Assembly: GCA_964638975.1 (NCBI GenBank)
Contig: CAZXAJ010000005.1
Location: forward strand, 18,213-82,212
Length of the DNA stretch: 64,000 nucleotides
Origin: an uncultured Dehalococcoidales bacterium
Lineage (GTDB): Bacteria > Chloroflexota > Dehalococcoidia > GIF9 > AB-539-J10
Reading direction: 5' to 3'
Below, one piece after another: positions 1 through 64,000 of this stretch (its first letter is position 1; each line of letters begins with the position of its first letter). A program made the translations under genes and the position numbers. The notes beneath the pieces are model-generated. The model ran no database searches and was not told the origin of the DNA. It saw nothing but the letters and a program-made list of their open reading frames with translations.

Positions 1-201
1 CATTGATTGAATCAAGTCCTTATGGTAAGTTGGGGCACCAAGGACCACGGCATCAACATCTGAAAGGTCCTCTGCGTTTGCGTTTATAGCCCTTCTTGAT
101 AGGACTTCGATTCCAGCTTCTTTCATTCCCTCTTCAATCGCCTTGGCCATCATCTCTGTATTGCCACTTCTAGAATCATAAATTATTATCGCTTTGGACA
201 T
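1..201 (-). CDS. Flavodoxin, partial (C-terminus lies beyond the left window edge)
   Basis: Absent from the ORF track because no stop lies in the window. Reverse-strand ATG at 199-201 gives MSKAIIIYDSRSGNTEMMAKAIEEGMKEAGIEVLSRRAINANAEDLSDVDAVVLGAPTYHKD. This contains the flavodoxin FMN phosphate loop (S-x-S-G-N-T-E). It starts 27 nt downstream of the flavodiiron gene. Confidence 0.75.
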   Translation of the reverse strand, partial: MSKAIIIYDSRSGNTEMMAKAIEEGMKEAGIEVLSRRAINANAEDLSDVDAVVLGAPTYHKDLIQSM

Positions 202-228
202 CATGACTCTCTTTCCAATAAAACATTG

Positions 229-1407
229 TCAAACGAAGCCATGCTCTTTATGCTTCTCTGCGATAGTGCTGGCTAGGTTGTCAACGGCTTTGAAATCCTC
301 TTCTCTAGGGAATCCCTTGCTGATTACAGGGTCCAGCACCTCTGCCTTAAGGTTGGGAATCATTCCCTTGAGCTGTTCCACAGCCCTGCTGCCCCAGCCA
401 TAGGAGCCAATAATGGAGATAAACTGGAGTCTGGGTCTTAAGGCGTTGGCGAGAAATGCAGCATAGGCAACATTGGGATGGGGGCCAACGTGAACAGTAG
501 GCGTGCCGATGACCAAAGTTGCTGCATCTACCAATGCCATGGCCAGTTTGCCTAAATCTACTACTGAGAGGTTGAATTGTCTTACTGTGACACCTCTATC
601 AACCAAGGCTCCGACAAAATGTACCACCATCTTCTGGGTGCTGCCGTGCATGGAGATATAGGGCAAGACTACCGTGTTTTTTGGTGGGCCAAATACCCAG
701 CTTCGATATGCTTCCAAGATGAACGAAGGTTTGTCATACATAGGGCCATGGCTGGGGGCGATGGTGCCAATCTTATACCCCTTTAATTTCTCTAGGTGTT
801 TCTCAATACTGGTGTGGAAGGGCATCATGATTTCAGCATAGTATCTCTTAGCTGCTTCATAGACTTGCCCTTCATCACTTACATACAAGTCGGTGGTAGC
901 TAAGTGGGAGCCAAAAAGGTCACAGGGAAAGAGCACCTTATCTTCCCGTAGATATGTAAGCATAGTCTCGGGCCAGTGTACCCAGGGGGCATGGATAAAC
1001 TCTAAGGTCTTATCCCCGAGGGATAGAGTTTCACCATCACTTACGGTGATAAATTTGTCTTCTGGGATAAGCAAGAGAGCCACCAGCATATCCTTGCCTT
1101 TGGGCGTAGTGACCACTTTGGCATCGGGATACTTCGCTAGAACCTGGGGGATAGAGCCTGAGTGGTCTTGCTCGGCATGGTTGGCAATGACGTAGTCAAC
1201 AGCGGGAACATCATCTAGATAAGCCATGAGGACATCCGTCATGGAAGGATCCACGGTATCTATCAAAGCAACTTTCTGACTGCCCTGCACCAGGTAGGCG
1301 TTATAGCTCGTCCCGTCGGGAAGGGGTATCAGAGCGTCAAAGAGACGTCTATCCCAGTCAATAGCGCCCACCCAGTAAATATTTGGTTGTATCTGTCTTG
1401 CTTCCAT
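229..1407 (-). CDS. Flavodiiron protein (A-type flavoprotein, O2/NO reductase)
   Basis: 392-aa ORF. The N-terminal metallo-beta-lactamase-like domain carries the diiron ligand motif H-x-E-x-D-H (VIANHAEQDHSGS). The C-terminal domain is flavodoxin-like (VVLPYISMHGSTQKM). Its start abuts the stop of the upstream gene (1407/1408). Confidence 0.9.
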   Translation of the reverse strand: MEARQIQPNIYWVGAIDWDRRLFDALIPLPDGTSYNAYLVQGSQKVALIDTVDPSMTDVLMAYLDDVPAVDYVIANHAEQDHSGSIPQVLAKYPDAKVVTTPKGKDMLVALLLIPEDKFITVSDGETLSLGDKTLEFIHAPWVHWPETMLTYLREDKVLFPCDLFGSHLATTDLYVSDEGQVYEAAKRYYAEIMMPFHTSIEKHLEKLKGYKIGTIAPSHGPMYDKPSFILEAYRSWVFGPPKNTVVLPYISMHGSTQKMVVHFVGALVDRGVTVRQFNLSVVDLGKLAMALVDAATLVIGTPTVHVGPHPNVAYAAFLANALRPRLQFISIIGSYGWGSRAVEQLKGMIPNLKAEVLDPVISKGFPREEDFKAVDNLASTIAEKHKEHGFV

Positions 1408-2097
1408 TTATTCCTCCATTTTTTTGAACTGGTCCTTGCTTGCTCCACAGACAGGACACACCCAATCATCGGGTATTTCCTCGAAAGGCGTTCCCGGCTT
1501 TATGCCGCCGTCGGGATCGCCTAAGTCGGGGTCATAGATATATCCGCAAACAGTGCACTCGTATTTTGCCATCTTGGGTACTGCCTCCTTTCTCTCTTCG
1601 ATGTAGCTGGGAGCTGTCTTGGGAGTGGTGCCTCTCTTAACCTGGTGGTAGTAAGCATAAGTCATTGGTTCACCTTCTCTGAGGACATCCGCTCCCACAA
1701 GCTCCCCTATAAATATAGTGTGAGTCCTGACATCTACTTGGTTGATTACCTTGGCTTCGAGGTAAGCCAGAGTGTGGTCAAGTACTATGGGAGCCTTAGT
1801 TTCACCAAGCTTATAATTGACATCTTTGAGTTTGTCTACATCCCTGCCCGATTTGAAGCCAAAATGACCGATAAAAGAGAGGGGTGTATCTCGGGATAGT
1901 ATAGAAGCGGCGAAGGCCTTGCTTTCGGTGATAAACTCGTGTGTGAGGTTCTGCTTGTTGATACACACGGAGATAGTGGGCGGCTCGGAGGTGACTTGAA
2001 CCACGGTATTGGCGATTTGCCCATTGAGTCTATCCCCTTTTCTGGAGCTTATAACATATAAACCATAGCTGCAGCTGTGTAGAGCTTTGAGATTCAT
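1408..2097 (-). CDS. Flavin-reductase-domain / rubredoxin fusion (high-molecular-weight rubredoxin, Hrb-like NAD(P)H:FDP oxidoreductase)
   Basis: 229 aa. The N-terminal ~165 aa is flavin-reductase-like ([22 protein letters not shown]). The C-terminal rubredoxin has two CxxC pairs ([13 protein letters not shown]...[13 protein letters not shown]). Confidence 0.85.
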
Positions 2098-2120
2098 GAT
2101 TAACCTCCTGTTAGTCTTAT

Positions 2121-3356
2121 TTACATAAGGTCCTTTTCACTGGCTTCAATAGCCCGCTGTAATTCGGCGCCGAGCAAGGGTGGCAATCCCTCTATATCCA
2201 CCCTGAGAAAACCTCTGACTATAGTGGCTGTAGCCTCAGTTCGAGTTAGCCCTCGTGCCATCAGATACTCTACTTCTTCTTCAGCTATCTTGCCTACTGC
2301 GGCCTCATGGGATAGGTCGATGCCGGCTAATGTACCCTTAAGCTCAGGTATGGCATGGATTGTGCCCTGCTCCCCTAGAATCAGCCCACGGCACTCAAGA
2401 TGCCCTTTGACATCAGGGGCGTTGCCTTCTATATAACCTCGGGCAACGATATTACCTCCTGTAGTTATGGCTCGTGATATGATTTCTGTCTTTGCCCCCT
2501 TCGCATTCAGGATGGCCCGAGAACCAATGTCCAGCGATGACCCAGGGGCTGCCATTAGGATACTGTTGAATCTGACAACTGCATTTTCACCCACACACCT
2601 AGCTGTAGGGTACATCTGCAGTGAACGCACCGGCTTCATAAGCACATAATTACTGAGAAATAAGCCACTCTCTTCGATAATTGCCGCGGTGCGAGGACGA
2701 ACAGCTACCTCTGGATTCCAATTATGTATCATGGTAAAGGTAACCTTAGCCCCTCTCTTTATGTAGAATTCAGAGACGCCCAAATGTAGGCCGGCTTCTT
2801 CCTCGGAAGCAGTGGCACAACCGGTAATAATATGTAGCTCCGAGTTCTCTTCGGCAATGATGATATTGTGCACATTCTGGGCAAGCCGCGCTTTTGTCAG
2901 ATAGAGACAAGCCTGAACCGGGTAGATGGTCTTGTAGCCAGGCAGTGCCCTGATGAAGTAGCCATTATGCTGGCTCAGTTCTACATTAGCTGTGTACTTA
3001 TCGGTGTCTACAGCTACTGCCTGCCACCAGTAGTCTGACAGCCAGTCATACTTTTCCATAGCCTGGCTGACTGCCATCACTTCTACACCTTCCTGTCTGA
3101 CCGAGCTATGAACAGGAGCGTTATCCATCTGGATAAAGGTTCCTGCTCTCTGGCTTGGGTCATCCAGGATGACTCCTGCCCCCAGCATCTGCTCTTTGGC
3201 TTTGGCAGGTAGCTTCGATGGGTCAGACTGATATGGTTGGTTCTCGGCTGAGCTAACATAAATGCCCAAGTCTATATCCTCGCCGAGGGCCGCTGCTTTG
3301 TTTGCTGCCGCTTTGGCTTTATCCTTGTGCGTCTTAGATGATTTCGTCTCAACCAC
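2121..3356 (-). CDS. sufB: SufB/SufD-family Fe-S cluster assembly protein
   Basis: 411-aa ORF with SufBD-type C-terminal beta-helix sequence ([18 protein letters not shown]...HLECRGLIL...[21 protein letters not shown]). It overlaps sufC by 8 nt. Confidence 0.85.
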
Positions 3357-4113
3357 GTGGTGTCCTCCTCAGGAAGCATTTGATACATTCTTCGTAGCCT
3401 TTCTCTCTAATGGTAGCTAGAATCTCGTGCGGGTCTCCCTCGCATCCGATTACGCCATCACACATGACATAGCCCGTGCGAGCATTAACGTAGTCAAGAA
3501 TATGACCTGTATGAGTAATGATCAGCCCCATGCATCTGCGTTCAAGTATGGGACAATCCTTTTCCAGCAGTCCATTTATAAGTTCACCTATACGGGCTAT
3601 ATTTACCAGGTCAACGCCTGACTCAGGCTCGTCTATCAGGGTCAATTTTGGTCTCTGCGCCAGTAGTTGCATCAGCTCAGAACGCTTTATCTCCCCTCCG
3701 GAAAATCCATAGTTTATCTCCCTATCAAGAAAATCAGCCAGGTCAGCCTTTTCTGCAAGTTGACTCATGCTTTCCTCCTGTTTTCGCCCCTTGAGGCAAG
3801 CAGCAATCATGTCACGCGTTTTTACCCCCCGAACCACCGGTGGCCGCTGGAAGGACATGCCAATCCCCAAACGGGCTCTTTCATCCAGCGGCAGCATGGT
3901 TATGTCCTGGCCTTCAAAAATGATCTTGCCCTTGGTTATCCGATACCTGGGAAAACCCATTACTGCCATGAGCAATGTGGTTTTGCCACTCCCATTGGGA
4001 CCGAAAAGGACATGAGTCTCGCCCGGTTTCATCTCCAAATTTATGTTATGCAAAATCTCCCGGCCCTCTACCTCTACAGCTAGCTGCTCAATGCTTAAGG
4101 CAATGTCACCCAT
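3349..4113 (-). CDS. sufC: SufC Fe-S assembly ATPase
   Basis: 254 aa. Walker A GPNGSGKTT, ABC signature FSGGEIKR, Walker B LTLIDEPESGVD. Confidence 0.9.
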   Translation of the reverse strand: MGDIALSIEQLAVEVEGREILHNINLEMKPGETHVLFGPNGSGKTTLLMAVMGFPRYRITKGKIIFEGQDITMLPLDERARLGIGMSFQRPPVVRGVKTRDMIAACLKGRKQEESMSQLAEKADLADFLDREINYGFSGGEIKRSELMQLLAQRPKLTLIDEPESGVDLVNIARIGELINGLLEKDCPILERRCMGLIITHTGHILDYVNARTGYVMCDGVIGCEGDPHEILATIREKGYEECIKCFLRRTPRG

Positions 4114-4135
4114 ATGAATCCTCCTATTGGTCTAT

Positions 4136-4666
4136 CTAAACTCCATCCAATGACCAATGCTCTTTCTTGGTAAACCAACCCTCAGGATCGCTAAGATATT
4201 CATACGAATCGAGGAGGGCGAGGTGGTGCTCCCGCTCCTCGCCCGCTAGGGCCTCATAGAACCGCTTTTCCACAGGTAGGCTGCTTTGTTCGCTTCGGGA
4301 GTGATAAAAATTGTAAGACTTTATCTCCATATCCATGGCTACCTTGATAGCCTCGAGTTCAGACTCAGCCACTTTAATCTTGCTACCCAGTGCTTTAGTG
4401 GCTTCGGCGAACAGAGACTTGAGCCTTTTCCCTTGCTCGGAAGGTGGCTTCACATCAGGCCAATTCCGCCCTCTCTTGAGGGCTCCATGTATTTCCTCAA
4501 ACTTCTTACGGTGGACGTCTTCTTCGCTAGCGAGATGCTGAAATAGCTCCATGGCGAGCTTATTTTTACTTTTCTGGCTTGCCTTCTGGTAGAAATCCTT
4601 GCCCTCCACCTCCATCTGAATAGCAAGCTGAAGCGCCTCTAAGGTTTTGACTTGTTCACTTTCCAT
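4136..4666 (-). CDS. Rubrerythrin/ferritin-like diiron protein (no rubredoxin domain)
   Basis: Two E-x-x-H diiron motifs (ASEEDVH, GEEREHH) in a four-helix-type repeat. The track ORF starts at 4693, but the ATG at 4666 (MESEQVK) follows a GGGGGA Shine-Dalgarno, and the 4693 ATG overlaps the stop of an upstream gene relic. Confidence 0.7.
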   Translation of the reverse strand: MESEQVKTLEALQLAIQMEVEGKDFYQKASQKSKNKLAMELFQHLASEEDVHRKKFEEIHGALKRGRNWPDVKPPSEQGKRLKSLFAEATKALGSKIKVAESELEAIKVAMDMEIKSYNFYHSRSEQSSLPVEKRFYEALAGEEREHHLALLDSYEYLSDPEGWFTKKEHWSLDGV

Positions 4667-4689
4667 AAATCTATCCCCCAGTCCAATGT

Positions 4690-4790
4690 TCATTGACCTG
4701 GCCAGCCACCATCAACTCGCAAAGCGATACCCGTGACGAATGATGACTGGTCTGAAGCCATGTCTAGCGGCTGCCCGAATCTGCCTTGTA
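4690..4790 (-). pseudogene. Relic of the C-terminus of a short-chain dehydrogenase/reductase
   Basis: Reverse-strand translation gives LQGRFGQPLDMASDQSSFVTGIALRVDGGWPGQ*. This matches the stereotyped SDR C-terminal signature (..GR.G.P.D.A....L.SD.SS(F/Y)(V/I)TG....VDGG..). No N-terminal part exists; the relic is wedged between two intact genes. Confidence 0.45.
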
Positions 4791-4792
4791 AG

Positions 4793-4918
4793 CTAGGAGC
4801 TAACTAGCTCCATATCCTGGCCACAACAGACCAGAGTACCGCCACCAACCTTAGTCACCGTCACCTCATTGCCACAGACATTGCAGCGATATTTTTCGCC
4901 AACTTTCTTTACAACCAT
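4793..4918 (-). CDS. Desulforedoxin (Dx-type Fe(Cys)4 mini-protein)
   Basis: 41-aa ORF, too short for the supplied track: MVVKKVGEKYRCNVCGNEVTVTKVGGGTLVCCGQDMELVSS. It has the CxxC...GGGxLxCCGxxM pattern of the D. gigas desulforedoxin / desulfoferrodoxin N-domain. A GGAAGGAG Shine-Dalgarno lies 8 nt upstream. Confidence 0.8.
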   Translation of the reverse strand: MVVKKVGEKYRCNVCGNEVTVTKVGGGTLVCCGQDMELVSS

Positions 4919-4943
4919 TTCAATGCTCCTTCCTAATTTATGC

Positions 4944-5858
4944 TTATTCGCTGAGTCTCTGCAGGTAGCGGTGAGCTTTAAGAGCAGCTTTTGCTCCCTC
5001 CCCGGCCGCCACCACTATTTGTTTTTCAGGAACATTAGTGACATCCCCAGCGGCAAAGAGTCCAGGTACGCCAGTTTCATTAGCACAACTAACTTCGATT
5101 TCCCCAAAGCTATTTAGATGGACTATTCCCTTGAATGGCTCTGAATTAGGGATAAGCCCGATCTCAATAAAGATGCCACCAACTTCTAATTCCCTTTCCT
5201 GTTTACTTTTCAAATCCCTTACTTTTATCCCCTTAACGAGGCTTTCCCCCTTTATCTCCAGGACTTCGTGCTCCAGGAACATTGTCAAGTTGTGGGCAGC
5301 CTTCACTTTGTCGATTAGGATTTGGTCACCGGTAAGAGGAGTTAGCGATACTAAATAAACATGTTCGGCTATTTTGATCATATCCTCGGCGGCCTCTAGG
5401 GCTGAGTTGCCACCTCCAATGACGGCAACATTTTCACCGGCAAAGAGGGGACCGTCACAGATAGCGCAGTAGGTAACTCCTCTGCCCTTCAACTTTTCTT
5501 CACCTGGAACATTGAGTTGGCGAGGGCGCTTGCCCGTGGCAATTATAGCTGCCTTACCCTGGTGACTTTCACCCTTATCTGTTCTCACCTCGAATCCTCC
5601 CTTTGTTTGAGACAAGCTGCTGACCCTATCGCCAGTTTTCTTATCAAGGGGGAACTGCTTTACCTGCTCCTCAAATTTCTGCATTAACTCGGGGCCTTCG
5701 ATGAATTGGTATCCCATATAGTTTTCGACGCCAGCAGTCCACAGAACTTGCCCTCCTATGTCGTAGCTGATAAGCAACGTACTCAGCTTTTTCCTCGCTG
5801 CATACACTGTTGCCGTCATACCGGCAGGGCCGGCACCAACAATAATCAGTTCGTACAT
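4944..5858 (-). CDS. Thioredoxin-reductase-like FAD/NAD(P)H disulfide oxidoreductase
   Basis: 304 aa. FAD motif GAGPAG, redox-active CAICDG, NAD(P)H motif GGGNSALEAA, C-terminal GDV motif. Confidence 0.85.
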   Translation of the reverse strand: MYELIIVGAGPAGMTATVYAARKKLSTLLISYDIGGQVLWTAGVENYMGYQFIEGPELMQKFEEQVKQFPLDKKTGDRVSSLSQTKGGFEVRTDKGESHQGKAAIIATGKRPRQLNVPGEEKLKGRGVTYCAICDGPLFAGENVAVIGGGNSALEAAEDMIKIAEHVYLVSLTPLTGDQILIDKVKAAHNLTMFLEHEVLEIKGESLVKGIKVRDLKSKQERELEVGGIFIEIGLIPNSEPFKGIVHLNSFGEIEVSCANETGVPGLFAAGDVTNVPEKQIVVAAGEGAKAALKAHRYLQRLSE

Positions 5859-5873
5859 ATTTCCCTTAATGAA

Positions 5874-6110
5874 CTAAAGACCTAATTTCTCCCTTAGCTG
5901 CGCCTCATTGAACCCGACCAGCACTTCGCCATCGAAGCAAATTGTGGGCACTCCTAGTGAATCACACTTATTCTTCATTTCCTCCCGGGCCGCCTTATCT
6001 TCAACTATATTAAATTCTTGATACTTGACGCCATTATCATCCAGGAACTTCTTAGCCATCTTGCAATAAGGGCAGGTGGGGGTGGTATAGACTTTAACCT
6101 CACGTGTCAT
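5874..6110 (-). CDS. Glutaredoxin-like protein (CPYC)
   Basis: MTREVKVYTTPTCPYCKMAKKFL...GVPTICFDGEVLVGF. I chose the start at the ATG at 6110 behind a GGAGGG Shine-Dalgarno. The track ORF extends to 6158 without one. Confidence 0.85.
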   Translation of the reverse strand: MTREVKVYTTPTCPYCKMAKKFLDDNGVKYQEFNIVEDKAAREEMKNKCDSLGVPTICFDGEVLVGFNEAQLREKLGL

Positions 6111-6154
6111 TTTTTCCCTCCTGAGTTTGTGCGGGGGGGCAGGGCGAAATTGAT

Positions 6155-6637
6155 TCATTTGGCCTTGATTTCCTTAGTTTTGACCGTGATCTTCTTGGGT
6201 TTAGCCGCCTCCACCTTGGGCAAGGTAATCTCCAAGATGCCATTTTCGTAACTGGCATCCACCTTGGCAGCATTTACCGCTGCGGGCAAGCCCACAGAAC
6301 GAGAGAATTTGCCGTAGCACAGTTCGCAGCGGTAGTAGTCCTCGTTCTTGACCTCGGTTTCAGCTTTCCGCTCTCCACTTATGGTCAAGGTGTCCCCGAC
6401 AACCGAGACATCGATTTCCTCCTTCTTCATCCCCGGAAGCTCGGCTCGCACTATAAATTTATCTGCTTTTTCATACATCTCCACCCCCGGCACCCAGCCC
6501 ACTGCCTCGGTGGGCACTCTCCACCAGGTCTGCGGACGCCTCCATGTTGCCAATGGTCGCCTCATCATCTCGTCCATCCACCTCTCCATTTCTCTGAATT
6601 CATCCCAGGGACGCCATCTTTCAATCGCCATGTCCAT
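6155..6637 (-). CDS. Hsp20 / alpha-crystallin small heat-shock protein
   Basis: 160 aa with an alpha-crystallin domain (VEMYEKADKFIVRAELPGMKKEEIDVSVVGDTLTISGERK...ASYENGILEITLPK). AGGAGG Shine-Dalgarno. Confidence 0.9.
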   Translation of the reverse strand: MDMAIERWRPWDEFREMERWMDEMMRRPLATWRRPQTWWRVPTEAVGWVPGVEMYEKADKFIVRAELPGMKKEEIDVSVVGDTLTISGERKAETEVKNEDYYRCELCYGKFSRSVGLPAAVNAAKVDASYENGILEITLPKVEAAKPKKITVKTKEIKAK

Positions 6638-6658
6638 TCACCTCCTTCTCAATTTGGC

Positions 6659-6692
6659 TTAATTAGTGTACCCTGCTCCCTGCCCTAATTAA
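6659..6692 (-). promoter_or_regulatory. 8-bp inverted repeat TTAATTAG-N18-CTAATTAA over the presumed hsp20 promoter
   Basis: The arms at 6659-6666 and 6685-6692 are exact reverse complements. They sit 22-55 nt upstream of the hsp20 ATG. The sequence does not match CIRCE or HAIR. Confidence 0.3.
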
Positions 6693-6695
6693 CAT

Positions 6696-6724
6696 AAAAA
6701 GCTGCTAAAGCAATGCTTAGCAGC
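6696..6724 (-). terminator. Rho-independent terminator candidate upstream of hsp20
   Basis: Minus strand reads GCTGCTAA-gcattgct-TTAGCAGC followed by TTTTT (plus-strand A-run 6696-6700). Confidence 0.5.
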
Positions 6725-6976
6725 AAATACATACACAACTATCTGCGACCTAGCTTTGCCTGTACCTTGTATTTCAGCAGATCCGGCCACATCGTCCCAC
6801 ACCCTAAGGTAAGATAAACGAGGGGATTGCTTATTTAATAGCATAAGCAGGTGCAGCTTATTTGTCAAGTAGCCCAAAGTTAGGACAATGTTCAAAATAT
6901 GCATTCTAGGATTCATTGTAACCTTGCTCACTTCCTCGATTAGCTCTTTTCTGGCCCCCCTGACCTTTTTAAGACA

Positions 6977-7141
6977 CTATTTTCTCAACTTCTCTATGCC
7001 ACAGCGAGTATCTTGTGTTGCCCTCACCTTAGCTCTTATCTCAGCCAAGAGTTCCCAAGCCCCTTTTTCGTCCCGGTCGATGAGGATTTGCTCCAACTTG
7101 GTTACTTGCTGTTCATCTAAAGTTATCACGGCTTTCGCCAT
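6977..7141 (-). CDS. Small hypothetical protein (54 aa)
   Basis: MAKAVITLDEQQVTKLEQILIDRDEKGAWELLAEIRAKVRATQDTRCGIEKLRK. It is co-directional with its neighbours and has only a weak Shine-Dalgarno. Not in the track (<60 aa). Confidence 0.3.
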   Translation of the reverse strand: MAKAVITLDEQQVTKLEQILIDRDEKGAWELLAEIRAKVRATQDTRCGIEKLRK

Positions 7142-7257
7142 CGATTACCTACTGCAGCATCTATTTCGTGTTCACTTCAGCCTTTCTGGCACTCTTTACA
7201 TAACGCACGAAACTCAAGCCGACGGTGTGAAATGTTTCCCCTCTCTATTTGTCAATG

Positions 7258-7779
7258 CTATCCTCTCAGAGCCTCAATTATTGCTTTATTGAATTTCGGC
7301 AGGTCAAATGGCTTTCGCGAGGTGATGATATTTCCATCTTGAACTAGGGGGTTATCAACCCAGCGTGCGCCGGCCTTTCTAATGTCTACTGCTAACGAGG
7401 GCCAGGAGGTAAGGCGACGCCCTCTAACGATGTCTGCCGAGATCAAGAGCTGGGGGCCGTGGCAAATGGCTGCCACCACTTTACCCAAGCTGTTTGCCTT
7501 CCTTACCAACTCGATCATGGGTTGGTGGAGGCGCATCTTGTCGGGGGCATAGCCACCAGGCACGATAATGGCATCAAAGTCCTCAGCTTTAACCTTGTCG
7601 GCACTTGTGTCTACTCTAATTGTTGTCGTACCCCTCTTACCCTTATAGCTTTCCTTCGAGCCGCTGCCCACAACCACTACCCTGGCACCGGCGTCCTTCA
7701 TCGCCCTCAGGGATTCGATAAGTTCGGAATCTTCAAAACCCTCTTCAGCCAGAATGGCAATGCGCTTCCCTTCAAGCAT
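7258..7779 (-). CDS. DJ-1/PfpI family protein (intracellular protease / deglycase type)
   Basis: 173 aa with the nucleophile-elbow motif VAAICHGPQLL and DAIIVPGG. Confidence 0.9.
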   Translation of the reverse strand: MLEGKRIAILAEEGFEDSELIESLRAMKDAGARVVVVGSGSKESYKGKRGTTTIRVDTSADKVKAEDFDAIIVPGGYAPDKMRLHQPMIELVRKANSLGKVVAAICHGPQLLISADIVRGRRLTSWPSLAVDIRKAGARWVDNPLVQDGNIITSRKPFDLPKFNKAIIEALRG

Positions 7780-7818
7780 GCTACCAGTCTCTTTACTTGT
7801 TTCAGTCGTGTCCCAAAT

Positions 7819-8148
7819 CTAGCATCCCCCAGCGTGCTCCTCTTCTTCGGCCAGAACCCCCTTGAGTTTTGAATAGGACGAGGCTTCACTAAAAACATGC
7901 GTTTCGCATCCATCTCTAGTCGGCAGTAATTGCACACCTTCGGTCATTTTTCCCACCGAGGCAAGGGCCTGTACGGTTCGCTCTGCCAGCTTCTTTTGCT
8001 CGGGCGCTTCGACCACCATGATAACGTTGGGCGAACCCTCCAGCAGGTCGACCTCCACCACGCCAGGCTTGCCGCGCAGGGTTTGGACTACCAGCTCAAG
8101 TTTCCCCTCAATGATATCCAGTAGTATGTATACCTTAGTGCCCATCAC
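7819..8148 (-). CDS. Stand-alone Lrp/AsnC-type ligand-binding (RAM) domain protein with an acidic Cys/His tail
   Basis: The N-terminal ~75 aa (KVYILLDIIEGKLELVVQTLRGKPGVVEVDLLEGSPNVIMVVEAPEQKKL) follows the RAM-domain pattern. No HTH is present. The tail is ...CETHVF...EEEEHAGGC. Confidence 0.5.
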   Translation of the reverse strand: MMGTKVYILLDIIEGKLELVVQTLRGKPGVVEVDLLEGSPNVIMVVEAPEQKKLAERTVQALASVGKMTEGVQLLPTRDGCETHVFSEASSYSKLKGVLAEEEEHAGGC

Positions 8149-8411
8149 TTATACTTTCCTCCCCTGTTATACTTGCTACCACGTCCTACTGAACTTCTTT
8201 TTTGGCTTCCAACTCTTGCTGATGCGCTATCATGTCGACGCAAGCATCATATGAAATGGCCTTACATAAAAACATTATAGGAAGCTCGGTATGAAGAAGT
8301 CATAAAATAAGGAGGAAAAAGATTAAAAAGTTATGACATTTTAGGGAGTTGTTTTCCACCAAGGCTTGAAGCCCCATTGGCGGTTTCAATGAGGGGATTT
8401 CTCGAAGCCGT

Positions 8412-9110
8412 TCAGGATGAGGGCTGCTTGATTATGTAGCCTGCTTTTGGGATAGTGCGAATTAGCTGGGGGTTATCAGGGTCTTCCTCCAACTTGTTCC
8501 TTAGCCGGCTGATCCATGTCCTCAATATTTGAACATCGTCGCGATATTCAGGTCCCCATACCCTGCTGAGGAGCTCCTCATAGGTCATGAGGCGACCAGC
8601 ATTATGAGCAAGCTCGCTGAGCAAAAGCCATTCAATTCGGGTCAGGTATCTTTCTTCGCTCTTAACAGCGACGCTGCGCTTCGCAAAATCAATGGTCACG
8701 TCACCCAGGGAAAGCTGCTCGTAGGCTTTCCGCTTTTCAGACGGCGCTAGACGTCGCCTCATCGCCTCGATGCGGGCAATTAGTTCGTCAGGGCTGAAAG
8801 GCTTGGCCAGATAGTCATCGGCACCTAATTCAAGACCCTTTATCTTGTCCGCATTGGTTTCCTTAGCGCTGAGGATGATGACTGGCACCGAGGAAAAGGT
8901 GCGGAGTTCTTTAAGAGTCTCAAAGCCGTCCATTCTGGGCATAAGCACGTCAAGCACGACTAGGTTCGGCTCCTGCGCCTGAATCTGTTCTAAAGCCTCT
9001 ACTCCATTGCTGGCAGTGATAACCTCGTAACCTGAGACTCTTAGCTTGGAGCTGAGGAAGTTAAGAATGCGCTGCTCATCATCGACTACGAGGACACGAA
9101 ACTGTCTCAT
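8412..9110 (-). CDS. OmpR/PhoB-family response regulator
   Basis: 232 aa. Receiver domain (VLVVDDE..., LVVLDVLMPRMDG, ...LSAK) plus a winged-helix output domain (LTRIEWLLLSELAHNAGRLMTYEELL...IRTIPKAGY). Confidence 0.9.
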   Translation of the reverse strand: MRQFRVLVVDDEQRILNFLSSKLRVSGYEVITASNGVEALEQIQAQEPNLVVLDVLMPRMDGFETLKELRTFSSVPVIILSAKETNADKIKGLELGADDYLAKPFSPDELIARIEAMRRRLAPSEKRKAYEQLSLGDVTIDFAKRSVAVKSEERYLTRIEWLLLSELAHNAGRLMTYEELLSRVWGPEYRDDVQILRTWISRLRNKLEEDPDNPQLIRTIPKAGYIIKQPSS

Positions 9111-9189
9111 GACATTGTCCTCTACATGCTCATCCGCTTAAGATAATATCTGTCAATGCAAGCTATGTCAAATATCTCTCCTGTTCTTG

Positions 9190-9218
9190 TTGACTGGCAA
9201 GCAAGGCAGAACTAGAAT
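9190..9218 (+). promoter_or_regulatory. Sigma70-like promoter candidate for the kinase gene
   Basis: TTGACT (9190-9195), 17-nt spacer, TAGAAT (9213-9218). Confidence 0.4.
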
Positions 9219-9256
9219 ATGACCAATTAGCTGATTACTAGAGCGATGCAAGGAGG

Positions 9257-11329
9257 ATGCCAATGGAAGATGAACTTAGAAACAGCGGCATTGATGTGAT
9301 TGGCGGCGTGCCCTGGGGTACTCACTTCTGCCAGTTTTATAAGACCAAACAGGATTTGATTGATATACTCGTTCCCTACTTCAAAGCTGGTCTTGAGAGT
9401 AACGAATTCTGCATGTGGGTTACTTCCGAGCCCCTCATGGTAGCCGAGGCAGCGGAGGCCATGAGAGGAGCAGTTGTGAATTTCGACGAATACCTGCGCA
9501 GGGGGCAGATAGAGATAATTCCATATAACGAATGGTATCTGCTGGTAGGCACTTTCGATGATGACCGTGTGCTGAAGGGTTGGGTCAGCAAGCTGGAGCA
9601 GGCCCTGGCCGGGCGTTATTCCGGGCTGCGGCTGACGGGCAACACGTTCTGGCTGGAAAGGAACCACTGGCAGGCTTTCACGGAATATGAGGCAGAGGTG
9701 AACAACATCATCGGGAAATACAAAATGTTGGCAATTTGCACATACTGCTTGGACAAATGCGATGGCACTGCCGTAATTGATGTCATCAAGAACCACCAGT
9801 TTGCCCTGATTAAGCAGGAGGGAAAATGGGATATTATTGAGAGCTCTATCTACAAGCAGGCTAAACAAGCACTGTTAGAGAGCGAACACGACCTGAACCG
9901 TGCTCAAGCGGTAGCTCGTACCGGAAGCTGGCGTCTGGATGTTCGGCATAACCAGCTTTTATGGTCTGACGAGACCTATCGTATCTTCGGTATCCCCAAA
10001 GGAACGCCCATGACATATGAGACATTCCTCTCCTGCGTGCACCTGGAAGATCGGGAATATGCGGATAACAAGTGGAATGCTGCTCTTCAAGGTGAGGAGT
10101 ATGATATCGAGCACCGCATTATTGTAGGCGATGAAGTCAAGTGGGTTCATGAGAGGGCTGAGCTGGAGTTCGATTCAAAGGGTGAGCTTAAGGGTGGATT
10201 CGGCACTGTTCAGGATATTACCGAGAGAAAGCAGGTGGAGGAAGCCCTCCGCGAAACCAAGGAATATCTCGAAAATTTGATTGATTATGCCAATGCCCCT
10301 ATCATCGTCTGGAATCCTAATTCGGAGATTACCCGGTTTAACCATGCCTTCGAGTGGCTCACTGGACGCTCTGCAGGCGAAGTGCTGGGAAATAAAGTGG
10401 ACATATTGTTCCCGGCTGATACCCGTGACGAATCTATGAAGCGCATTCGTGAAGCTACTTCTGGTGAACGATGGGAGGTTGTAGAGATTCCCATCAAGCA
10501 CAAAGATGGGACTGTGCACATCCTGCTGTGGAATTCAGCTACCATCTATGCGCTGGATGGCGAGACGCCTTTAGCCACGATTGCTCAGGGCCAGGATATT
10601 ACCGAACGCAAGAAGGTAGAACAGCTTAAAGATGAGTTCATTGGACTCGTATCCCATGAATTGCGTACCCCATTGACTGTGATTATTGGCTCTCTGAATA
10701 CGGTTTTAAGCGAGGGAGAACGTCTATCTCCAGACGAGACACGCCAACTCCTTCAAGATGCAGCTCAGGAGACCGAATCACTCTCTCATCTATTGGGAAA
10801 TCTGCTTGAACTTTCTCGGGCTCAGGCCAAGCGGTTGTTTCTTTACACTGAACCAGTCAGCATCCAAAAGGTGGTTAAAGAAACCGTTAACAAAATAAGG
10901 CGCCAATCTTCGACACATCAGTTTTTAATAGATGTCCGCCGGGGACTCCCCCCGGTCAACGCTGACTCATTGAGGCTGGAACGCATCCTGTACAATCTCT
11001 TGGAAAATGCAGTTAAGTATTCCCCCTCTGGGAGTCAGGTAAGAGTCTCAGCTAAAAAGGAGAAGGAGCATCTGGTTACCGGAGTTAGTGACCAAGGCAG
11101 CGGTATATCTCCCCGTGATCAAGTCAGGCTTTTTGAGCCATTCGAGAGACTAGAGAACTCAAGACCCAGTGGAGTCAGAGGGATTGGACTGGGACTATTG
11201 GTATGCAGAAGATTGGTGGAGGCCCATGGTGGCCGGATCTGGGTGGAAACAGAACCCGACTGGGGTTCCACCTTCTTCTTTACACTGCCTCTTAGTGGCA
11301 AAGAAAAGGAGACCCGCACTCTTTCTTGA
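9257..11329 (+). CDS. Sensor histidine kinase: MEDS-like N-terminal domain, two PAS domains, HisKA + HATPase_c
   Basis: 690 aa, with no obvious TM segment. The N-terminus GTHFCQFYKTKQDLIDILVPYFKAGLESNEFCMWV fits the MEDS signature. H-box SHELRTPL, then N and G boxes (LLENAVKYS, DQGSGI, GIGLGL). The real start is probably the second ATG at 9263, because AGGAGG abuts 9257. Confidence 0.9.
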   Translation: MPMEDELRNSGIDVIGGVPWGTHFCQFYKTKQDLIDILVPYFKAGLESNEFCMWVTSEPLMVAEAAEAMRGAVVNFDEYLRRGQIEIIPYNEWYLLVGTFDDDRVLKGWVSKLEQALAGRYSGLRLTGNTFWLERNHWQAFTEYEAEVNNIIGKYKMLAICTYCLDKCDGTAVIDVIKNHQFALIKQEGKWDIIESSIYKQAKQALLESEHDLNRAQAVARTGSWRLDVRHNQLLWSDETYRIFGIPKGTPMTYETFLSCVHLEDREYADNKWNAALQGEEYDIEHRIIVGDEVKWVHERAELEFDSKGELKGGFGTVQDITERKQVEEALRETKEYLENLIDYANAPIIVWNPNSEITRFNHAFEWLTGRSAGEVLGNKVDILFPADTRDESMKRIREATSGERWEVVEIPIKHKDGTVHILLWNSATIYALDGETPLATIAQGQDITERKKVEQLKDEFIGLVSHELRTPLTVIIGSLNTVLSEGERLSPDETRQLLQDAAQETESLSHLLGNLLELSRAQAKRLFLYTEPVSIQKVVKETVNKIRRQSSTHQFLIDVRRGLPPVNADSLRLERILYNLLENAVKYSPSGSQVRVSAKKEKEHLVTGVSDQGSGISPRDQVRLFEPFERLENSRPSGVRGIGLGLLVCRRLVEAHGGRIWVETEPDWGSTFFFTLPLSGKEKETRTLS

Positions 11330-11585
11330 TTTATTCCAGACTCCGATGTCTACGCCTTACACAGCGTTTATCTCCCTAGTTCAATCCAACCTTATGAGAT
11401 TAACTTCCAACACCGCCTAAGTCTTTGCTTAGTTGGTCCAAGCTGCTTCGCTTAATAATTTACCGAATGGAAAAGGAGCTCCTTGTCTATGTATGGTAGG
11501 TAGAGAGCAGCCATATACTCACTGGCAAAAGGGGAAAGCTCTGCGTTGGTTATGCTCAAGGTCAACCCAATAAAATCACGTGAAA

Positions 11586-14021
11586 TCAAACTATCCCTAC
11601 CGGATCGACATCTATAGTCCAGCCCTTTGGCAAAATGACCTGGGATAAAATCCGAGCTGGGTCGGAGCTGCGAAGGAAGAGTTGCCAGCGATACTTACCT
11701 CGGACTCGGGAGGCAAAGGCAGGCACAGGACCAATTACACTGAAGTCAATCATTCCCTCTCTTGCCCTTTCATCAAGAATTCGACGATATACCTTATCTG
11801 CCTCACGGCGGCATAAATCCTCGCTGGTGTGGCTATAAACCAAGCGGATTAATTCGCTAAATGGGGGATAATTGTATCGGCGTCGATAGTCTATCTCTTT
11901 ATGATAAAAACCCGGATAATCATGTCTGGCAGCAGCTTGAACAGTGTAGTTGTTGGGAGAGTAAGTTTGAATGATAACCCTTCCTGCTTTAACCCCACGA
12001 CCAGCCCTACCAGCAACCTGGCACAGGAGTTGAAAAGTGCGCTCGCCACTTCGGAAATCGGGAAAATTAAGGCCAGTATCGGCACTGATTATCCCCGCCA
12101 AGGTCACTTGAGGCAGATCTAATCCTTTAGCTATCATCTGGGTGCCAATGAGTACATCTGCCTTATAGTCACGAAAATTCTTTAGTAGCTCCTCATGAGT
12201 ATGTCTCTTGGTAATCACGTCCCTGTCCCAGCGAAGCAATCGCGCTTCAGGGAAGAAATATCTTGTCTCCTCTTCGACCCTTTGCGTGCCAGTGCCGAGA
12301 AACCTGAGATAGCGTCTAAAACACTGAGGACAACTTTGAGGTGTTGGAATAGAATAGCGGCACCGGTGGCAAATCAGTCTTTTCTCCATCGAATGGTAGG
12401 TAAGAGCTATTGAGCAGCGAGGGCAGCGAAAGACAAAGCCACAGTTACGACATCGAATAAAGGTAGCGGTACCGCGACGGTTGAGAAAAATAATTATCTG
12501 CTCACCCTGCGCCAAGGTTTCCTTCATGGCAGCCAACAATGAGCGACTAAACAAGCTTGTGTTTCCAGCTTTAAGTTCCTCCCCTAAATCTACTACCCTC
12601 ACTTCAGGGAGAGGGAAATAACCAAGAGGTGTAATTCTCTCTTTTAGCTCCTCAAGATGATATTCGCCTAGCTGTGCCTTATGGAAACTACCAATATCGG
12701 GTGTAGCACTGCCTAGGATGACAAGAGCATCGCTGAGTTGAGCCAGTTTAATGGCCGCGTCCCGGGCATGATAGCGAGGCGATTTATCTTCTTGTTTATA
12801 TGTCCACTCATGTTCTTCATCGATAATGATAAGACCGAGGTCGGGCAAAGGGGCAAATAAAGCGCTCCTCGGCCCAATAACAACATCGCAATTTCCTTCC
12901 TTTATCCATTGCCACTCGTCGTACTGTTCTCCCAGGGAAAGGCCGCTATGCAGTAGTGCCACACGCCCTGGGAAACGATTAGCGAATCTCTCCACTGTTT
13001 GTTGGGTCAAAGCGATTTCAGGGATAAGGCAGATACCTCGCTTACCTGCGGCAACGACTTGGGCTAAGGCCCGCAGGTAAATCTCGGTTTTGCCGCTGCC
13101 TGTAACGCCGAAGAGGAGAAAAACCAATGGCTTGCCGGTTTGCTTCGCTTCTCTCACAAGGGCGTTATGGATTGATTCCCAGACAGTTTGCTGAGATGTG
13201 GTGAGAGCTGGGGGTGGAGAAGTTGTGAGGCTAAGGTGAGATAAGGGGTCACGTCTTATCCTGATTCTTTCCACAGAGACCAAATGGCGGTTTTCCAGGG
13301 CTCTAATAATGGTCAGAGAACAATTTAGGCTTTTCCTTAATTCGCTAACTGAAACGGGTTGGGTCTGCTCGGCTAGAAATTCTAAGAACTCTGCCTGTTT
13401 ATAGGCTCTGGACTTTTCCAGGCGGGCCTTTTCCGCTTCAATTTCCTCTCTGTCAGCTATTAACTTAACATAAAGGACAGTTTTGGGCTTTATCTTTACT
13501 CTCTCCGATTCCAGAGTTTTTGTGATTAACTGGCGGTCTAGCAACTGGTCGGTGATTTGCCTGGCTTTCTTTTTGCCAATTGCTTTCTCCATCTCAGGCA
13601 AGCTCGTCTTCTTTTTCCCTCTCATAAAATGGAGGATTTGCCTCTGTTCTGGTGTCAGTGATGACAAATCCACCTGGGTGTCTACCAATTGAAGGTAAGT
13701 AATGGTCTGCCTCTCAAATCCTGGAGGAAGCATTAAGGCCATGGCATCGAAAAGAGGGGAAAGATAGTGTTCGCTAATCCATTGGGCAAGCTTTATTTGT
13801 ATGGAGGAAAGCACAGGGTAATCAGTAATGAAGTCAGCTATTTTCTTGGTTGCCTTGACTGACGGCTGCTCCGACAATTCGACAACAATCCCCTGAATAA
13901 CCCTGGAGCCAAAGGGTACCCATACTGCTTGCCCGACATTAATATTTAGCCGTGCCGGGATGGCATAGCAAAAGGTTGACCGGCTCCCCGGTGAATTGAC
14001 TGCCACCTCGGCGTAGCTCAT
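11586..14021 (-). CDS. priA: Primosomal protein N' (replication restart helicase PriA)
   Basis: 811 aa. Walker A GVTGSGKTE, DEEH box IIIDEEH, Cys-rich Zn module CRNCGFVFRCPRCSIALTYH...CHRCRY...CPQC. Confidence 0.9.
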   Translation of the reverse strand: MSYAEVAVNSPGSRSTFCYAIPARLNINVGQAVWVPFGSRVIQGIVVELSEQPSVKATKKIADFITDYPVLSSIQIKLAQWISEHYLSPLFDAMALMLPPGFERQTITYLQLVDTQVDLSSLTPEQRQILHFMRGKKKTSLPEMEKAIGKKKARQITDQLLDRQLITKTLESERVKIKPKTVLYVKLIADREEIEAEKARLEKSRAYKQAEFLEFLAEQTQPVSVSELRKSLNCSLTIIRALENRHLVSVERIRIRRDPLSHLSLTTSPPPALTTSQQTVWESIHNALVREAKQTGKPLVFLLFGVTGSGKTEIYLRALAQVVAAGKRGICLIPEIALTQQTVERFANRFPGRVALLHSGLSLGEQYDEWQWIKEGNCDVVIGPRSALFAPLPDLGLIIIDEEHEWTYKQEDKSPRYHARDAAIKLAQLSDALVILGSATPDIGSFHKAQLGEYHLEELKERITPLGYFPLPEVRVVDLGEELKAGNTSLFSRSLLAAMKETLAQGEQIIIFLNRRGTATFIRCRNCGFVFRCPRCSIALTYHSMEKRLICHRCRYSIPTPQSCPQCFRRYLRFLGTGTQRVEEETRYFFPEARLLRWDRDVITKRHTHEELLKNFRDYKADVLIGTQMIAKGLDLPQVTLAGIISADTGLNFPDFRSGERTFQLLCQVAGRAGRGVKAGRVIIQTYSPNNYTVQAAARHDYPGFYHKEIDYRRRYNYPPFSELIRLVYSHTSEDLCRREADKVYRRILDERAREGMIDFSVIGPVPAFASRVRGKYRWQLFLRSSDPARILSQVILPKGWTIDVDPVGIV

Positions 14022-14407
14022 TCAGAGGTCTGGTCTTCTTCTTGAGGCATGGCTTGCTCTGCTGCTTTTTCTCGTCTTTCCTTAAGTCGAGCCCGCTTAG
14101 CGCTGAGCCTGCGCATATAATAGAGTTTAGCTCGGCGCACTTGGCCATGCCTGAGCACCTCTACGTTTTGCACCGAAGTGGATTGGAAGGGGAAAGTACG
14201 TTCCACTCCAATGCCATAAGATACCCGCCTTACCGTAAAGCTTCCACCATCAACACTCTTCCTCATTTTAATCACCACGCCTTGGAAGTGCTGTAGTCGT
14301 TCTTTATCCCCCTCCATAGTCTTCAGACTAACCTTGACCGTATCGCCAGGGGAAATTTGAGGGAGGTCGGGATTTATTTTTGGTTTAACAAATTCTCTAA
14401 CATTCAT
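14018..14407 (-). CDS. rplS: 50S ribosomal protein L19
   Basis: FxxGDTVKV...[15 protein letters not shown]...[14 protein letters not shown] core. There are 4-nt overlaps with both neighbours. Confidence 0.95.
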
Positions 14408-15114
14408 TTCTTGTCCTCGTCATAGAGATTGGCTGTATTCAGGAGGTCAGGGCGCCGTTTTGCCGTCCGCAGGATAGCCTGATGGCGTCGCCACTGAGCA
14501 ATTTCGCCGTGATTTCCTGAAAGTAAAACCGAAGGTACTGACCAACCCCGATATACCTGGGGTCTGGTGTATTGGGGGTATTCTAAGAGCCCGTTACTGT
14601 GAGAATCACTGCCGGCTGAATCATGTGAACCAAGCACGCCCGGTATGAGTCTAATGATAGCGTCCACCAGGACCATGGCAGCTAATTCACCACCGCTAAG
14701 TACATAATCCCCAATACTAATTTCATCAGTAGCCAAATGTTCACACACTCTCTCATCTAAGCCTTCGTAATGGCCGCAAATTAACACAAGATGAGGGTGG
14801 AGGGCTAGTTCCTGAGCGATGGATTGAGAAAAAAGCCTGCCTTGGGGGCTGAGTAATACGATAGGCATGTAACTTACACCAAGTTGCTGTTTTATCGCCT
14901 CTGCTGCCTCGAAGATAGGCTCGGGCTTGAGCACCATGCCAGGTCCACCGCCGTAGGGATAGTCATCCACAATATGATGTTTGTCATGTGCATAGTCTCG
15001 AATATTATGGACCACAATGTTCACCAATCCGCGCTCACTAGCACGCTTGGCGATGCTTTGGTTGAGTGGTGAGGCAAACATTTCAGGGAAGAGACACAAA
15101 ATATCGATTCGCAT
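14404..15114 (-). CDS. trmD: tRNA (guanine37-N1)-methyltransferase TrmD
   Basis: [13 protein letters not shown]...[17 protein letters not shown]...[13 protein letters not shown]...[15 protein letters not shown] chose the ATG at 15114 behind a GAGGGAG Shine-Dalgarno. The track extends to a TTG at 15129. Confidence 0.9.
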
Positions 15115-15305
15115 AGACTCCCTCAACAAAAACTTCTAAAGTGCATATCTTAACATGCTGACGGCGGCAAAAGAAAGTCGCTGTGTTCCCCATGGCTTTG
15201 AATCGCAGGGTGCAATTTATCCCTTGGGCTGTATTGAGCACCGCTTTGTTTTCTTAATCGCTAAAGCCAAAATCGTTCGAAAATTCAAAAAAAGGACGAA
15301 AGGTA

Positions 15306-15335
15306 TTGACAAAATGTAACCCGAGGGTTTATATT
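15306..15335 (+). promoter_or_regulatory. Sigma70-like promoter of the division (mraZ) operon
   Basis: TTGACA (15306-15311), 18-nt spacer, TATATT (15330-15335). Confidence 0.5.
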
Positions 15336-15341
15336 GGAATA

Positions 15342-15366
15342 GTGGGGAAAAGTGGGGAAAAAGGGC
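15342..15366 (+). promoter_or_regulatory. MraZ-operator-like direct repeats (GTGGGG-N4-GTGGGG-N5-GGGC, 10-bp phasing)
   Basis: aGTGGGGaaaaGTGGGGaaaaaGGGCaaaa lies immediately downstream of the -10. Published MraZ operators are phased (G)TGGG repeats in the mraZ leader. Confidence 0.45.
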
Positions 15367-15381
15367 AAAAAGGAGCACACT

Positions 15382-15714
15382 ATGACAAAAGGTGTGGACT
15401 CAGAAGTATTGTGTGGAGTGTGGGAGAATTACAGTCCCAGCCTGACCAGATTGCGCGTGCTCCTCTTTTGCATGAAGTATCCCAAGCTGAAGTTCACCGC
15501 TGAATGCGTTGCAGTGAATCAAGGAGTGGACATGGTTGGGTTGGAGAAAGAGATACAAGGTCTAATTAGCCAAGGAATACTGGGCGAAAAAAGCGACGCA
15601 GGTATTACCTACTATTGTCTGAATAGGACGCAACAAGAATTGACGGAATTAACTGAGGGATTTCTGAGAGATTGGCACTTGCACGAGACTGGAGTAAGAG
15701 CTGAGAGGGCCTGA
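15382..15714 (+). CDS. Hypothetical protein (110 aa), first gene of the mraZ operon; possible winged-helix fold
   Basis: ATG at 15382 behind an AAGGAG Shine-Dalgarno. Its stop lies 1 nt before the mraZ ATG. I recognise no family. The segment EKEIQGLISQGILGEKSDAGITYYCLN resembles a wHTH wing. Confidence 0.5.
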   Translation: MTKGVDSEVLCGVWENYSPSLTRLRVLLFCMKYPKLKFTAECVAVNQGVDMVGLEKEIQGLISQGILGEKSDAGITYYCLNRTQQELTELTEGFLRDWHLHETGVRAERA

Positions 15715-15715
15715 T

Positions 15716-16138
15716 ATGTTTTTTGGAGAATATTCATATAAGGTTGACGAGAAGGGAAGAGTGCCTCTGCCGCCAAAATTCAGGCGGGAATTGAGGGAGG
15801 GCGTGATATTAACTAAAGGGATCGAGAAATGCATTGTTGTTTATTCTGTAGCTGAGTGGAAAAGGCTGTCTGATAGCCTATCTACCAAAGCAGTAACTCC
15901 AGCTGGCTTGAGAAGGTTGAATCGCGCCATCTTCGGCTCCGCCTTCACCGCCTCCTTTGATGGTCAAGGCAGGATGACATTGCCATTTGCCTTGCGCGAA
16001 TATGCAGGGATTGGTGATACGGCGACCGTTGTCGGTGCCAATAACTGCGTGGAACTTTGGAGTGAATATGAGTGGGAGGAAGAGAAAAAATCAGCCGAAA
16101 CGCAATCGTCGAAGATAATCGAGAGTTTTGGAGAATAG
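15716..16138 (+). CDS. mraZ: Transcriptional regulator MraZ
   Basis: 140 aa with duplicated SpoVT/AbrB-type halves carrying DxxxR motifs (VDEKGRVPLP, FDGQGRMTLP). Confidence 0.9.
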   Translation: MFFGEYSYKVDEKGRVPLPPKFRRELREGVILTKGIEKCIVVYSVAEWKRLSDSLSTKAVTPAGLRRLNRAIFGSAFTASFDGQGRMTLPFALREYAGIGDTATVVGANNCVELWSEYEWEEEKKSAETQSSKIIESFGE

Positions 16139-16141
16139 TTA

Positions 16142-17080
16142 ATGAGTCTCACTATGTCTTTACCCGTACATATTCCTGTTCTGCTTGATGAAACTATAGA
16201 AGGGCTACAGGCTCGGCGAGGAAGGTACTTCGTCGACTGCACTGTAGGTCTGGGAGGACACGCAGCAGCCATACTGGAAAAAATCTCACCCTCAGGAAGG
16301 TTTTTGGGCATTGATGCTGATCCTGAGGCTATTCATGCAAGCCAAGATAAACTTAGGGACTATGGCGAAGCAGTTACTTTGGTTAATGACAACTTTGTCA
16401 ACCTTGAGGCTATCTGCAGAAGATACCATTTTCATCCAGTTGATGGTATCCTGTTCGACCTCGGTGTTTCTTCTCTGCAACTGGATACGGCCGAACGTGG
16501 CTTCAGTTTCCGCCTGGATGCCCCTCTGGATATGAGGTTTGATCTCAAGCAGGGGTTAACTGCATCTGACATCGTTAATACTTTCTCTGAGCAAGAGTTG
16601 GCACATCTTATAGAAAAATACGGTGAAGAGCGTCACAGTCGGCAGATAGCGCGAAACATTGTACGAAATCGCCCTATAGCTAGCACCCTAGGGCTTGCCC
16701 GGTTGGTAGAGCAAGTTTTGGGCAGTAAGCGTGCCAAAATTCACCCTGCCACAAGAACGTTTATGGCACTTCGCATTGCGGTCAATAGTGAGCTACAGAA
16801 TCTGGAGTCGGCTCTTGAACAAACTATTAACCTTCTCTGCTCTGGGGGGAGATTAGTGGTTATTAGTTATCATTCCTTGGAAGACCGCATAGCTAAGCAA
16901 TTTATGCGGCGCGCAGCCAGCAGCTGCCTATGTCCCCCCGGAACAGTAATATGTCGCTGTGGGCATGTGCCCACCTTGAAGCTCATTTCACGGAAGGTCA
17001 TTAAACCATCCTCGTTGGAGATGGAATCCAACCCACGCAGCCGTAGCGCCAAATTGAGGATAGCCGAGCGACTCAACTAG
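16142..17080 (+). CDS. rsmH: 16S rRNA m4C1402 methyltransferase RsmH (MraW)
   Basis: HIPVLLDE...DCTVGLGGHA...GIDADP...DGILFDLGVSSLQLD...SYHSLEDR. Confidence 0.9.
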   Translation: MSLTMSLPVHIPVLLDETIEGLQARRGRYFVDCTVGLGGHAAAILEKISPSGRFLGIDADPEAIHASQDKLRDYGEAVTLVNDNFVNLEAICRRYHFHPVDGILFDLGVSSLQLDTAERGFSFRLDAPLDMRFDLKQGLTASDIVNTFSEQELAHLIEKYGEERHSRQIARNIVRNRPIASTLGLARLVEQVLGSKRAKIHPATRTFMALRIAVNSELQNLESALEQTINLLCSGGRLVVISYHSLEDRIAKQFMRRAASSCLCPPGTVICRCGHVPTLKLISRKVIKPSSLEMESNPRSRSAKLRIAERLN

Positions 17081-17109
17081 GCAGTATTCTCAGCAAAAAG
17101 GAGGTGAAA

Positions 17110-18327
17110 ATGGCAAGAAAAATCATTTCAGCTATTGATGTCGGCACAACCAAAGTAGCCACTATCGTGGCCAATGTCAAAGAAGAAAACGACATTGAAG
17201 TTTTAGGAGTGGGAGTCGTTCCTTCTCGTGGCCTACACAAGGGCATCGTAGTCAACATGGATGAAGCCAAACAGTCTATTGCCGCATCTTTGAGGGAAGC
17301 TCAAAGAATCAGCGGTGTACGTATAGATTCTGCCTACGTTGGGGTTACCGGTAGACACATAAGCAGTCTGAACAATCGGGGAGTAGTGGCTATCCCCCGA
17401 GATGATCGATTAGTGCGTACTGAAGACCTTAAACGGGTGCTATCTGCGGCTCGTAATATCACCGTCTCTGAAGGAAAGAGGGTGCTCCATGCCATTCCTC
17501 GATATTATGCACTAGATGGACAGGAGGGAGTGAAACAACCAGTAGGCATGCATGGGTCCAGATTGGATGTAGAAACCCATATCATAACTGCTTCGGTGAC
17601 TTCGATACAAAACTTGGCTAAATGTGTCCGCAACATCGGGGTTGATGTTGAAGACCTGATCCTCGAGCCTCTGGCTAGTGGAGAGGCAGTATTGACTCCG
17701 GAGGAAAGAGACACAGGGGTTATTATGGCTGATATCGGGGGTGGTACCACGGATATAGCGGTATTTAAGAACGGTAGCATCTATCACACCGCTATCCTTC
17801 CAGTGGCCGGTTACCAGGTAACCAGCGATATCTCCATTGGCTTGGGCCTGCCTTTTAATATTGCGGAGAAGATGAAGAAGAGATATGGCACCGTCGTACC
17901 CAATCCAGAGGTTGACAACTTGGTTCAAGTGGGTATGGAGAATGGTCATCACGCCTCTTATAAAGACCTATGCAACATTATCCGAGCTCGAATGGAGGAG
18001 TTGTTGCAGCTCATATTGCTGGAGATGCCCACCAGCGATTACCAAAATTTGGTGCCTTGTGGCTTAGTGCTCACCGGTGGCACATCCAATCTGTCTGGGC
18101 TTGACGAGTTAGGACAGACAACGTTACAAATTCCGGTGCGCCAAGGCCGACCTTTGAGCATGGGTGTCTATGGCATTTCCGATATCCTCCATGATCCATC
18201 TTATGCTACTACCTTGGGACTGATTCTATGGCAGGTGCGTGGCAAAGAGGGATCAGCGTTCCGAGAAAAAAAGGCTGGTGCCTGGGGCAGCTTTATGAGT
18301 TTCGTTAGAAAGCTGTTTCGTGCCTAA
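17110..18327 (+). CDS. ftsA: Cell division protein FtsA
   Basis: Actin-like ATPase (AIDVGTTKV...ADIGGGTTDIAVF) with a C-terminal amphipathic helix GAWGSFMSFVRKLFRA. ATG at 17110 behind AAAGGAGG. Confidence 0.9.
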   Translation: MARKIISAIDVGTTKVATIVANVKEENDIEVLGVGVVPSRGLHKGIVVNMDEAKQSIAASLREAQRISGVRIDSAYVGVTGRHISSLNNRGVVAIPRDDRLVRTEDLKRVLSAARNITVSEGKRVLHAIPRYYALDGQEGVKQPVGMHGSRLDVETHIITASVTSIQNLAKCVRNIGVDVEDLILEPLASGEAVLTPEERDTGVIMADIGGGTTDIAVFKNGSIYHTAILPVAGYQVTSDISIGLGLPFNIAEKMKKRYGTVVPNPEVDNLVQVGMENGHHASYKDLCNIIRARMEELLQLILLEMPTSDYQNLVPCGLVLTGGTSNLSGLDELGQTTLQIPVRQGRPLSMGVYGISDILHDPSYATTLGLILWQVRGKEGSAFREKKAGAWGSFMSFVRKLFRA

Positions 18328-18346
18328 TTTGTGAAAGGAGGTTAGA

Positions 18347-19477
18347 ATGGCAAAGCAGATTTATACTCCAACTCCAGCAAGAATCAAGGCTATAGGAATT
18401 GGTGGTGGTGGTTCTAACGCCATTACCCGCATGGTCCGGGAGGAGATAAAGGGCGTTGACTTCATAGTCATGAATACCGATGGCCAAGCGCTGGCTTTGG
18501 CTGAAGCTCCTACTAGAATTCAGCTGGGTGAGAAATTGACCAGGGGTTTGGGCGCCGGTGGCGATCATAAGGTTGGAAGCAAAGCAGCTGAAGAGAGCCG
18601 TGACACAGTCGAAGAACTCATTCGGGGTGCTGATATGGTGTTTGTTGCCGCCGGCATGGGTGGTGGCACAGGCACTGGTGGCATTCCTGTAGTGGCTGAA
18701 GCAGCTAAGCAGAGCGGCGCACTCACTATTGCAGTGGTGACCAAGCCCTTCTCATTCGAGGGGTCGCATAGATCTCAGGTGGCTGAGGAAGGCCTTCTTG
18801 ATCTCTCGAACAAGGTCGATACGCTCATCATCATACCTAATGACCGCCTTCTTCAACTTTGTGATGCCAAGACGAGTGTGGACAACGCTTTTAGGCTGGC
18901 TGACGACGCTCTTCTTCTAGGGGTTCAAGCTATCTCCGAAGTAGTTACCATTCCAGGGCTGATCAACCTAGACTTCGCCGATATTAAATCCGTGATGAAA
19001 GATGCTGGCCCAGCCTGGATGTCTGTGGGTAAAGCTAGCGGGCAGAGTCGCGCTGCTGAAGCGGCCAAGGCAGCCTTGGCCAGTCCCTTGCTCGATGTAT
19101 CTGTTACCGGAGCATCAGGGGTACTGTTTAACATTACCGGTGGCCCCAGTCTCACCCTATTCGAGTGCAATGAGGCTGCCCAAGTAATTAGCGAAGCAGT
19201 GTCCCCCAACGCCAATATAGTCTTTGGTGTGGTGTTTGACCCCAAAATGGATAGCGAAGTTCGAATTACTGTTATCGCTACCGGCTTTGGTAAGCAATGG
19301 GGCAAGGGAATATCCAGTGCCGATGAGCTTCGTCGCCTGATAAGAGGCAGCAGCGAGGTCCTTGATGTGCCCTCTTTCTTGCGTCGCGGACAGCATTTCG
19401 CTGGTTCTCAACTTGATGGTAGCATGAAAACTCCCCAAAAGGTAAGTCCAGAGCCAGCCAAAATCTCTCGACAGTAA
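18347..19477 (+). CDS. ftsZ: Cell division GTPase FtsZ
   Basis: GIGGGGSNAI, tubulin signature GMGGGTGTGG, and the conserved C-terminal peptide LDVPSFLRR followed by a 29-aa tail. Confidence 0.95.
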   Translation: MAKQIYTPTPARIKAIGIGGGGSNAITRMVREEIKGVDFIVMNTDGQALALAEAPTRIQLGEKLTRGLGAGGDHKVGSKAAEESRDTVEELIRGADMVFVAAGMGGGTGTGGIPVVAEAAKQSGALTIAVVTKPFSFEGSHRSQVAEEGLLDLSNKVDTLIIIPNDRLLQLCDAKTSVDNAFRLADDALLLGVQAISEVVTIPGLINLDFADIKSVMKDAGPAWMSVGKASGQSRAAEAAKAALASPLLDVSVTGASGVLFNITGGPSLTLFECNEAAQVISEAVSPNANIVFGVVFDPKMDSEVRITVIATGFGKQWGKGISSADELRRLIRGSSEVLDVPSFLRRGQHFAGSQLDGSMKTPQKVSPEPAKISRQ

Positions 19478-19499
19478 ACCTGAGCCTCATTAGAGAAAA

Positions 19500-19526
19500 G
19501 GGGTAGCCCTGGGCTACCCCTTTTCT
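19500..19526 (+). terminator. Rho-independent terminator after ftsZ
   Basis: GGGGTAGCCC / GGGCTACCCC perfect inverted repeat followed by TTTTCT. Confidence 0.7.
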
Positions 19527-19559
19527 CTACCCTTAAGGTTTTGTGGAGGCTGAGATACA

Positions 19560-19883
19560 TGGTTGACACTCATGGTATGGTTAATGGTGATATTGACTTG
19601 CAGTGAGGAGTTACCAGGATGAGAAAGCCAGCCAGCTTCTATTTCTTTAAAACCAAGCCTATTACCCCGGAGAATAGATATGAGCGGTGGAGAAGGGTGG
19701 CAGAGCTTTCAGGCTTTACAACTCAAATCTATCTCTAGACTCCAGGGGCTCAATCCTGGGCTAACTGAATGGCTTATCGAATATAATTTTGGCCGTCAAT
19801 ACCAATCCTTGGGCTATCTTACGCCCAAAGAGTTTCTTGAGCGCTATAAGCAAAATGATAGAAAAGAGATTTTGTGTCACTAA
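19560..19883 (+). mobile_element. Decayed C-terminal fragment of a DDE (integrase-core) transposase, frameshifted
   Basis: One frame gives FKTKPITPENRYERWRRVAE (compare RPYTPQTNGKVERFNRTLKEE). After a frameshift, ...LTEWLIEYNFGRQYQSLGYLTPKEFLERY* (compare W..YN..RPH.SLGY.TP.EF). No N-terminal or catalytic part precedes it. Confidence 0.5.
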
Positions 19884-19900
19884 GGTAGTGGCCCCCCCCC

Positions 19901-19932
19901 TTGACAAAGGCTTATGAATGTGTTAGTATAAT
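19901..19932 (+). promoter_or_regulatory. Near-consensus sigma70 promoter with no CDS downstream
   Basis: TTGACA (19901-19906), 17-nt spacer, TAGTAT (19924-19929), overlapping TATAAT (19927-19932). It is preceded by a C9 homopolymer (19892-19900). Confidence 0.45.
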
Positions 19933-19935
19933 TTT

Positions 19936-20099
19936 GTCCCAAGTAATCAAACAGGAACTTGGCGAGTGCGGAGCCAGCTGCCAAGTAGGTGGAAACTGAA
20001 AAGTGTTGGGAGGTAAAAGGCCCAGCACAAGGTAGGTGGAAGCAGAAAGGACGGAGGGTGGAGAGCCAAAAAAAGGGAGGTTACTTGGGGCAATTTTTT
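19936..20099 (+). ncRNA. Candidate ~160-nt purine/GGA-rich small RNA (family not recognised)
   Basis: A closing helix CCCAAGTAA (19938-19946) / TTACTTGGG (20081-20089) is followed by a T6 run (20094-20099). Two internal hairpins: 19957-19963/19980-19986 and 20003-20010/20021-20028. There are 9 GGA triplets, and the motif AGGTGGAA(A/G)C occurs twice (19987, 20034). No ORF. Confidence 0.3.
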
Positions 20100-20168
20100 G
20101 TCCCAGGGCTTTTTCATTTATGCCAGCCATAAGTATCGCTATGGAAAAAGGTGCTAAGCTGGAGTTGT

Positions 20169-21623
20169 TTATTGTGGCCCCTCGCCTTTGGTTAGCTCGG
20201 GGTGTAGGATGCCAATAAAGGGTAAATTACGGTATTCCCCATTGTAATCTAGTCCATAACCCACTACAAATTCATCTGGAACTTCGAAGCCTACGTAGTC
20301 AAGATGGACATCTATCAATCGACGTGCTCTCTTATCAAGCAGGGCACAAACGCGAAGACTAGCGGGATTGTGAGCAGAGAGATGACCGAGAATGTAATTT
20401 AGTGTCATGCCAGTATCTACAATATCTTCAACCATCAGTACATGCTGTCCTGTTATGCTGCTATCGAGGTCTCTGGTTATTTTGACTACCTGGTCATCAC
20501 CACCATAGTATGAGATAGCCATAAGGTCCAGGGTGACTGGAAGGGAAAGGTGTTGCATCAAATCAGCCATAAAGCAGACGACGCCCTTCAAGATGCCTAT
20601 TAGTACTAATCGCTGGCCCTTGTAATCGGTGGAAATGCGCCTAGCTAGGGTTCTTACCCTGCGTTGAACTTGGGCGTGGCTGTACAAAACGCGATCGATT
20701 CCTGCCACTTTAGCTTCGCCTAGTGGACCATAACCATATTTGGCCAGCAGCTTGAGAAAATCATTTTTGGTCAGAAGCTTGATATTGACTTCGGGGTAAA
20801 GTTCCTTTAGCTGGCGCAACTTTCGATTCTTCTCGGTTATCAGATTTTGTTTTAATGTCGTGAGTTCGATATAAAGGTCTAACTCGGGCAAATAAAAATC
20901 AGGAGTGAACATCTCCGCTATCTTGCCACCTTCCCACCTAAGGGGAAATGAACGAGGCTCATAAAGCCACTCGATACAGTAAAAGTCCAGAAGCTTGGCA
21001 AAATCCTCCTCGCTTGGATGAGCGAAACTAGTCGACCTCAGCTTATTAGTAGATGACGGAGCCACTCGGGACAATTTCTTTCTTCGCTCGCCTGCCTTGT
21101 AGCCTTGTTCTAACAATTGTTGAAGCTCTGCCCTCTCAGAGATGACAGCGCACATATCCGCAACGCTTAGAAGGAAGCTTTTGTCGGCCTCAGAGAATTG
21201 GCGAGGCTCACGAGTATAAATTCTAATCTCCCCGTTAGCTTCTCCCTTCCCAAATATAGGAACCCCAAGTATGGAAGATATTCCCTGTGCCTGCGCAGCT
21301 TGGCGATATTGGACTCTTTTGTCCTTGGTAGCATCGACAATAGATACTACTTTGCCTTCAAGGATATCCGGAAGGCTTCTGTGGGCGGCAAGGGGGCCCT
21401 TCTTTAGATAAAGGTCACTCAAACCATACGCGCCTACAGTGATTAAATATTCCTTTTGGGGGTCGAGGGCCAAGATATGGCAACTATTTGCCTGCATTGC
21501 TTTGGCGGCGCTTTTAGCTATTGAATTACAAATCCTCCTTAAACTAAAGGCTGAATTGGCAACTTTAGTTATCCGCTTGAGAGCTGAATAATAACTATTT
21601 CTCGAGCTACCCACTTTTCCCAT
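20169..21623 (-). CDS. hpt: Three-domain fusion: GAF domain / Vsr-DUF559-like (PD-(D/E)xK-type) domain / hypoxanthine-guanine phosphoribosyltransferase
   Basis: 484 aa. Residues ~20-165 are GAF-like (CHILALDPQKEYLITVGAYGL...ILGVPIFGKGEANGEIRIYT). Residues ~195-300 read WLYEPRSFPLRWEGGKIAEMFTPDFYLPELDLYIELTT. Residues ~305-484 form an intact HPRT (VLMVEDIVDTGMTLNYI, DEFVVGYGLDYNGEYRNLPFIG). Confidence 0.8.
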   Translation of the reverse strand: MGKVGSSRNSYYSALKRITKVANSAFSLRRICNSIAKSAAKAMQANSCHILALDPQKEYLITVGAYGLSDLYLKKGPLAAHRSLPDILEGKVVSIVDATKDKRVQYRQAAQAQGISSILGVPIFGKGEANGEIRIYTREPRQFSEADKSFLLSVADMCAVISERAELQQLLEQGYKAGERRKKLSRVAPSSTNKLRSTSFAHPSEEDFAKLLDFYCIEWLYEPRSFPLRWEGGKIAEMFTPDFYLPELDLYIELTTLKQNLITEKNRKLRQLKELYPEVNIKLLTKNDFLKLLAKYGYGPLGEAKVAGIDRVLYSHAQVQRRVRTLARRISTDYKGQRLVLIGILKGVVCFMADLMQHLSLPVTLDLMAISYYGGDDQVVKITRDLDSSITGQHVLMVEDIVDTGMTLNYILGHLSAHNPASLRVCALLDKRARRLIDVHLDYVGFEVPDEFVVGYGLDYNGEYRNLPFIGILHPELTKGEGPQ

Positions 21624-21626
21624 ACC

Positions 21627-24134
21627 CTATCCGCATTTAGTGAAGCCACAGTTGAGGCAAATATTGCAGCCTTCCTGATAGATCAAAGGGCCACCGCAAT
21701 CGGGGCATTGCCCTGCCCAACTTTTAACGCTCTCAGTATTTTTAGGTTGGGACGTCTCAGGATTGCCGGCTATCTCTTCTCTAATATATTTTTCGAGCAC
21801 GCTAGCGATAGCATCGGCACAGGACAGAATAGCATGTCCCTGCTCCCAGGCAATAGAAGGGCACCTGATGCCACGCAGATGCTTTACAATAGAATCTACA
21901 TCTATTCCGGACCTTAAAGCCAACGATGTAAGGCGGCTAATGGCCTCAAGCTGCGCTGCAGCACAACCCCCAGCTTTTCCTAAGGCGGAGAAAACCTCCG
22001 ATATTCCCCAGCTATCAAAATTTACTGTCACATAGATGTAGCCACATCCCGTGTTCACCCTCTCAGTGACACCTCTAGTAACTTTAGGCCTCTTCCTAGG
22101 AGCTAGTTTACCTTCAGCCTTTTCTATCCCCTTACCCACAGTGAGAACCTGGCTTTCTCGACTCCTATCTCGGTAAATGGTTATCCCTTTCAAGCCCTCC
22201 TGATAAGCCAGCATATAAACTTTGGCTACATCCTCAGGCATCGCCTCGGAGGGAAAATTGACCGTCTTGGATACAGCGCTATCGGTAAACTTTTGAAATG
22301 CCGCTTGCATCCTAACGTGCCACTCAGGAGATATATCATGAGCGGTAACAAAGCGCCCTTTTATCTCTTCAGGAACTTCTTCTACATCTTTTAACCTCTT
22401 TCCTTCAGCTAGCTGCTTCATTAGATCAGAGGAATAGAACCCTCCTGTTTGGGCTGTCTCCTCAAAATAAGGATTTACCTCTACAAATTCCTCGCCTTCC
22501 AGGATATGGCGCACGTAGCTTAAAGCGAATAATGGTTCAATGCCACTGGAACAATTAGCGATTATGCTCAAGCTACCAGTAGGAGCAATGGTAGTCCGAG
22601 AGGCATTTCGAAAACGAGGACCATCAGGCATGTCATAAACGCTCCCCTGGAAAGCGGGAAAAACACCCCTCTCCTGGGCTAACTCTATCGAGGCTTTATC
22701 CGCCTCTTCTGATATGAAATGGGCAATTTCCTCGGCCATAGCAAGGCCTTGTTCACTATCATAAGGAATACCAAGCTGAATCAGCATGTCGGCAAAACCC
22801 ATTACCCCCAAGCCTATTTTCCTGGTAGTTTTTGTCATCTCAGCAATCTCCGGCAGGGGAAATTGGTTAACTTCGATAACGTCATCGAGAAAGCGGGCCG
22901 CTAGCTTGACTGTTTGAGACAACTTGTCATAGTCGATGTATGGTTGACCATCTTTATGCATCACCATCTTGGATAAATTTATGGAGCCTAGATTACAGGA
23001 CTCGAAGGGAAGCAGAGGTTGCTCGCCACAGGGATTGGTGCTCTCTATTTTGCCCAATTTCGGCGTGGGGTTATGCCTGTTTATCTCGTCAATAAACACA
23101 ACACCCGGGTCACCGGTGCGCCAGGCCATATCAACTATTTTGTCAAATACCTCCTTGGCGTTAGGCTTATCCGTCAGCTCTCCAGTTCGCGGGTTCACCA
23201 AATTGTAATCAGTGCCTTTTTCCACCGCTTTCATAAACTTGTCGGTCACAGCCACAGAAAGGTTAAAATTAGTAAGAACTTGGGGATCGTCCTTAGCCGT
23301 GATGAATCTCAAGATGTCGGGATGCTCAACGCTGAGTATTGCCATATTGGCTCCGCGACGCATGCCACCTTGCTTTATAACATCGGTGGTGACATCAAAG
23401 GCTCGCATGAAAGAGACAGGGCCACTAGCAACGCCACCTGTAGAACCAACTCTATCCCTTTCCGGTCTAAGCCGGGAAAAGGAAAATCCAGTGCCTCCGC
23501 CACTTTTGTGAATCAGGGCGGTGTATTTAACCGCATTAAAAATAGACTCCATAGAATCCTCAATAGGTATAACAAAGCAAGCTGATAGTTGTCCTAGCTC
23601 GCGGCCGGCGTTCATTAGTGTAGGCGAATTAGGCAGAAATTCCAGGCTTTCCATTAGCTGATAAAAGGCCTCTTCCCAGATGGAGGCGTCCGCCTCGGGA
23701 TTGTAGATAAGCTCGGCTGAGGCAATGTGCCTAGCGACACGGCGAAATAACTCTTGTGGAGTTTCAATAACCCCCCCCTCCCCATCCTTTATCAAATATC
23801 TCCTTTCCAGAACCCTCAAGGCGTTATCGCTAAGTTTAATTCCAGAAATGACTTGGCTTCTGGCTTGGGGAGAAAATTCATCTGCGGTTAGAACATCCTT
23901 GACTATTGCCCGAATTTGGGAGGGGGACATAGGCTGCTTAGTTTGCCGAGGAACGAATTCCTCCATGCCTGGGAGGGGTTGAGCCACCTCCAGGCGCTGG
24001 CTCACCTGTTCTGTAAATCTCTCCAACAATTTCCTATCACTTATACCCATGGACTCAGCAGCAGCGAAAACAGCTCGAGCTACTTTATCTCGACCAATAG
24101 TTTTCTGGTTCTCTTTCCTTCGGGTTTTGGGCAT
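21627..24134 (-). CDS. nrdJ: Class II (adenosylcobalamin-dependent) ribonucleotide reductase
   Basis: 835 aa. LSDNALRVLERRYL, ...SACFV..., NPCGEQPL, and a C-terminal Zn-ribbon CPDCGGPLIYQEGCNICLNCG. About 95 aa of unassigned N-terminal extension. Confidence 0.9.
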   Translation of the reverse strand: MPKTRRKENQKTIGRDKVARAVFAAAESMGISDRKLLERFTEQVSQRLEVAQPLPGMEEFVPRQTKQPMSPSQIRAIVKDVLTADEFSPQARSQVISGIKLSDNALRVLERRYLIKDGEGGVIETPQELFRRVARHIASAELIYNPEADASIWEEAFYQLMESLEFLPNSPTLMNAGRELGQLSACFVIPIEDSMESIFNAVKYTALIHKSGGGTGFSFSRLRPERDRVGSTGGVASGPVSFMRAFDVTTDVIKQGGMRRGANMAILSVEHPDILRFITAKDDPQVLTNFNLSVAVTDKFMKAVEKGTDYNLVNPRTGELTDKPNAKEVFDKIVDMAWRTGDPGVVFIDEINRHNPTPKLGKIESTNPCGEQPLLPFESCNLGSINLSKMVMHKDGQPYIDYDKLSQTVKLAARFLDDVIEVNQFPLPEIAEMTKTTRKIGLGVMGFADMLIQLGIPYDSEQGLAMAEEIAHFISEEADKASIELAQERGVFPAFQGSVYDMPDGPRFRNASRTTIAPTGSLSIIANCSSGIEPLFALSYVRHILEGEEFVEVNPYFEETAQTGGFYSSDLMKQLAEGKRLKDVEEVPEEIKGRFVTAHDISPEWHVRMQAAFQKFTDSAVSKTVNFPSEAMPEDVAKVYMLAYQEGLKGITIYRDRSRESQVLTVGKGIEKAEGKLAPRKRPKVTRGVTERVNTGCGYIYVTVNFDSWGISEVFSALGKAGGCAAAQLEAISRLTSLALRSGIDVDSIVKHLRGIRCPSIAWEQGHAILSCADAIASVLEKYIREEIAGNPETSQPKNTESVKSWAGQCPDCGGPLIYQEGCNICLNCGFTKCG

Positions 24135-24136
24135 TT

Positions 24137-24661
24137 CTATCTTACCTTACGACCAATTAGAGAATTCACCGCCTCAGAAGAGAGCAGCGGTAACTGGTTT
24201 ACTGGAGTTAGCTCTCTTCGTGCCGCCAAGCTATCCACTTCTTGTTTCAAATCGCCAATGTCAGCGAATTCTCGGTAAACACTGGCGAAGCGAATGTAAG
24301 CAATATGGTCTAGTTTCTTTAATCCCTCCATGACCAAATCACCAATATAAGAGCTGGTGATCTCGTTTTTGCCCACCTTGTAAAGCTCAGCCTCGATGCT
24401 ATCCATAAATTTGTCAATGGCGCCTGTAGGAAGGGGGCGTTTCTCACAAGCTTTGCGAATACCCGAGGAGAGTTTATCCCGGCTGAATTCCTCACGTCGC
24501 CCATCCTTCTTAATAACGAAGATATCGTGTGGCTGTATACGCTCATAAGTAGTAAAGCGAGCACCACACGAGAAGCATTTTCTTCGCCGCCTCACCACTT
24601 TGTCTAAACTCCGAGAGTCTATTACTCTTGATTCTTGCCCACCACAGTAAGGACAGTTCAC
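24137..24661 (-). CDS. nrdR: Transcriptional repressor NrdR (Zn-ribbon + ATP-cone)
   Basis: GTG start behind a GGGGGA Shine-Dalgarno. MNCPYCGGQESRVIDSR...RRRRKCFSCGARFTTYE, then an ATP-cone. Its stop lies 2 nt before the nrdJ start. Confidence 0.9.
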   Translation of the reverse strand: MNCPYCGGQESRVIDSRSLDKVVRRRRKCFSCGARFTTYERIQPHDIFVIKKDGRREEFSRDKLSSGIRKACEKRPLPTGAIDKFMDSIEAELYKVGKNEITSSYIGDLVMEGLKKLDHIAYIRFASVYREFADIGDLKQEVDSLAARRELTPVNQLPLLSSEAVNSLIGRKVR

Positions 24662-24692
24662 AGATTCCCCCTAAGGATTGTGGTTTTTAAGC

Positions 24693-24722
24693 ATTATACC
24701 ACTAAATATAGTAAAATGTAAA
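24693..24722 (-). promoter_or_regulatory. nrdR-nrdJ promoter with an embedded NrdR-box candidate
   Basis: Minus strand: TTTACA (24717-24722), 18-nt spacer, TGgTATAAT (extended -10, TATAAT at 24693-24698). The spacer contains ttACTATATTTAGTgg (24699-14714 region, exact span 24699-24714), matching 12/16 positions of the remembered NrdR-box palindrome acaCwAtATaTwGtgt. Confidence 0.45.
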
Positions 24723-24862
24723 GTCCGCGATTTGAATTATCTAAAATCTAACCCGAGGGAAATCGTTAAATCAAAAAAATTTAACGGAAGATATTTAAGA
24801 TGTGGCTTGGTTATTACTACTCTAAAGGAGGTTAAACCGGGCTGTGGATAGGATGTGCTTTA

Positions 24863-25235
24863 ATGAATGAATATCCAAAGGTGTTGAGGGAAAGGTACTT
24901 AAAAGCCAGAAACAAGAAGGCGAAATCTCATGTCCTTGATTAATATTGTCTGAATACCAGTCAAGCAAGAAAGCATGTCTTTCGAAAAATCCAGCTCGGG
25001 ATAGATCTGAGACCAAAGCAGAGGAAGAAGCGGAAGGGAATTTATGATGTCGAAGTCAGGGCAGCTCTGGCTAAGGTCTGAGAACTCTTCGATCACCTTA
25101 CCTTTGTGAGGAGAGAGACTCAAGCCTCTTTGGGACGGATGAATAAATAGATTAAGGGAGCTTGTAGAGATTGAGATATCGGACGAGGTGAGCTTGAAAT
25201 TGAAGATGGGGACCAGGAAAGTCGACCAAATTTAA
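24863..25235 (+). mobile_element. Decayed N-terminal fragment of a transposase (in-frame stops and a frameshift)
   Basis: MNEYPKVLRERYLKARNKKAKSHVLD*YCLNTSQARKHVFRKIQLGIDLRPKQRKKRKGIYDVEVRAALAKV*ELFD, then after a frameshift GERLKPLWDG*INRLRELVEIEISDEVSLKLKMGTRKVDQI*. This is the typical HTH N-terminus of an integrase-core transposase family. No catalytic domain follows. Confidence 0.5.
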
Positions 25236-25345
25236 AAAAGTAGAAGCAATGGCTTTCTTTACAAACCGGGATATTACTCCGAATTCGGAGGTTTGAGGAA
25301 AAATTGCCCCAAAAGGAAAGCCTTAATCCACCTCAAACTTATGGA

Positions 25346-25438
25346 ATGCTGCCCCAAACCAATTGTAAGCTTTGCGGTTACATGACCTGTTATGCCTTTC
25401 TCTGGTTGCATATTAGGCGGCTTAAATGGCGGACTTGA
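25346..25438 (+). pseudogene. Relic of an N-terminal 4Fe-4S 'FeS' domain (RnfB/AcsC-type)
   Basis: MLPQTNCKLCGYMTCYAF... matches the LP.TNC..CG..(T/G)C.A(F/Y)A start of that domain, then degenerates and stops after 30 codons. Confidence 0.3.
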
Positions 25439-25463
25439 CAAACTCCTTCGGCGATTAAATAAT
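25435..25463 (+). promoter_or_regulatory. Promoter candidate for the CoA-transferase gene
   Basis: TTGACA (25435-25440), 17-nt spacer, AATAAT (25458-25463). Confidence 0.35.
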
Positions 25464-25527
25464 AAGGGGTTGCGGTGTTGGGAAGTTGTCAGGGTATGTA
25501 TTAATAAGAGAAAGGAGCTAGTTAACA

Positions 25528-26853
25528 ATGGGAGATTGGCAAGAAGAATTTCAAAAGAGGATGGTTCCTGCGGAGGAAGCAGCAAAAGCTGTCAAGTCTG
25601 GAGATCGCGTTGCCTTTACTACGGGTAGAGAGTCTCATGCTATAGGACTGGCACTCGCTGCCAGGAAAGAAGAGTTGAGAGACGTTAAGGTTTTCGTTCC
25701 CACCCCGGGCTATGATTTTGGTTGGTATGACCCCGGCTGGGAAGACTCATTCACCATAGTGACAGCGTTTCCCTTGGGGATAAATAGGGAGATGGTAGAG
25801 GAGGGGAGGTGTGACCTCTATACTGGGGGGATCACTCCATTTGAGATGGAATACTTTGAAGATGGGGTAGATGTTCTTCTTACGGAGGTTTCTTCCCCTG
25901 ATGACAGAGGTTTTTGTAGCTTTGGCCAATCGCTATGGAATAAGAGAAAGCAGGTTGCGGAGGCAGGACTGGTTATAGCTGAGGTGAACAACAATTTGAT
26001 TAGGACCCACGGTGATAATTATGTCCATGTTTCGGAAATAGACTATTTTGTAGAGCATGTCTCCTCAGGGGAGACTCCGGGTGGGACCAGCCTGTTAGGC
26101 AAAAAGGTCAAAAAGGAGCCTGACGCTGCTATGAAGCAAATTGCCAAGAACATCTCGGAGTTGATGAGGGATGGTGATACGTTTCAGGTCGGTGTTGGTA
26201 GAACCACGGAGCCCCTAGTAAGCCTGGGAATACTCGATGGCAAGAATGATATAGGTTATCACTCAGAGGCGACGGTGCAGGGGGTAATCAGGTTAGTGAG
26301 GGAAGGGGTTATCAATGGGAAATACAAGAATGTGCGTCCAGGAAAAGCTGTCGTAACTTCCATAGGTGGGGACACGAGGGAGGAAATGCAATGGGTTCAT
26401 ATGAACCCGCTCTTCGAACTCGTTGATGTTGATTATGTAGAGGATGTAAGAGTTATTGCTGCCAACGATAATTATGTGGCTATAAATCAGGCTGTGGCCG
26501 TAGATTTGTTTGGGCAGATAACAGCGGAAAGCTTAGGACTCCAAGTGTTCAGTAATGCCGGAGGTCAAATACCCTTTCAGATTGGTGCTTTGTTATCTAA
26601 AGGTGGGCGCGCCATCACGGTGCTTCCTTCCACCGCACAGAATGGGACGGTCTCCCGCATCAGGCCCTTATTACCAGAGGGGACAACCGTTACTATACAT
26701 AAGAATTTAGCTGACCATGTGGTAACCGAATATGGTGTAGCTCGGTTGCGTGGCAAGAGCAGGAGGCAGAAGGCTGAAGAGCTAATCAACGTAGCTCATC
26801 CGGACTTCCGTGCCGAGCTTGAAAAAGAGGCCAAGAAGTTATTCTGGCCTTAG
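25528..26853 (+). CDS. Acetyl-CoA hydrolase/transferase family protein (family I, 4-hydroxybutyrate/butyryl-CoA:acetate CoA-transferase-like)
   Basis: 441 aa. The N-terminus W..EF.KRMV.AEEAAKAVKSGDRVAF and ..SNAGGQIPFQIGA.. are typical of this family. AAAGGAG Shine-Dalgarno. Confidence 0.85.
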   Translation: MGDWQEEFQKRMVPAEEAAKAVKSGDRVAFTTGRESHAIGLALAARKEELRDVKVFVPTPGYDFGWYDPGWEDSFTIVTAFPLGINREMVEEGRCDLYTGGITPFEMEYFEDGVDVLLTEVSSPDDRGFCSFGQSLWNKRKQVAEAGLVIAEVNNNLIRTHGDNYVHVSEIDYFVEHVSSGETPGGTSLLGKKVKKEPDAAMKQIAKNISELMRDGDTFQVGVGRTTEPLVSLGILDGKNDIGYHSEATVQGVIRLVREGVINGKYKNVRPGKAVVTSIGGDTREEMQWVHMNPLFELVDVDYVEDVRVIAANDNYVAINQAVAVDLFGQITAESLGLQVFSNAGGQIPFQIGALLSKGGRAITVLPSTAQNGTVSRIRPLLPEGTTVTIHKNLADHVVTEYGVARLRGKSRRQKAEELINVAHPDFRAELEKEAKKLFWP

Positions 26854-26913
26854 AAAATGGCGGCCATTCCTTTTTGATGGAGCCATAGAGACAAGCGAAG
26901 GTCACCCCAGACT

Positions 26914-27843
26914 TTATTTTCTTCTCAACGGGGCGTCACTGTAAAAATCTTCTCTTTCCTGAATAGCGCCCTTTACCCCCTTTGTCTTCAGCGCCTTCAA
27001 CATGTTGAGCTCGCCCGGTTGAAACTGTATGTTGGTCTGCCATGTCTGCTCGGCCATTGCAGCGGTTATGCCGGTCCCCACTCCACAGATATCGAGTGCC
27101 CCCTCGAAGCAGGCTTTGCCGGATAGTATGGCATCATAGGGCTGGCGGCATATCTCTGCGGCCACCCTGGCCACCTCTGCGTCCAGCTTATTCAAGGGCA
27201 CTACCCGATTGACAAGACCATATTCCTTAGCCTCCTTGGCCCCGATAGGCTGGCCAGTAAGCATCATCTCTTTCACTCTCTTCACGCCAATGGTGTGGAA
27301 GAGAAGTACCATATCAATCGGGGACGCCCCGATGTATCGGTAGGTGGGGTCGGTGAACTCGGCGTCTTCACTAGCCACGGTGATATCGCAAAGGCAGGCT
27401 ATCTGGAAGCCGGTACCGTAGCATTTTCCGTGGACCTGGGCGATGGTAGCCTTAAGGCAGGTGCCTATTACTTGGTAGAAACCCCAATAACCGTAAAGTT
27501 TCTCCTCTCGGTGATGTCTGTATCTCTGGCTGGGCCTCCGCTCCTTACCCTTATCGTGGTAAGCCTGCCGTATATAATCCAGGTCCATGCCGGTAGAGAA
27601 ACAATCGCCGGCCCCTTTGAAAATGACGGCCTTTACGTTGAGGTCTTCTTCGGCGTCGATAACGCGGTCCCTGAGTTCCATAAGGTCGCCGGGGGTGGCC
27701 GCATTAAGCTTTTCCGGCCGGTTGAACGTGATAGTGGCTATGTGCCTGTCTTCGTCCACTTCGTATAGGCAGTACGGTTTATCCGAAGGCCCGAAAAATT
27801 TCTCATCGGCTATCTCATAGCTTGGTCGCTGACTATTGGACAT
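26914..27843 (-). CDS. Crotonase-superfamily enzyme (long form, 309 aa)
   Basis: Oxyanion-hole region VIFKGAGDCFSTGMDL...; about 45 aa longer than standard enoyl-CoA hydratases, with a C-terminal extension ...QPGELNMLKALKTKGVKGAIQEREDFY. Confidence 0.85.
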   Translation of the reverse strand: MSNSQRPSYEIADEKFFGPSDKPYCLYEVDEDRHIATITFNRPEKLNAATPGDLMELRDRVIDAEEDLNVKAVIFKGAGDCFSTGMDLDYIRQAYHDKGKERRPSQRYRHHREEKLYGYWGFYQVIGTCLKATIAQVHGKCYGTGFQIACLCDITVASEDAEFTDPTYRYIGASPIDMVLLFHTIGVKRVKEMMLTGQPIGAKEAKEYGLVNRVVPLNKLDAEVARVAAEICRQPYDAILSGKACFEGALDICGVGTGITAAMAEQTWQTNIQFQPGELNMLKALKTKGVKGAIQEREDFYSDAPLRRK

Positions 27844-27897
27844 TGAATCTGCTCCTTTATTCTTTAATTAAGTCCCTCTGGCACTCTGCCTGTCAAC

Positions 27898-28818
27898 TTA
27901 TGTCTTTCGCACATTCAAAGGACTCGACTTCCAGCGTTCTTTGTTGGCATCGAGGGCAGCTTTCGTCCCACCCTTTCTCCCGGCAGCAATCAGGTTGAAC
28001 TCGTCCGGCTCACTACGCATCATATGTGCCAAGACATGTGTGTTTGTTCCCATTGTTGCCATTGTCTGCTTGCCCATGATACTTAACGCTATGTTGAAGT
28101 TCTGCTTGCCGATGTATAGAGAATCAGCAGCCTGTAGTGCTACGAGTTCGGCCAGCTTGTTGGTCTCTTCCTCTAGCTTATCCAAGGGCACCACTTTATT
28201 TACCAGCCCACACTCCAGGGCTTCCTGTGCATCGAGACCGCGCCCTGTAAACATTATCTCCTTAGTCATGGTGAGGCCAATCTTGAGGATTAGCATGACC
28301 ATGTCCTCGCCCATGGGGCCGATGTACCGGTAGCCAGGGTGCGTGAACATAGCATTATCAGCGGCGACGATGAAGTCGCAGCCCGAGGCAAGTTGAAAAT
28401 GGCCTCCATAGCAGTAGCCCTGGACCTGGGCGATGGTAATCTTGGGACAATTATGCATTGTCTGGTTGTATCCTCTCCTGCCATAAGCATTTTGCCTGAG
28501 CTCAACAATCCGGAATCCCTGGCTTCGCGGCCGCTCCATCTCTCCGGGCTTGAGTGTATCATCTTGTATAATCATACTCACATCTGCTCCAGCAGAGAAA
28601 TGCTTTCCGGCCCCTTTGAAGATAACAACCTTGACGTCCGGGTCGTCTCCCGCCCTTTGTATAGCCCGCACTATCTGCATATTTTCTTCAGCATCAGCTG
28701 TATTGAGTTTGTCCGGTTTGTTCCAGGTAATCCGGGCTATCTTCTTCTCTTTATCTACCTCGTATAAACAATAGGGGGGGCGTCCTGGAACCACCCGCTT
28801 GTAGTTATAGTCTACCAT
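27898..28818 (-). CDS. Crotonase-superfamily enzyme, paralog (306 aa)
   Basis: VVIFKGAGKHFSAGADV...; same architecture and C-terminal extension (SEPDEFNLIAAGRKGGTKAALDANKERW). GAAAGGAG Shine-Dalgarno. Confidence 0.85.
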   Translation of the reverse strand: MVDYNYKRVVPGRPPYCLYEVDKEKKIARITWNKPDKLNTADAEENMQIVRAIQRAGDDPDVKVVIFKGAGKHFSAGADVSMIIQDDTLKPGEMERPRSQGFRIVELRQNAYGRRGYNQTMHNCPKITIAQVQGYCYGGHFQLASGCDFIVAADNAMFTHPGYRYIGPMGEDMVMLILKIGLTMTKEIMFTGRGLDAQEALECGLVNKVVPLDKLEEETNKLAELVALQAADSLYIGKQNFNIALSIMGKQTMATMGTNTHVLAHMMRSEPDEFNLIAAGRKGGTKAALDANKERWKSSPLNVRKT

Positions 28819-29237
28819 GGTATTCTCCTTTCTTGTCCTTCGACATAAGATTTTGGCTTATTAATATCGCCTTGTTGCCTGAAATCATGCCTTAAAGCAT
28901 CTCATCTGGTCTTTAGTTTACAAGAAAGATGTTTGTATCCACCCACCGTGTCCGATACCCTTTGCCTACCGATTACTTCGTGGATGGTGATGTTCTTGGG
29001 CCGACTGCGTAGGTGAAGCACGATTCGTTCCAACATAAGATCACTCTAAGGCTGAATCCCTTATCTTTGCGATAGCCTTTCCTCCTTAAAGTATGCCAGT
29101 TCTGGCAAAAGTCACGACCAGTTGAATTTATTAGCGACTTGTTTTTTCAGAATCTTGGTCTGTATTATATCACCTCCCCAACTGTCTGCCAAATCTCTGT
29201 GCTGGCTGACCACATGGATAACACTGGGCTATGGATT

Positions 29238-29569
29238 TTAGCAAGTTCCTTGTAAACATACTCTATCGGGGGAAGATAGATAACGATGGTATCTAGCTGG
29301 AAGAGGAAGTAAATCAGATAGCTGAGATTATAGCTCGACTCCCCTTGGATAGCATTGTCATGGGGAAGAAAGAATTCTTATTAGCTATGGATATAATGGG
29401 GCTTTCGGACGGCTATGATTTGGCTAGCCTTCATCATACCCTTATGAGTAACATGGAGTTTGGACCCGGGGAGTTTAATCTTATGAAGGAGCTGAGGGAT
29501 AAAGGCCGGAAAGGCATGTATGCGGCTAGAGACGAGCAATACAAAGCTGCACAGCTGCGGAAAAAGTGA
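29238..29569 (+). pseudogene. C-terminal relic of a third long-form crotonase paralog
   Basis: ...LEEEVNQIAEIIARLPLDSIVMGKKEFLLAMDIMG...GPGEFNLMKELRDKGRKGMYAARDEQYKAAQLRKK aligns with the C-termini of both intact paralogs. An in-frame TAG and frame breaks lie upstream, and there is no N-terminal half. Confidence 0.55.
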
Positions 29570-29701
29570 GGTTTATCTCTTATACTGCCATTTCAGCTTT
29601 GTTATCTGAGTTGAGAGAGCTTCTGACTCCACTAATCTTGCATTTATTCTTTTCTCTGAGCGATGAAGGGGGGCTTGGGAAGAAGATGCGATGTAGTTCT
29701 T

Positions 29702-29730
29702 TTGACAGGTTTTGTAGCCTTTTTTATAAT
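29702..29730 (+). promoter_or_regulatory. Consensus sigma70 promoter of the TRAP operon
   Basis: TTGACA (29702-29707), 17-nt spacer, TATAAT (29725-29730). About 95-nt leader. Confidence 0.55.
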
Positions 29731-29829
29731 ATCTTAGCTAGGGTCGCTATATATTCAAATGCTTAGTGGAGGCATATTATTAATCCTAAAAGCAGGTAGC
29801 GCGAGGTGGGTCGAATAGAAAGGAGAAAA

Positions 29830-30891
29830 ATGTTTGATAAGAGATGGATAATCTTGGCGTTGGCTTTGGTGTTGATACTGAGTTTGCTACTATCTTGCAC
29901 ACCTGTGGCGCCTACGCCCACTCCCACTCCCACGCCAACACCTACATTCCCCGAAATAAAGCTGAAGTTTGCCACCTGGCTAGCCATGGACCACCCCAGT
30001 GCACTGTCGTCATACATTCGCCAGGCTGACCTGATTACTGAGCGCACAGAGGGCGCGGTCACTTTCGAGTGGTATCCGCAAGCGCAACTGTTCAAGCCCA
30101 CGGAGGCGATTGCCAGCGTCGGAGCCGGTGTTGCCGATCTCTCGGTTCTTGTTTTTGCCTATGAGGCAGGCAGGGTACCGCTGGGTTCTGTGGAAGGTCT
30201 CCCCTTCGCTTTCGAGACCCCAAATGAGGTTCTTGAAGTTTATAGACGGGGGTGGGATATGTTGCAAGCGGAAGTTGCTCCCTTCAACGTAAAATTGCTA
30301 AGTTATAACGCGGCACAGGCTCATGTTCTCTGCACCAAGGATAAGCCAGTCAGGACCCTAGATGACGTGAAGGGGCTCAAAATAAGGGGGGCTGGTGGGC
30401 TCGAAGACATGATGCTAGAGGCGATCGGCGCCATCCCTGTCACCATGTCTACTGTCGATGTCTACCTAGCTATACAAACGGGTGTTCTTGACGGAGGTTG
30501 CAGTCTACCGACCAGCCCGGATGCTCATCTCTGGGGCGACCTTGTCCAATATATGATGCTCACTAACCATATGTATGTTGCCGGGGCGACAATGATAAAT
30601 CTGGACACCTGGAATAACCTGTCTCCAGAGGTACAGGAGATAATGCTGGACGCTTCCCGGGATATGGAGGACTATAATGTCGCCTACCTGGATCAGATGT
30701 TTGAAGAGTCAGTAGGAGAGTGGAGTTCACTTCCCGGGAAGGAGGTTATCCAATTCTCCGAGGTGGAGAGAATGAAATGGAAAGAACTTAGTATGCCTAT
30801 ATGGGATGATTGGGTGTCTATTTGCGAAGAGGCAGGCAAGGGCGACGAAGCGCGTCAGTTCCTGACAATAATAGAGGATGTAACTGGATAG
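29830..30891 (+). CDS. dctP: TRAP transporter substrate-binding lipoprotein (DctP family)
   Basis: MFDKRWIILALALVLILSLLLSC (lipobox), a (PT)6 linker, then a DctP-like body (LKFATWLAMDHP...IRGAGG...). ATG at 29830 behind AAAGGAG. Confidence 0.85.
   Translation: MFDKRWIILALALVLILSLLLSCTPVAPTPTPTPTPTPTFPEIKLKFATWLAMDHPSALSSYIRQADLITERTEGAVTFEWYPQAQLFKPTEAIASVGAGVADLSVLVFAYEAGRVPLGSVEGLPFAFETPNEVLEVYRRGWDMLQAEVAPFNVKLLSYNAAQAHVLCTKDKPVRTLDDVKGLKIRGAGGLEDMMLEAIGAIPVTMSTVDVYLAIQTGVLDGGCSLPTSPDAHLWGDLVQYMMLTNHMYVAGATMINLDTWNNLSPEVQEIMLDASRDMEDYNVAYLDQMFEESVGEWSSLPGKEVIQFSEVERMKWKELSMPIWDDWVSICEEAGKGDEARQFLTIIEDVTG
29911..29946 (+). repeat. (CCN ACN)6 coding microrepeat = Pro-Thr linker of the lipoprotein
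   Basis: cct acg ccc act ccc act ccc acg cca aca cct aca. Confidence 0.8.
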
Positions 30892-30990
30892 AAGCTAGAG
30901 GTTTCCGACATGGCACAGCGGTGTTCAAATCCTCACTGGCCTACGTCGGGAGCCAGGTGAGCCTTAGGTCTATCAGGCGGTTTTCCAGGT

Positions 30991-31542
30991 ATGAAGCAAG
31001 CGGCAAAAGTCGCTGCAGTAGTGGTACGTTGTATTGACCGCTTAAGCGAGGCATTAGGCCTGGCAGCGGGCGTAGTTGTCTTGTCGTTCACGTTATTGAT
31101 CGTTTATGAGGTGGTAGCGAGGAAGGTATTTGACGCGCCTCTAGGGTTCGTCTTTGAGCTGTCCACCTATGCTGTGATAGCCATTGTATTATTGCCTCTG
31201 GCTTTCATTCAGGCCCAGAAAAGACACGTCAGTATTGACCTGATAACTTCGCGCCTATCTCCAAGGAAACAGATTATCCTTGACATATTCGCCTCCGTTC
31301 TCTGTTTTGTTTTCTGCGCTCTTCTCGCCTGGAAAAGCGCGGAGGTAGCGTGGAAGTCCTATCAAATGGGCTTAGTATCTGCCACCACCCTAAGAGTGCC
31401 CCTTTTCATACCGCAGGCAATAGTTCCCATAGGAAGTATTCTGGTTTGTCTCCAATTTCTGCTTGCCATTCCCCGTGCTATTCGCTCTCTGGTAAGCCTA
31501 GGCTCGATGGCTGGTGAGCCGGGAGAGGAACTAGAGGCATAG
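30991..31542 (+). CDS. dctQ: TRAP transporter small permease (DctQ family)
   Basis: 183 aa with four hydrophobic segments, lying between dctP and dctM. Confidence 0.8.
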   Translation: MKQAAKVAAVVVRCIDRLSEALGLAAGVVVLSFTLLIVYEVVARKVFDAPLGFVFELSTYAVIAIVLLPLAFIQAQKRHVSIDLITSRLSPRKQIILDIFASVLCFVFCALLAWKSAEVAWKSYQMGLVSATTLRVPLFIPQAIVPIGSILVCLQFLLAIPRAIRSLVSLGSMAGEPGEELEA

Positions 31543-31571
31543 TAGTTTTCCCTGCAGCAGGGAGTGTGTGC

Positions 31572-32870
31572 ATGGAATGGTATGTTGTTACTATCCTGGC
31601 CTTCGCGGCGATGTTTGCCATTGTATTTGCCAAAGTGCCCATAGCCTTCGGCTTGGGTTTGCTGGGGCTGGTTGGGCTTTGGGCTTTTCTCGATGGGAGA
31701 GCGGCTCTACTTTTCTTGGGCAATCATCCATTCAGTGTGCTACAGAATTTTACATTGGTCGCGGTGCCGATGTTCATTTTAATGGCCGAAGTCATTCTGT
31801 TTACTGGCATCAGCGGCGATCTTTTTGACCTTTTTAACAAATGGCTGAATAGGCTTCCTGGTGGTCTAGCTATAAGTGGAATAATGGCTTGTGCTGGCTT
31901 CGGCGCCATGTCTGGCAGCAGCACAGCCACTGCTGCTGGCATCGGCTCCGTTGCTATCCCGGAAATGCAGAGGCGAGGTTATGACAACAGACTGACAGCA
32001 GGTAGTGTAGCCGCTGGTGGTGGGCTGGGCATTCTTATCCCTCCCAGCCTTCCCCTGATCTTTTATGGCGTTATCACCGAGGTTTCTGTGGGCAAGCTAT
32101 TTATGGCTACCCTGATTCCCGGCGTTATCATGGCATTGCTGGAGTCGACTTACGTGACAATACACTGTAAAAGAAATCCTCGCCTGGCTCCACGGATGCC
32201 AGGGGTATCCTGGAAAGACAGAGCCGTTGCATTGAGAGAGGTATGGCCTGTTTTGGTGCTTGTCTTTCTCGTGTTAGGGAGCATCTATCTGGGCTGGGCC
32301 ACTGTTAGCGAGGCAGCGGCTATGGGGGCATTCGGCGCTCTATGTCTCGCCCTGGTTTTTAGAAGACTTACTTGGAGTAATCTGCGAGGGTCACTGTTGG
32401 CCACGGTCAGGGCCACTTCGGCAGTCCTTATTATTTTGGTGGGGGCTTTGTTCTTCGGCTATTTTCTGACTGTGGCTCAGGTTCCGCAGGGGCTCAGCAA
32501 CGTTCTGGTCAATTTGCCCGTAAATCGCTGGGTAATCATGGTAGGTATAAACGTCCTGCTGCTCGTTCTAGGCTGTGTTATGGACATGGCAACACTCATG
32601 CTGGTCGTATTGCCCGTTCTATTTCCGCCAGTTGTAGCCCTAGGATTTGACCCGGTATGGTTTGGGGCAGTATTTATTATCAACGTGCAGATAGGACTTA
32701 TAACTCCACCGATAGGTATGGACTTATTCGTAATCAAAGGTATCTGTGATGTCTCCATGGGTGATATTATCAAAGGTGCCGTTCCCTTTGTCATTGCCAT
32801 GGCTATTACACTAGCCTTGACAATGGCCTTTCCCCAGCTTGCCTTGTTGGTACCAAATTTGATGGGGTGA
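31572..32870 (+). CDS. dctM: TRAP transporter large permease (DctM family)
   Basis: ~432-aa polytopic membrane protein with typical DctM segments (GFGAMSGSSTATAAGIGSVAIPEM, GILIPPSLPLI). Confidence 0.9.
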   Translation: MEWYVVTILAFAAMFAIVFAKVPIAFGLGLLGLVGLWAFLDGRAALLFLGNHPFSVLQNFTLVAVPMFILMAEVILFTGISGDLFDLFNKWLNRLPGGLAISGIMACAGFGAMSGSSTATAAGIGSVAIPEMQRRGYDNRLTAGSVAAGGGLGILIPPSLPLIFYGVITEVSVGKLFMATLIPGVIMALLESTYVTIHCKRNPRLAPRMPGVSWKDRAVALREVWPVLVLVFLVLGSIYLGWATVSEAAAMGAFGALCLALVFRRLTWSNLRGSLLATVRATSAVLIILVGALFFGYFLTVAQVPQGLSNVLVNLPVNRWVIMVGINVLLLVLGCVMDMATLMLVVLPVLFPPVVALGFDPVWFGAVFIINVQIGLITPPIGMDLFVIKGICDVSMGDIIKGAVPFVIAMAITLALTMAFPQLALLVPNLMG

Positions 32871-32930
32871 AATTTTTTGACAGGCTACCCCGACTTTGTT
32901 TAGCATTGACTTGAAGTAGGTCTGAGGTAT

Positions 32931-34145
32931 ATGGCTGAGAGTGCTTTGGCAGGGATAAAGGTTCTGGAGTTTTGCCAGATGGTAGCTGGTCCCTACTGCA
33001 CCAAGCTGATGGCTGACCTAGGTGCCGAGGTGGTGAAGATTGAAAAGCCGGGCTGGGGTGATGAAGCTAGGAGCAGGCCACCTTTCTTTCATGATGTTCC
33101 TGATCCTGAAACGAGCGGCCTTTTCTTGTATCTCAACACCAATAAGCTGGGGGTCACTCTTAATGTGGAGAGTGAAACCGGGAGGAAGATATTCAAGGAG
33201 CTGGTGAAGGAAATAGACATCCTGGTGGAGGATAATCCTCCTGGTGTGATGAAGAAGCAAGGCCTGGACTACGAGGTTCTCAAGGAACTTAATAGCGGCT
33301 TGATTATGACCTCCATTACCCCCTTCGGGCAGACAGGACCCTATCGGAATTACAAGGCTTATCCACTCAATGCATTTCAGAGTGGGGGAGAGGGCTATCT
33401 CACGCCTAGCGGTGTGGAGAACATTGGTCGCCCCCCACTAAAAGCAGGCAGCTTCCTCGAGGAATATGACAGCGGCTTGAGTGCAGCCATAGCTACAATG
33501 GGTGCACTTTACTGGAAGAAAAGCTCTGGGTTGGGACAGTTCATAGACATCTCAAAACAGGAATCGGCAATGTCCCTTAATAGAATGGATGTTATAGTCA
33601 GGTATGCTAACGAAAGAAAGCTTCTCACCAGGGCCCAGCAAGGGGTCCCATATGGGGGAATCTTGCCCTGTAAAGACAATGATTACACCGTATTTGTAAC
33701 ATGGCAGGAGCGGCAGTGGGAGAGAGTGGTATCCATGATGGACAACCCTGCTTGGGCGGAAGATGAGAGGTTTAAGGACCACGGTGGTCGGTTTAAACAC
33801 GGCGAGCTGCTCAATGCCTTTCTAGTAGAATGGTTGGTAAATTATACTAAAGAGGAGCTTTATCATATGGGGCAGGCCAATGGCGTTCCTTTTGGTATGG
33901 TTAATACCGCTAAGGATTTACTTGATTCAGAGCACCTGAAGGAAAGGGGATTCTTCGTAGAGATTGACCATCCCAGGATGGGGAAGGTCAAGTACCCCTC
34001 AGCGCCCCACAAATTTTCTGAGACACCCTGGAGAGTGAATCGCCCTGCACCCTTGCTTGGCGAGCACAACGGTGAAATTTACTGCGGACGCCTGGGTTAT
34101 AGCAAGGAAGAGCTGGTTAAGCTCAGAGAGGCGGGGGTGATTTAG
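32931..34145 (+). CDS. Family III CoA-transferase (CaiB/BaiF/Frc type), subunit 1
   Basis: 404 aa. GIKVLEFCQMVAGPYCTKLMADLGAEVVKIE...; interlocked-dimer family signature. Confidence 0.9.
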   Translation: MAESALAGIKVLEFCQMVAGPYCTKLMADLGAEVVKIEKPGWGDEARSRPPFFHDVPDPETSGLFLYLNTNKLGVTLNVESETGRKIFKELVKEIDILVEDNPPGVMKKQGLDYEVLKELNSGLIMTSITPFGQTGPYRNYKAYPLNAFQSGGEGYLTPSGVENIGRPPLKAGSFLEEYDSGLSAAIATMGALYWKKSSGLGQFIDISKQESAMSLNRMDVIVRYANERKLLTRAQQGVPYGGILPCKDNDYTVFVTWQERQWERVVSMMDNPAWAEDERFKDHGGRFKHGELLNAFLVEWLVNYTKEELYHMGQANGVPFGMVNTAKDLLDSEHLKERGFFVEIDHPRMGKVKYPSAPHKFSETPWRVNRPAPLLGEHNGEIYCGRLGYSKEELVKLREAGVI

Positions 34146-34161
34146 GAGGTATCTTAGTGCC

Positions 34162-35361
34162 ATGGATATCCTGGCTGGAATAAGAGTACTGGATTTTACA
34201 GCGCATGTGGCGGGACCACAGGCGACGATATTATTGGCATATATGGGGGCAGAAGTTATCAAGGTTGAGGGTAGAGCGTATTTAGATGTACTAAGAACTA
34301 CTGCCACCGCAATAGGCACAGGGAAAACGGCTGTCGGCATGTTTAACAGCATGAATGTCGGCAAGTTAGGCATAACTCTCAATCTCACCCACCCCAATGG
34401 AGCAGAACTGGCGAAGAGGCTGGTCAAGATAAGTGATGTAGTGGTGGATAACTTCAGGGCGGGGGTGATGGACAAGCTTGGCTTGGGTTATTCAGTTCTC
34501 AAGGAAATCAAACCCGATATCATAATGGTCTCTGCTTCAAGCCATGGGGCAACCGGCCCTGAGAGCAGATATAGCGGTTTTGCAGTGACCATGGGTCCCC
34601 TCAGTGGGCTATCTCATATAACGGGTTATCCTGGCGGTCCTCCGGCGATTTTGAGGAATAGCGTTGATTCCAGAATGGGCAATGCTGCAGCCTTTGCTAT
34701 ACTCGTCGCCCTTAATTATCGGCAGGAGACTGGAAAGGGCCAGTTTGTGGACCTCTCCGGCAGGGAGGCGCTTACTTGCAGTATGGGTGAGATCATCATG
34801 GACTACACCATGAATGGCAGGGTCAGCTCTCGCAATGGCAATCGAGATGCTATTATGGCTCCCCACAATTGCTACCGCTGCAGGGGTGAAGACAAATGGG
34901 TTAGCATAGCTATCTCTGGTGATGAGGAGTGGGGTTCTTTTTGCGAGACCATAGGGAATCCAAAGTGGACCAAAGAAGAAAGATTCTCCGCTCAACTCAG
35001 CCGGTGGCAGAATCAGGATGAGCTGGATAGGCTAATTGAGGAGTGGACTATTACCCATACCCACTACGAGGTGATGGAAATGCTTCAGAGAGCAGGGGTG
35101 GCAGCGATACCCTCCTTCAGCAACGAGGACCTTTTCAATGATGCACATTGCCAGGAGCGTGAATATCTTGTTCCCGTTCAACATCAGGAGGCGGGACAAC
35201 TGTTTGCGCTTGCCCCGCCCTGGAAATTCTCAGTTACCCCTGCAAGGGTTACTAGACCAGCACCCGTGCTCGGTGAACACAATGATTATGTTTTTGGAGA
35301 GCTCCTGGGAATGTCCCGGGATGAAATTGCCAGACTGGCTGATGAGGGCGTCTTTGACTAA
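34162..35361 (+). CDS. Family III CoA-transferase, subunit 2 / paralog
   Basis: 399 aa. GIRVLDFTAHVAGPQATILLAYMGAEVIKVE... It starts 16 nt after the previous gene, with a TAGGAGG Shine-Dalgarno. Confidence 0.9.
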   Translation: MDILAGIRVLDFTAHVAGPQATILLAYMGAEVIKVEGRAYLDVLRTTATAIGTGKTAVGMFNSMNVGKLGITLNLTHPNGAELAKRLVKISDVVVDNFRAGVMDKLGLGYSVLKEIKPDIIMVSASSHGATGPESRYSGFAVTMGPLSGLSHITGYPGGPPAILRNSVDSRMGNAAAFAILVALNYRQETGKGQFVDLSGREALTCSMGEIIMDYTMNGRVSSRNGNRDAIMAPHNCYRCRGEDKWVSIAISGDEEWGSFCETIGNPKWTKEERFSAQLSRWQNQDELDRLIEEWTITHTHYEVMEMLQRAGVAAIPSFSNEDLFNDAHCQEREYLVPVQHQEAGQLFALAPPWKFSVTPARVTRPAPVLGEHNDYVFGELLGMSRDEIARLADEGVFD

Positions 35362-35405
35362 TCTAGACCCCACAAAATTCAAATTTCGCTATTGTTAAGG
35401 TAGTA

Positions 35406-35428
35406 GGAACAGAATCACCTTCTGTTCC
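35406..35428. terminator. Bidirectional hairpin between convergent genes
   Basis: GGAACAGAA-tcacc-TTCTGTTCC (9-bp perfect stem). Confidence 0.55.
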
Positions 35429-35460
35429 CAGACTATTGTTCTATAGAGCCAATCGCCAGG

Positions 35461-37170
35461 TCAGTCAAAATTGAAAAGCCCCAGTTCTATCTCCTTTTCT
35501 ATGGTGTTTTCTCCTCTAGGCCCGTACTGGGGTCCCCGAGCTTCCATGAGCACCTTCATTATTTCCCCGGCAGTGATATAGGTTTTTACGGCCTCAATCA
35601 TAGGTGGCATCATATTAACCTTTTCTTTGAATGCCTCATATAGCATCTTCTTCGCCTGTTCCACCTTTGCGTTGTCCCTTTCCCTTCGGACTTTGTCCAA
35701 GCGCTCCACCTGCTTCCGGTACATGGCCTGGTAATCGAAATCAAGTACCTCTGGGACGAAAGTTGATAACATATCCTTTTCGTCCATCACATATTCATTT
35801 ACACCGACAACTATTCTCTGCTTACTATCAATCTCCTTTTGACGTTTGTAGGCAGCTTCCCTTTTCTGTGGCAAAAACCAGGAACAAGCCTTAATTTTGC
35901 ACGCACCTCCCAATTCCTCAAGTTTGTCTATGATTTTCTGGGCCTCCTCCTCCATTTTGTTTGTTAGCCACTCCACATAGTACGAGCCCCCTAGAGGGTC
36001 AGCGACGTTTACAATCCCCGACTCGTGCTCTACAATCTGCTGCGTTCTCAAGGAGAGCACCTTGCCAACATCAGATGGCGTTGATAGGGCTTCATCATAG
36101 GTATCCACAGCCAATGACTGAACCCCTGCCAGAGATGCTGCCAAGGTATGAATAGTACCCCTAACAAGGTTATTCAAAGGCTGTTGTGCCGTGAAGGTGG
36201 GGCCAAGGCTTTGGACGTGGACTCTCATCCTCAATGAGCGCGGGTCTTTAGCGCCAAATTCCTCTTTCATCATTCTGGCCCACATCCTTCTCAGTGCTCT
36301 GAACTTGGCTACCTCCTCAAACAAGTCATTGCCAACTCTGAAATAGGAGTGTATTCTCGGAGCGAAGCGGTCAATCTCTATACCTCGCTTCATTACCTCC
36401 CTAATCCCATCCTTGCCCACAGCTATGCCCCAAGCTAGCTCCTGGACTGCTGTTAAGCCTCCGTCCCTGATGTTCGCAGCATCAATATAAAAGGCATTCC
36501 AGTTAGGCATTTCATCGGCACAGAATTCAACCATATCAATAAAGGGATTGCCTTTGTTCTCTGGATAGAGAATCAGCCTTACTTGGGCGGAAGAACTGCC
36601 CTGGAGTGTTTTTCTGTCATAGCCTCTCTTTTCGGCTGCCACGACAAACATAGCGAGGTCAATAGGAAAGAGCCCGGCCATAACGTGGAACTTTTCCAGG
36701 TCTATTCCATCGTACAAGTCTTCGAAATCAGCCAGCGTGTCCATCTTGGTGTTGTGTCTGAAGGCATGTCCTAGATATAGCGGGTCGTCGGTATCCCAGG
36801 ATGTCTTCTTCCCTGCGAAAGTGCCGGCATGGAGGGCAAACGCCGTTTGGCCCTGAGATATGAGATACTTGGCCAGTTTGTTACACTCGTCGGCTGTGCC
36901 GCGCGCGGCCACTTGCCGCCTATTCCATGCCCTTGTTCGGTAGCCACTGGGGAATACGCCGCGAGTATAGGGATACTGCCCGGGAAAGCCGATTTCACTC
37001 AGATAGTCTATCCCCTCAACATCGGCTGGGGTATAGACCCGGTCAACGGGTATCCAAGAGTCAGTTGCGTATTCACTCTTCTGCTCGGGAACCTTTTCCA
37101 GACTGCGAGCTGCCCGCTCGTCATACTCTTTCCTTGCTTCCTTGATCTTTTCCAGCTCTTTCTCGTTCAT
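35461..37170 (-). CDS. B12-dependent acyl-CoA mutase, large (substrate-binding TIM-barrel) subunit, copy 1; non-canonical
   Basis: FPGQYPYTRGVFPSGYRTRAWNRRQ..., FEEVAKFRALRRMWARMM, QSLGPTFTAQQPLNNLVR, DPLGGSYYVEWLT are methylmalonyl-CoA-mutase-family blocks. ATG at 37170 behind AGGAGG. The track ORF runs to 37200. Confidence 0.9.
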   Translation of the reverse strand: MNEKELEKIKEARKEYDERAARSLEKVPEQKSEYATDSWIPVDRVYTPADVEGIDYLSEIGFPGQYPYTRGVFPSGYRTRAWNRRQVAARGTADECNKLAKYLISQGQTAFALHAGTFAGKKTSWDTDDPLYLGHAFRHNTKMDTLADFEDLYDGIDLEKFHVMAGLFPIDLAMFVVAAEKRGYDRKTLQGSSSAQVRLILYPENKGNPFIDMVEFCADEMPNWNAFYIDAANIRDGGLTAVQELAWGIAVGKDGIREVMKRGIEIDRFAPRIHSYFRVGNDLFEEVAKFRALRRMWARMMKEEFGAKDPRSLRMRVHVQSLGPTFTAQQPLNNLVRGTIHTLAASLAGVQSLAVDTYDEALSTPSDVGKVLSLRTQQIVEHESGIVNVADPLGGSYYVEWLTNKMEEEAQKIIDKLEELGGACKIKACSWFLPQKREAAYKRQKEIDSKQRIVVGVNEYVMDEKDMLSTFVPEVLDFDYQAMYRKQVERLDKVRRERDNAKVEQAKKMLYEAFKEKVNMMPPMIEAVKTYITAGEIMKVLMEARGPQYGPRGENTIEKEIELGLFNFD

Positions 37171-37222
37171 TAGCTTGCCTCCTGTTTCCTTTCCGGTCAC
37201 TTCTTACGAATTACTAGTTTGA

Positions 37223-37612
37223 TTACTCTCGGTGGTGTCCCTTCATAAGACTAGCGATGGAGTCTATCGAGGTACCAGGACCGAATACCTCAATAACCCC
37301 CATCTCTTTCAATTTAGTAACTTCTCGCGGACGAATTATGCCCCCCGCAATAATAGGTATGTCAGCACCTTTCTCCTTCAGCTTTTGTAACAAGGTCTCA
37401 ACCAGGTAAATAGGGTCTCCAGCCATATTACGGAAGCCAATAAAATCCACGTCCTCCTGAATGGCAGTCTCCGCAGCTTCTTCAGGCAATTGCGCGCCTC
37501 CGAGGATCACCTCAATCCCACGCTCTCTAAGTCCTGTAGCAAGAATGTTGTATCCTGCCTCGTGACCATCCATGGGGTGTCGGGTAAGCAGCATTCGTAT
37601 TTTCTTCTCCAT
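37223..37612 (-). CDS. Acyl-CoA mutase small subunit (B12-binding domain), copy 1
   Basis: 129 aa. DxHxxG motif as MDGHEAGYN, then SxL- and GG-type blocks (DFIGFRNMAG, IIAGGIIRP). Confidence 0.9.
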   Translation of the reverse strand: MEKKIRMLLTRHPMDGHEAGYNILATGLRERGIEVILGGAQLPEEAAETAIQEDVDFIGFRNMAGDPIYLVETLLQKLKEKGADIPIIAGGIIRPREVTKLKEMGVIEVFGPGTSIDSIASLMKGHHRE

Positions 37613-37891
37613 ATTGAAATCTCCCTTTCGCTAAAATCTGCTGACTAGAATGTGGTATTTTATACTATTGCGAGCTCTCTGGCAAACTCTAATCGCAGAG
37701 CTGATGGGCGACGAACGAGGTCTCTACTCTTGGATTGGGTTGTCCCCGAAACTAGAGACAAGGTCATGTCTTTTCTTATGTGAAAATAGACGGAGTTAAT
37801 AACACATCAAATAGCGTATGGTAAAAAGCCTGGGCAAAAGCAGACATTGCCTATGGGGGCTGACAAGAGATGTCGAAAGCCTGTCGATATA

Positions 37892-39604
37892 TCAGTGGTA
37901 AGTGAAAAGTGCTAACTCTAACTCGTTCTCTAGTTTATCTCCTCCCCTGGGTCCATATTGCTTCCCCCGGGCTTCCATGAGCACCTTGATTACTTCTCCG
38001 CCACTTATGTATGTTTTTGCAGCCTCGATAAGCGGTGGCATAATGTTCTCCCTGGCTTTAAACACCTCATATAGCCTTTTCTTAGCCGTCTCTACTGCTG
38101 AATTGTCTCTTTCCTTTCGGATCTTGTTAAGGCGGTCTATCTGCTTCTGGAGAAGGACAGGATCGTACTTTCTCAAATGGGGGGCAAAGGTTGCTAGCGT
38201 GTCCTCCTCGTCCATCACGTATTCATTAACTCCGACGAGTATTCTTTCTTTGTTATCGATCTCTCTTTGATATTTTGCTGCGGAGGCCTTCATTTGTTCG
38301 TAAAACCAAGAGCAAGCCTTGACTCTACAGGCTCCTCCCAAATCCTCAAGCTTGTCTATTATTTTCTGGGCCTCTTCCTCCAGTTTATTGGTTAACCACT
38401 CCACGTAGTACGAGCCCCCTAGAGGGTCCACGACATCTGTCACGCCGGTCTCGTGCTCTATAATCTGTGCTGTCCTCAGGGATAGTATCTGGGCAAACTC
38501 TGATGGAGTTGCCAGAGGTTCATCAAAAGTCTGTATGGACAAAGATTGAGCTCCTCCCAGAATTGCTGCCAGACCATGGAAAGCACTCCTAACAAGGTTA
38601 TTCAAAGGCTGTTGCGCCGCCATGGCGGGGCCATAAGTCTGTACACCAGCTCTCAACCTCCATGACCGCGGGTCCTTGGCACCAAACTTCTCTTTCATCA
38701 CCCTGGCCCACATTCGCCTCATTGCCCTGAACTTGGCTATCTCTTCAAAGAAATCGCTGCCGGCATTGACGTAGAACTGTATCCTTGGGCCAAAACGGTC
38801 GATGCCTATGCCTCTCTCCATTACTGTCCTGACTCCATCCATTCCCACCGCTATACCCCAGGCTATCTCCTGGACCGCAGTCAAGCCTCCTTCCCTGATA
38901 TTCCTGGCATCAACATAGAAGGCATTCCAGTTGGGCATTTCATTGGCACAGAATTCAACCATATCGATATAGGGGTTGCCCCTATTTTCGGGGTACAGGA
39001 GCATTCTGACTTTACTGGACACGCTACCTGAGAGCTTTCTCCGATCATAGCCCTTTTTTTCCGCTGCGGCAACGAAGAAGGCAAAGTTAACCCAATTATC
39101 TACGGGTAAAAGGAAGTTGATCTTATCTATGTCAATCCCTTCGAGTACTTCTTCCCAATCAGCTACTGTGTCCCCTTTCGCGTTCGTCTTCATCCCGTAT
39201 CCTATCATTAACTCCTCGTCTGAATCCCAGGGTACCTTAGTCCCTCCACCAGAGATTGCGAAAGCTGCGGTCAGTGCCGTTTGGCCTTGCGCTATAAGGT
39301 TTTTCCATAGCTGATTGCATTCTCCTGGTGTGCCATAACCAACCACTTGCCTCTTGCTCCATGTCCTTGTCCGATGGCCGCTAGGGAATAACCCTCGGGT
39401 ATAGGGATATTGGCCGGGGAAGCCGATGTCCCTCAAATAGTCCGTCCCCTTGATGTCGGCCGGAGTGTAGAGCCGGTCAACAGGTAACCAAGAATCGGTT
39501 TCGTATTTAGTCTTTTGCTCCGGAGTCTTCTGTACGGTACGAGCTACCAACTCATCATACTCTTTTCTTGCTTCTTTGATCTTTTCTATTTCTTTCTTAT
39601 CCAT
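37892..39604 (-). CDS. B12-dependent acyl-CoA mutase large subunit, copy 2 (tandem paralog of copy 1)
   Basis: 570 aa, collinear with copy 1 and with long identical peptide runs (DPLGGSYYVEWLTNK, EEEAQKIIDKLE, MPNWNAFY, AQQPLNNLVR). Confidence 0.9.
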   Translation of the reverse strand: MDKKEIEKIKEARKEYDELVARTVQKTPEQKTKYETDSWLPVDRLYTPADIKGTDYLRDIGFPGQYPYTRGLFPSGHRTRTWSKRQVVGYGTPGECNQLWKNLIAQGQTALTAAFAISGGGTKVPWDSDEELMIGYGMKTNAKGDTVADWEEVLEGIDIDKINFLLPVDNWVNFAFFVAAAEKKGYDRRKLSGSVSSKVRMLLYPENRGNPYIDMVEFCANEMPNWNAFYVDARNIREGGLTAVQEIAWGIAVGMDGVRTVMERGIGIDRFGPRIQFYVNAGSDFFEEIAKFRAMRRMWARVMKEKFGAKDPRSWRLRAGVQTYGPAMAAQQPLNNLVRSAFHGLAAILGGAQSLSIQTFDEPLATPSEFAQILSLRTAQIIEHETGVTDVVDPLGGSYYVEWLTNKLEEEAQKIIDKLEDLGGACRVKACSWFYEQMKASAAKYQREIDNKERILVGVNEYVMDEEDTLATFAPHLRKYDPVLLQKQIDRLNKIRKERDNSAVETAKKRLYEVFKARENIMPPLIEAAKTYISGGEVIKVLMEARGKQYGPRGGDKLENELELALFTYH

Positions 39605-39624
39605 TAGCTTTCCTCCTTACTTCC

Positions 39625-40017
39625 CTAATTACCTCGATGATAGTTCTTCATGAAGTTGGCGATGGAGTCCAGTGAACTACCAGGGCCAAATATCTCGATA
39701 ACTCCCATACTTTTCAATCGGGGGATATCCTTCGAGGTAACTATGCCCCCCACAATGACAGGTATGTCAGCACCCTTTTCCTTTAACTTCTGTAGCAAGA
39801 TTTCGACCAGAATAGTAGGTTCTCCAGACGTAATGCGGTAGCCGATAAAATCCACGTCCTCTTGAATAGCGGTTTCTGCAATTTCCCCAGCTAATTGCGT
39901 TCCCCCCAAGATCACCTCGATCCCACGCTCTCTAAGTCCTGTGGCCACTACATTGTAACCTCTCTCGTGTCCATCGTAAGGGTGCCTAGTCAGCAGCATT
40001 CTTATTTTTTTCTCCAT
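39625..40017 (-). CDS. Acyl-CoA mutase small subunit (B12-binding domain), copy 2
   Basis: 130 aa. MEKKIRMLLTRHPYDGHERGYN (DxHxxG). Paralog of 37223-37612. Confidence 0.9.
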   Translation of the reverse strand: MEKKIRMLLTRHPYDGHERGYNVVATGLRERGIEVILGGTQLAGEIAETAIQEDVDFIGYRITSGEPTILVEILLQKLKEKGADIPVIVGGIVTSKDIPRLKSMGVIEIFGPGSSLDSIANFMKNYHRGN

Positions 40018-40055
40018 GCCGAAACCTCTCTCAAAACGTATTCAGTAGACAGGTT

Positions 40056-40084
40056 ATTTTATTTCGCTAGGGTCTCGCTGTCAA
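40056..40084 (-). promoter_or_regulatory. Promoter candidate for mutase pair 2
   Basis: Minus strand: TTGACA (40079-40084), 17-nt spacer, TAAAAT (40056-40061). Confidence 0.45.
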
Positions 40085-40122
40085 TCAGCATAAAACCATA
40101 AACGTCTTGTCAGATCACAGAC

Positions 40123-40152
40123 TTGACAATTTTGAATTTGAGTTTCTATAAT
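40123..40152 (+). promoter_or_regulatory. Promoter candidate for pyrG
   Basis: TTGACA (40123-40128), 18-nt spacer, TATAAT (40147-40152). Confidence 0.5.
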
Positions 40153-40228
40153 AAAAAGAAACCTAGATTTGTCTCGCATTGTAGGCCCAGTCTTTAGATT
40201 TGGTTTTCTCTATACTCTTGTATAAGCG

Positions 40229-41857
40229 GTGAGCAAGTATATTTTCATTAGTGGTGGCGTAGTTAGTTCTGTAGGCAAGGGGATTTCGGTAGCCTCTATT
40301 GGCAGAATACTCAAAAGCCGTGGTATATCTATTGTTGTGCAGAAGCTTGACCCTTATTTGAATGTTGACCCGGGGACGATGTCCCCTTACCAGCACGGTG
40401 AAGTTTTTGTTACTCAAGATGGTGCCGAGACTGATTTGGATTTAGGACATTATGAGAGATTTATTGGAGTGGAATTGACCCAAGCCTCCAACGTCACTTC
40501 CGGTCAAGTGTATTCTTCGGTCATTGCTCAGGAGAGGCGAGGGGATTTTTTGGGGGGCACAATTCAGGTGGTTCCCCATGTAACCAATGAAATAAAAAGG
40601 CGGATAAGGGAAGTAGCCGAAATATCCCAGGCTGAGGTAATCCTTGTTGAAGTTGGCGGCACTGTGGGAGATATTGAGGGACAACCCTTCCTTGAAGCTA
40701 TAAGGCAGATGAGAAAGGACGAAGGCAGGGATAATGTGCTATACATTCACGTCACTTTTTTACCACACATCGCTGCCACCGATGAACTGAAGACCAAGCC
40801 CACTCAACACAGCGTCAACGAGCTAAGGAGAATTGGTATTCAGCCCGATGTTATACTGTGTCGCAGCGATAAGGAGATATCTGAAGGGATAAAGGACAAA
40901 ATATCGCTATTTTGCGATGTAGATAAAGGTGCGGTTATCCCCTTGGTTACTAGCGAGACCATTTATGAGGTGCCCCTGTTGCTTGAGGATGCTGGATTAG
41001 GAGAATTTATAGTTAGCCGATTGAGATTGAAAGCTGAGGAAAGCAATCTAGAAGAATGGCGAGACATGGTAGCCAAGCTGAAAGCTCCTAAGGAGCCTGT
41101 AATCATTGGATTGGTAGGCAAGTACGTGGAGCTCCGAGATGCTTATTACTCCGTGCGCGAAGCATTATGCCACGCAGCATTAGCTCACAATCGTGAGGTG
41201 AAGATAGAGTGGCTGGATTCAGAGGAATTGGACAGGATGGGCGATGATAAGCTTGGGCAAGTTCAGGGTGTAATCGTTCCTGGTGGCTTTGGCTACCGGG
41301 GAATTGAAGGCATGATAAAAGCCGCCAAATTTGCTAGGGAAAGAGAAGTCCCATACTTGGGCCTATGCTTGGGGATGCAAACTATGGTCATCGAATTCGG
41401 TCGTCACGTTTTCCATACCGAAAAGGTAAATTCTACTGAGTTTGATGCGAACAGTGCTTATCCTGTTATCGACCTCCTCCCTGAGCAGCGTGGCATAGAG
41501 CAAAAGGGAGGGACCATGAGACTCGGGACTTATCCCTGTCATCTGGTAGCAGGAACAACAGCAGCTTGTGCCTACGGCAGCGAAGTAGCCTATGAAAGGC
41601 ATCGCCACCGTTACGAATTTAACAATGAATTCCGTCAGTCATTAGAGGAAGCCGGGCTTGTACCCTCTGGGCTGTCACCGGATGGGAGATTGGTGGAAAT
41701 TAGCGAGTTACGAAATCATCCCTGGATGCTTGCGTGCCAATTTCATCCTGAATTCAAATCTCGCCCCGATTCTCCCCACCCGTTATTCCTCGGGTTTGTT
41801 GGGGCAGCCAAGGAGACACTTGTTGAAGGTGCTCAGACAAGCCTGCCTTTAAATTAA
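40229..41857 (+). CDS. pyrG: CTP synthase
   Basis: GTG start. [17 protein letters not shown]..., and a glutaminase domain with LGLCLGMQ and the HRHRYE.N triad region. Confidence 0.95.
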
Positions 41858-41861
41858 GAAG

Positions 41862-42527
41862 ATGAGGATATTTTTAGATACTGCCAATATAGAGCATATC
41901 CGTCATGGTGTGCGACTAGGGGTGGTTACAGGGGTGACTACCAATCCTAGCCTTGTATCGAGAGAGGGCAAGGTTGATTATCAAAAGGTGGTCAAGGAAA
42001 TTTGCTCCGTTGTCCATGGCCCGGTATCAACTGAGGTATTGGGCGAGGATGTCCAAACAATGGTGGCTGAAGCCAGAGAGATAGCTAAATGGGCGGAGAA
42101 CATTGTTGTTAAAATACCTGCTAGCCTTGAAGGAGTGGAAGCTACCTCGGTGCTGGCTAGTGAGAACATAAAGGTGAATTTAACTTTATGCTTCACCTTG
42201 AACCAGGCTTTGCTGGGGGCAGCCGCGGGAGCAACTTTTGTAAGCCCTTTTGTGGGCAGATTAGATGATATTGGCGAGGATGGTATGAAGGTGGTGACTG
42301 ACATTGTGGAATACCTGGACTATTATCAACTACCTACCCAAGTTATCGCTGCCAGTATCAGACATCCTCAACATTGTTCAACGGCAGCTAAGATTGGTGC
42401 CCATATCGCCACAGTGCCATATGAAGTGTTGTTACAAATGATACGGCACCCGCTAACGGATATCGGCATCGGGCGTTTTAGAGATGACTGGAAAAGGGTG
42501 ATGGGCGAGAGGGGAATTTTATCGTAA
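41862..42527 (+). CDS. tal: Transaldolase / fructose-6-phosphate aldolase (short type 3B)
   Basis: 221 aa. MRIFLDTANIEHI...GVTTNPSL...VVKIPA...NLTLCF...FVSPFVGRLDD. Confidence 0.9.
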   Translation: MRIFLDTANIEHIRHGVRLGVVTGVTTNPSLVSREGKVDYQKVVKEICSVVHGPVSTEVLGEDVQTMVAEAREIAKWAENIVVKIPASLEGVEATSVLASENIKVNLTLCFTLNQALLGAAAGATFVSPFVGRLDDIGEDGMKVVTDIVEYLDYYQLPTQVIAASIRHPQHCSTAAKIGAHIATVPYEVLLQMIRHPLTDIGIGRFRDDWKRVMGERGILS

Positions 42528-42581
42528 AAGCCCTCAAGAAACATATATACAAAAGGGAAAGGTGTTTAGAAAGAGGCTGCT

Positions 42582-43847
42582 ATGTTAACCATGGTGCAAC
42601 TGGAAAGCAAAAATAGGGATGAGTTGGAGGCACTAGCTAAGGAGTGCGGCATCACCGGCTACTCTGCCTTAAAGAAGCCTGAGCTTATCCACCGCATCTT
42701 GCAGGCGGAAGCACAACAACAGGGAAATGTGTTTATAACAGGCATCTTGGAAATCATCAGCGAGGGCTATGGCTTCCTACGACAAGATAGCTTCCTGCGC
42801 GGTGCCAATGATGTCTATGTGTCAAATTCCCAGATCCGCCGTTTCAACTTGAGAGACGGCGATATTATTTCTGGTCAAGCCAGACCTCCTAAAGAAAGCG
42901 AAAAATATTATGGCTTGCTTCGAGTAGAAAGTATCAATGGACTTGACCCTGAAGCGGCAAGAACGCGGCGCAATTTCGGTTCGTTGACACCCACCTTCCC
43001 TAACAAGCTCATCAATCTGGAAACAACATCAAACGAGTTATCCACCCGTCTAATTAATCTGGTGGCACCTATAGGACGGGGACAAAGAGGGCTTATTGTG
43101 TCACCACCTAAAGCAGGCAAGACCATGCTTCTTAAGAAAATCGCTAATGCCGTGGCTACTAACTACAATGACATTCATCTTATGGTGTGTCTTATTGGAG
43201 AAAGGCCCGAAGAGGTCACTGATATGAAGAGGTCAGTTAGGACGGAGGTTATAGCTGCTACCTTCGATGAACCGGTGGAGAACCAGACTCGGGTAGCGGA
43301 ATTAGCATTAGAGAGAGCCAAAAGGCTAGTAGAAATGGGCAAAGATGTGTTCATACTCCTTGATGGCATTACCAGGCTTACAAGGGCCTACAACTTAGCC
43401 ATGCCCACTAGCGGGCGTACTCTGTCTGGCGGTGTTGATTCAACGGCCTTGCATCCTCCCAAGCGCTTCTTTGGTACGGCTCGCAATAGCGATGAGGGCG
43501 GCAGCCTGACCATCATCGCTACCTGCCTCGTGGATACCGGCAGCCGCATGGATGACCTCATATATGAGGAGTTTAAGGGAACGGGTAATATGGAACTCCA
43601 CTTAGATAGAAAATTATCCGAGAGGAGAATCTTCCCGGCGATAGATATTATGCCTAGCAGCACAAGGAGGGAAGAGCTTTTACTGGATGAAAATACCTTA
43701 AAACAGGTATGGCTGCTCAGGCGCGTAATTAATATGATAGATAGCGATTCCCCTAACCATGGCGAGGCGACACAGAGGATCTTGGAAAGATTGGCTAAGA
43801 CAAGGAATAACGCTGAATTCTTAGCCACTCTATCTAAGGATATGTAG
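42582..43847 (+). CDS. rho: Transcription termination factor Rho
   Basis: Rho_N (ELEALAKECGITGYSALKKPELI), a CSD-like RNA-binding domain (GYGFLR), Walker A PPKAGKT, ...GGSLTIIATCLVDTGSRMD. Confidence 0.95.
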   Translation: MLTMVQLESKNRDELEALAKECGITGYSALKKPELIHRILQAEAQQQGNVFITGILEIISEGYGFLRQDSFLRGANDVYVSNSQIRRFNLRDGDIISGQARPPKESEKYYGLLRVESINGLDPEAARTRRNFGSLTPTFPNKLINLETTSNELSTRLINLVAPIGRGQRGLIVSPPKAGKTMLLKKIANAVATNYNDIHLMVCLIGERPEEVTDMKRSVRTEVIAATFDEPVENQTRVAELALERAKRLVEMGKDVFILLDGITRLTRAYNLAMPTSGRTLSGGVDSTALHPPKRFFGTARNSDEGGSLTIIATCLVDTGSRMDDLIYEEFKGTGNMELHLDRKLSERRIFPAIDIMPSSTRREELLLDENTLKQVWLLRRVINMIDSDSPNHGEATQRILERLAKTRNNAEFLATLSKDM

Positions 43848-43861
43848 GGAATAAAATATTA

Positions 43862-44065
43862 TTGTCTCGGGCTGCAGCTCTGAACGAAGTGAAGAAGCGA
43901 AGCAATCCCAGCTGGATAGACAGATTCAAACTAAGGGTCAAAAAAGGGCTTGGCATGAATGTTTTCCTCTGTGATAGCTGTAAATGGAACTGGAGAACTG
44001 CTTGTCATCGTCCTGAGCGCCCCAACGCCACCTGGTGCCCTGATTATGCGAAGAAGGGCAAATAA
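43862..44065 (+). CDS. Small Cys-rich hypothetical protein (start uncertain: TTG 43862 or ATG 43955)
   Basis: ...MNVFLCDSCKWNWRTACHRPERPNATWCPDYAKKGK has a CxxC...C...C pattern. Ribosome-binding sites are weak and I recognise no family. Confidence 0.3.
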   Translation: MSRAAALNEVKKRSNPSWIDRFKLRVKKGLGMNVFLCDSCKWNWRTACHRPERPNATWCPDYAKKGK

Positions 44066-44342
44066 CTAAATTCTTGGTGTATGTGGGTAGAGTGGGACCC
44101 CATAATGGCAAAAACAATCCTCTTCTGGGCCCCCACCTGGATTGCACTAATAGTAAAAGGCATCCTCTGTTCCGGCTTGTCCAGGCACCGGGTGGCAGTG
44201 CTCGGTGCAGGGGCCAATAACTTGACAATACCTCAAAATACAATGTACCATGACCCAAGGATGTGGTCCTCGAGGCGGATAATTTCAGTGAAAAATTGTC
44301 AGCTTTGCTAGGGGCCATTATTTTTTTGGAAAGGAGAACGAA

Positions 44343-45134
44343 ATGGATTTAGGTCTAGCGGGCAAAACGGTCATTGTTACGGGAGGCGGTTCAAACATTG
44401 GGCGTGCTATTTCCCTGACTTTTGCCAGGGAAGGGGCAAATTTGGCAGTCGCGGAGCTGAAAGCGGAGTTCGGTGAGAAAACAGTCCAAGAGGCCAATGC
44501 TCTCAAGGCGGGGGGGCGCAGTTTGGTGATTGAGGCAGACGTGACCAAGTTTGATGCGGTGGAGGCTATGGTAAATAAGGCCATAGGAGAGTTTGGTAAG
44601 GTAGATATACTGGTTAACAACGTAGGCTGGGACGAAGTCATGCTGTTTATTGATACTACTCCTGATTTGTGGGATAAGATAATCAGCATAAACTACAAGG
44701 GTGTGCTCAATTGTACCAAGGCGGTACTCCCACACATGATAGAGCAAAAGAGTGGGGCGATTGTAAGCATAGGCTCGGATGCCGGGCGCATAGGAGAATT
44801 CAGAGAATCAGTTTATGGGGGCTGCAAAGGCGCCGTAATTGCCTTTACCAAGGCAGTAGCCAGGGAGACAGGACGCTATGGGATAAGGTTAAATGTCGTC
44901 TGTCCAGGGATGACCGTCCCTGGGGATGAGGAGATAGGGAGTGGAAGCATGTGGCAAGTGACGAAGGCTCAATACCCTCCTGAACTTGTGGAAAAAATAG
45001 GAAAGAGCTATCCATTGCGCCGGGTTGGGAAGGCCCAAGAGGTAGCCAATGCCGTGGCATTCCTGGCCTCGGATGCTGCCAGCTTCATAACCGGACAAAC
45101 CCTCAGTGCCAGTGGCGGCTACACCATGATGTAA
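44343..45134 (+). CDS. Short-chain dehydrogenase/reductase (FabG-like)
   Basis: 263 aa. TGGGSNIGRA, NNVG, S...YGGCKGA (catalytic YxxxK), ...ASDAASFITGQTLSASGG. GGAGAA Shine-Dalgarno. Confidence 0.9.
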   Translation: MDLGLAGKTVIVTGGGSNIGRAISLTFAREGANLAVAELKAEFGEKTVQEANALKAGGRSLVIEADVTKFDAVEAMVNKAIGEFGKVDILVNNVGWDEVMLFIDTTPDLWDKIISINYKGVLNCTKAVLPHMIEQKSGAIVSIGSDAGRIGEFRESVYGGCKGAVIAFTKAVARETGRYGIRLNVVCPGMTVPGDEEIGSGSMWQVTKAQYPPELVEKIGKSYPLRRVGKAQEVANAVAFLASDAASFITGQTLSASGGYTMM

Positions 45135-45203
45135 CTTGGCGGTGGATGACTTCTCTAAGAGGCAAGGAGTTTTTTTGAGGCACCATAATTTAAGGAGGTG
45201 AAA

Positions 45204-45680
45204 ATGGCTATTCCTGAAAAAGTTGCAGAGCTGATTGGCAGGCCGCTAGGAGAGCCGCTAGTTTGGGAGGTTGAAGGGGGGGCGATAAGAAGATTTGCTG
45301 ATGCCGTAGGTGACTCTAATCTCTTGTACCATGATGTAGAATACGCCAGAAACAGCAAGTACGGCGAGATTATCGCTCCTTTAGGTTTTCATGGTTGGCC
45401 AATGAAGGGTGGCCTTATGGAGATGATGGGTTCGCTAATGGGCCCTATGATGAATGCTGGCTACCCTGTATTACTCGATGCTGGCATAGAGTTCGAATCA
45501 TTTGTCCCTATCAGAGCTGGTGATGTTCTAAGTTCCTATTCAACGGTGACAAATATTGCAGAGAAAACTACAAAGAGCGGCAAGGGGATGCTCATACTCA
45601 CGACAGAGATGAACTTCATAAATCAAAATGGAGACAAGGCATTGATAGAGCGTTCCTCTCTTATCTGCCGAGAGTTGTAG
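45204..45680 (+). CDS. MaoC_N-type hot-dog protein (non-catalytic partner of a heteromeric (R)-hydratase, HadA/ChsH1-like)
   Basis: ~158 aa. ...GAIRRFADAVGDSNLLYHDVEYARNSKYGEIIAPLGF... ATG at 45204 behind GGAGGTG. Confidence 0.75.
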   Translation: MAIPEKVAELIGRPLGEPLVWEVEGGAIRRFADAVGDSNLLYHDVEYARNSKYGEIIAPLGFHGWPMKGGLMEMMGSLMGPMMNAGYPVLLDAGIEFESFVPIRAGDVLSSYSTVTNIAEKTTKSGKGMLILTTEMNFINQNGDKALIERSSLICREL

Positions 45681-45694
45681 GATAGGAGGTAGAG

Positions 45695-46165
45695 ATGGCA
45701 AAACAAATTTATTGGGAGGATGTGGATGTTGGTACTGAAGTGACTCCTATTTCCAAGATAGCTACTACACAGATGTTGGCCATGTGGGCGGGAGCCTCAG
45801 GTGACTTTAACCCCTTACACTACCAGGAGTCTTTCGCTCAGTCGCGGGGAATGCCATCTGTTCTGGTTCATGGCCGCCTTAAGGGGCAATGGCTAGTACA
45901 CTTAGTAGAGAACTGGATCGGGGAAGAAGGAAAGATTAAGAAGCTCTCTTGTCAGTACAGGGCTGAAGACTATCCTAGAAAAATGAATTCGGAGCTAACT
46001 TATGAGGAGGGTGAGACCTGGTGGTGTAAGGGCATAGTTACGCAGAAATACGCCCAGGATGGTGAACACATGGTGGACTGTGACATCTGGGTGGAGAATG
46101 GGAAAGGGGAGAAGACGACACCTGGCAAGGCTACTGTAGTCTTGCCTTTGAAGGGAGCAAAATAA
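45695..46165 (+). CDS. MaoC-domain (R)-specific enoyl-CoA hydratase subunit
   Basis: 156 aa with the hydratase motif GDFNPLHYQESFAQSRGMPSVLVHG. Confidence 0.85.
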   Translation: MAKQIYWEDVDVGTEVTPISKIATTQMLAMWAGASGDFNPLHYQESFAQSRGMPSVLVHGRLKGQWLVHLVENWIGEEGKIKKLSCQYRAEDYPRKMNSELTYEEGETWWCKGIVTQKYAQDGEHMVDCDIWVENGKGEKTTPGKATVVLPLKGAK

Positions 46166-46182
46166 GAGGAAAGGAGCTGAAA

Positions 46183-47121
46183 ATGGCAAAGTTATTAGAT
46201 GGCAAAGTAGCAATCGTTACTGGGGCAGGCAGAGGTATCGGAAGGGAGCACGCCTTGGCAATGGCGAAAGAGGGGGCTAAGGTAGTGGTAAATGATTATG
46301 GGGGAGGTTATGATGGGGCAGGTAAGGCTACCGGCCCAGCCCAGGAAGTGGTTGAGGAGATAGCGGCTTTCGGCGGAGAGGCAGTCCCTAATTTCGCTGA
46401 TGTTTCCAGCTTTGCTGCAACAAAGGAGCTTATTGATCTCGCTATAGATAAGTTCGGCAAACTGAATATTCTGGTAAATAATGCTGGTATCGTCAGAGAC
46501 AGGATGATATTCAACATGGGTGAGGATGATTGGGATAGAGTAATCGCTATTCACCTTAAAGGCCACTTCAATTGCACACAGCATGCTTGTGCTTACTGGA
46601 GGGAACAGCATAAGGCGGGAAATATCCTGAATGGGTCAATTATAAATACCAGTTCAGATGCCGGGCTTCTGGGAAATATCGGACAAGTGAACTATGGTTC
46701 GGCTAAAGCAGGAATTGCCCTTATGACAGTTGTTGTGGCTATAGAAATGGCAAAGTACGGGGTGCGTTGTAATTGTATAGCCCCATCAGCAAGGACGAGA
46801 ATGACCACAGAGGCTACCCCTTCCTTGGGAGCTATAATGGGAGGTGAAGTAGCTCCAGGTGAATTCGACATGTTCGCACCAGAAAACATGTCTCCGCTAA
46901 TAGTCTATCTGGCTTCCGATGATGCCAAGGACATTACTGGCGAGGTAGTAAGGGTTATGGGAAATAGGATTTGGCTTGTCCGTGGCTGGCATACCGCAGG
47001 CACTGTTGCTAAGCAAGAGAAGGCGAAATGGGAACCTATGGAGCTTGGCCAAGCGCTCAAGAACCTGGTAAAAGAGGCTCCGCCTAAGGAAGACATGATG
47101 TCAATTTCTAAAGACTTATGA
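46183..47121 (+). CDS. SDR of the MFE-2 / (3R)-hydroxyacyl-CoA dehydrogenase type
   Basis: 312 aa. VAIVTGAGRGIGREHALAMAKEGAKVVVNDYGGGYDGAGK...NNAGI...YGSAKAG resembles the dehydrogenase domain of multifunctional enzyme 2. Confidence 0.8.
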   Translation: MAKLLDGKVAIVTGAGRGIGREHALAMAKEGAKVVVNDYGGGYDGAGKATGPAQEVVEEIAAFGGEAVPNFADVSSFAATKELIDLAIDKFGKLNILVNNAGIVRDRMIFNMGEDDWDRVIAIHLKGHFNCTQHACAYWREQHKAGNILNGSIINTSSDAGLLGNIGQVNYGSAKAGIALMTVVVAIEMAKYGVRCNCIAPSARTRMTTEATPSLGAIMGGEVAPGEFDMFAPENMSPLIVYLASDDAKDITGEVVRVMGNRIWLVRGWHTAGTVAKQEKAKWEPMELGQALKNLVKEAPPKEDMMSISKDL

Positions 47122-47282
47122 ACCCTGTAGTCGTGTGCTTTAAGCTGGGGGAGGTTCATATTTCTATTGAGCTTCCCCAGCGTGCTTTTGTGGAAGGCGA
47201 TAAAATTGTTTACGCATGGAATTGGGGACTGAAGTCTTAGGTAGTTTTTCGGTGACTTATTTTTTGTAATGAGGACAGCCAT

Positions 47283-48887
47283 ATGGAGGATAAAGAGCAA
47301 TTTGCCTCGGGATCAGGAATTCCTATAAAGGGAATATATGGTCCTGATGATGTGAAAGATATTAACTATGATAGAGATATCGGGCTTGCGGGGGAGCCTC
47401 CGTTCACTCGGGGAGTTTACTCCACCATGTATCGAGGCAGGTTGTGGACTATAAGACGGTATTCTGGAGTTAATACCCCGGAGGAGACTAACAAGCTTTA
47501 TCGGCGCGAATACGAATTGGGCCAGACAGGTTTTTCTGTGGCTACTGATGTTCCTACAGGATATGGGGTGGACTGTGACGATTCCGCAGCTTTCGCTGAT
47601 GTTGGCGATGCTGGAGTTCCCATAAGTTCTCTTAAGGATATGGAAACAACGTTTGAAGGTTTGCCCATAGATAAGATAGCGACAGCGCTCGAGGTCTCCA
47701 CTGAAAGTGGCTGTCCCCTCACAGCTATGTATATGGCTATAGCTGAAAATAGGGGCTTCGATATGGAGCAGCTCAGAGGCACTACTTTGAACGATTTCAC
47801 TGCCTCATCATCATGTGCTTATCATAAAGACCAAATGCCACCTCAAGCATTGTTAAGATTGAGTGTGGATCTTATCGAATGGTGCTGTGAGTGTGCTCCC
47901 AAGTGGCACCCGATGTGTCTCGATTCCTATCCTTATCGAGAGCAAGGAATCGACGCAGTGCAGGAGCTAGGTTTGATTCTAGCGACGGCCATTCAGTATA
48001 TCGAGGAAGAGAAACGACGGGGCAGGGTGCCTCTAGATAAGTTTGTACGGCGCTTCTCCTTTAACATGGGCGTCCATAATGACTTCTTTGAGGAAATTGC
48101 CAAACTGCGGGCGGGACGGCGTATGTGGTATAGGATTGCCAGAGAGAGATATGGCATCGAGAATCCAAGTTGCTGGCAGTTTCGTCTTCATGTTCAATCT
48201 TCGGGTTGCACTCATACTACTCAGGAACCTCTAAATAACCTTGTTCGCATTGCCTACCAGATGCTTGCCGCCGCTCTGGGCGGAGCTCAATCTATGCATG
48301 CCAATGGATATGATGAAGGGGTTTGTTTACCCACGGAACAATCGATGCTGCTCTCTATCAGGACGGGGCAGGTACTGCAGTATGAGACCAATGTAATAAA
48401 CACAGTAGACCCCCTAGGCGGGTCCTGGTATGTTGAAAGGCTTACCAGTGAAATCGAACGGCGCACCTGGGATTATATCCAGAAGATTGAAGAAATGGGG
48501 GGGATGATTCAAGCCCTTACCACGGGATGGGTTCACAGGGAATATAGAGATGCCATGCTCGAGCATGAGCGCAGGGTAACCTCTGGTGAGACCGTAGTGG
48601 TTGGGGTGAACAAGTTTCGTCTTGGAAAGGAGCCTTATGAGGTGCCTATATTCAGGCCGAATCCTAAATCACCTGAGATTCAAATTGAGAAGCTTAAGAA
48701 GTTCAAGAAGGAGCGGGACAATGACAAGGTTGCTCAGGCGCTGCGAAATCTAGAGGAAGTTAGCAGCAGTGAAGAGAATGTTATGCCTGCGGTTATGGAA
48801 GCAGTCAAGGCTTATGCTACTATAGGGGAGATAAGCAATGTCTGGCGTACAGTCTACGGGGTATGGTCTCCTCCAATGATACTTTAA
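47283..48887 (+). CDS. B12-dependent acyl-CoA mutase large subunit, copy 3 (distinct lineage from copies 1/2)
   Basis: 534 aa. PPFTRGVYSTMYRGRLWTIRRYSG, FFEEIAKLRAGRRMWYRI, TTQEPLNNLVR, DPLGGSWYVERLT. Confidence 0.9.
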   Translation: MEDKEQFASGSGIPIKGIYGPDDVKDINYDRDIGLAGEPPFTRGVYSTMYRGRLWTIRRYSGVNTPEETNKLYRREYELGQTGFSVATDVPTGYGVDCDDSAAFADVGDAGVPISSLKDMETTFEGLPIDKIATALEVSTESGCPLTAMYMAIAENRGFDMEQLRGTTLNDFTASSSCAYHKDQMPPQALLRLSVDLIEWCCECAPKWHPMCLDSYPYREQGIDAVQELGLILATAIQYIEEEKRRGRVPLDKFVRRFSFNMGVHNDFFEEIAKLRAGRRMWYRIARERYGIENPSCWQFRLHVQSSGCTHTTQEPLNNLVRIAYQMLAAALGGAQSMHANGYDEGVCLPTEQSMLLSIRTGQVLQYETNVINTVDPLGGSWYVERLTSEIERRTWDYIQKIEEMGGMIQALTTGWVHREYRDAMLEHERRVTSGETVVVGVNKFRLGKEPYEVPIFRPNPKSPEIQIEKLKKFKKERDNDKVAQALRNLEEVSSSEENVMPAVMEAVKAYATIGEISNVWRTVYGVWSPPMIL

Positions 48888-48901
48888 GAGGTGAAAGCGT
48901 T

Positions 48902-49303
48902 ATGGGTGAGAAGAAAGTCAAGGTTCTAATGGCTAAGCCGGGGTTAGAGGGTCATTGGCGTGGGATGGTTGTAGTAAGTAGTGCTCTGCGTGATGCCGGG
49001 TTCGAGGTTATCTATGGGGGAAATATGATGCCCACGGAAATCGCGACCACGGTTGTTCAGGAGGATGTGGATGTTGTGGGGTTGAGTATTTTGTCCGCAA
49101 ATTATATGCTGCTGGTTTCCCAGACCATCAAGGAGCTAAAAAATCATGGAAAAGGTGATGTATTGGTGTTGTTGGGTGGAATTATCTATGAGGAGGATTT
49201 CCCTGCTCTTAAGGAAATGGGCGTGGCTGAAATTTTTATTCCCGGAACACCTCTACCAGATATAGTAGAATCCGTCCGCAAGCTAACTTCTGCCATGGTA
49301 TGA
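48902..49303 (+). CDS. Acyl-CoA mutase small subunit (B12-binding), copy 3, with E-x-H-x-x-G
   Basis: 133 aa from the ATG at 48902 (GAGGTGA Shine-Dalgarno). KVLMAKPGLEGHWRGMVVV...VVGLSILS...VLLGGII. Confidence 0.85.
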   Translation: MGEKKVKVLMAKPGLEGHWRGMVVVSSALRDAGFEVIYGGNMMPTEIATTVVQEDVDVVGLSILSANYMLLVSQTIKELKNHGKGDVLVLLGGIIYEEDFPALKEMGVAEIFIPGTPLPDIVESVRKLTSAMV

Positions 49304-49396
49304 CCAATATGCCGAAAAAGTAAGAATCTGGACAGTGAAGCAAAGGCCAGGGTGAAATTAAGCGGTCTGAATGAAGTTGTAAAAAGGGGAAATAGA

Positions 49397-50602
49397 ATGG
49401 CAAAAGTGGAAAGACTTTTGATTGTCTTGGCAATAGGATTGACAGCCCTGCTTTTGGTTACCGCTTGTGCCCCTTCACCATCATCGGGTGAGGGAAAAGT
49501 GCTGGAGCTTGGGTTGATGGCCGGTCTTACGGGGCCTGCCTCTGCGGCTTCCCAATATGCACTGAAGGGGGTGGAGGAGTACATCTGGTACTATAACGAG
49601 AAGGAGGGCATTCCGGGGGTGACGGTCAAGCTTGTCTGGGCAGATACAGGACACTTTTTGGCTGAGGGGCTGAGCACCTAGCACAAGTGGATCGAGCGTG
49701 GCATACCGCTCTGGATCTGTGTACTGTTGGATGAGACAGTGGTGATTGAGCCATTGGCGGAACGCGACAAGACCCCCTTTCTTACGTTTGCCATATCGGA
49801 AAAGGCGATGTATCCTCCCGGTTGGGTTTATAGCATATATTCTACTGATGCGGAGAGATTTGCTGTTTGGTGCGACTGGATCATGGCAAACTGGAAGGAG
49901 GACAGGCCTCCCAGGGTAGTCATGATTGGACCAGATGTGGCATATGGAAGAAGCGCGGAAGCGCAGGGCACAAAGTATGCTGAGGACATAGGCGTAGAGA
50001 TGCTGCCCATGGAAATTGTTCCTTTCGTTCCCTTAGATACCACCACTCAGCTGCTGAGAATCAATGAGCGAGGGGCGGATTTTGTCTATATCACCTCCGT
50101 GTGGACAACTGCGATTCCGATCCTTAAGGATGCCGAGAGGCTGGGGCTGCTAGGCGAGATGCAGTTCGGTGGCTATGAGAATACCCAGTCCATAGCGATA
50201 CTGGCACTGGGGTCTTCCGTTGAAGAGTATACTGCTCCAAGGGTGAGTTACTTCTCTCTGGACGAGACAAATCCGGGCGTGAAGCTTATACGAGACCTGC
50301 AGATGAAGTATCGCGGAAGGCTAGATATGGCGGGCGATGAGTGCAATCAACTACGGATGTCTTCTGTAGCATGTGAGGCCTTGAGGAGGGCTGTGGAAGA
50401 GGTGGGCTTTGAAAACGTTGACGGTATTGCTGTGAAAAGGGCGCTGGACAACATCAAAGATTTTGACCCCTACGGAATAGGGCCCGTTACCTACACCCAG
50501 GAGGACCACAGGGGCTCTAGTCGGGTAATGGTCGCCCAGGTCCAGAATGGACAGGTGGTTTATCTGACCGACTGGCGAGATGCTCCCATGCTTGTGCCTT
50601 AG
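49397..50602 (+). pseudogene. LivJ-type (type I periplasmic binding protein) ABC substrate-binding lipoprotein interrupted by a single in-frame TAG (49679-49681)
   Basis: Track ORFs 49352-49681 and 49727-50602 are in the same frame, and the sequence reads through as ...GHFLAEGLST*HKWIERGIPL... Lipoprotein signal MAKVERLLIVLAIGLTALLLVTAC. No permease or ATPase genes are nearby. Confidence 0.7.
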
Positions 50603-50616
50603 GTTTACCTTGATAG

Positions 50617-51192
50617 GGCCAAAGCCCGTGTATTGGCATTCAAGAAATTATAGTAGGAAAGAGTGAAAACCAAGATGGTCTTAGATGGTGGAATGAGGAG
50701 TGGGGTATTCCTGGATTTACTCCCGAACACATATGGCGGGACAATGTACGTGACACAGCCAATATTCTCAGCACCTGCCAAAACTTTGTGGGGTGGGGCG
50801 TACCAGCTTTCATAAACTATTCCCCGCCCGGTGCCATTAAGGCGAAAATTGGTAAGGACCAGATACTCCTGCTCTGCGAAGCCATAACAGGGGAAGCAAT
50901 GTATCTCCTGCCTTGGGTTTATACCGCCTATCCCACTGGGGCAGAGAGATTCGCAGTTATGGCTGGCCGGATTATGGAAAACTGGCAGGAGGATAGACCT
51001 TCCAAAATAGCCTTTATTGGACCATATGTGGAGTACTTTCAGGGGCCACTGGGGGAAAGTAAGAAGTATGCTGAAAGCATAGGTATGGAGTGGCTGCCCC
51101 CAGAATTTGTTCTTTATGTTCCCTTTCAAGGTCTGATTTTAGTTCCTGTTTCCGATTGGCAGGAAGCTCCTGTACTATGGCCCGGTGAGTGA
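50617..51192 (+). pseudogene. Truncated, internally deleted paralog of the preceding binding protein
   Basis: The open frame ...WWNEEWGIPGF...AITGEAMYLLPWVYTAYPTGAERFAVMAGRIMENWQEDRPSKIAFIGP...LPPEFVLYVPF|QGLILVPVSDWQEAPVLWP* parallels the neighbour. It lacks the signal peptide and about 170 central residues. Confidence 0.55.
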
Positions 51193-51393
51193 TAGGGCAG
51201 CGTGGCATATACCATTAGGCTTGGTCTTTGGGCGGTCCAGGTAGGTTAGGTGTTCGCCCTCCCTATCTATTTCTCCTGGAACCAAATAGTACGGCTTTGA
51301 GTTTTTTGGCCTCGTCGCCTATCGGCGAATTCTAGCATCTCTTCTCAATGAAGGCTTTGCTCTGGATTCGTCCAGAAATCCCCGTGGACTTTG

Positions 51394-52377
51394 CTAATCT
51401 TCCAAAATACCGAGAGAAGCAAGGCGTTTCCCGATAGCCTTAGCTTCAGTCACAATGCCTTCAATGAACTCTTTCACAGTAGGAATATCATCTATCAGCC
51501 CTACGACCTGCCCACAATGAGCTATGCCAGCGTCGAGGTCACCCTCCGTAAGCAACTTCCTACTTCCTTCGCCGCCTATCAAGGGCAGCAGTTCCTCCAA
51601 GGATGTTCCTCTGGCTTCCATTTCCAACACTTCCTCTGCTACTTTGTTCTTCAGGGCTCTGTGAGTCAGGCGTATGGACCGCTCCGTGACTACAGTATCG
51701 TTCTCCCTGGCTCGAAGCAGCCAGTCCTTAAACTTGGGATGGGCGGGGCATTCCTTGGTGGCCATAAAGCGTGTACCTATGACCACACCTTCAGCTCCCA
51801 ATGCTAGTGCAGCGACGAAGCCCCGGGCATCGCCAATCCCCCCTCCGGCAACAACCGGAACCTTCAGGGCATTAACTGCTGCGGGTACGATGACCATGGT
51901 GGTAACTTCATCCATACCCGCCGCTCCCCCTTGCTCAAAACCAATTATACCCACTAGGTCTACGCCTGCTCGCTCCGCGCTAAGCGCGTGTCTTACTGTA
52001 GTTACCTTATGCATGACCTTTACATTGCCTTCTTTGAGGCGCGGAACGTATTCCGCTGGATTGCGGATACCTGAGGTCTCAACAGCTTTGATTCCCTCCT
52101 CAATCACAACCTCGATGAATTCATCATTAGGCCAAGGGGCTCCCTCTCTCATAAAAAGATTGATGTTTACCCCTAGCGGTTTGTCTGTTAGACCTTTCGC
52201 TTTCCGAATCTCCTCCCGCAGCCCCGATGCAGTTGTGAAGTTCGCAGAAGTGATGATGCCTAATCCACCAGCATTGGAAACAGCCGCGGCAAATTCCGCC
52301 GTCGACAACCCCATCATTCCCCCAGCAATTATGGGGTGCTTGATATCCAGCATTTTGGTAACCCTTGTCTTGAACAT
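51394..52377 (-). CDS. Nitronate monooxygenase / FabK-like FMN enoyl reductase family protein
   Basis: 327-aa TIM-barrel FMN protein. HPIIAGGMMGLS..., VVAGGGIGDARG. Confidence 0.85.
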   Translation of the reverse strand: MFKTRVTKMLDIKHPIIAGGMMGLSTAEFAAAVSNAGGLGIITSANFTTASGLREEIRKAKGLTDKPLGVNINLFMREGAPWPNDEFIEVVIEEGIKAVETSGIRNPAEYVPRLKEGNVKVMHKVTTVRHALSAERAGVDLVGIIGFEQGGAAGMDEVTTMVIVPAAVNALKVPVVAGGGIGDARGFVAALALGAEGVVIGTRFMATKECPAHPKFKDWLLRARENDTVVTERSIRLTHRALKNKVAEEVLEMEARGTSLEELLPLIGGEGSRKLLTEGDLDAGIAHCGQVVGLIDDIPTVKEFIEGIVTEAKAIGKRLASLGILED

Positions 52378-52516
52378 GGTTTGACCTCCTTCTGCTACAC
52401 CGTATTCAATAAAGATACGCTAAACTAATAAAGGTTAAGCACTGGCGCTAATGCTGTCCTTCATTCGGGTAGGGTTGATATCTGGTCAGATAGCTCGGGT
52501 CATATATTGGAATATA

Positions 52517-53653
52517 TTAAAGAAGGCCTATCTCACTAGCCACCAAGTCCCTATGGAAATCGGTGCCACCAAAAGCCACGGCAGCAGCTTTAGCCCTCCT
52601 ATAATAAAGCCCGGGTTTGAATTCTCTATTGGTGCCATTGCCACCATATAACCTTATCATCAGCCTGCTGAACTCACCATAAGCCTGGTTGACATAAGCC
52701 TTGGCCATGGCAACCTCTTTAGCGCAGGGAAGGCCTTCCGATTTCATCCACACTGCCTCATAAACCAAATATCTGCCCGCGGTCATCGTAATGAACATAT
52801 CGGCCAGTATATGCTGAAGAGCCTGAAATTGGGCCAGGGGCTGGTCATATTGAACCCTTTGCTTCAGATATTCCACGGTCAAGGGAATAATCGCCTCCAT
52901 GGCACCTAGGGATTCACTGGCTTTGGCAATAGCTGCTCGTTCCAGAATCTTCTTTGCAATAGGCCATCCTTTATCCAGTTCTCCTAGCATATTCTTCTGA
53001 GGCACGGCAACATCTTTGAGATTCACCTGACAAAGCTTTTCCATTCCAATGGTGGGCATCACCTCCACGCTAATTCCGGGGATCTTGGTATCCACGATAA
53101 ACAATGTTATCCCGTCCTCAGGCGAAGCCCCTTCCCTTGTTCTGGTAACGCAGATTAAATAGTCGGCATTATTGGCTTGTTCCACGAAGAGCTTCGTGCC
53201 ATTGATTGTAAAGCTACCATTCTTTTGTATTGCTTTGGTCTTTACATCGGAAGCTTCATATATGCCTTCCGCCTCAAGAAGAGCCAAAGTGCAAATCAGG
53301 TCTCCATTAGCTATCTTAGGCAGGAATTCCTTCTTCTGCTCCTCTGTTCCGGCATCTAGAATAGGATAGGCGCCTCCAAGCATAGCACAAAGGAAAGGCC
53401 CAGGCGTTACATTCTTTCCCATCTCCTCTAGGATGATGCTTAAATCCTGAAACGTCATCCCCATCCCCCCATATTCTTCAGGAATGGCTAAGCCCATCCA
53501 GCCCAAATCAGCCATTCCCTTCCAAAGCTCAGGGGCAAGACCCGACTCGCTATCTTCTATCTCCCTTACCTTGCTCTCGGGGACTTCTTTGGCCAGAAAA
53601 TCTGCTGCTGCCTTCCTCAAAATCTCCTGCTCTTCGGTAAAAGTAGTATCCAT
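52517..53653 (-). CDS. Acyl-CoA dehydrogenase
   Basis: 378 aa. MDTTFTEEQEILRKAAADFLAKE..., ...YGGNG... C-terminal block. Confidence 0.9.
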   Translation of the reverse strand: MDTTFTEEQEILRKAAADFLAKEVPESKVREIEDSESGLAPELWKGMADLGWMGLAIPEEYGGMGMTFQDLSIILEEMGKNVTPGPFLCAMLGGAYPILDAGTEEQKKEFLPKIANGDLICTLALLEAEGIYEASDVKTKAIQKNGSFTINGTKLFVEQANNADYLICVTRTREGASPEDGITLFIVDTKIPGISVEVMPTIGMEKLCQVNLKDVAVPQKNMLGELDKGWPIAKKILERAAIAKASESLGAMEAIIPLTVEYLKQRVQYDQPLAQFQALQHILADMFITMTAGRYLVYEAVWMKSEGLPCAKEVAMAKAYVNQAYGEFSRLMIRLYGGNGTNREFKPGLYYRRAKAAAVAFGGTDFHRDLVASEIGLL

Positions 53654-53688
53654 AATATTCCTCCTTATAGATTACTCATTCCTTTATA

Positions 53689-54876
53689 TTATGCCCTGGG
53701 CATGCCCAATCCAAACCAGGCAATAACGTTTTTCTGTATCTCGTTAGTACCCGCCGCAATAGAGGATATGAAACAGCTATTAAGATTGCTTTCCCAGGCA
53801 CCTCCCATAGGAGCCCACTGGGAGGTCTTGACCTGACCGTAAGCGCCCAATGTATCAGCCGCAAGAGCAGCTACACGCTCCCATAACTCAGAGCTGTATA
53901 CCTTTATGGCCGAGGCATCGAATGGTGCCATCTGGTTCCTATCCTGCAGGTCAGCTATATGGTACGCCAGGGTGCGAGTTGCTTCGACTTCACATGCCAC
54001 CTCGGCAAGCCTGTTGCGAATGACTTTGTCCTGTGCCAGGAGCTTGCCTCCTACCTTCGTCTCATTACAATATTTGACTAAATCTTCCACCTGGCGTTGG
54101 ATGGTCATGACAGCGCCCACGTTGGACCTCTCAAAGCCCGACAAAGTCTGGCCAACCTTCCAACCCTCATTCTCTTCGCCTACAATGTTCTCCGCGGGAA
54201 CATGAACGTCGTCAAAGAAAACTTCATTATAGAAGTGTTTCCCATCAAAGAAGTAAAGAGGGTTTATGGTAACCCCGGGAGTCTTCATGTCCAGCAAGAG
54301 AAAGCTGAGGTTGTGACGTTTGCGACCTTGGAGGTCACTTTTAAACATTCCAAATCCCCAGTGAGCGCGGTGACCAAACGAGGTCCAGGTCTTCTGTCCA
54401 TTTATTATATACTCATTGCCTTTTCTTATAGCCGTAGTACTGAGGCTTGCCAGGTCGGAGCCGGCATTGGGCTCGCTCCATAATTGACACCATAAGGCTT
54501 CCCCAGTCCCAATGGGAGGGAGGAATCTTTTCTTTATCTCCTCGCTCGCTTCGTGGATAAGCATGGGTGCGAGCATGCCTATACCTATAGCATCAACGCC
54601 GGGAACGCCATGATATCCGGTAGCTTCGCCGAAGAAAACCTTGTCCATCGTAGTTCCCACACCACCATACTCAGATGGCCAGCCAAGCCGAAGCCAGCCC
54701 CTCCTGGCAAATTCCTTACGACAATACCCCTCATAAGCTATGCCTTCTTCGGTATCAGCCTCGAAGGCATCCATCAATGTATGTATACCTTCAGGCCTTT
54801 TCTTTTCCAGATCCTTGCATACATCGAAAAACTCCTTCCTTCTTTTCTCCTGTTCCTCCGTTAATCTAAAATCCAT
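53689..54876 (-). CDS. Acyl-CoA dehydrogenase (FadE-like, IAAGTNEIQ type)
   Basis: 395 aa. MDFRLTEEQEKRRKEF..., WSEPNAGSD, ...SSIAAGTNEIQKNVIA. Confidence 0.9.
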   Translation of the reverse strand: MDFRLTEEQEKRRKEFFDVCKDLEKKRPEGIHTLMDAFEADTEEGIAYEGYCRKEFARRGWLRLGWPSEYGGVGTTMDKVFFGEATGYHGVPGVDAIGIGMLAPMLIHEASEEIKKRFLPPIGTGEALWCQLWSEPNAGSDLASLSTTAIRKGNEYIINGQKTWTSFGHRAHWGFGMFKSDLQGRKRHNLSFLLLDMKTPGVTINPLYFFDGKHFYNEVFFDDVHVPAENIVGEENEGWKVGQTLSGFERSNVGAVMTIQRQVEDLVKYCNETKVGGKLLAQDKVIRNRLAEVACEVEATRTLAYHIADLQDRNQMAPFDASAIKVYSSELWERVAALAADTLGAYGQVKTSQWAPMGGAWESNLNSCFISSIAAGTNEIQKNVIAWFGLGMPRA

Positions 54877-55063
54877 CTTGTAACCTCCAAATTTGCAGTT
54901 TGTTTATAGTTTACATTCATAAATGGATTTAAACAAGTAACGCGAGAGTTCCTCAAAGCACCGTCACAATCGTAATTAGCAAACCAAAGCCCTAACTATC
55001 GCTGGCCAAGGCCATAGACCCATGGACTTGACGCCACGCATTGGCTATCTCTCGAAAATATTT

Positions 55064-55090
55064 GCACCCAGCGTGAGTAGTGCTGGGTGC
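55064..55090 (-). terminator. Hairpin terminator candidate after the dehydrogenase gene
   Basis: GCACCCAGC-N9-GCTGGGTGC (9-bp stem). The minus strand is followed by an A/T-rich run (AAATATTTTC). Confidence 0.5.
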
Positions 55091-55138
55091 CATCGCTTTG
55101 CTACCCGGTCAAAGCCCTTCTAGCCATAATGGCCTTGA

Positions 55139-56173
55139 TTACTTGGGTTGAATGCCCCACTTAGCCTTAAATCTCTCCTTTACCTGTGGGTTGACCAAGC
55201 CGTGGGGCCACTCCCCTTGCAATACCCTGGCTATCTCTTCCCAGGGGCGCCTAAACAGTTCTTCAGTTGACTCCTCTGAATAGTAGGCGAAATGACCGGT
55301 GATGAGAACATTATTTAGCTTGAGCAAAGGATTATCGGGGCTGGGAGGCTCTGCCTCCAAAACGTCTAACCCAGCACCTGCGATTAGTCCATCTGAAAGG
55401 GCGGTATAAAGAGCTTCTTCATCCACGAGTTCCCCCCGTGCCGTATTGATGAGATAAGCGTTGGGCTTCATCTTCTTAAATTGCTGAAGTCCCATCATGT
55501 GCTTGGTTTCTGGAGTGAGAAGGGCATGCAGGGAAACAAAGTCTGATTCTTCAAGCAGTTGGTCCAGCCCAACCGATTCTACTCTGAATCTCTTGAATAT
55601 TGTGTTAGGCAAATTGGGATCATAGGCAATAGTTCTGAGGCCAAAAGCTTTGGCTTTAGGGACAATGGTACGAGGAATCCTGCCAAAGCCAATAAGCCCT
55701 AAGGTTTGTCTGGACAGCCGATGTAACGGCTTCAAAGCGCTCAAGTACTCTGCCTGGGTACTCCATGCGCCGCTCCTAATCACGGGAAGTACTTGATAAA
55801 ACTTTCTGGCACAGGCGAGAATAAGTGCCATAGCATGGTCTGAGACCTCGTCTAGACAATAATCGGGAGCATTGGCAACGCAAATACCTTTTTCTGTAGC
55901 TGCGGCTGTGTCTACATTATCATAACCGATACTCATAAGGGTGATTATTCGGCATTTATTCAGATTCTCAATTACTTTGGGACTAAAAACATAACCGGGC
56001 GTTATCCTTGTCCCTGCTGCAATCACGGCATCGGCTTCAGAACAAGCCGAGATAAGTTCCTCCTCAGTCGTGCAGAAAGTCTTTTCCACTTCTGCCCCTA
56101 GCTTGTGCAGGAGCTCATCGTAGATAGGGATTGCCCCGGGTACAAAGAAGGTAATAACTACTTTTAAGCTCAT
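55139..56173 (-). CDS. D-isomer-specific 2-hydroxyacid dehydrogenase family protein
   Basis: 344 aa. NAD motif GLIGFGRIPRT, catalytic region ...NTARGELVDE...AGLDV...HFAYYS. Confidence 0.9.
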   Translation of the reverse strand: MSLKVVITFFVPGAIPIYDELLHKLGAEVEKTFCTTEEELISACSEADAVIAAGTRITPGYVFSPKVIENLNKCRIITLMSIGYDNVDTAAATEKGICVANAPDYCLDEVSDHAMALILACARKFYQVLPVIRSGAWSTQAEYLSALKPLHRLSRQTLGLIGFGRIPRTIVPKAKAFGLRTIAYDPNLPNTIFKRFRVESVGLDQLLEESDFVSLHALLTPETKHMMGLQQFKKMKPNAYLINTARGELVDEEALYTALSDGLIAGAGLDVLEAEPPSPDNPLLKLNNVLITGHFAYYSEESTEELFRRPWEEIARVLQGEWPHGLVNPQVKERFKAKWGIQPK

Positions 56174-56405
56174 GATTCATGCCTCCTTGCTTATTTTTGC
56201 CAGCTTTCTGCTACGCTTATTCCCATCAAAGGGGATAAGTTGTAGTGGACATTAATTCATTAGATAACTGGCCCAATGGCAGCGCAATAGCAATCGCCCC
56301 GAACCGGTATAATTATAGCATCGTCATGCGGGTTGTGGCTCAAAACTGTAGCTATTGCTGGAGCTAATCAATAACCTGGAACCTGCCTTGGAGCCAACAA
56401 AAAAG

Positions 56406-56434
56406 TTGACAAACAAACAGGAATATCATACAAT
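56406..56434 (+). promoter_or_regulatory. Consensus sigma70 promoter of the 16S rRNA gene
   Basis: TTGACA (56406-56411), 17-nt spacer, TACAAT (56429-56434), preceded by an A-run (UP-like). Confidence 0.6.
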
Positions 56435-56444
56435 CATGTTGGTA

Positions 56445-56472
56445 CTTTAACAATTGAATAGTGGAAGGAAGC
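56445..56472 (+). other. 5' arm of the pre-16S processing helix
   Basis: CTTTAACAATTGAATAGTGGAAGGAAGC is complementary (25/28, by eye) to 58076-58103. Confidence 0.6.
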
Positions 56473-56475
56473 TTT

Positions 56476-57990
<1,515 letters not shown>

Positions 57991-58075
57991 CTAAGGAGTC
58001 TTAAGTAAACAGCTTAGTGATTCCCAGGTCGGTCAATAGACGTAAACAGTCTGTTGTTGATTGTTCAGAAATTTT

Positions 58076-58103
58076 GCTTCCTTCCACTGTCCAGTTGTTA
58101 AAG
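58076..58103 (+). other. 3' arm of the pre-16S processing helix
   Basis: GCTTCCTTCCACTGTCCAGTTGTTAAAG, the reverse-complement partner of 56445-56472. Confidence 0.6.
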
Positions 58104-58280
58104 TGCTGTTCCCACCGCAAATTGTTGCAAATCTTCGTTAGCTCTCTGGCATTAAGATTATTACATTTCTAGTTCAACGAAACTGTGTCTTTTTAGTTGC
58201 AGTTGACGCTAACCCGACAAAAGGTTATTATTAATGTGTAATGTTTTGTTTTTATTATAACAACGAAATAAAGAGGGAAA

Positions 58281-59804
58281 ATGGACTATGCATTAGTGAT
58301 GAGCGGTCTCGCTCTTGTCCTGGGAGGCGTTGTTGGGTATTTTGCCAGGCAGATAATAGCCAATCAACAGATTCGAAACACGAGAAAAGAAGCGGAGAGG
58401 TTATTAGATGAGGCAACAACCAAGCATAATGAGGTACTCCATGCAGCTAGAGAAGAAGCTATCAAGGTTAGCAACGCCGCTGAGGCAGAGAATAAGGAAC
58501 GTCGCCTTGAAATACAACGGATAGAAAAGCGCGTTGGCCAGAAAGAAGAGGCGCTAGAACGGAAGATAGAGTCTATAGAGCGGCGTGACCATGATTTAGA
58601 GAACGCGAAAAAAGATGTTGAGAAGATAACAGCTGAACTCAAGGTAGTAAGAGAAAAGCAGCTGGCAAAGTTAGAATCTATTTCTGGCACATCTAGTCAA
58701 GAAGCAAAAGAGCTTCTGTTTCAAGCCCTAAAACAAGAGGTTGAAGAGGAGGCCTCACAAAAGGTCAGGGTGTGGGAGGCTCAGATAAAGGAAGAGGCTG
58801 ATGAGAAGGTTCGGGAAATTTTAGCTACTGCTATTCAAAGGTGTGCTACTGATGTTGTTTCGGAAACCACAATATCCGCTGTTCCCCTACCTAGTGACGA
58901 GATGAAGGGGCGACTTATCGGGCGTGAGGGGCGCAATATCCGAGCCTTGGAGCAAGCTACTGGCGTTGATCTTATCATTGATGATACTCCCGAAGCAGTC
59001 ACTATCTCCAGCTTTGACCCCGTGAGGCGTGAAGTAGCTCGCCTTGCCTTAAGCAAACTTATCCTTGATGGGCGCATTCATCCAGCTCGGATTAAGGAGA
59101 TAGTGGACAAAACTAAAACAGAGGTTGAAGCCACTGTCCGTAGTGAAGGTGAGCGGGCTGCTTACGAAGCTGGGGTGCCAGGATTACATCCTGAACTGAT
59201 CAAGTTACTCGGTCAGCTTAAATTTCGTAGCAGTTATGGTCAGAATGTTTTACTTCACAGTCTTGAAGTTTCTCATCTGGCGGGAATGTTGGCTGGCGAG
59301 ATTGGGGTTAATGTCAACGTGGCCCGGAAGGCCGGGCTGCTCCATGATATTGGAAAGGCGGTAGATTATCAAACGGAGGGTCCTCATGCCTTTATAGGCG
59401 CTGACCTGGTCAAGCAGTGGGATAAAAATCAGACCGTGGTTCAAGCCATTGCTGAACATCATGGCGAGGCCGCGACTAGTAGTGTTATGGGCTTTATTGT
59501 TGCTGCTGCCGATGCTATAAGCGGTTCGCGGCCTGGTGCAAGACGTGAATCTCTGGAGCAATATATAAAGCGCGTTAAGGAGTTAGAGGACATAGCTGGC
59601 GGTTTTTCCGGCGTAGAAAAGTCCTTTGCTATTCAAGCTGGGCGTGAAGTACGCGTCTTGGTAAAACCAGATAAGGTGGATGATTTAGGAGCGGTAAGAT
59701 TAGCTCGGGATATTTCTAAGAGAATAGAAGAGAGCATGACCTATCCTGGCCAGATAAAAGTAGTAGTGATAAGGGAGACCACAGCGATAGATTACGCCAA
59801 GTAG
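58281..59804 (+). CDS. rny: Ribonuclease Y
   Basis: 507 aa. N-terminal TM helix, coiled coil, KH domain ([15 protein letters not shown]), HD domain (LLHDIGKA...AEHHG). Confidence 0.9.
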
Positions 59805-59806
59805 AA

Positions 59807-60574
59807 TTGAAGTTATTAGGTATTGGCGATATCATCGGCAAGCCTGGTAGGAAGGCGGTTGGAGAAATCCTACCAAGCTTGTGTCATGAATATGATATTG
59901 ACCTGGTAGTGGGGAATGGCGAGAATGCTGCTGGTGGGATAGGGCTGACGCTAAGTACGGCACGGGAGCTTTTCGATGCTGGTATTGACGTCATAACCTC
60001 AGGTAATCATATTTGGGCTCACAAGGAGATCATTCCCTATTTAGATAGTGAACTCGCTCTGCTCCGCCCGTTGAACTACCCTCCGACAAATCCTGGTCGG
60101 GGCTATTTGTTTAATAATAATGTCCTGATAGTTAACCTCATTGGGCGTGTTTTCATAAATCATTTTGATTGCCCCTTTCGAGCCATGGACCAGCTATTGG
60201 CAGAGTTTGCAGGTAAATCAATCCCTATTATTGTTGACTTTCATGCTGAGGCAACTTCAGAAAAAGTGGCAATGGGTAGATACCTTGATGGACGAGTCAG
60301 CGCTGTGTTGGGTACCCATACCCATGTGGGTACTATTGATGCTCACATACTGCCCGGTGGCACAGCTTATGTCACAGACATAGGCATGGTTGGTCCTGTA
60401 GAATCGGTTATCGGGGATGACCCAGATTCTGTAATCAACCGCTTCCTTACTCAGATACCTAGTCGTTTATCGGTGGGAAAGGGAAAAGTCCAGTTCGATG
60501 CGATTCTGCTCGAGGTGGATGAAAGCACTGGCAAGGCATTAGATATCAAGCGTATCCAAAAAATAGTGAGCTAG
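59807..60574 (+). CDS. ymdB: YmdB-type metallophosphoesterase (2',3'-cyclic-nucleotide phosphodiesterase family)
   Basis: TTG start 2 nt after rny. KLLGIGDIIGKPGR...GNGENAAGG.G...DFHAEATSEK...GTHTHV. The rny-ymdB pairing is conserved in many bacteria. Confidence 0.85.
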   Translation: MKLLGIGDIIGKPGRKAVGEILPSLCHEYDIDLVVGNGENAAGGIGLTLSTARELFDAGIDVITSGNHIWAHKEIIPYLDSELALLRPLNYPPTNPGRGYLFNNNVLIVNLIGRVFINHFDCPFRAMDQLLAEFAGKSIPIIVDFHAEATSEKVAMGRYLDGRVSAVLGTHTHVGTIDAHILPGGTAYVTDIGMVGPVESVIGDDPDSVINRFLTQIPSRLSVGKGKVQFDAILLEVDESTGKALDIKRIQKIVS

Positions 60575-60621
60575 GCAGAAGAAAGGAGCATTCAGCCGCT
60601 GGTTTGGCTGAAACCTGATAA

Positions 60622-61383
60622 CTAGGAAAGCCTTACCCTTTCCACCACCTTGGACATTATTTCGCCAGCCTTGCCCTGGATGAGCACCGTGGCATGACGG
60701 TCGAGTGGGGTTGGAGTCAGATTGACGATAGCTAATTTAGCACCAGCACTTATAGCGTATGTCGGCACATAAGCGGCAGGATAGACGATAAGTGTGGAAC
60801 CAATAACGATAAAGAGGTCACATTTCTGCGAGCGGTAAGTAGCTTCTGTTAACTTATCCTGTGGTAATGCTTCACCGAAGAACACTCCATCTGGCTTCAG
60901 GATGCCATGACAATCAGGGCAGTCGGGAACTTCGACTCCCTCATTTATTTTTTGGAGTACTTCTGGCAGGGGGAGGCGTTTACGGCAGCTTAGGCACACC
61001 ACCCAACGCATATTACCGTGAAGCTCAAATACCCTATCTTCGGGGACTCCTGCCTTTTGATGAAGGTTATCGACATTTTGAGTAACGACGCAATCTAATT
61101 TGCCCAATTGGTAGAGTTCGGCGATGGCATAATGGGCGGGATTTGGCTCGGCTTCGGTGAGAAGTCCGCTTTCGGCGGACATCTTCCAAAGATCCCTACG
61201 AGCCGACGGGCTGCTGAGGAACTTCTGAATGGTGAAGTTCTCAGGGTCATATTTGCTCCAGATTCCTCCCGGGCTGCGGAAGTCGGGTATACCGGACTCA
61301 GTGCTTATGCCGGCTCCTGTAAACACGACGATATTTTTGGATTCTATGATAAGCTTGGCTAACCTTTCTATCTCTTCTATCAT
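60622..61383 (-). CDS. cobB: NAD-dependent protein deacylase (Sir2/CobB family)
   Basis: GAGISTESGIPDFRS, QNVDNLH, Zn module C..C...C..C, GSTLIVYPA. Confidence 0.9.
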   Translation of the reverse strand: MIEEIERLAKLIIESKNIVVFTGAGISTESGIPDFRSPGGIWSKYDPENFTIQKFLSSPSARRDLWKMSAESGLLTEAEPNPAHYAIAELYQLGKLDCVVTQNVDNLHQKAGVPEDRVFELHGNMRWVVCLSCRKRLPLPEVLQKINEGVEVPDCPDCHGILKPDGVFFGEALPQDKLTEATYRSQKCDLFIVIGSTLIVYPAAYVPTYAISAGAKLAIVNLTPTPLDRHATVLIQGKAGEIMSKVVERVRLS

Positions 61384-61394
61384 CTCATACCTTC

Positions 61395-62249
61395 CTATAA
61401 TATGACCTTCACCACTCTGTCGATACCGCCTAGGTCGGAAATCAGCTCGATACTGGCCTGTGGGAAGTAGCTATTTACTAGAGAAGTCGCTATTTTGCCT
61501 TGTCCTTGCCCTATTTCCAAAAGGAAACAGGCTCCATAGTCAAGTTTTCCAGGCATTTGTTCCAACATTTGTCGTATTTTGCCCAGGCCATTTTTACCAC
61601 CGGCCAGGGCTATCGTTGGCTCAAAATTTATTATCTCTGGGCTCAAATCCTTAAATTCACAAATTTTGATATAAGGCAAGTTGGCTACTATCATATCTAT
61701 GGGTTGTGGCAATGGCTCAAGCAAATTCCCCTGTAGAAGTTTGACCCGATCGGTAACTGCGTGGCGCCGGCAGTTCATCTCGGCTACCTGTAGAGCTGAA
61801 GCTGAAATATCCGTGGCATAGATTTTGGCTTGTGGCAATGCCAGGGCAAGGCTGATGGCAATAGCTCCGCAGCCCGTGCCGATGTCGGCTATGGTAATTT
61901 GCTTTTCCAGGTGGGAAATGTGGTGGGCAAGTTCCACAGTTTTTTCCACTAGAAGTTCTGTTTCCGGCCGGGGAATGAAAGTATGATAATTAATATAGAA
62001 GTCGATTCCGTAAAATTCGCAGTGCCCTAAAAGATAAGCACTAGGCTCGTGATTAAGGCGGCGCTGGACAAGATGCCTTAGATGCTCCGTTTCTGCTGAA
62101 CTTAAGCCCCTCTCTGGCTTCGTGTGAAGCTGTGTTTTAGACATTCTCAGGACATGGCCCAGCAAAAGCTCAGCCTCAACGAAGGCGTCAGCAATTCTTG
62201 CCCCGAGCAATGTTTGGGTAGCCGATTGTAAGGCTTCGCTTAAAATCAT
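61395..62249 (-). CDS. prmC: Release-factor glutamine N5-methyltransferase PrmC (HemK)
   Basis: 284 aa. SAM motif [14 protein letters not shown]. Substrate motif reads NLPY (IVANLPYI) instead of NPPY. Overlaps prfA by 4 nt. Confidence 0.85.
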
Positions 62250-63316
62250 GTAAAGGCCGCTTCTAATTGTTCGACCTGCTCTTTGCTGAACAGGGCGTCA
62301 ATGATTTCGTCCAGCTCTCCATCTAAAACCTGCTGAAGGTTGTGAAAACTTGAGCTGATTCTGTGGTCGGTAACCCGGTTCTGGGGGAAATTGTAGGTGC
62401 GAATCTTTTCCGCCCGTTGGCCGCTGCCCACTTGCATCCGCCGATCTTTGTCTATACTTTCAGATTGTTTCCGTTGTTCCAGGTCAAGCAGCCTGGCCCG
62501 AAGCACCGCCATGGCCTTCATCCTGTTTCTTAGTTGGGACCTTTCATCTTGGCAGACGGCCATGATGCCTGTAGGTAAGTGCGTAAGTCGGACCGCCGTA
62601 GTCACCTTATTTACATTTTGCCCTCCAGCCCCCCCGCTATGGAAGAATTCCATTTTGAGGTCATCAGGATTGATGTTGAGCTCAATCTCTTCTGCCTCAG
62701 GCAGGACCGCTACCGTAGCTGTCGAGGTATGAAGTCGTCCCGAGGCTTCGGTGATTGGTACCCTTTGCACTCGATGGACACCCCGCTCGTGCTTAAGGCG
62801 GTTAAAAGCGCCTTTACCCTTGATTTCGAATATTAGCTCCTTGAAACCTCCGCGTTCACTTTGACTGCTATCGATGATTCCTGCCTGCCAGCCCTTGGCC
62901 TGGGCATATCGGCTGTACATGCGGAATAAGTCTGCGGCAAAGAGGCTTGCCTCCTCACCACCTGTACCAGCTCTTATCTCAACAATGACATCTCTGTCCT
63001 TGGTTGGGTCTTTGGGTATCAGAGAGAGCTTGAGTCGGCCAAGGAGGTCATCTTGCTGCTGTTTGAGTTTGCTTACCTCCTCATTGATTAAAGCTGTCAT
63101 TTCTGCTTCGGCATGGGAATTAAGTAGAGCTTCAAGCTCGGTTAGCTCTTTTCCCTTGGCTTTATATTCCTGGTATTTGTCAACAATATCTTCGAGCTCA
63201 GCCTTCTCCTTGCCCAGCTCTTGAAGCTGCCTGGGATCACTAACTATCTCTGCTTGAGCCAGGAGTTGGCTTAGCTCGTCATAGCGCTTTTGTATTAGTT
63301 CCAGTTTCTCAAACAT
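62246..63316 (-). CDS. prfA: Peptide chain release factor 1
   Basis: [15 protein letters not shown]..., P-x-T tripeptide (PIT), GGQ ([12 protein letters not shown]). Start is the ATG at 63316. The track extension to 63355 begins with a TTG that is the -35 of the promoter. Confidence 0.95.
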
Positions 63317-63326
63317 AGCTAATACT

Positions 63327-63355
63327 ATTATAATACAGCAATAGAAGCTGCTCAA
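63327..63355 (-). promoter_or_regulatory. prfA promoter placed for a (near-)leaderless transcript
   Basis: Minus strand: TTGAGC (63350-63355), 17-nt spacer, TATAAT (63327-63332). Only 10 nt separate the -10 from the ATG, and there is no Shine-Dalgarno. Confidence 0.45.
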
Positions 63356-63471
63356 ATTTGAGGCTCTAGTTGTTATCCTGGCCCTGAACGAAGTGAGGAG
63401 GGAAGGCTTCAGGGTGACGGAGGGTGAAGGGCTCGGAATGACTCGAGGGTGTTAAGCTGTTCAAATTTGAG
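63345..63471. repeat. 18-bp direct repeat (17/18) flanking a 91-bp GC-rich hairpin-containing insert
   Basis: AAGCTGCTCAAATTTGAG (63345-63362) and AAGCTGTTCAAATTTGAG (63454-63471). The insert contains the hairpin GCCCTGAA (63381-63388) / TTCAGGGT (63408-63415). Confidence 0.6.
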
Positions 63472-63485
63472 TCAAGGGAGCTGGA

Positions 63486-64000
63486 ATGAAACTGGCACCG
63501 GATTGTTATGAATGCCTGCGAAGATTGCTTTGTCAAGCTGCTGACCTGGCTACGGATGATGCTTCACTGAAGCAGAGGGCAACAGAGGAAGCGACGAAGA
63601 TATTGGATAGTGCGTTCTCTTATAGCCAATTATCTATTGTGATTGCCACCAGGATTCACAAGGTGGTAAGAGAGGTGACCCACAATCCTGACCCTTACAG
63701 GACAATGAAGGAGAGGGAGATGACGCTCGCCAGGGAATTATATCCTGAGCTGAGGCCCCGATATGGAGATGATTTTTGGAGTTGCCTTAAGCTGGCCGCA
63801 GCGGCGAATGCTATCGATTTCTTCAGGGAGCCTGGTTCTATTAAAGAGGACATCAGGAATTCTGTAAGTTTTGCTGTAGATGACTCGGAGCAATTTGAGG
63901 CAAGGCTAAAATGTGCCGGCAAGGTTCTATATCTGGCTGACAATGCCGGCGAGGTCTACTTCGACCTGCCTCTGGTTAACTGGATGAAACAATTTACCTC
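63486..64000 (+). CDS. DUF89 / ARMT1-like damage-control phosphatase family protein, partial (runs off the right edge)
   Basis: Not in the track (no stop in window). MKLAPDCYECLRRLLCQAADLATDD...NPDPYRTMKEREMTLAREL...AAAANAIDF...LYLADNAGEVYFDL. AGGGAG Shine-Dalgarno. Confidence 0.7.
   Translation, partial: MKLAPDCYECLRRLLCQAADLATDDASLKQRATEEATKILDSAFSYSQLSIVIATRIHKVVREVTHNPDPYRTMKEREMTLARELYPELRPRYGDDFWSCLKLAAAANAIDFFREPGSIKEDIRNSVSFAVDDSEQFEARLKCAGKVLYLADNAGEVYFDLPLVNWMKQFT

Follow-up and report, generated by a model that had tools for sequence, protein, structure and literature searches.

The window, the whole 64,000-nucleotide stretch of DNA that was analysed, comes from an uncultured anaerobic Dehalococcoidia bacterium and carries on its minus strand two acyl-CoA mutase units, S2-L2 and S1-L1, each consisting of a small and a large subunit gene (Table 1). 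As a preliminary description of this DNA had claimed, the units are consecutive with the small subunit gene coming first in each, and all four open reading frames were recovered in place and on the same strand. The most likely start codon of L1 is the ATG at 37170 and not the GTG at 37200 that limits the open reading frame, because the gene call on an independent contig is 569 amino acids long and the closest homologs also have 569 amino acids. In the spacer between the units, consensus scans alone tentatively picked out a terminator-like hairpin after L2 (37845-37828) and a promoter-like site before S1 (37685-37657). An Rfam scan of the locus, spacer included, detected neither a cobalamin riboswitch nor any other RNA. 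The sole Rfam match in the window is a 16S rRNA gene located away from the mutase locus.

Table 1. Positions of the mutase genes and of neighbouring genes in the window.
Feature	Position	Strand	Remarks
Acetyl-CoA hydrolase/transferase-family CoA-transferase	25528-26853	+	Pfam, NCBIfam
Enoyl-CoA hydratase, two genes	26914-27843 and 27898-28818	-	Pfam, NCBIfam
TRAP transporter DctP-DctQ-DctM	29806..32870	+	immediately upstream of the CoA-transferases
Two adjacent family III CoA-transferases	32931..35361	+	404 and 399 aa; converge on L1
L1, large substrate-binding subunit of unit 1	35461..37170	-	569 aa from ATG
S1, small cobalamin-binding subunit of unit 1	37223..37612	-	129 aa
Spacer between units	37613..37891	-	279 bp
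L2, large substrate-binding subunit of unit 2	37892..39604	-	570 aa
S2, small cobalamin-binding subunit of unit 2	39625..40017	-	130 aa

By family, the four proteins are split B12-dependent acyl-CoA mutases. L1 and L2 both matched PF01642 (E 2e-140, 469 bits; cut-off 22) and scored 453 and 438 bits, respectively, with TIGR00641 (cut-off 304), while S1 and S2 matched PF02310 (E 9e-17, 61 bits and E 5e-16, 59 bits; cut-off 32) and TIGR00640 (103 and 102 bits; cut-off 57). The DxHxxG motif reported earlier was confirmed by alignment in both small subunits (D15-G-H17-E-A-G20 in S1, DGHERG in S2), and the PDB matches of S1 are the small subunits of B12-dependent mutases, 2yxb and HcmB (4r3u_C). The nearest PDB sequence to the large subunits is HcmA (E 6e-111 for L1 and 1e-110 for L2). 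The comparison with an AlphaFold model proposed in the preliminary description gave a confident AF2 model of L1 (pLDDT 91.5, pTM 0.92) with an HCM-like fold, Foldseek returning TM 0.90-0.93 and rmsd 2.0 A to HcmA (4r3u) and TM 0.85 to MMUT and MutB, with the TIM-barrel substrate domain superposing on the solved mutases. The two units are clearly paralogous, identity being far above chance for both L1/L2 (64%) and S1/S2 (73%). However, the tandem duplication proposed earlier is not a recent one, because L2 groups with P0013-15 at 100% and each type also occurs alone elsewhere (L1-type in P0008, L2-like in P0015), placing their split before that of other Dehalococcoidia lineages.

Pocket columns were read from HMMER and MAFFT alignments to MutB, human MUT, HcmA and a probable PCM, giving Val87, His114, Arg198 and Ala232-Asn233 in L1, and Val87, Ala114, Arg200 and Arg234-Asn235 in L2. 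The proposed loss of the MCM dyad Tyr243-His244 was borne out in both alignments (A232-N233 in L1, R234-N235 in L2), and the column for position 244 is secure because the 1e1c H244A mutant reads GYAMQEAG where 1req reads GYHMQEAG. In place of the GLSVAFDLPT strand, L1 has AFALHAGTFA and L2 has ALTAAFAISG, and GTIQNDILKE is unrecognisable, the block from this motif to R207 being 7-9 residues shorter in both proteins. A conserved Arg in the motif VR(L/M) (R198 in L1, R200 in L2) adjoins this Gln197-Arg207 deletion and, judged from the alignment, may or may not be the equivalent of Arg207. By contrast, the assignment of Tyr89 to the 'ATMY' segment, with Tyr in one copy and His in the other, had to be corrected: counting from verified MutB numbering located the true column in WTIRQ-Y-AGF, where both L1 and L2 carry Val87. 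The PSGY/PSGH difference between the copies is real but falls at MutB position 79. The columns of R82, R87, R283, Q330, Q361 and S362, which we take to be CoA or cofactor contacts, are preserved in both proteins. About 10 presumed pocket positions differ between L1 and L2, which makes two specificities plausible, and the pocket residues are conserved inside each ortholog group.

HcmAB of Aquincola tertiaricarbonis (4r3u) is the best match in both sequence (37-40% identity) and structure, is likewise built from separate subunits of ~560 aa (large) and ~130 aa (small), and has an aliphatic residue in place of MCM Tyr89, as do L1 and L2. The HCM/RCM signature (Ile90, Asp117 or Val in RCM, Gln208, YH) is nevertheless not matched when its positions are checked on the 4r3u sequence (offset 11). 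HcmA Ile90 corresponds to Val87, Asp117 to His114 in L1 and Ala114 in L2, and Gln208 to an uncertain equivalent; HcmA retains the YH dyad and a full GTVQADILKEYMAQ block from which L1 and L2 lack 7-9 residues, and HcmB retains the SxL motif whose Ser position is Arg in S1 and S2. MCM (P. shermanii MutB, 1req; human MMUT, 2xij) shares the family, fold, CoA-contact columns and His-on cobalamin binding, but its subunits are fused, its Tyr89, Met78 and Tyr243-His244 are Val, Gly and Ala/Arg-Asn in L1/L2, its SVAFD strand is replaced and its Gln197-Arg207 region is partly deleted. Its carboxylate-binding pair Tyr89/Arg207 is thereby left unmatched, with Val at 89 and the Arg207 region deleted or shifted. 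In the ICM/IcmF signature, Tyr89 is replaced by Phe and Arg207 by Gln while YH is retained; L1 and L2, with Val at 89 and Asn at 244, do not match it.

Xaut_5043/5044 of Xanthobacter autotrophicus Py2, obtained together with the other Xanthobacter reference from plasmid tblastn matches, is probably the pivalyl-CoA mutase (PCM) reportedly described by Kitanishi and colleagues in 2015. As in the units described here, its subunits are separate, its strand-1 motif diverges and Tyr243 is lost; genes for MeaB and CoA ligases also lie in its cluster. It differs in that His244 is retained (Gln-His), Leu sits at 89 and the 197-207 block is of full length; it is 31% identical to L1 and to L2. The preliminary statement that the pockets are not those of MCM, ICM, HCM or PCM was supported by these alignments, with Xaut_5043 standing for PCM, and by the tree described below. 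For ECM, also named there, the comparison was with a literature signature only: in work by Erb and colleagues of 2008 it is reportedly a fused protein of about 650-690 aa that retains Tyr89, Arg207 and His244, which split subunits with Val89 and Asn244 would not fit.

In the tree of large subunits, also proposed earlier, L1 and L2 fall into a separate monophyletic clade, here named xN, with 92% bootstrap support. The clade leaves out every reference enzyme included (MutB, MUT, HcmA, Xaut_5021, Xaut_5043) as well as ICM-signature sequences such as P0033 (Phe, 'FIAQK', YH), and Xaut_5043 was its sister in only 14/100 bootstraps. The odd pocket is a hallmark of this large uncharacterised clade and not private to the present locus, the clade being marked by Asn244, Val89, Gly78 in place of Met78 (MutB numbering; L1 and L2 included), the Gln197-Arg207 deletion and a small-subunit Arg for the Ser of SxL. 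Asn occupies position 244 in 69 of the 70 xN members sampled, indicating selection on that residue. Non-YH pockets are common family-wide: of 164 sequences that were classified, some 150 being representatives and 14 being references or window sequences, only 39 have the YH dyad, and Asn is the second commonest residue at column 244 (33/164). Members of the clade are spread over Dehalococcoidia, Desulfobacterales, Syntrophaceae and Peptococcaceae; all those named are uncultured anaerobes, and the best 120 matches of an xN-only profile search contained no cultured or specifically named member. A scan of GTDB genomes with L1 returned Dehalococcoidia W31_73 as the sole close relative, the remainder being canonical MCMs at 35-42% identity, and plasmid tblastn gave no xN-type gene, every match lying below 40% identity. 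Full-text literature searches, aimed at characterised members, residue tables and sequence-network surveys of acyl-CoA mutases, turned up no description of the clade.

These data bear on whether L1 and L2 could be ordinary mutases of known specificity (MCM, ICM, HCM/RCM, ECM or PCM) whose pocket drifted with the substrate unchanged. That similarity is highest to HcmA, at the E 1e-111 level with 37-40% identity, and that the split architecture is shared with HCM, ICM and PCM would suit such an origin. However, every position tested differs (89, 116, which is HcmA D117, 197, 243 and 244, in addition to the 7-9 residue deletion), and equivalog scores are far under their cut-offs: 363 and 357 bits against 876 for MCM (NF006944) and 149 against 1500 for IcmF (NF045497). 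All references lie outside the xN clade, and the same sequence space also holds a separate, canonical-looking YH set whose residue at 89 is Tyr or Phe. We therefore regard an unchanged known substrate as very unlikely.

His244 reportedly matters for MCM catalysis, according to the literature on H244 mutants, and its loss together with that of Tyr89 makes low activity or altered chemistry possible. If L1 and L2 were non-catalytic paralogs like P. shermanii MutA, or decaying genes, they would have a structural or regulatory role or none; the absence of both residues agrees with this, as does a slightly higher score of the MutA model for L1/L2 than for L3 (177 vs 145 bits), and in the sister MAG W31_73 S2 and L2 each contain an uncompensated 1-nt indel. 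The 177 bits are nevertheless far below the MutA cut-off of 617 (TIGR00642), and, unlike a MutA-type inactive beta subunit, each L is paired with an adjacent cobalamin-binding partner whose His-on motif is intact. All four genes are under strong purifying selection, dN/dS against the sister MAG being 0.078 (S2), 0.072 (L2), 0.084 (S1) and 0.053 (L1), comparable to the flanking pyrG, rho and tal. Together with the near-constant Asn244, the MeaB and adenosyltransferase genes beside relatives and an identical, intact L2 protein on 9 other contigs, this leaves a non-catalytic or decaying state with hardly any credence. Pseudogenisation of unit 2 was likewise rejected as the main reading of the W31_73 indels, given a dN/dS of 0.07 and the recurrence of the intact protein; for W31_73 itself, an assembly error or very recent decay is possible. 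A heterodimer of L1 and L2 like MutA/MutB was also considered and rejected: both proteins are paired with a small subunit of their own, and either type is found alone in other genomes.

Replacement of the usual residues also raises the possibility of AdoCbl radical enzymes acting on CoA esters without the classical 1,2-thioester shift, for example by an elimination or by the migration of another group; in that case the Asn/Arg pocket and the altered nucleotide-loop pocket would be adaptations to that chemistry. The general-acid His, thought to aid thioester migration, is missing clade-wide, and the helix bearing Gln197 is deleted. In the small subunits, SxL is replaced by 'GFRNM' (R61) in S1 and 'GYRIT' in S2, and Arg occupies the Ser position in all xN-type partners, whereas S3, HcmB and MUT retain SxL; all small subunits aligned have the GG motif and, within DxHxxG, the His and Gly, while those of distant xN members lack the Asp. 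Against this, fold, CoA-contact columns and subunit organisation all match acyl-CoA mutases, an Asn could still hydrogen-bond the thioester carbonyl, and no positive sign of different chemistry was seen. The frequency of Asn at column 244 also argues for a tolerated alternative rather than a new reaction class, and we consider another chemistry improbable. With the purifying selection, the confident HCM-like model and the gene neighbourhoods taken together, we favour, with a probability of about 0.7, S2-L2 and S1-L1 being two separate functional AdoCbl-dependent acyl-CoA mutases of the xN clade with a proposed role in organic-acid breakdown.

Genes around the units, here and beside relatives, are consistent with such a role. 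The two family III CoA-transferases (PF02515; E 3e-94 and 2e-107) look like a BbsEF-type heteromer, which may activate the substrate acid: the second matched 9fn0_B, subunit B of benzylsuccinate CoA-transferase, at E 2e-71, the next best match being 9e-48, and the first matched 9fn0_A at E 7e-49, inside its top group. Upstream of them, DctP was recognised by PF03480 and NF037995 (TRAP_S1), and DctQ and DctM were called on an identical contig; the TRAP system is proposed to take up carboxylates. Since the CoA-transferase and TRAP genes lie on the strand opposite to the mutases, their link with them rests on proximity and on the P0008 locus, where the same CoA-transferase pair is directly upstream of S-L and co-directional. 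A TRAP operon also directly precedes an xN-type L-S pair at another locus (L043). The acetyl-CoA hydrolase/transferase-family protein and enoyl-CoA hydratases in the window might possibly serve downstream steps, a protein of the former family following the mutase in P0008 (441 aa) and P0068 (457 aa). MeaB adjoins a relative in L006 and a PduO-type adenosyltransferase in L045, while neither was found among the window ORFs scanned. Catabolic neighbours of relatives further include TRAP/ABC uptake systems, CoA ligases or transferases, ACAD/ETF, thiolase with DUF35 and beta-oxidation genes.

By analogy to HCM and MCM, the small subunit would hold the cofactor via His17 while the TIM barrel of the large subunit threads the acyl-CoA. 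Co-C homolysis would yield a 5'-deoxyadenosyl radical that abstracts a substrate hydrogen, and the thioester carbon would then shift to the adjacent carbon. After import through the TRAP system and activation by the BbsEF-like pair, an acid might in this way have its carbon skeleton altered for entry into beta-oxidation. Because the usual catalytic pocket residues are replaced, the acids rearranged are probably ones handled by no known mutase, and the differences between His114/Ala232 in L1 and Ala114/Arg234 in L2 most likely mean that the two enzymes take distinct yet related substrates, or isomers.

In anaerobes, B12-dependent enzymes have been described that rearrange substituted dicarboxylates activated with CoA, and the IaaGH/IaaL logic runs from acid uptake by means of a binding protein, through activation of a substituted succinate by a family III CoA-transferase and skeleton rearrangement by a two-subunit B12 mutase, to beta-oxidation (PMC8360864). 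With its BbsEF-like pair, TRAP system and mutases, the window can be compared by pathway logic only with IaaGH (a phenylsuccinyl-CoA/benzylmalonyl-CoA mutase) and IaaL of Aromatoleum aromaticum; the same logic holds for the alkylsuccinyl-CoA mutase proposed for anaerobic alkane degradation. The window showed no genes specific to indoleacetate. Our leading guess, drawn from the analogy to IaaL/IaaGH and the anaerobic alkane pathway, is a bulky substituted succinyl- or malonyl-type CoA ester, and the adjacent BbsEF-like pair hints at substituted-succinyl-type substrates. By contrast, Val89 and the uncertain Arg207 are no obvious fit for a free carboxylate, and the resemblance of Val89 to the non-carboxylate enzymes (Phe in ICM, Ile in HCM) counts against a succinyl-type substrate.

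Acyl-CoA mutases are valued for the degradation of branched and quaternary carbon skeletons and for synthetic pathways. To our knowledge, only about half a dozen of their specificities have been characterised, all with His244 kept. While the family is known, what appears new from the alignments is a widespread unstudied branch with a replaced pocket: His244 and Tyr89 are exchanged and the cobalamin tail pocket is altered, yet purifying selection is strong and the operons are catabolic. Characterisation of one pair could reveal a new B12-dependent isomerisation, possibly a missing step in anaerobic degradation of substituted dicarboxylates, or alternatively how a radical rearrangement proceeds without the canonical acid catalyst, and L1 and L2, diverged side by side, offer a natural experiment in specificity. 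A bolder proposal, which we hold unlikely, is that xN is a mechanistically distinct subfamily that lacks the general-acid His, binds its cobamide in another manner (an Arg lies in the nucleotide-loop pocket, and distant members lack the DxHxxG Asp) and catalyses a rearrangement that has so far been assigned to no enzyme. Candidates would be the long-postulated conversion of aryl- or alkyl-succinyl-CoA to substituted malonyl-CoA when hydrocarbons and aromatic acids are degraded anaerobically, or an entirely new acyl-CoA isomerisation. Under this proposal L1 and L2 would act on two isomers of the substrate. Neighbourhoods vary over the clade, one member (P0041) adjoining a MetH-like gene, and a single substrate class clade-wide is therefore unlikely.

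The S2-L2 and S1-L1 units follow one another in the order S2, L2, S1, L1, each pairing a cobalamin-binding small subunit (S) with a substrate-binding large subunit (L); L1 and L2 are 64% identical, and S1 and S2 73%. The most likely start of L1 is the ATG at 37170, giving a product of 569 aa, because the same gene was called on an independent contig and the closest homologs are equally long. In NCBIfam, TIGR00641 and TIGR00640, both of subfamily-domain type, were the only models reached by the S and L proteins; scores on the equivalog models stayed far below threshold, at 363 for methylmalonyl-CoA mutase (MCM; cut-off 876), 149 for IcmF (cut-off 1500) and 177 for the MutA beta subunit (cut-off 617). 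In the 279-bp spacer, L2 is followed by a terminator-like hairpin and S1 is preceded by a promoter-like site, and S2 also has a promoter-like site upstream; these consensus matches are compatible with two separate transcription units, but they are consensus matches only. Rfam detected no riboswitch in the mutase locus.

Positions of the mutase genes and other features in the window
Feature	Position	Strand	Remark
S2, small subunit, 130 aa	39625-40017	minus	PF02310 match
L2, large subunit, 570 aa	37892-39604	minus	PF01642 match, E about 1e-140
S1, small subunit, 129 aa	37223-37612	minus	PF02310 match
L1, large subunit (ORF)	35461-37200	minus	PF01642 match, E about 1e-140
DctP-DctQ-DctM	29806-32870	plus	TRAP transporter; DctP at 29806-30891
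CoA-transferase pair	32931-35361	plus	family III
L3 (534 aa) and S3 (146 aa)	47283-49303	plus	third split mutase
Region upstream of L3/S3	44343-47121		
Peripla_BP_6 ORF	49727-50602	plus	directly past S3
16S rRNA gene	56476-57990	plus	complete, bacterial; 1523 bits (Rfam)
Oxygen-stress cluster	229-7779	minus	

For the substrate pocket, MutB (residues 37-559), human MUT and HcmA were rebuilt from HMMER output, with all segment lengths consistent, and aligned with L1, L2, L3 (the third large subunit of the window) and 119 homologs; two Xanthobacter references were added later. The MutB literature number equals the SEQRES index plus one, an offset confirmed by the H244A mutant 1e1c, which has GYAMQEAG where 1req has GYHMQEAG, and in the 4r3u sequence Ile90 and Asp117 of HcmA both fit with a constant offset of 11.

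Pocket columns of L1 and L2 in MutB numbering
Column	Canonical	L1	L2
Tyr243-His244	Y-H	Ala232-Asn233	Arg234-Asn235
Strand 1	GLSVAFD	AFALHAG	ALTAAFA
Ala116 (HcmA Asp117)	A (D in HcmA)	His114	Ala114
Thr195 / Gln197	T / Q	Ser / Ser	Ser / Ser
Segment after Gln197	full length	minus 7-9 residues	minus 7-9 residues
Tyr89	Y	Val87	Val87
Met78	M	Gly	Gly

The alignment largely confirmed the preliminary description, in which one residue was mis-mapped. Replacement of the Tyr-His dyad in both copies holds at the column fixed by 1e1c, as does replacement of the GLSVAFD strand, and the altered GTIQNDILKE block reflects the residues missing after Gln197, a deletion bordered by a conserved Arg (R198 in L1 and R200 in L2) that may or may not stand in for Arg207; the AF2 model has a coil at the site of the MCM/HCM 'NDILKE(F/Y)M'. 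By contrast, Tyr89 had been placed in 'ATMY', while its true site is the Tyr of 'WTIRQY', where the two copies agree; the reported PSGY/PSGH difference is real and sits at position 79. The columns of R82, R87, R283, Q330, Q361 and S362, which we take to be CoA or cofactor contacts, are retained in the alignment. A different radical chemistry seems unlikely. The many small pocket residues (Gly78, Val87, Ser192/194 and Ala232) suggest that a bulky substituent could be accommodated. The earlier proposal of a new specificity is supported in part: by the tested features, L1 and L2 are neither MCM nor isobutyryl-, 2-hydroxyisobutyryl- or pivalyl-CoA mutases (ICM, HCM and PCM). That they are mutases of known specificity we regard as very unlikely.

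Asn at the His244 column is shared by 70 of the 125 sequences in the alignment, which comprises 119 homologs, L1-L3 and three references, and this count includes one sequence with Cys; the dyads are RN in 60, AN in 5, GN in 4 and RC in 1, and 68 of the 70 are database homologs. In most of them position 89 is Val and position 78 is Gly, and 9-16 residues are missing after 197. In bootstrapped NJ trees this xN group was monophyletic in 92 of 100 replicates, leaving outside MutB, MUT, HcmA, the HCM-like Xaut_5021, Xaut_5043 (with Leu89 and Gln-His, presumably a PCM), ICM-signature sequences (Phe89, 'AQK' and YH) and L3. Inside it, the L1 type (AN/GN plus the 'ALHAG' motif) received 100% support, as did L2 with the homologs P0013-15, while L1 and L2 alone received 0%, indicating that the split is old and that the tandem arrangement is no recent duplication.

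Searched exhaustively, a set of 1.84 billion cluster representatives yielded 1407 proteins at E <= 1e-30, and 164 sequences (roughly 150 top representatives that were 430 aa or longer, and 14 reference or window sequences) were classed at columns 243/244. Only 39 had YH, followed by YN (19), RN (9), YD (9), SH (7), YP (4) and many others, with Asn ranking second in frequency at column 244; non-canonical pockets are therefore common in uncharacterised sequence space. In a profile search built from xN sequences alone, the best 120 matches were generically named and came from MAGs (Desulfobacterales, Syntrophaceae, Peptococcaceae, Chloroflexota, Spirochaetota and Nitrospinae). None of 422 plasmid-borne homologs was of xN type. 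The window itself is a chromosomal piece of an anaerobe, in which housekeeping genes occur with a solitary 16S rRNA gene and a gene set for oxidative stress.

A non-catalytic paralog might be read from the loss of His244 and Tyr89, and is highly improbable given the signs of function. The AF2 model of L1 is confident (pLDDT 91.5, pTM 0.92) and superposes on HcmA with a TM of 0.90-0.93 and 2.0 A rmsd. Against the sister MAG Dehalococcoidia W31_73 (about 89% nucleotide identity), dN/dS was 0.053 for L1, 0.084 for S1, 0.072 for L2 and 0.078 for S2, similar to pyrG, rho and tal. In the small subunits, the GG motif is retained, and so are His and Gly within DxHxxG. At the usual SxL site, all small subunits partnering xN proteins (S1, S2 and those of loci L002, L004, L006, L007, L043, L044 and L045) have G-[Y/F/C]-R-x, with Arg nearly invariant at the serine position, and the three most distant also lack the Asp of DxHxxG; such changes may reflect a different fit for the cobamide lower ligand or nucleotide loop. 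One xN relative (L006) adjoins MeaB and another (L045) a PduO-type adenosyltransferase.

In W31_73 (DAOUMB010000060.1, L009 7157-9282), the S2 and L2 orthologs each contain one uncompensated 1-nt indel, and S1 and L1 none. For S2/L2, dS is 0.70-0.82 and exceeds the 0.22-0.37 of S1/L1 and the flanking housekeeping genes two- to threefold, with dN/dS near 0.07 despite the raised dS. This could stem from an assembly error, from recent decay or from recombination that replaced unit 2.

A convergent operon next to L1 consists of DctP-DctQ-DctM and, behind them, two family III CoA-transferase genes. The second transferase has its best match in benzylsuccinate CoA-transferase subunit B (E 2e-71; next match far behind at 9e-48), and for the first, subunit A lies within the top group (7e-49). 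Upstream, beyond the TRAP operon, a 441-aa protein of the acetyl-CoA hydrolase/transferase family and two enoyl-CoA hydratases are encoded. The homolog P0008 (67% identical, GN type) lies in a co-directional array of a binding protein, two CoA-transferases, S, L and the 441-aa transferase, followed by thiolase/DUF35 and HGD-D genes. Other relatives' loci combine TRAP-L-S with ligases and thiolase/DUF35, L-S with an ABC transporter and CoA ligase, or S-L with MeaB, ACADs and ETF. The distant xN member P0068 (L007 5923-10106) has tandem L'-L and a single S, then a CoA-transferase and E1 alpha/beta; its large subunits may form a MutA/MutB-like heteromer inside the xN clade. The logic common to these relatives would be import of an organic acid, its activation with CoA, rearrangement by a B12 enzyme and then beta-oxidation, paralleling both IaaL/IaaGH, the CoA-transferase and mutase with which indoleacetate is degraded anaerobically, and the alkylsuccinyl-CoA rearrangement proposed for alkane degradation (PMC8360864). 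We consider it about 70% probable that both units encode working AdoCbl-dependent acyl-CoA mutases that serve organic-acid catabolism and belong to a separate, uncharacterised clade. A substituted-succinyl-type substrate is the leading guess only, and a doubtful one.

The third split mutase, L3/S3, has SDR, MaoC, MaoC and SDR as operon partners. Its pocket is non-canonical and unlike xN: it retains Tyr89 but has Pro for His244 ('SYPYRE'), Leu for Gln197 and a different Arg207 region, while S3 keeps a normal SxL motif. The 'YP' type occurs in 4 of the 164 classed sequences. The Peripla_BP_6 ORF matches only profile positions 84-342 of 343, which suggests a truncated N-terminus or a wrongly called start. 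Rfam gave neither a 23S nor a 5S match in the whole window, so the rRNA genes seem not to be linked. The oxygen-stress cluster fits a strict anaerobe and encodes an ODP/flavodiiron-like metallo-beta-lactamase protein, a flavin reductase-rubredoxin fusion, SufBD with an ABC ATPase, rubrerythrin, a thioredoxin-reductase-like flavoprotein, Hsp20 and DJ-1/PfpI.
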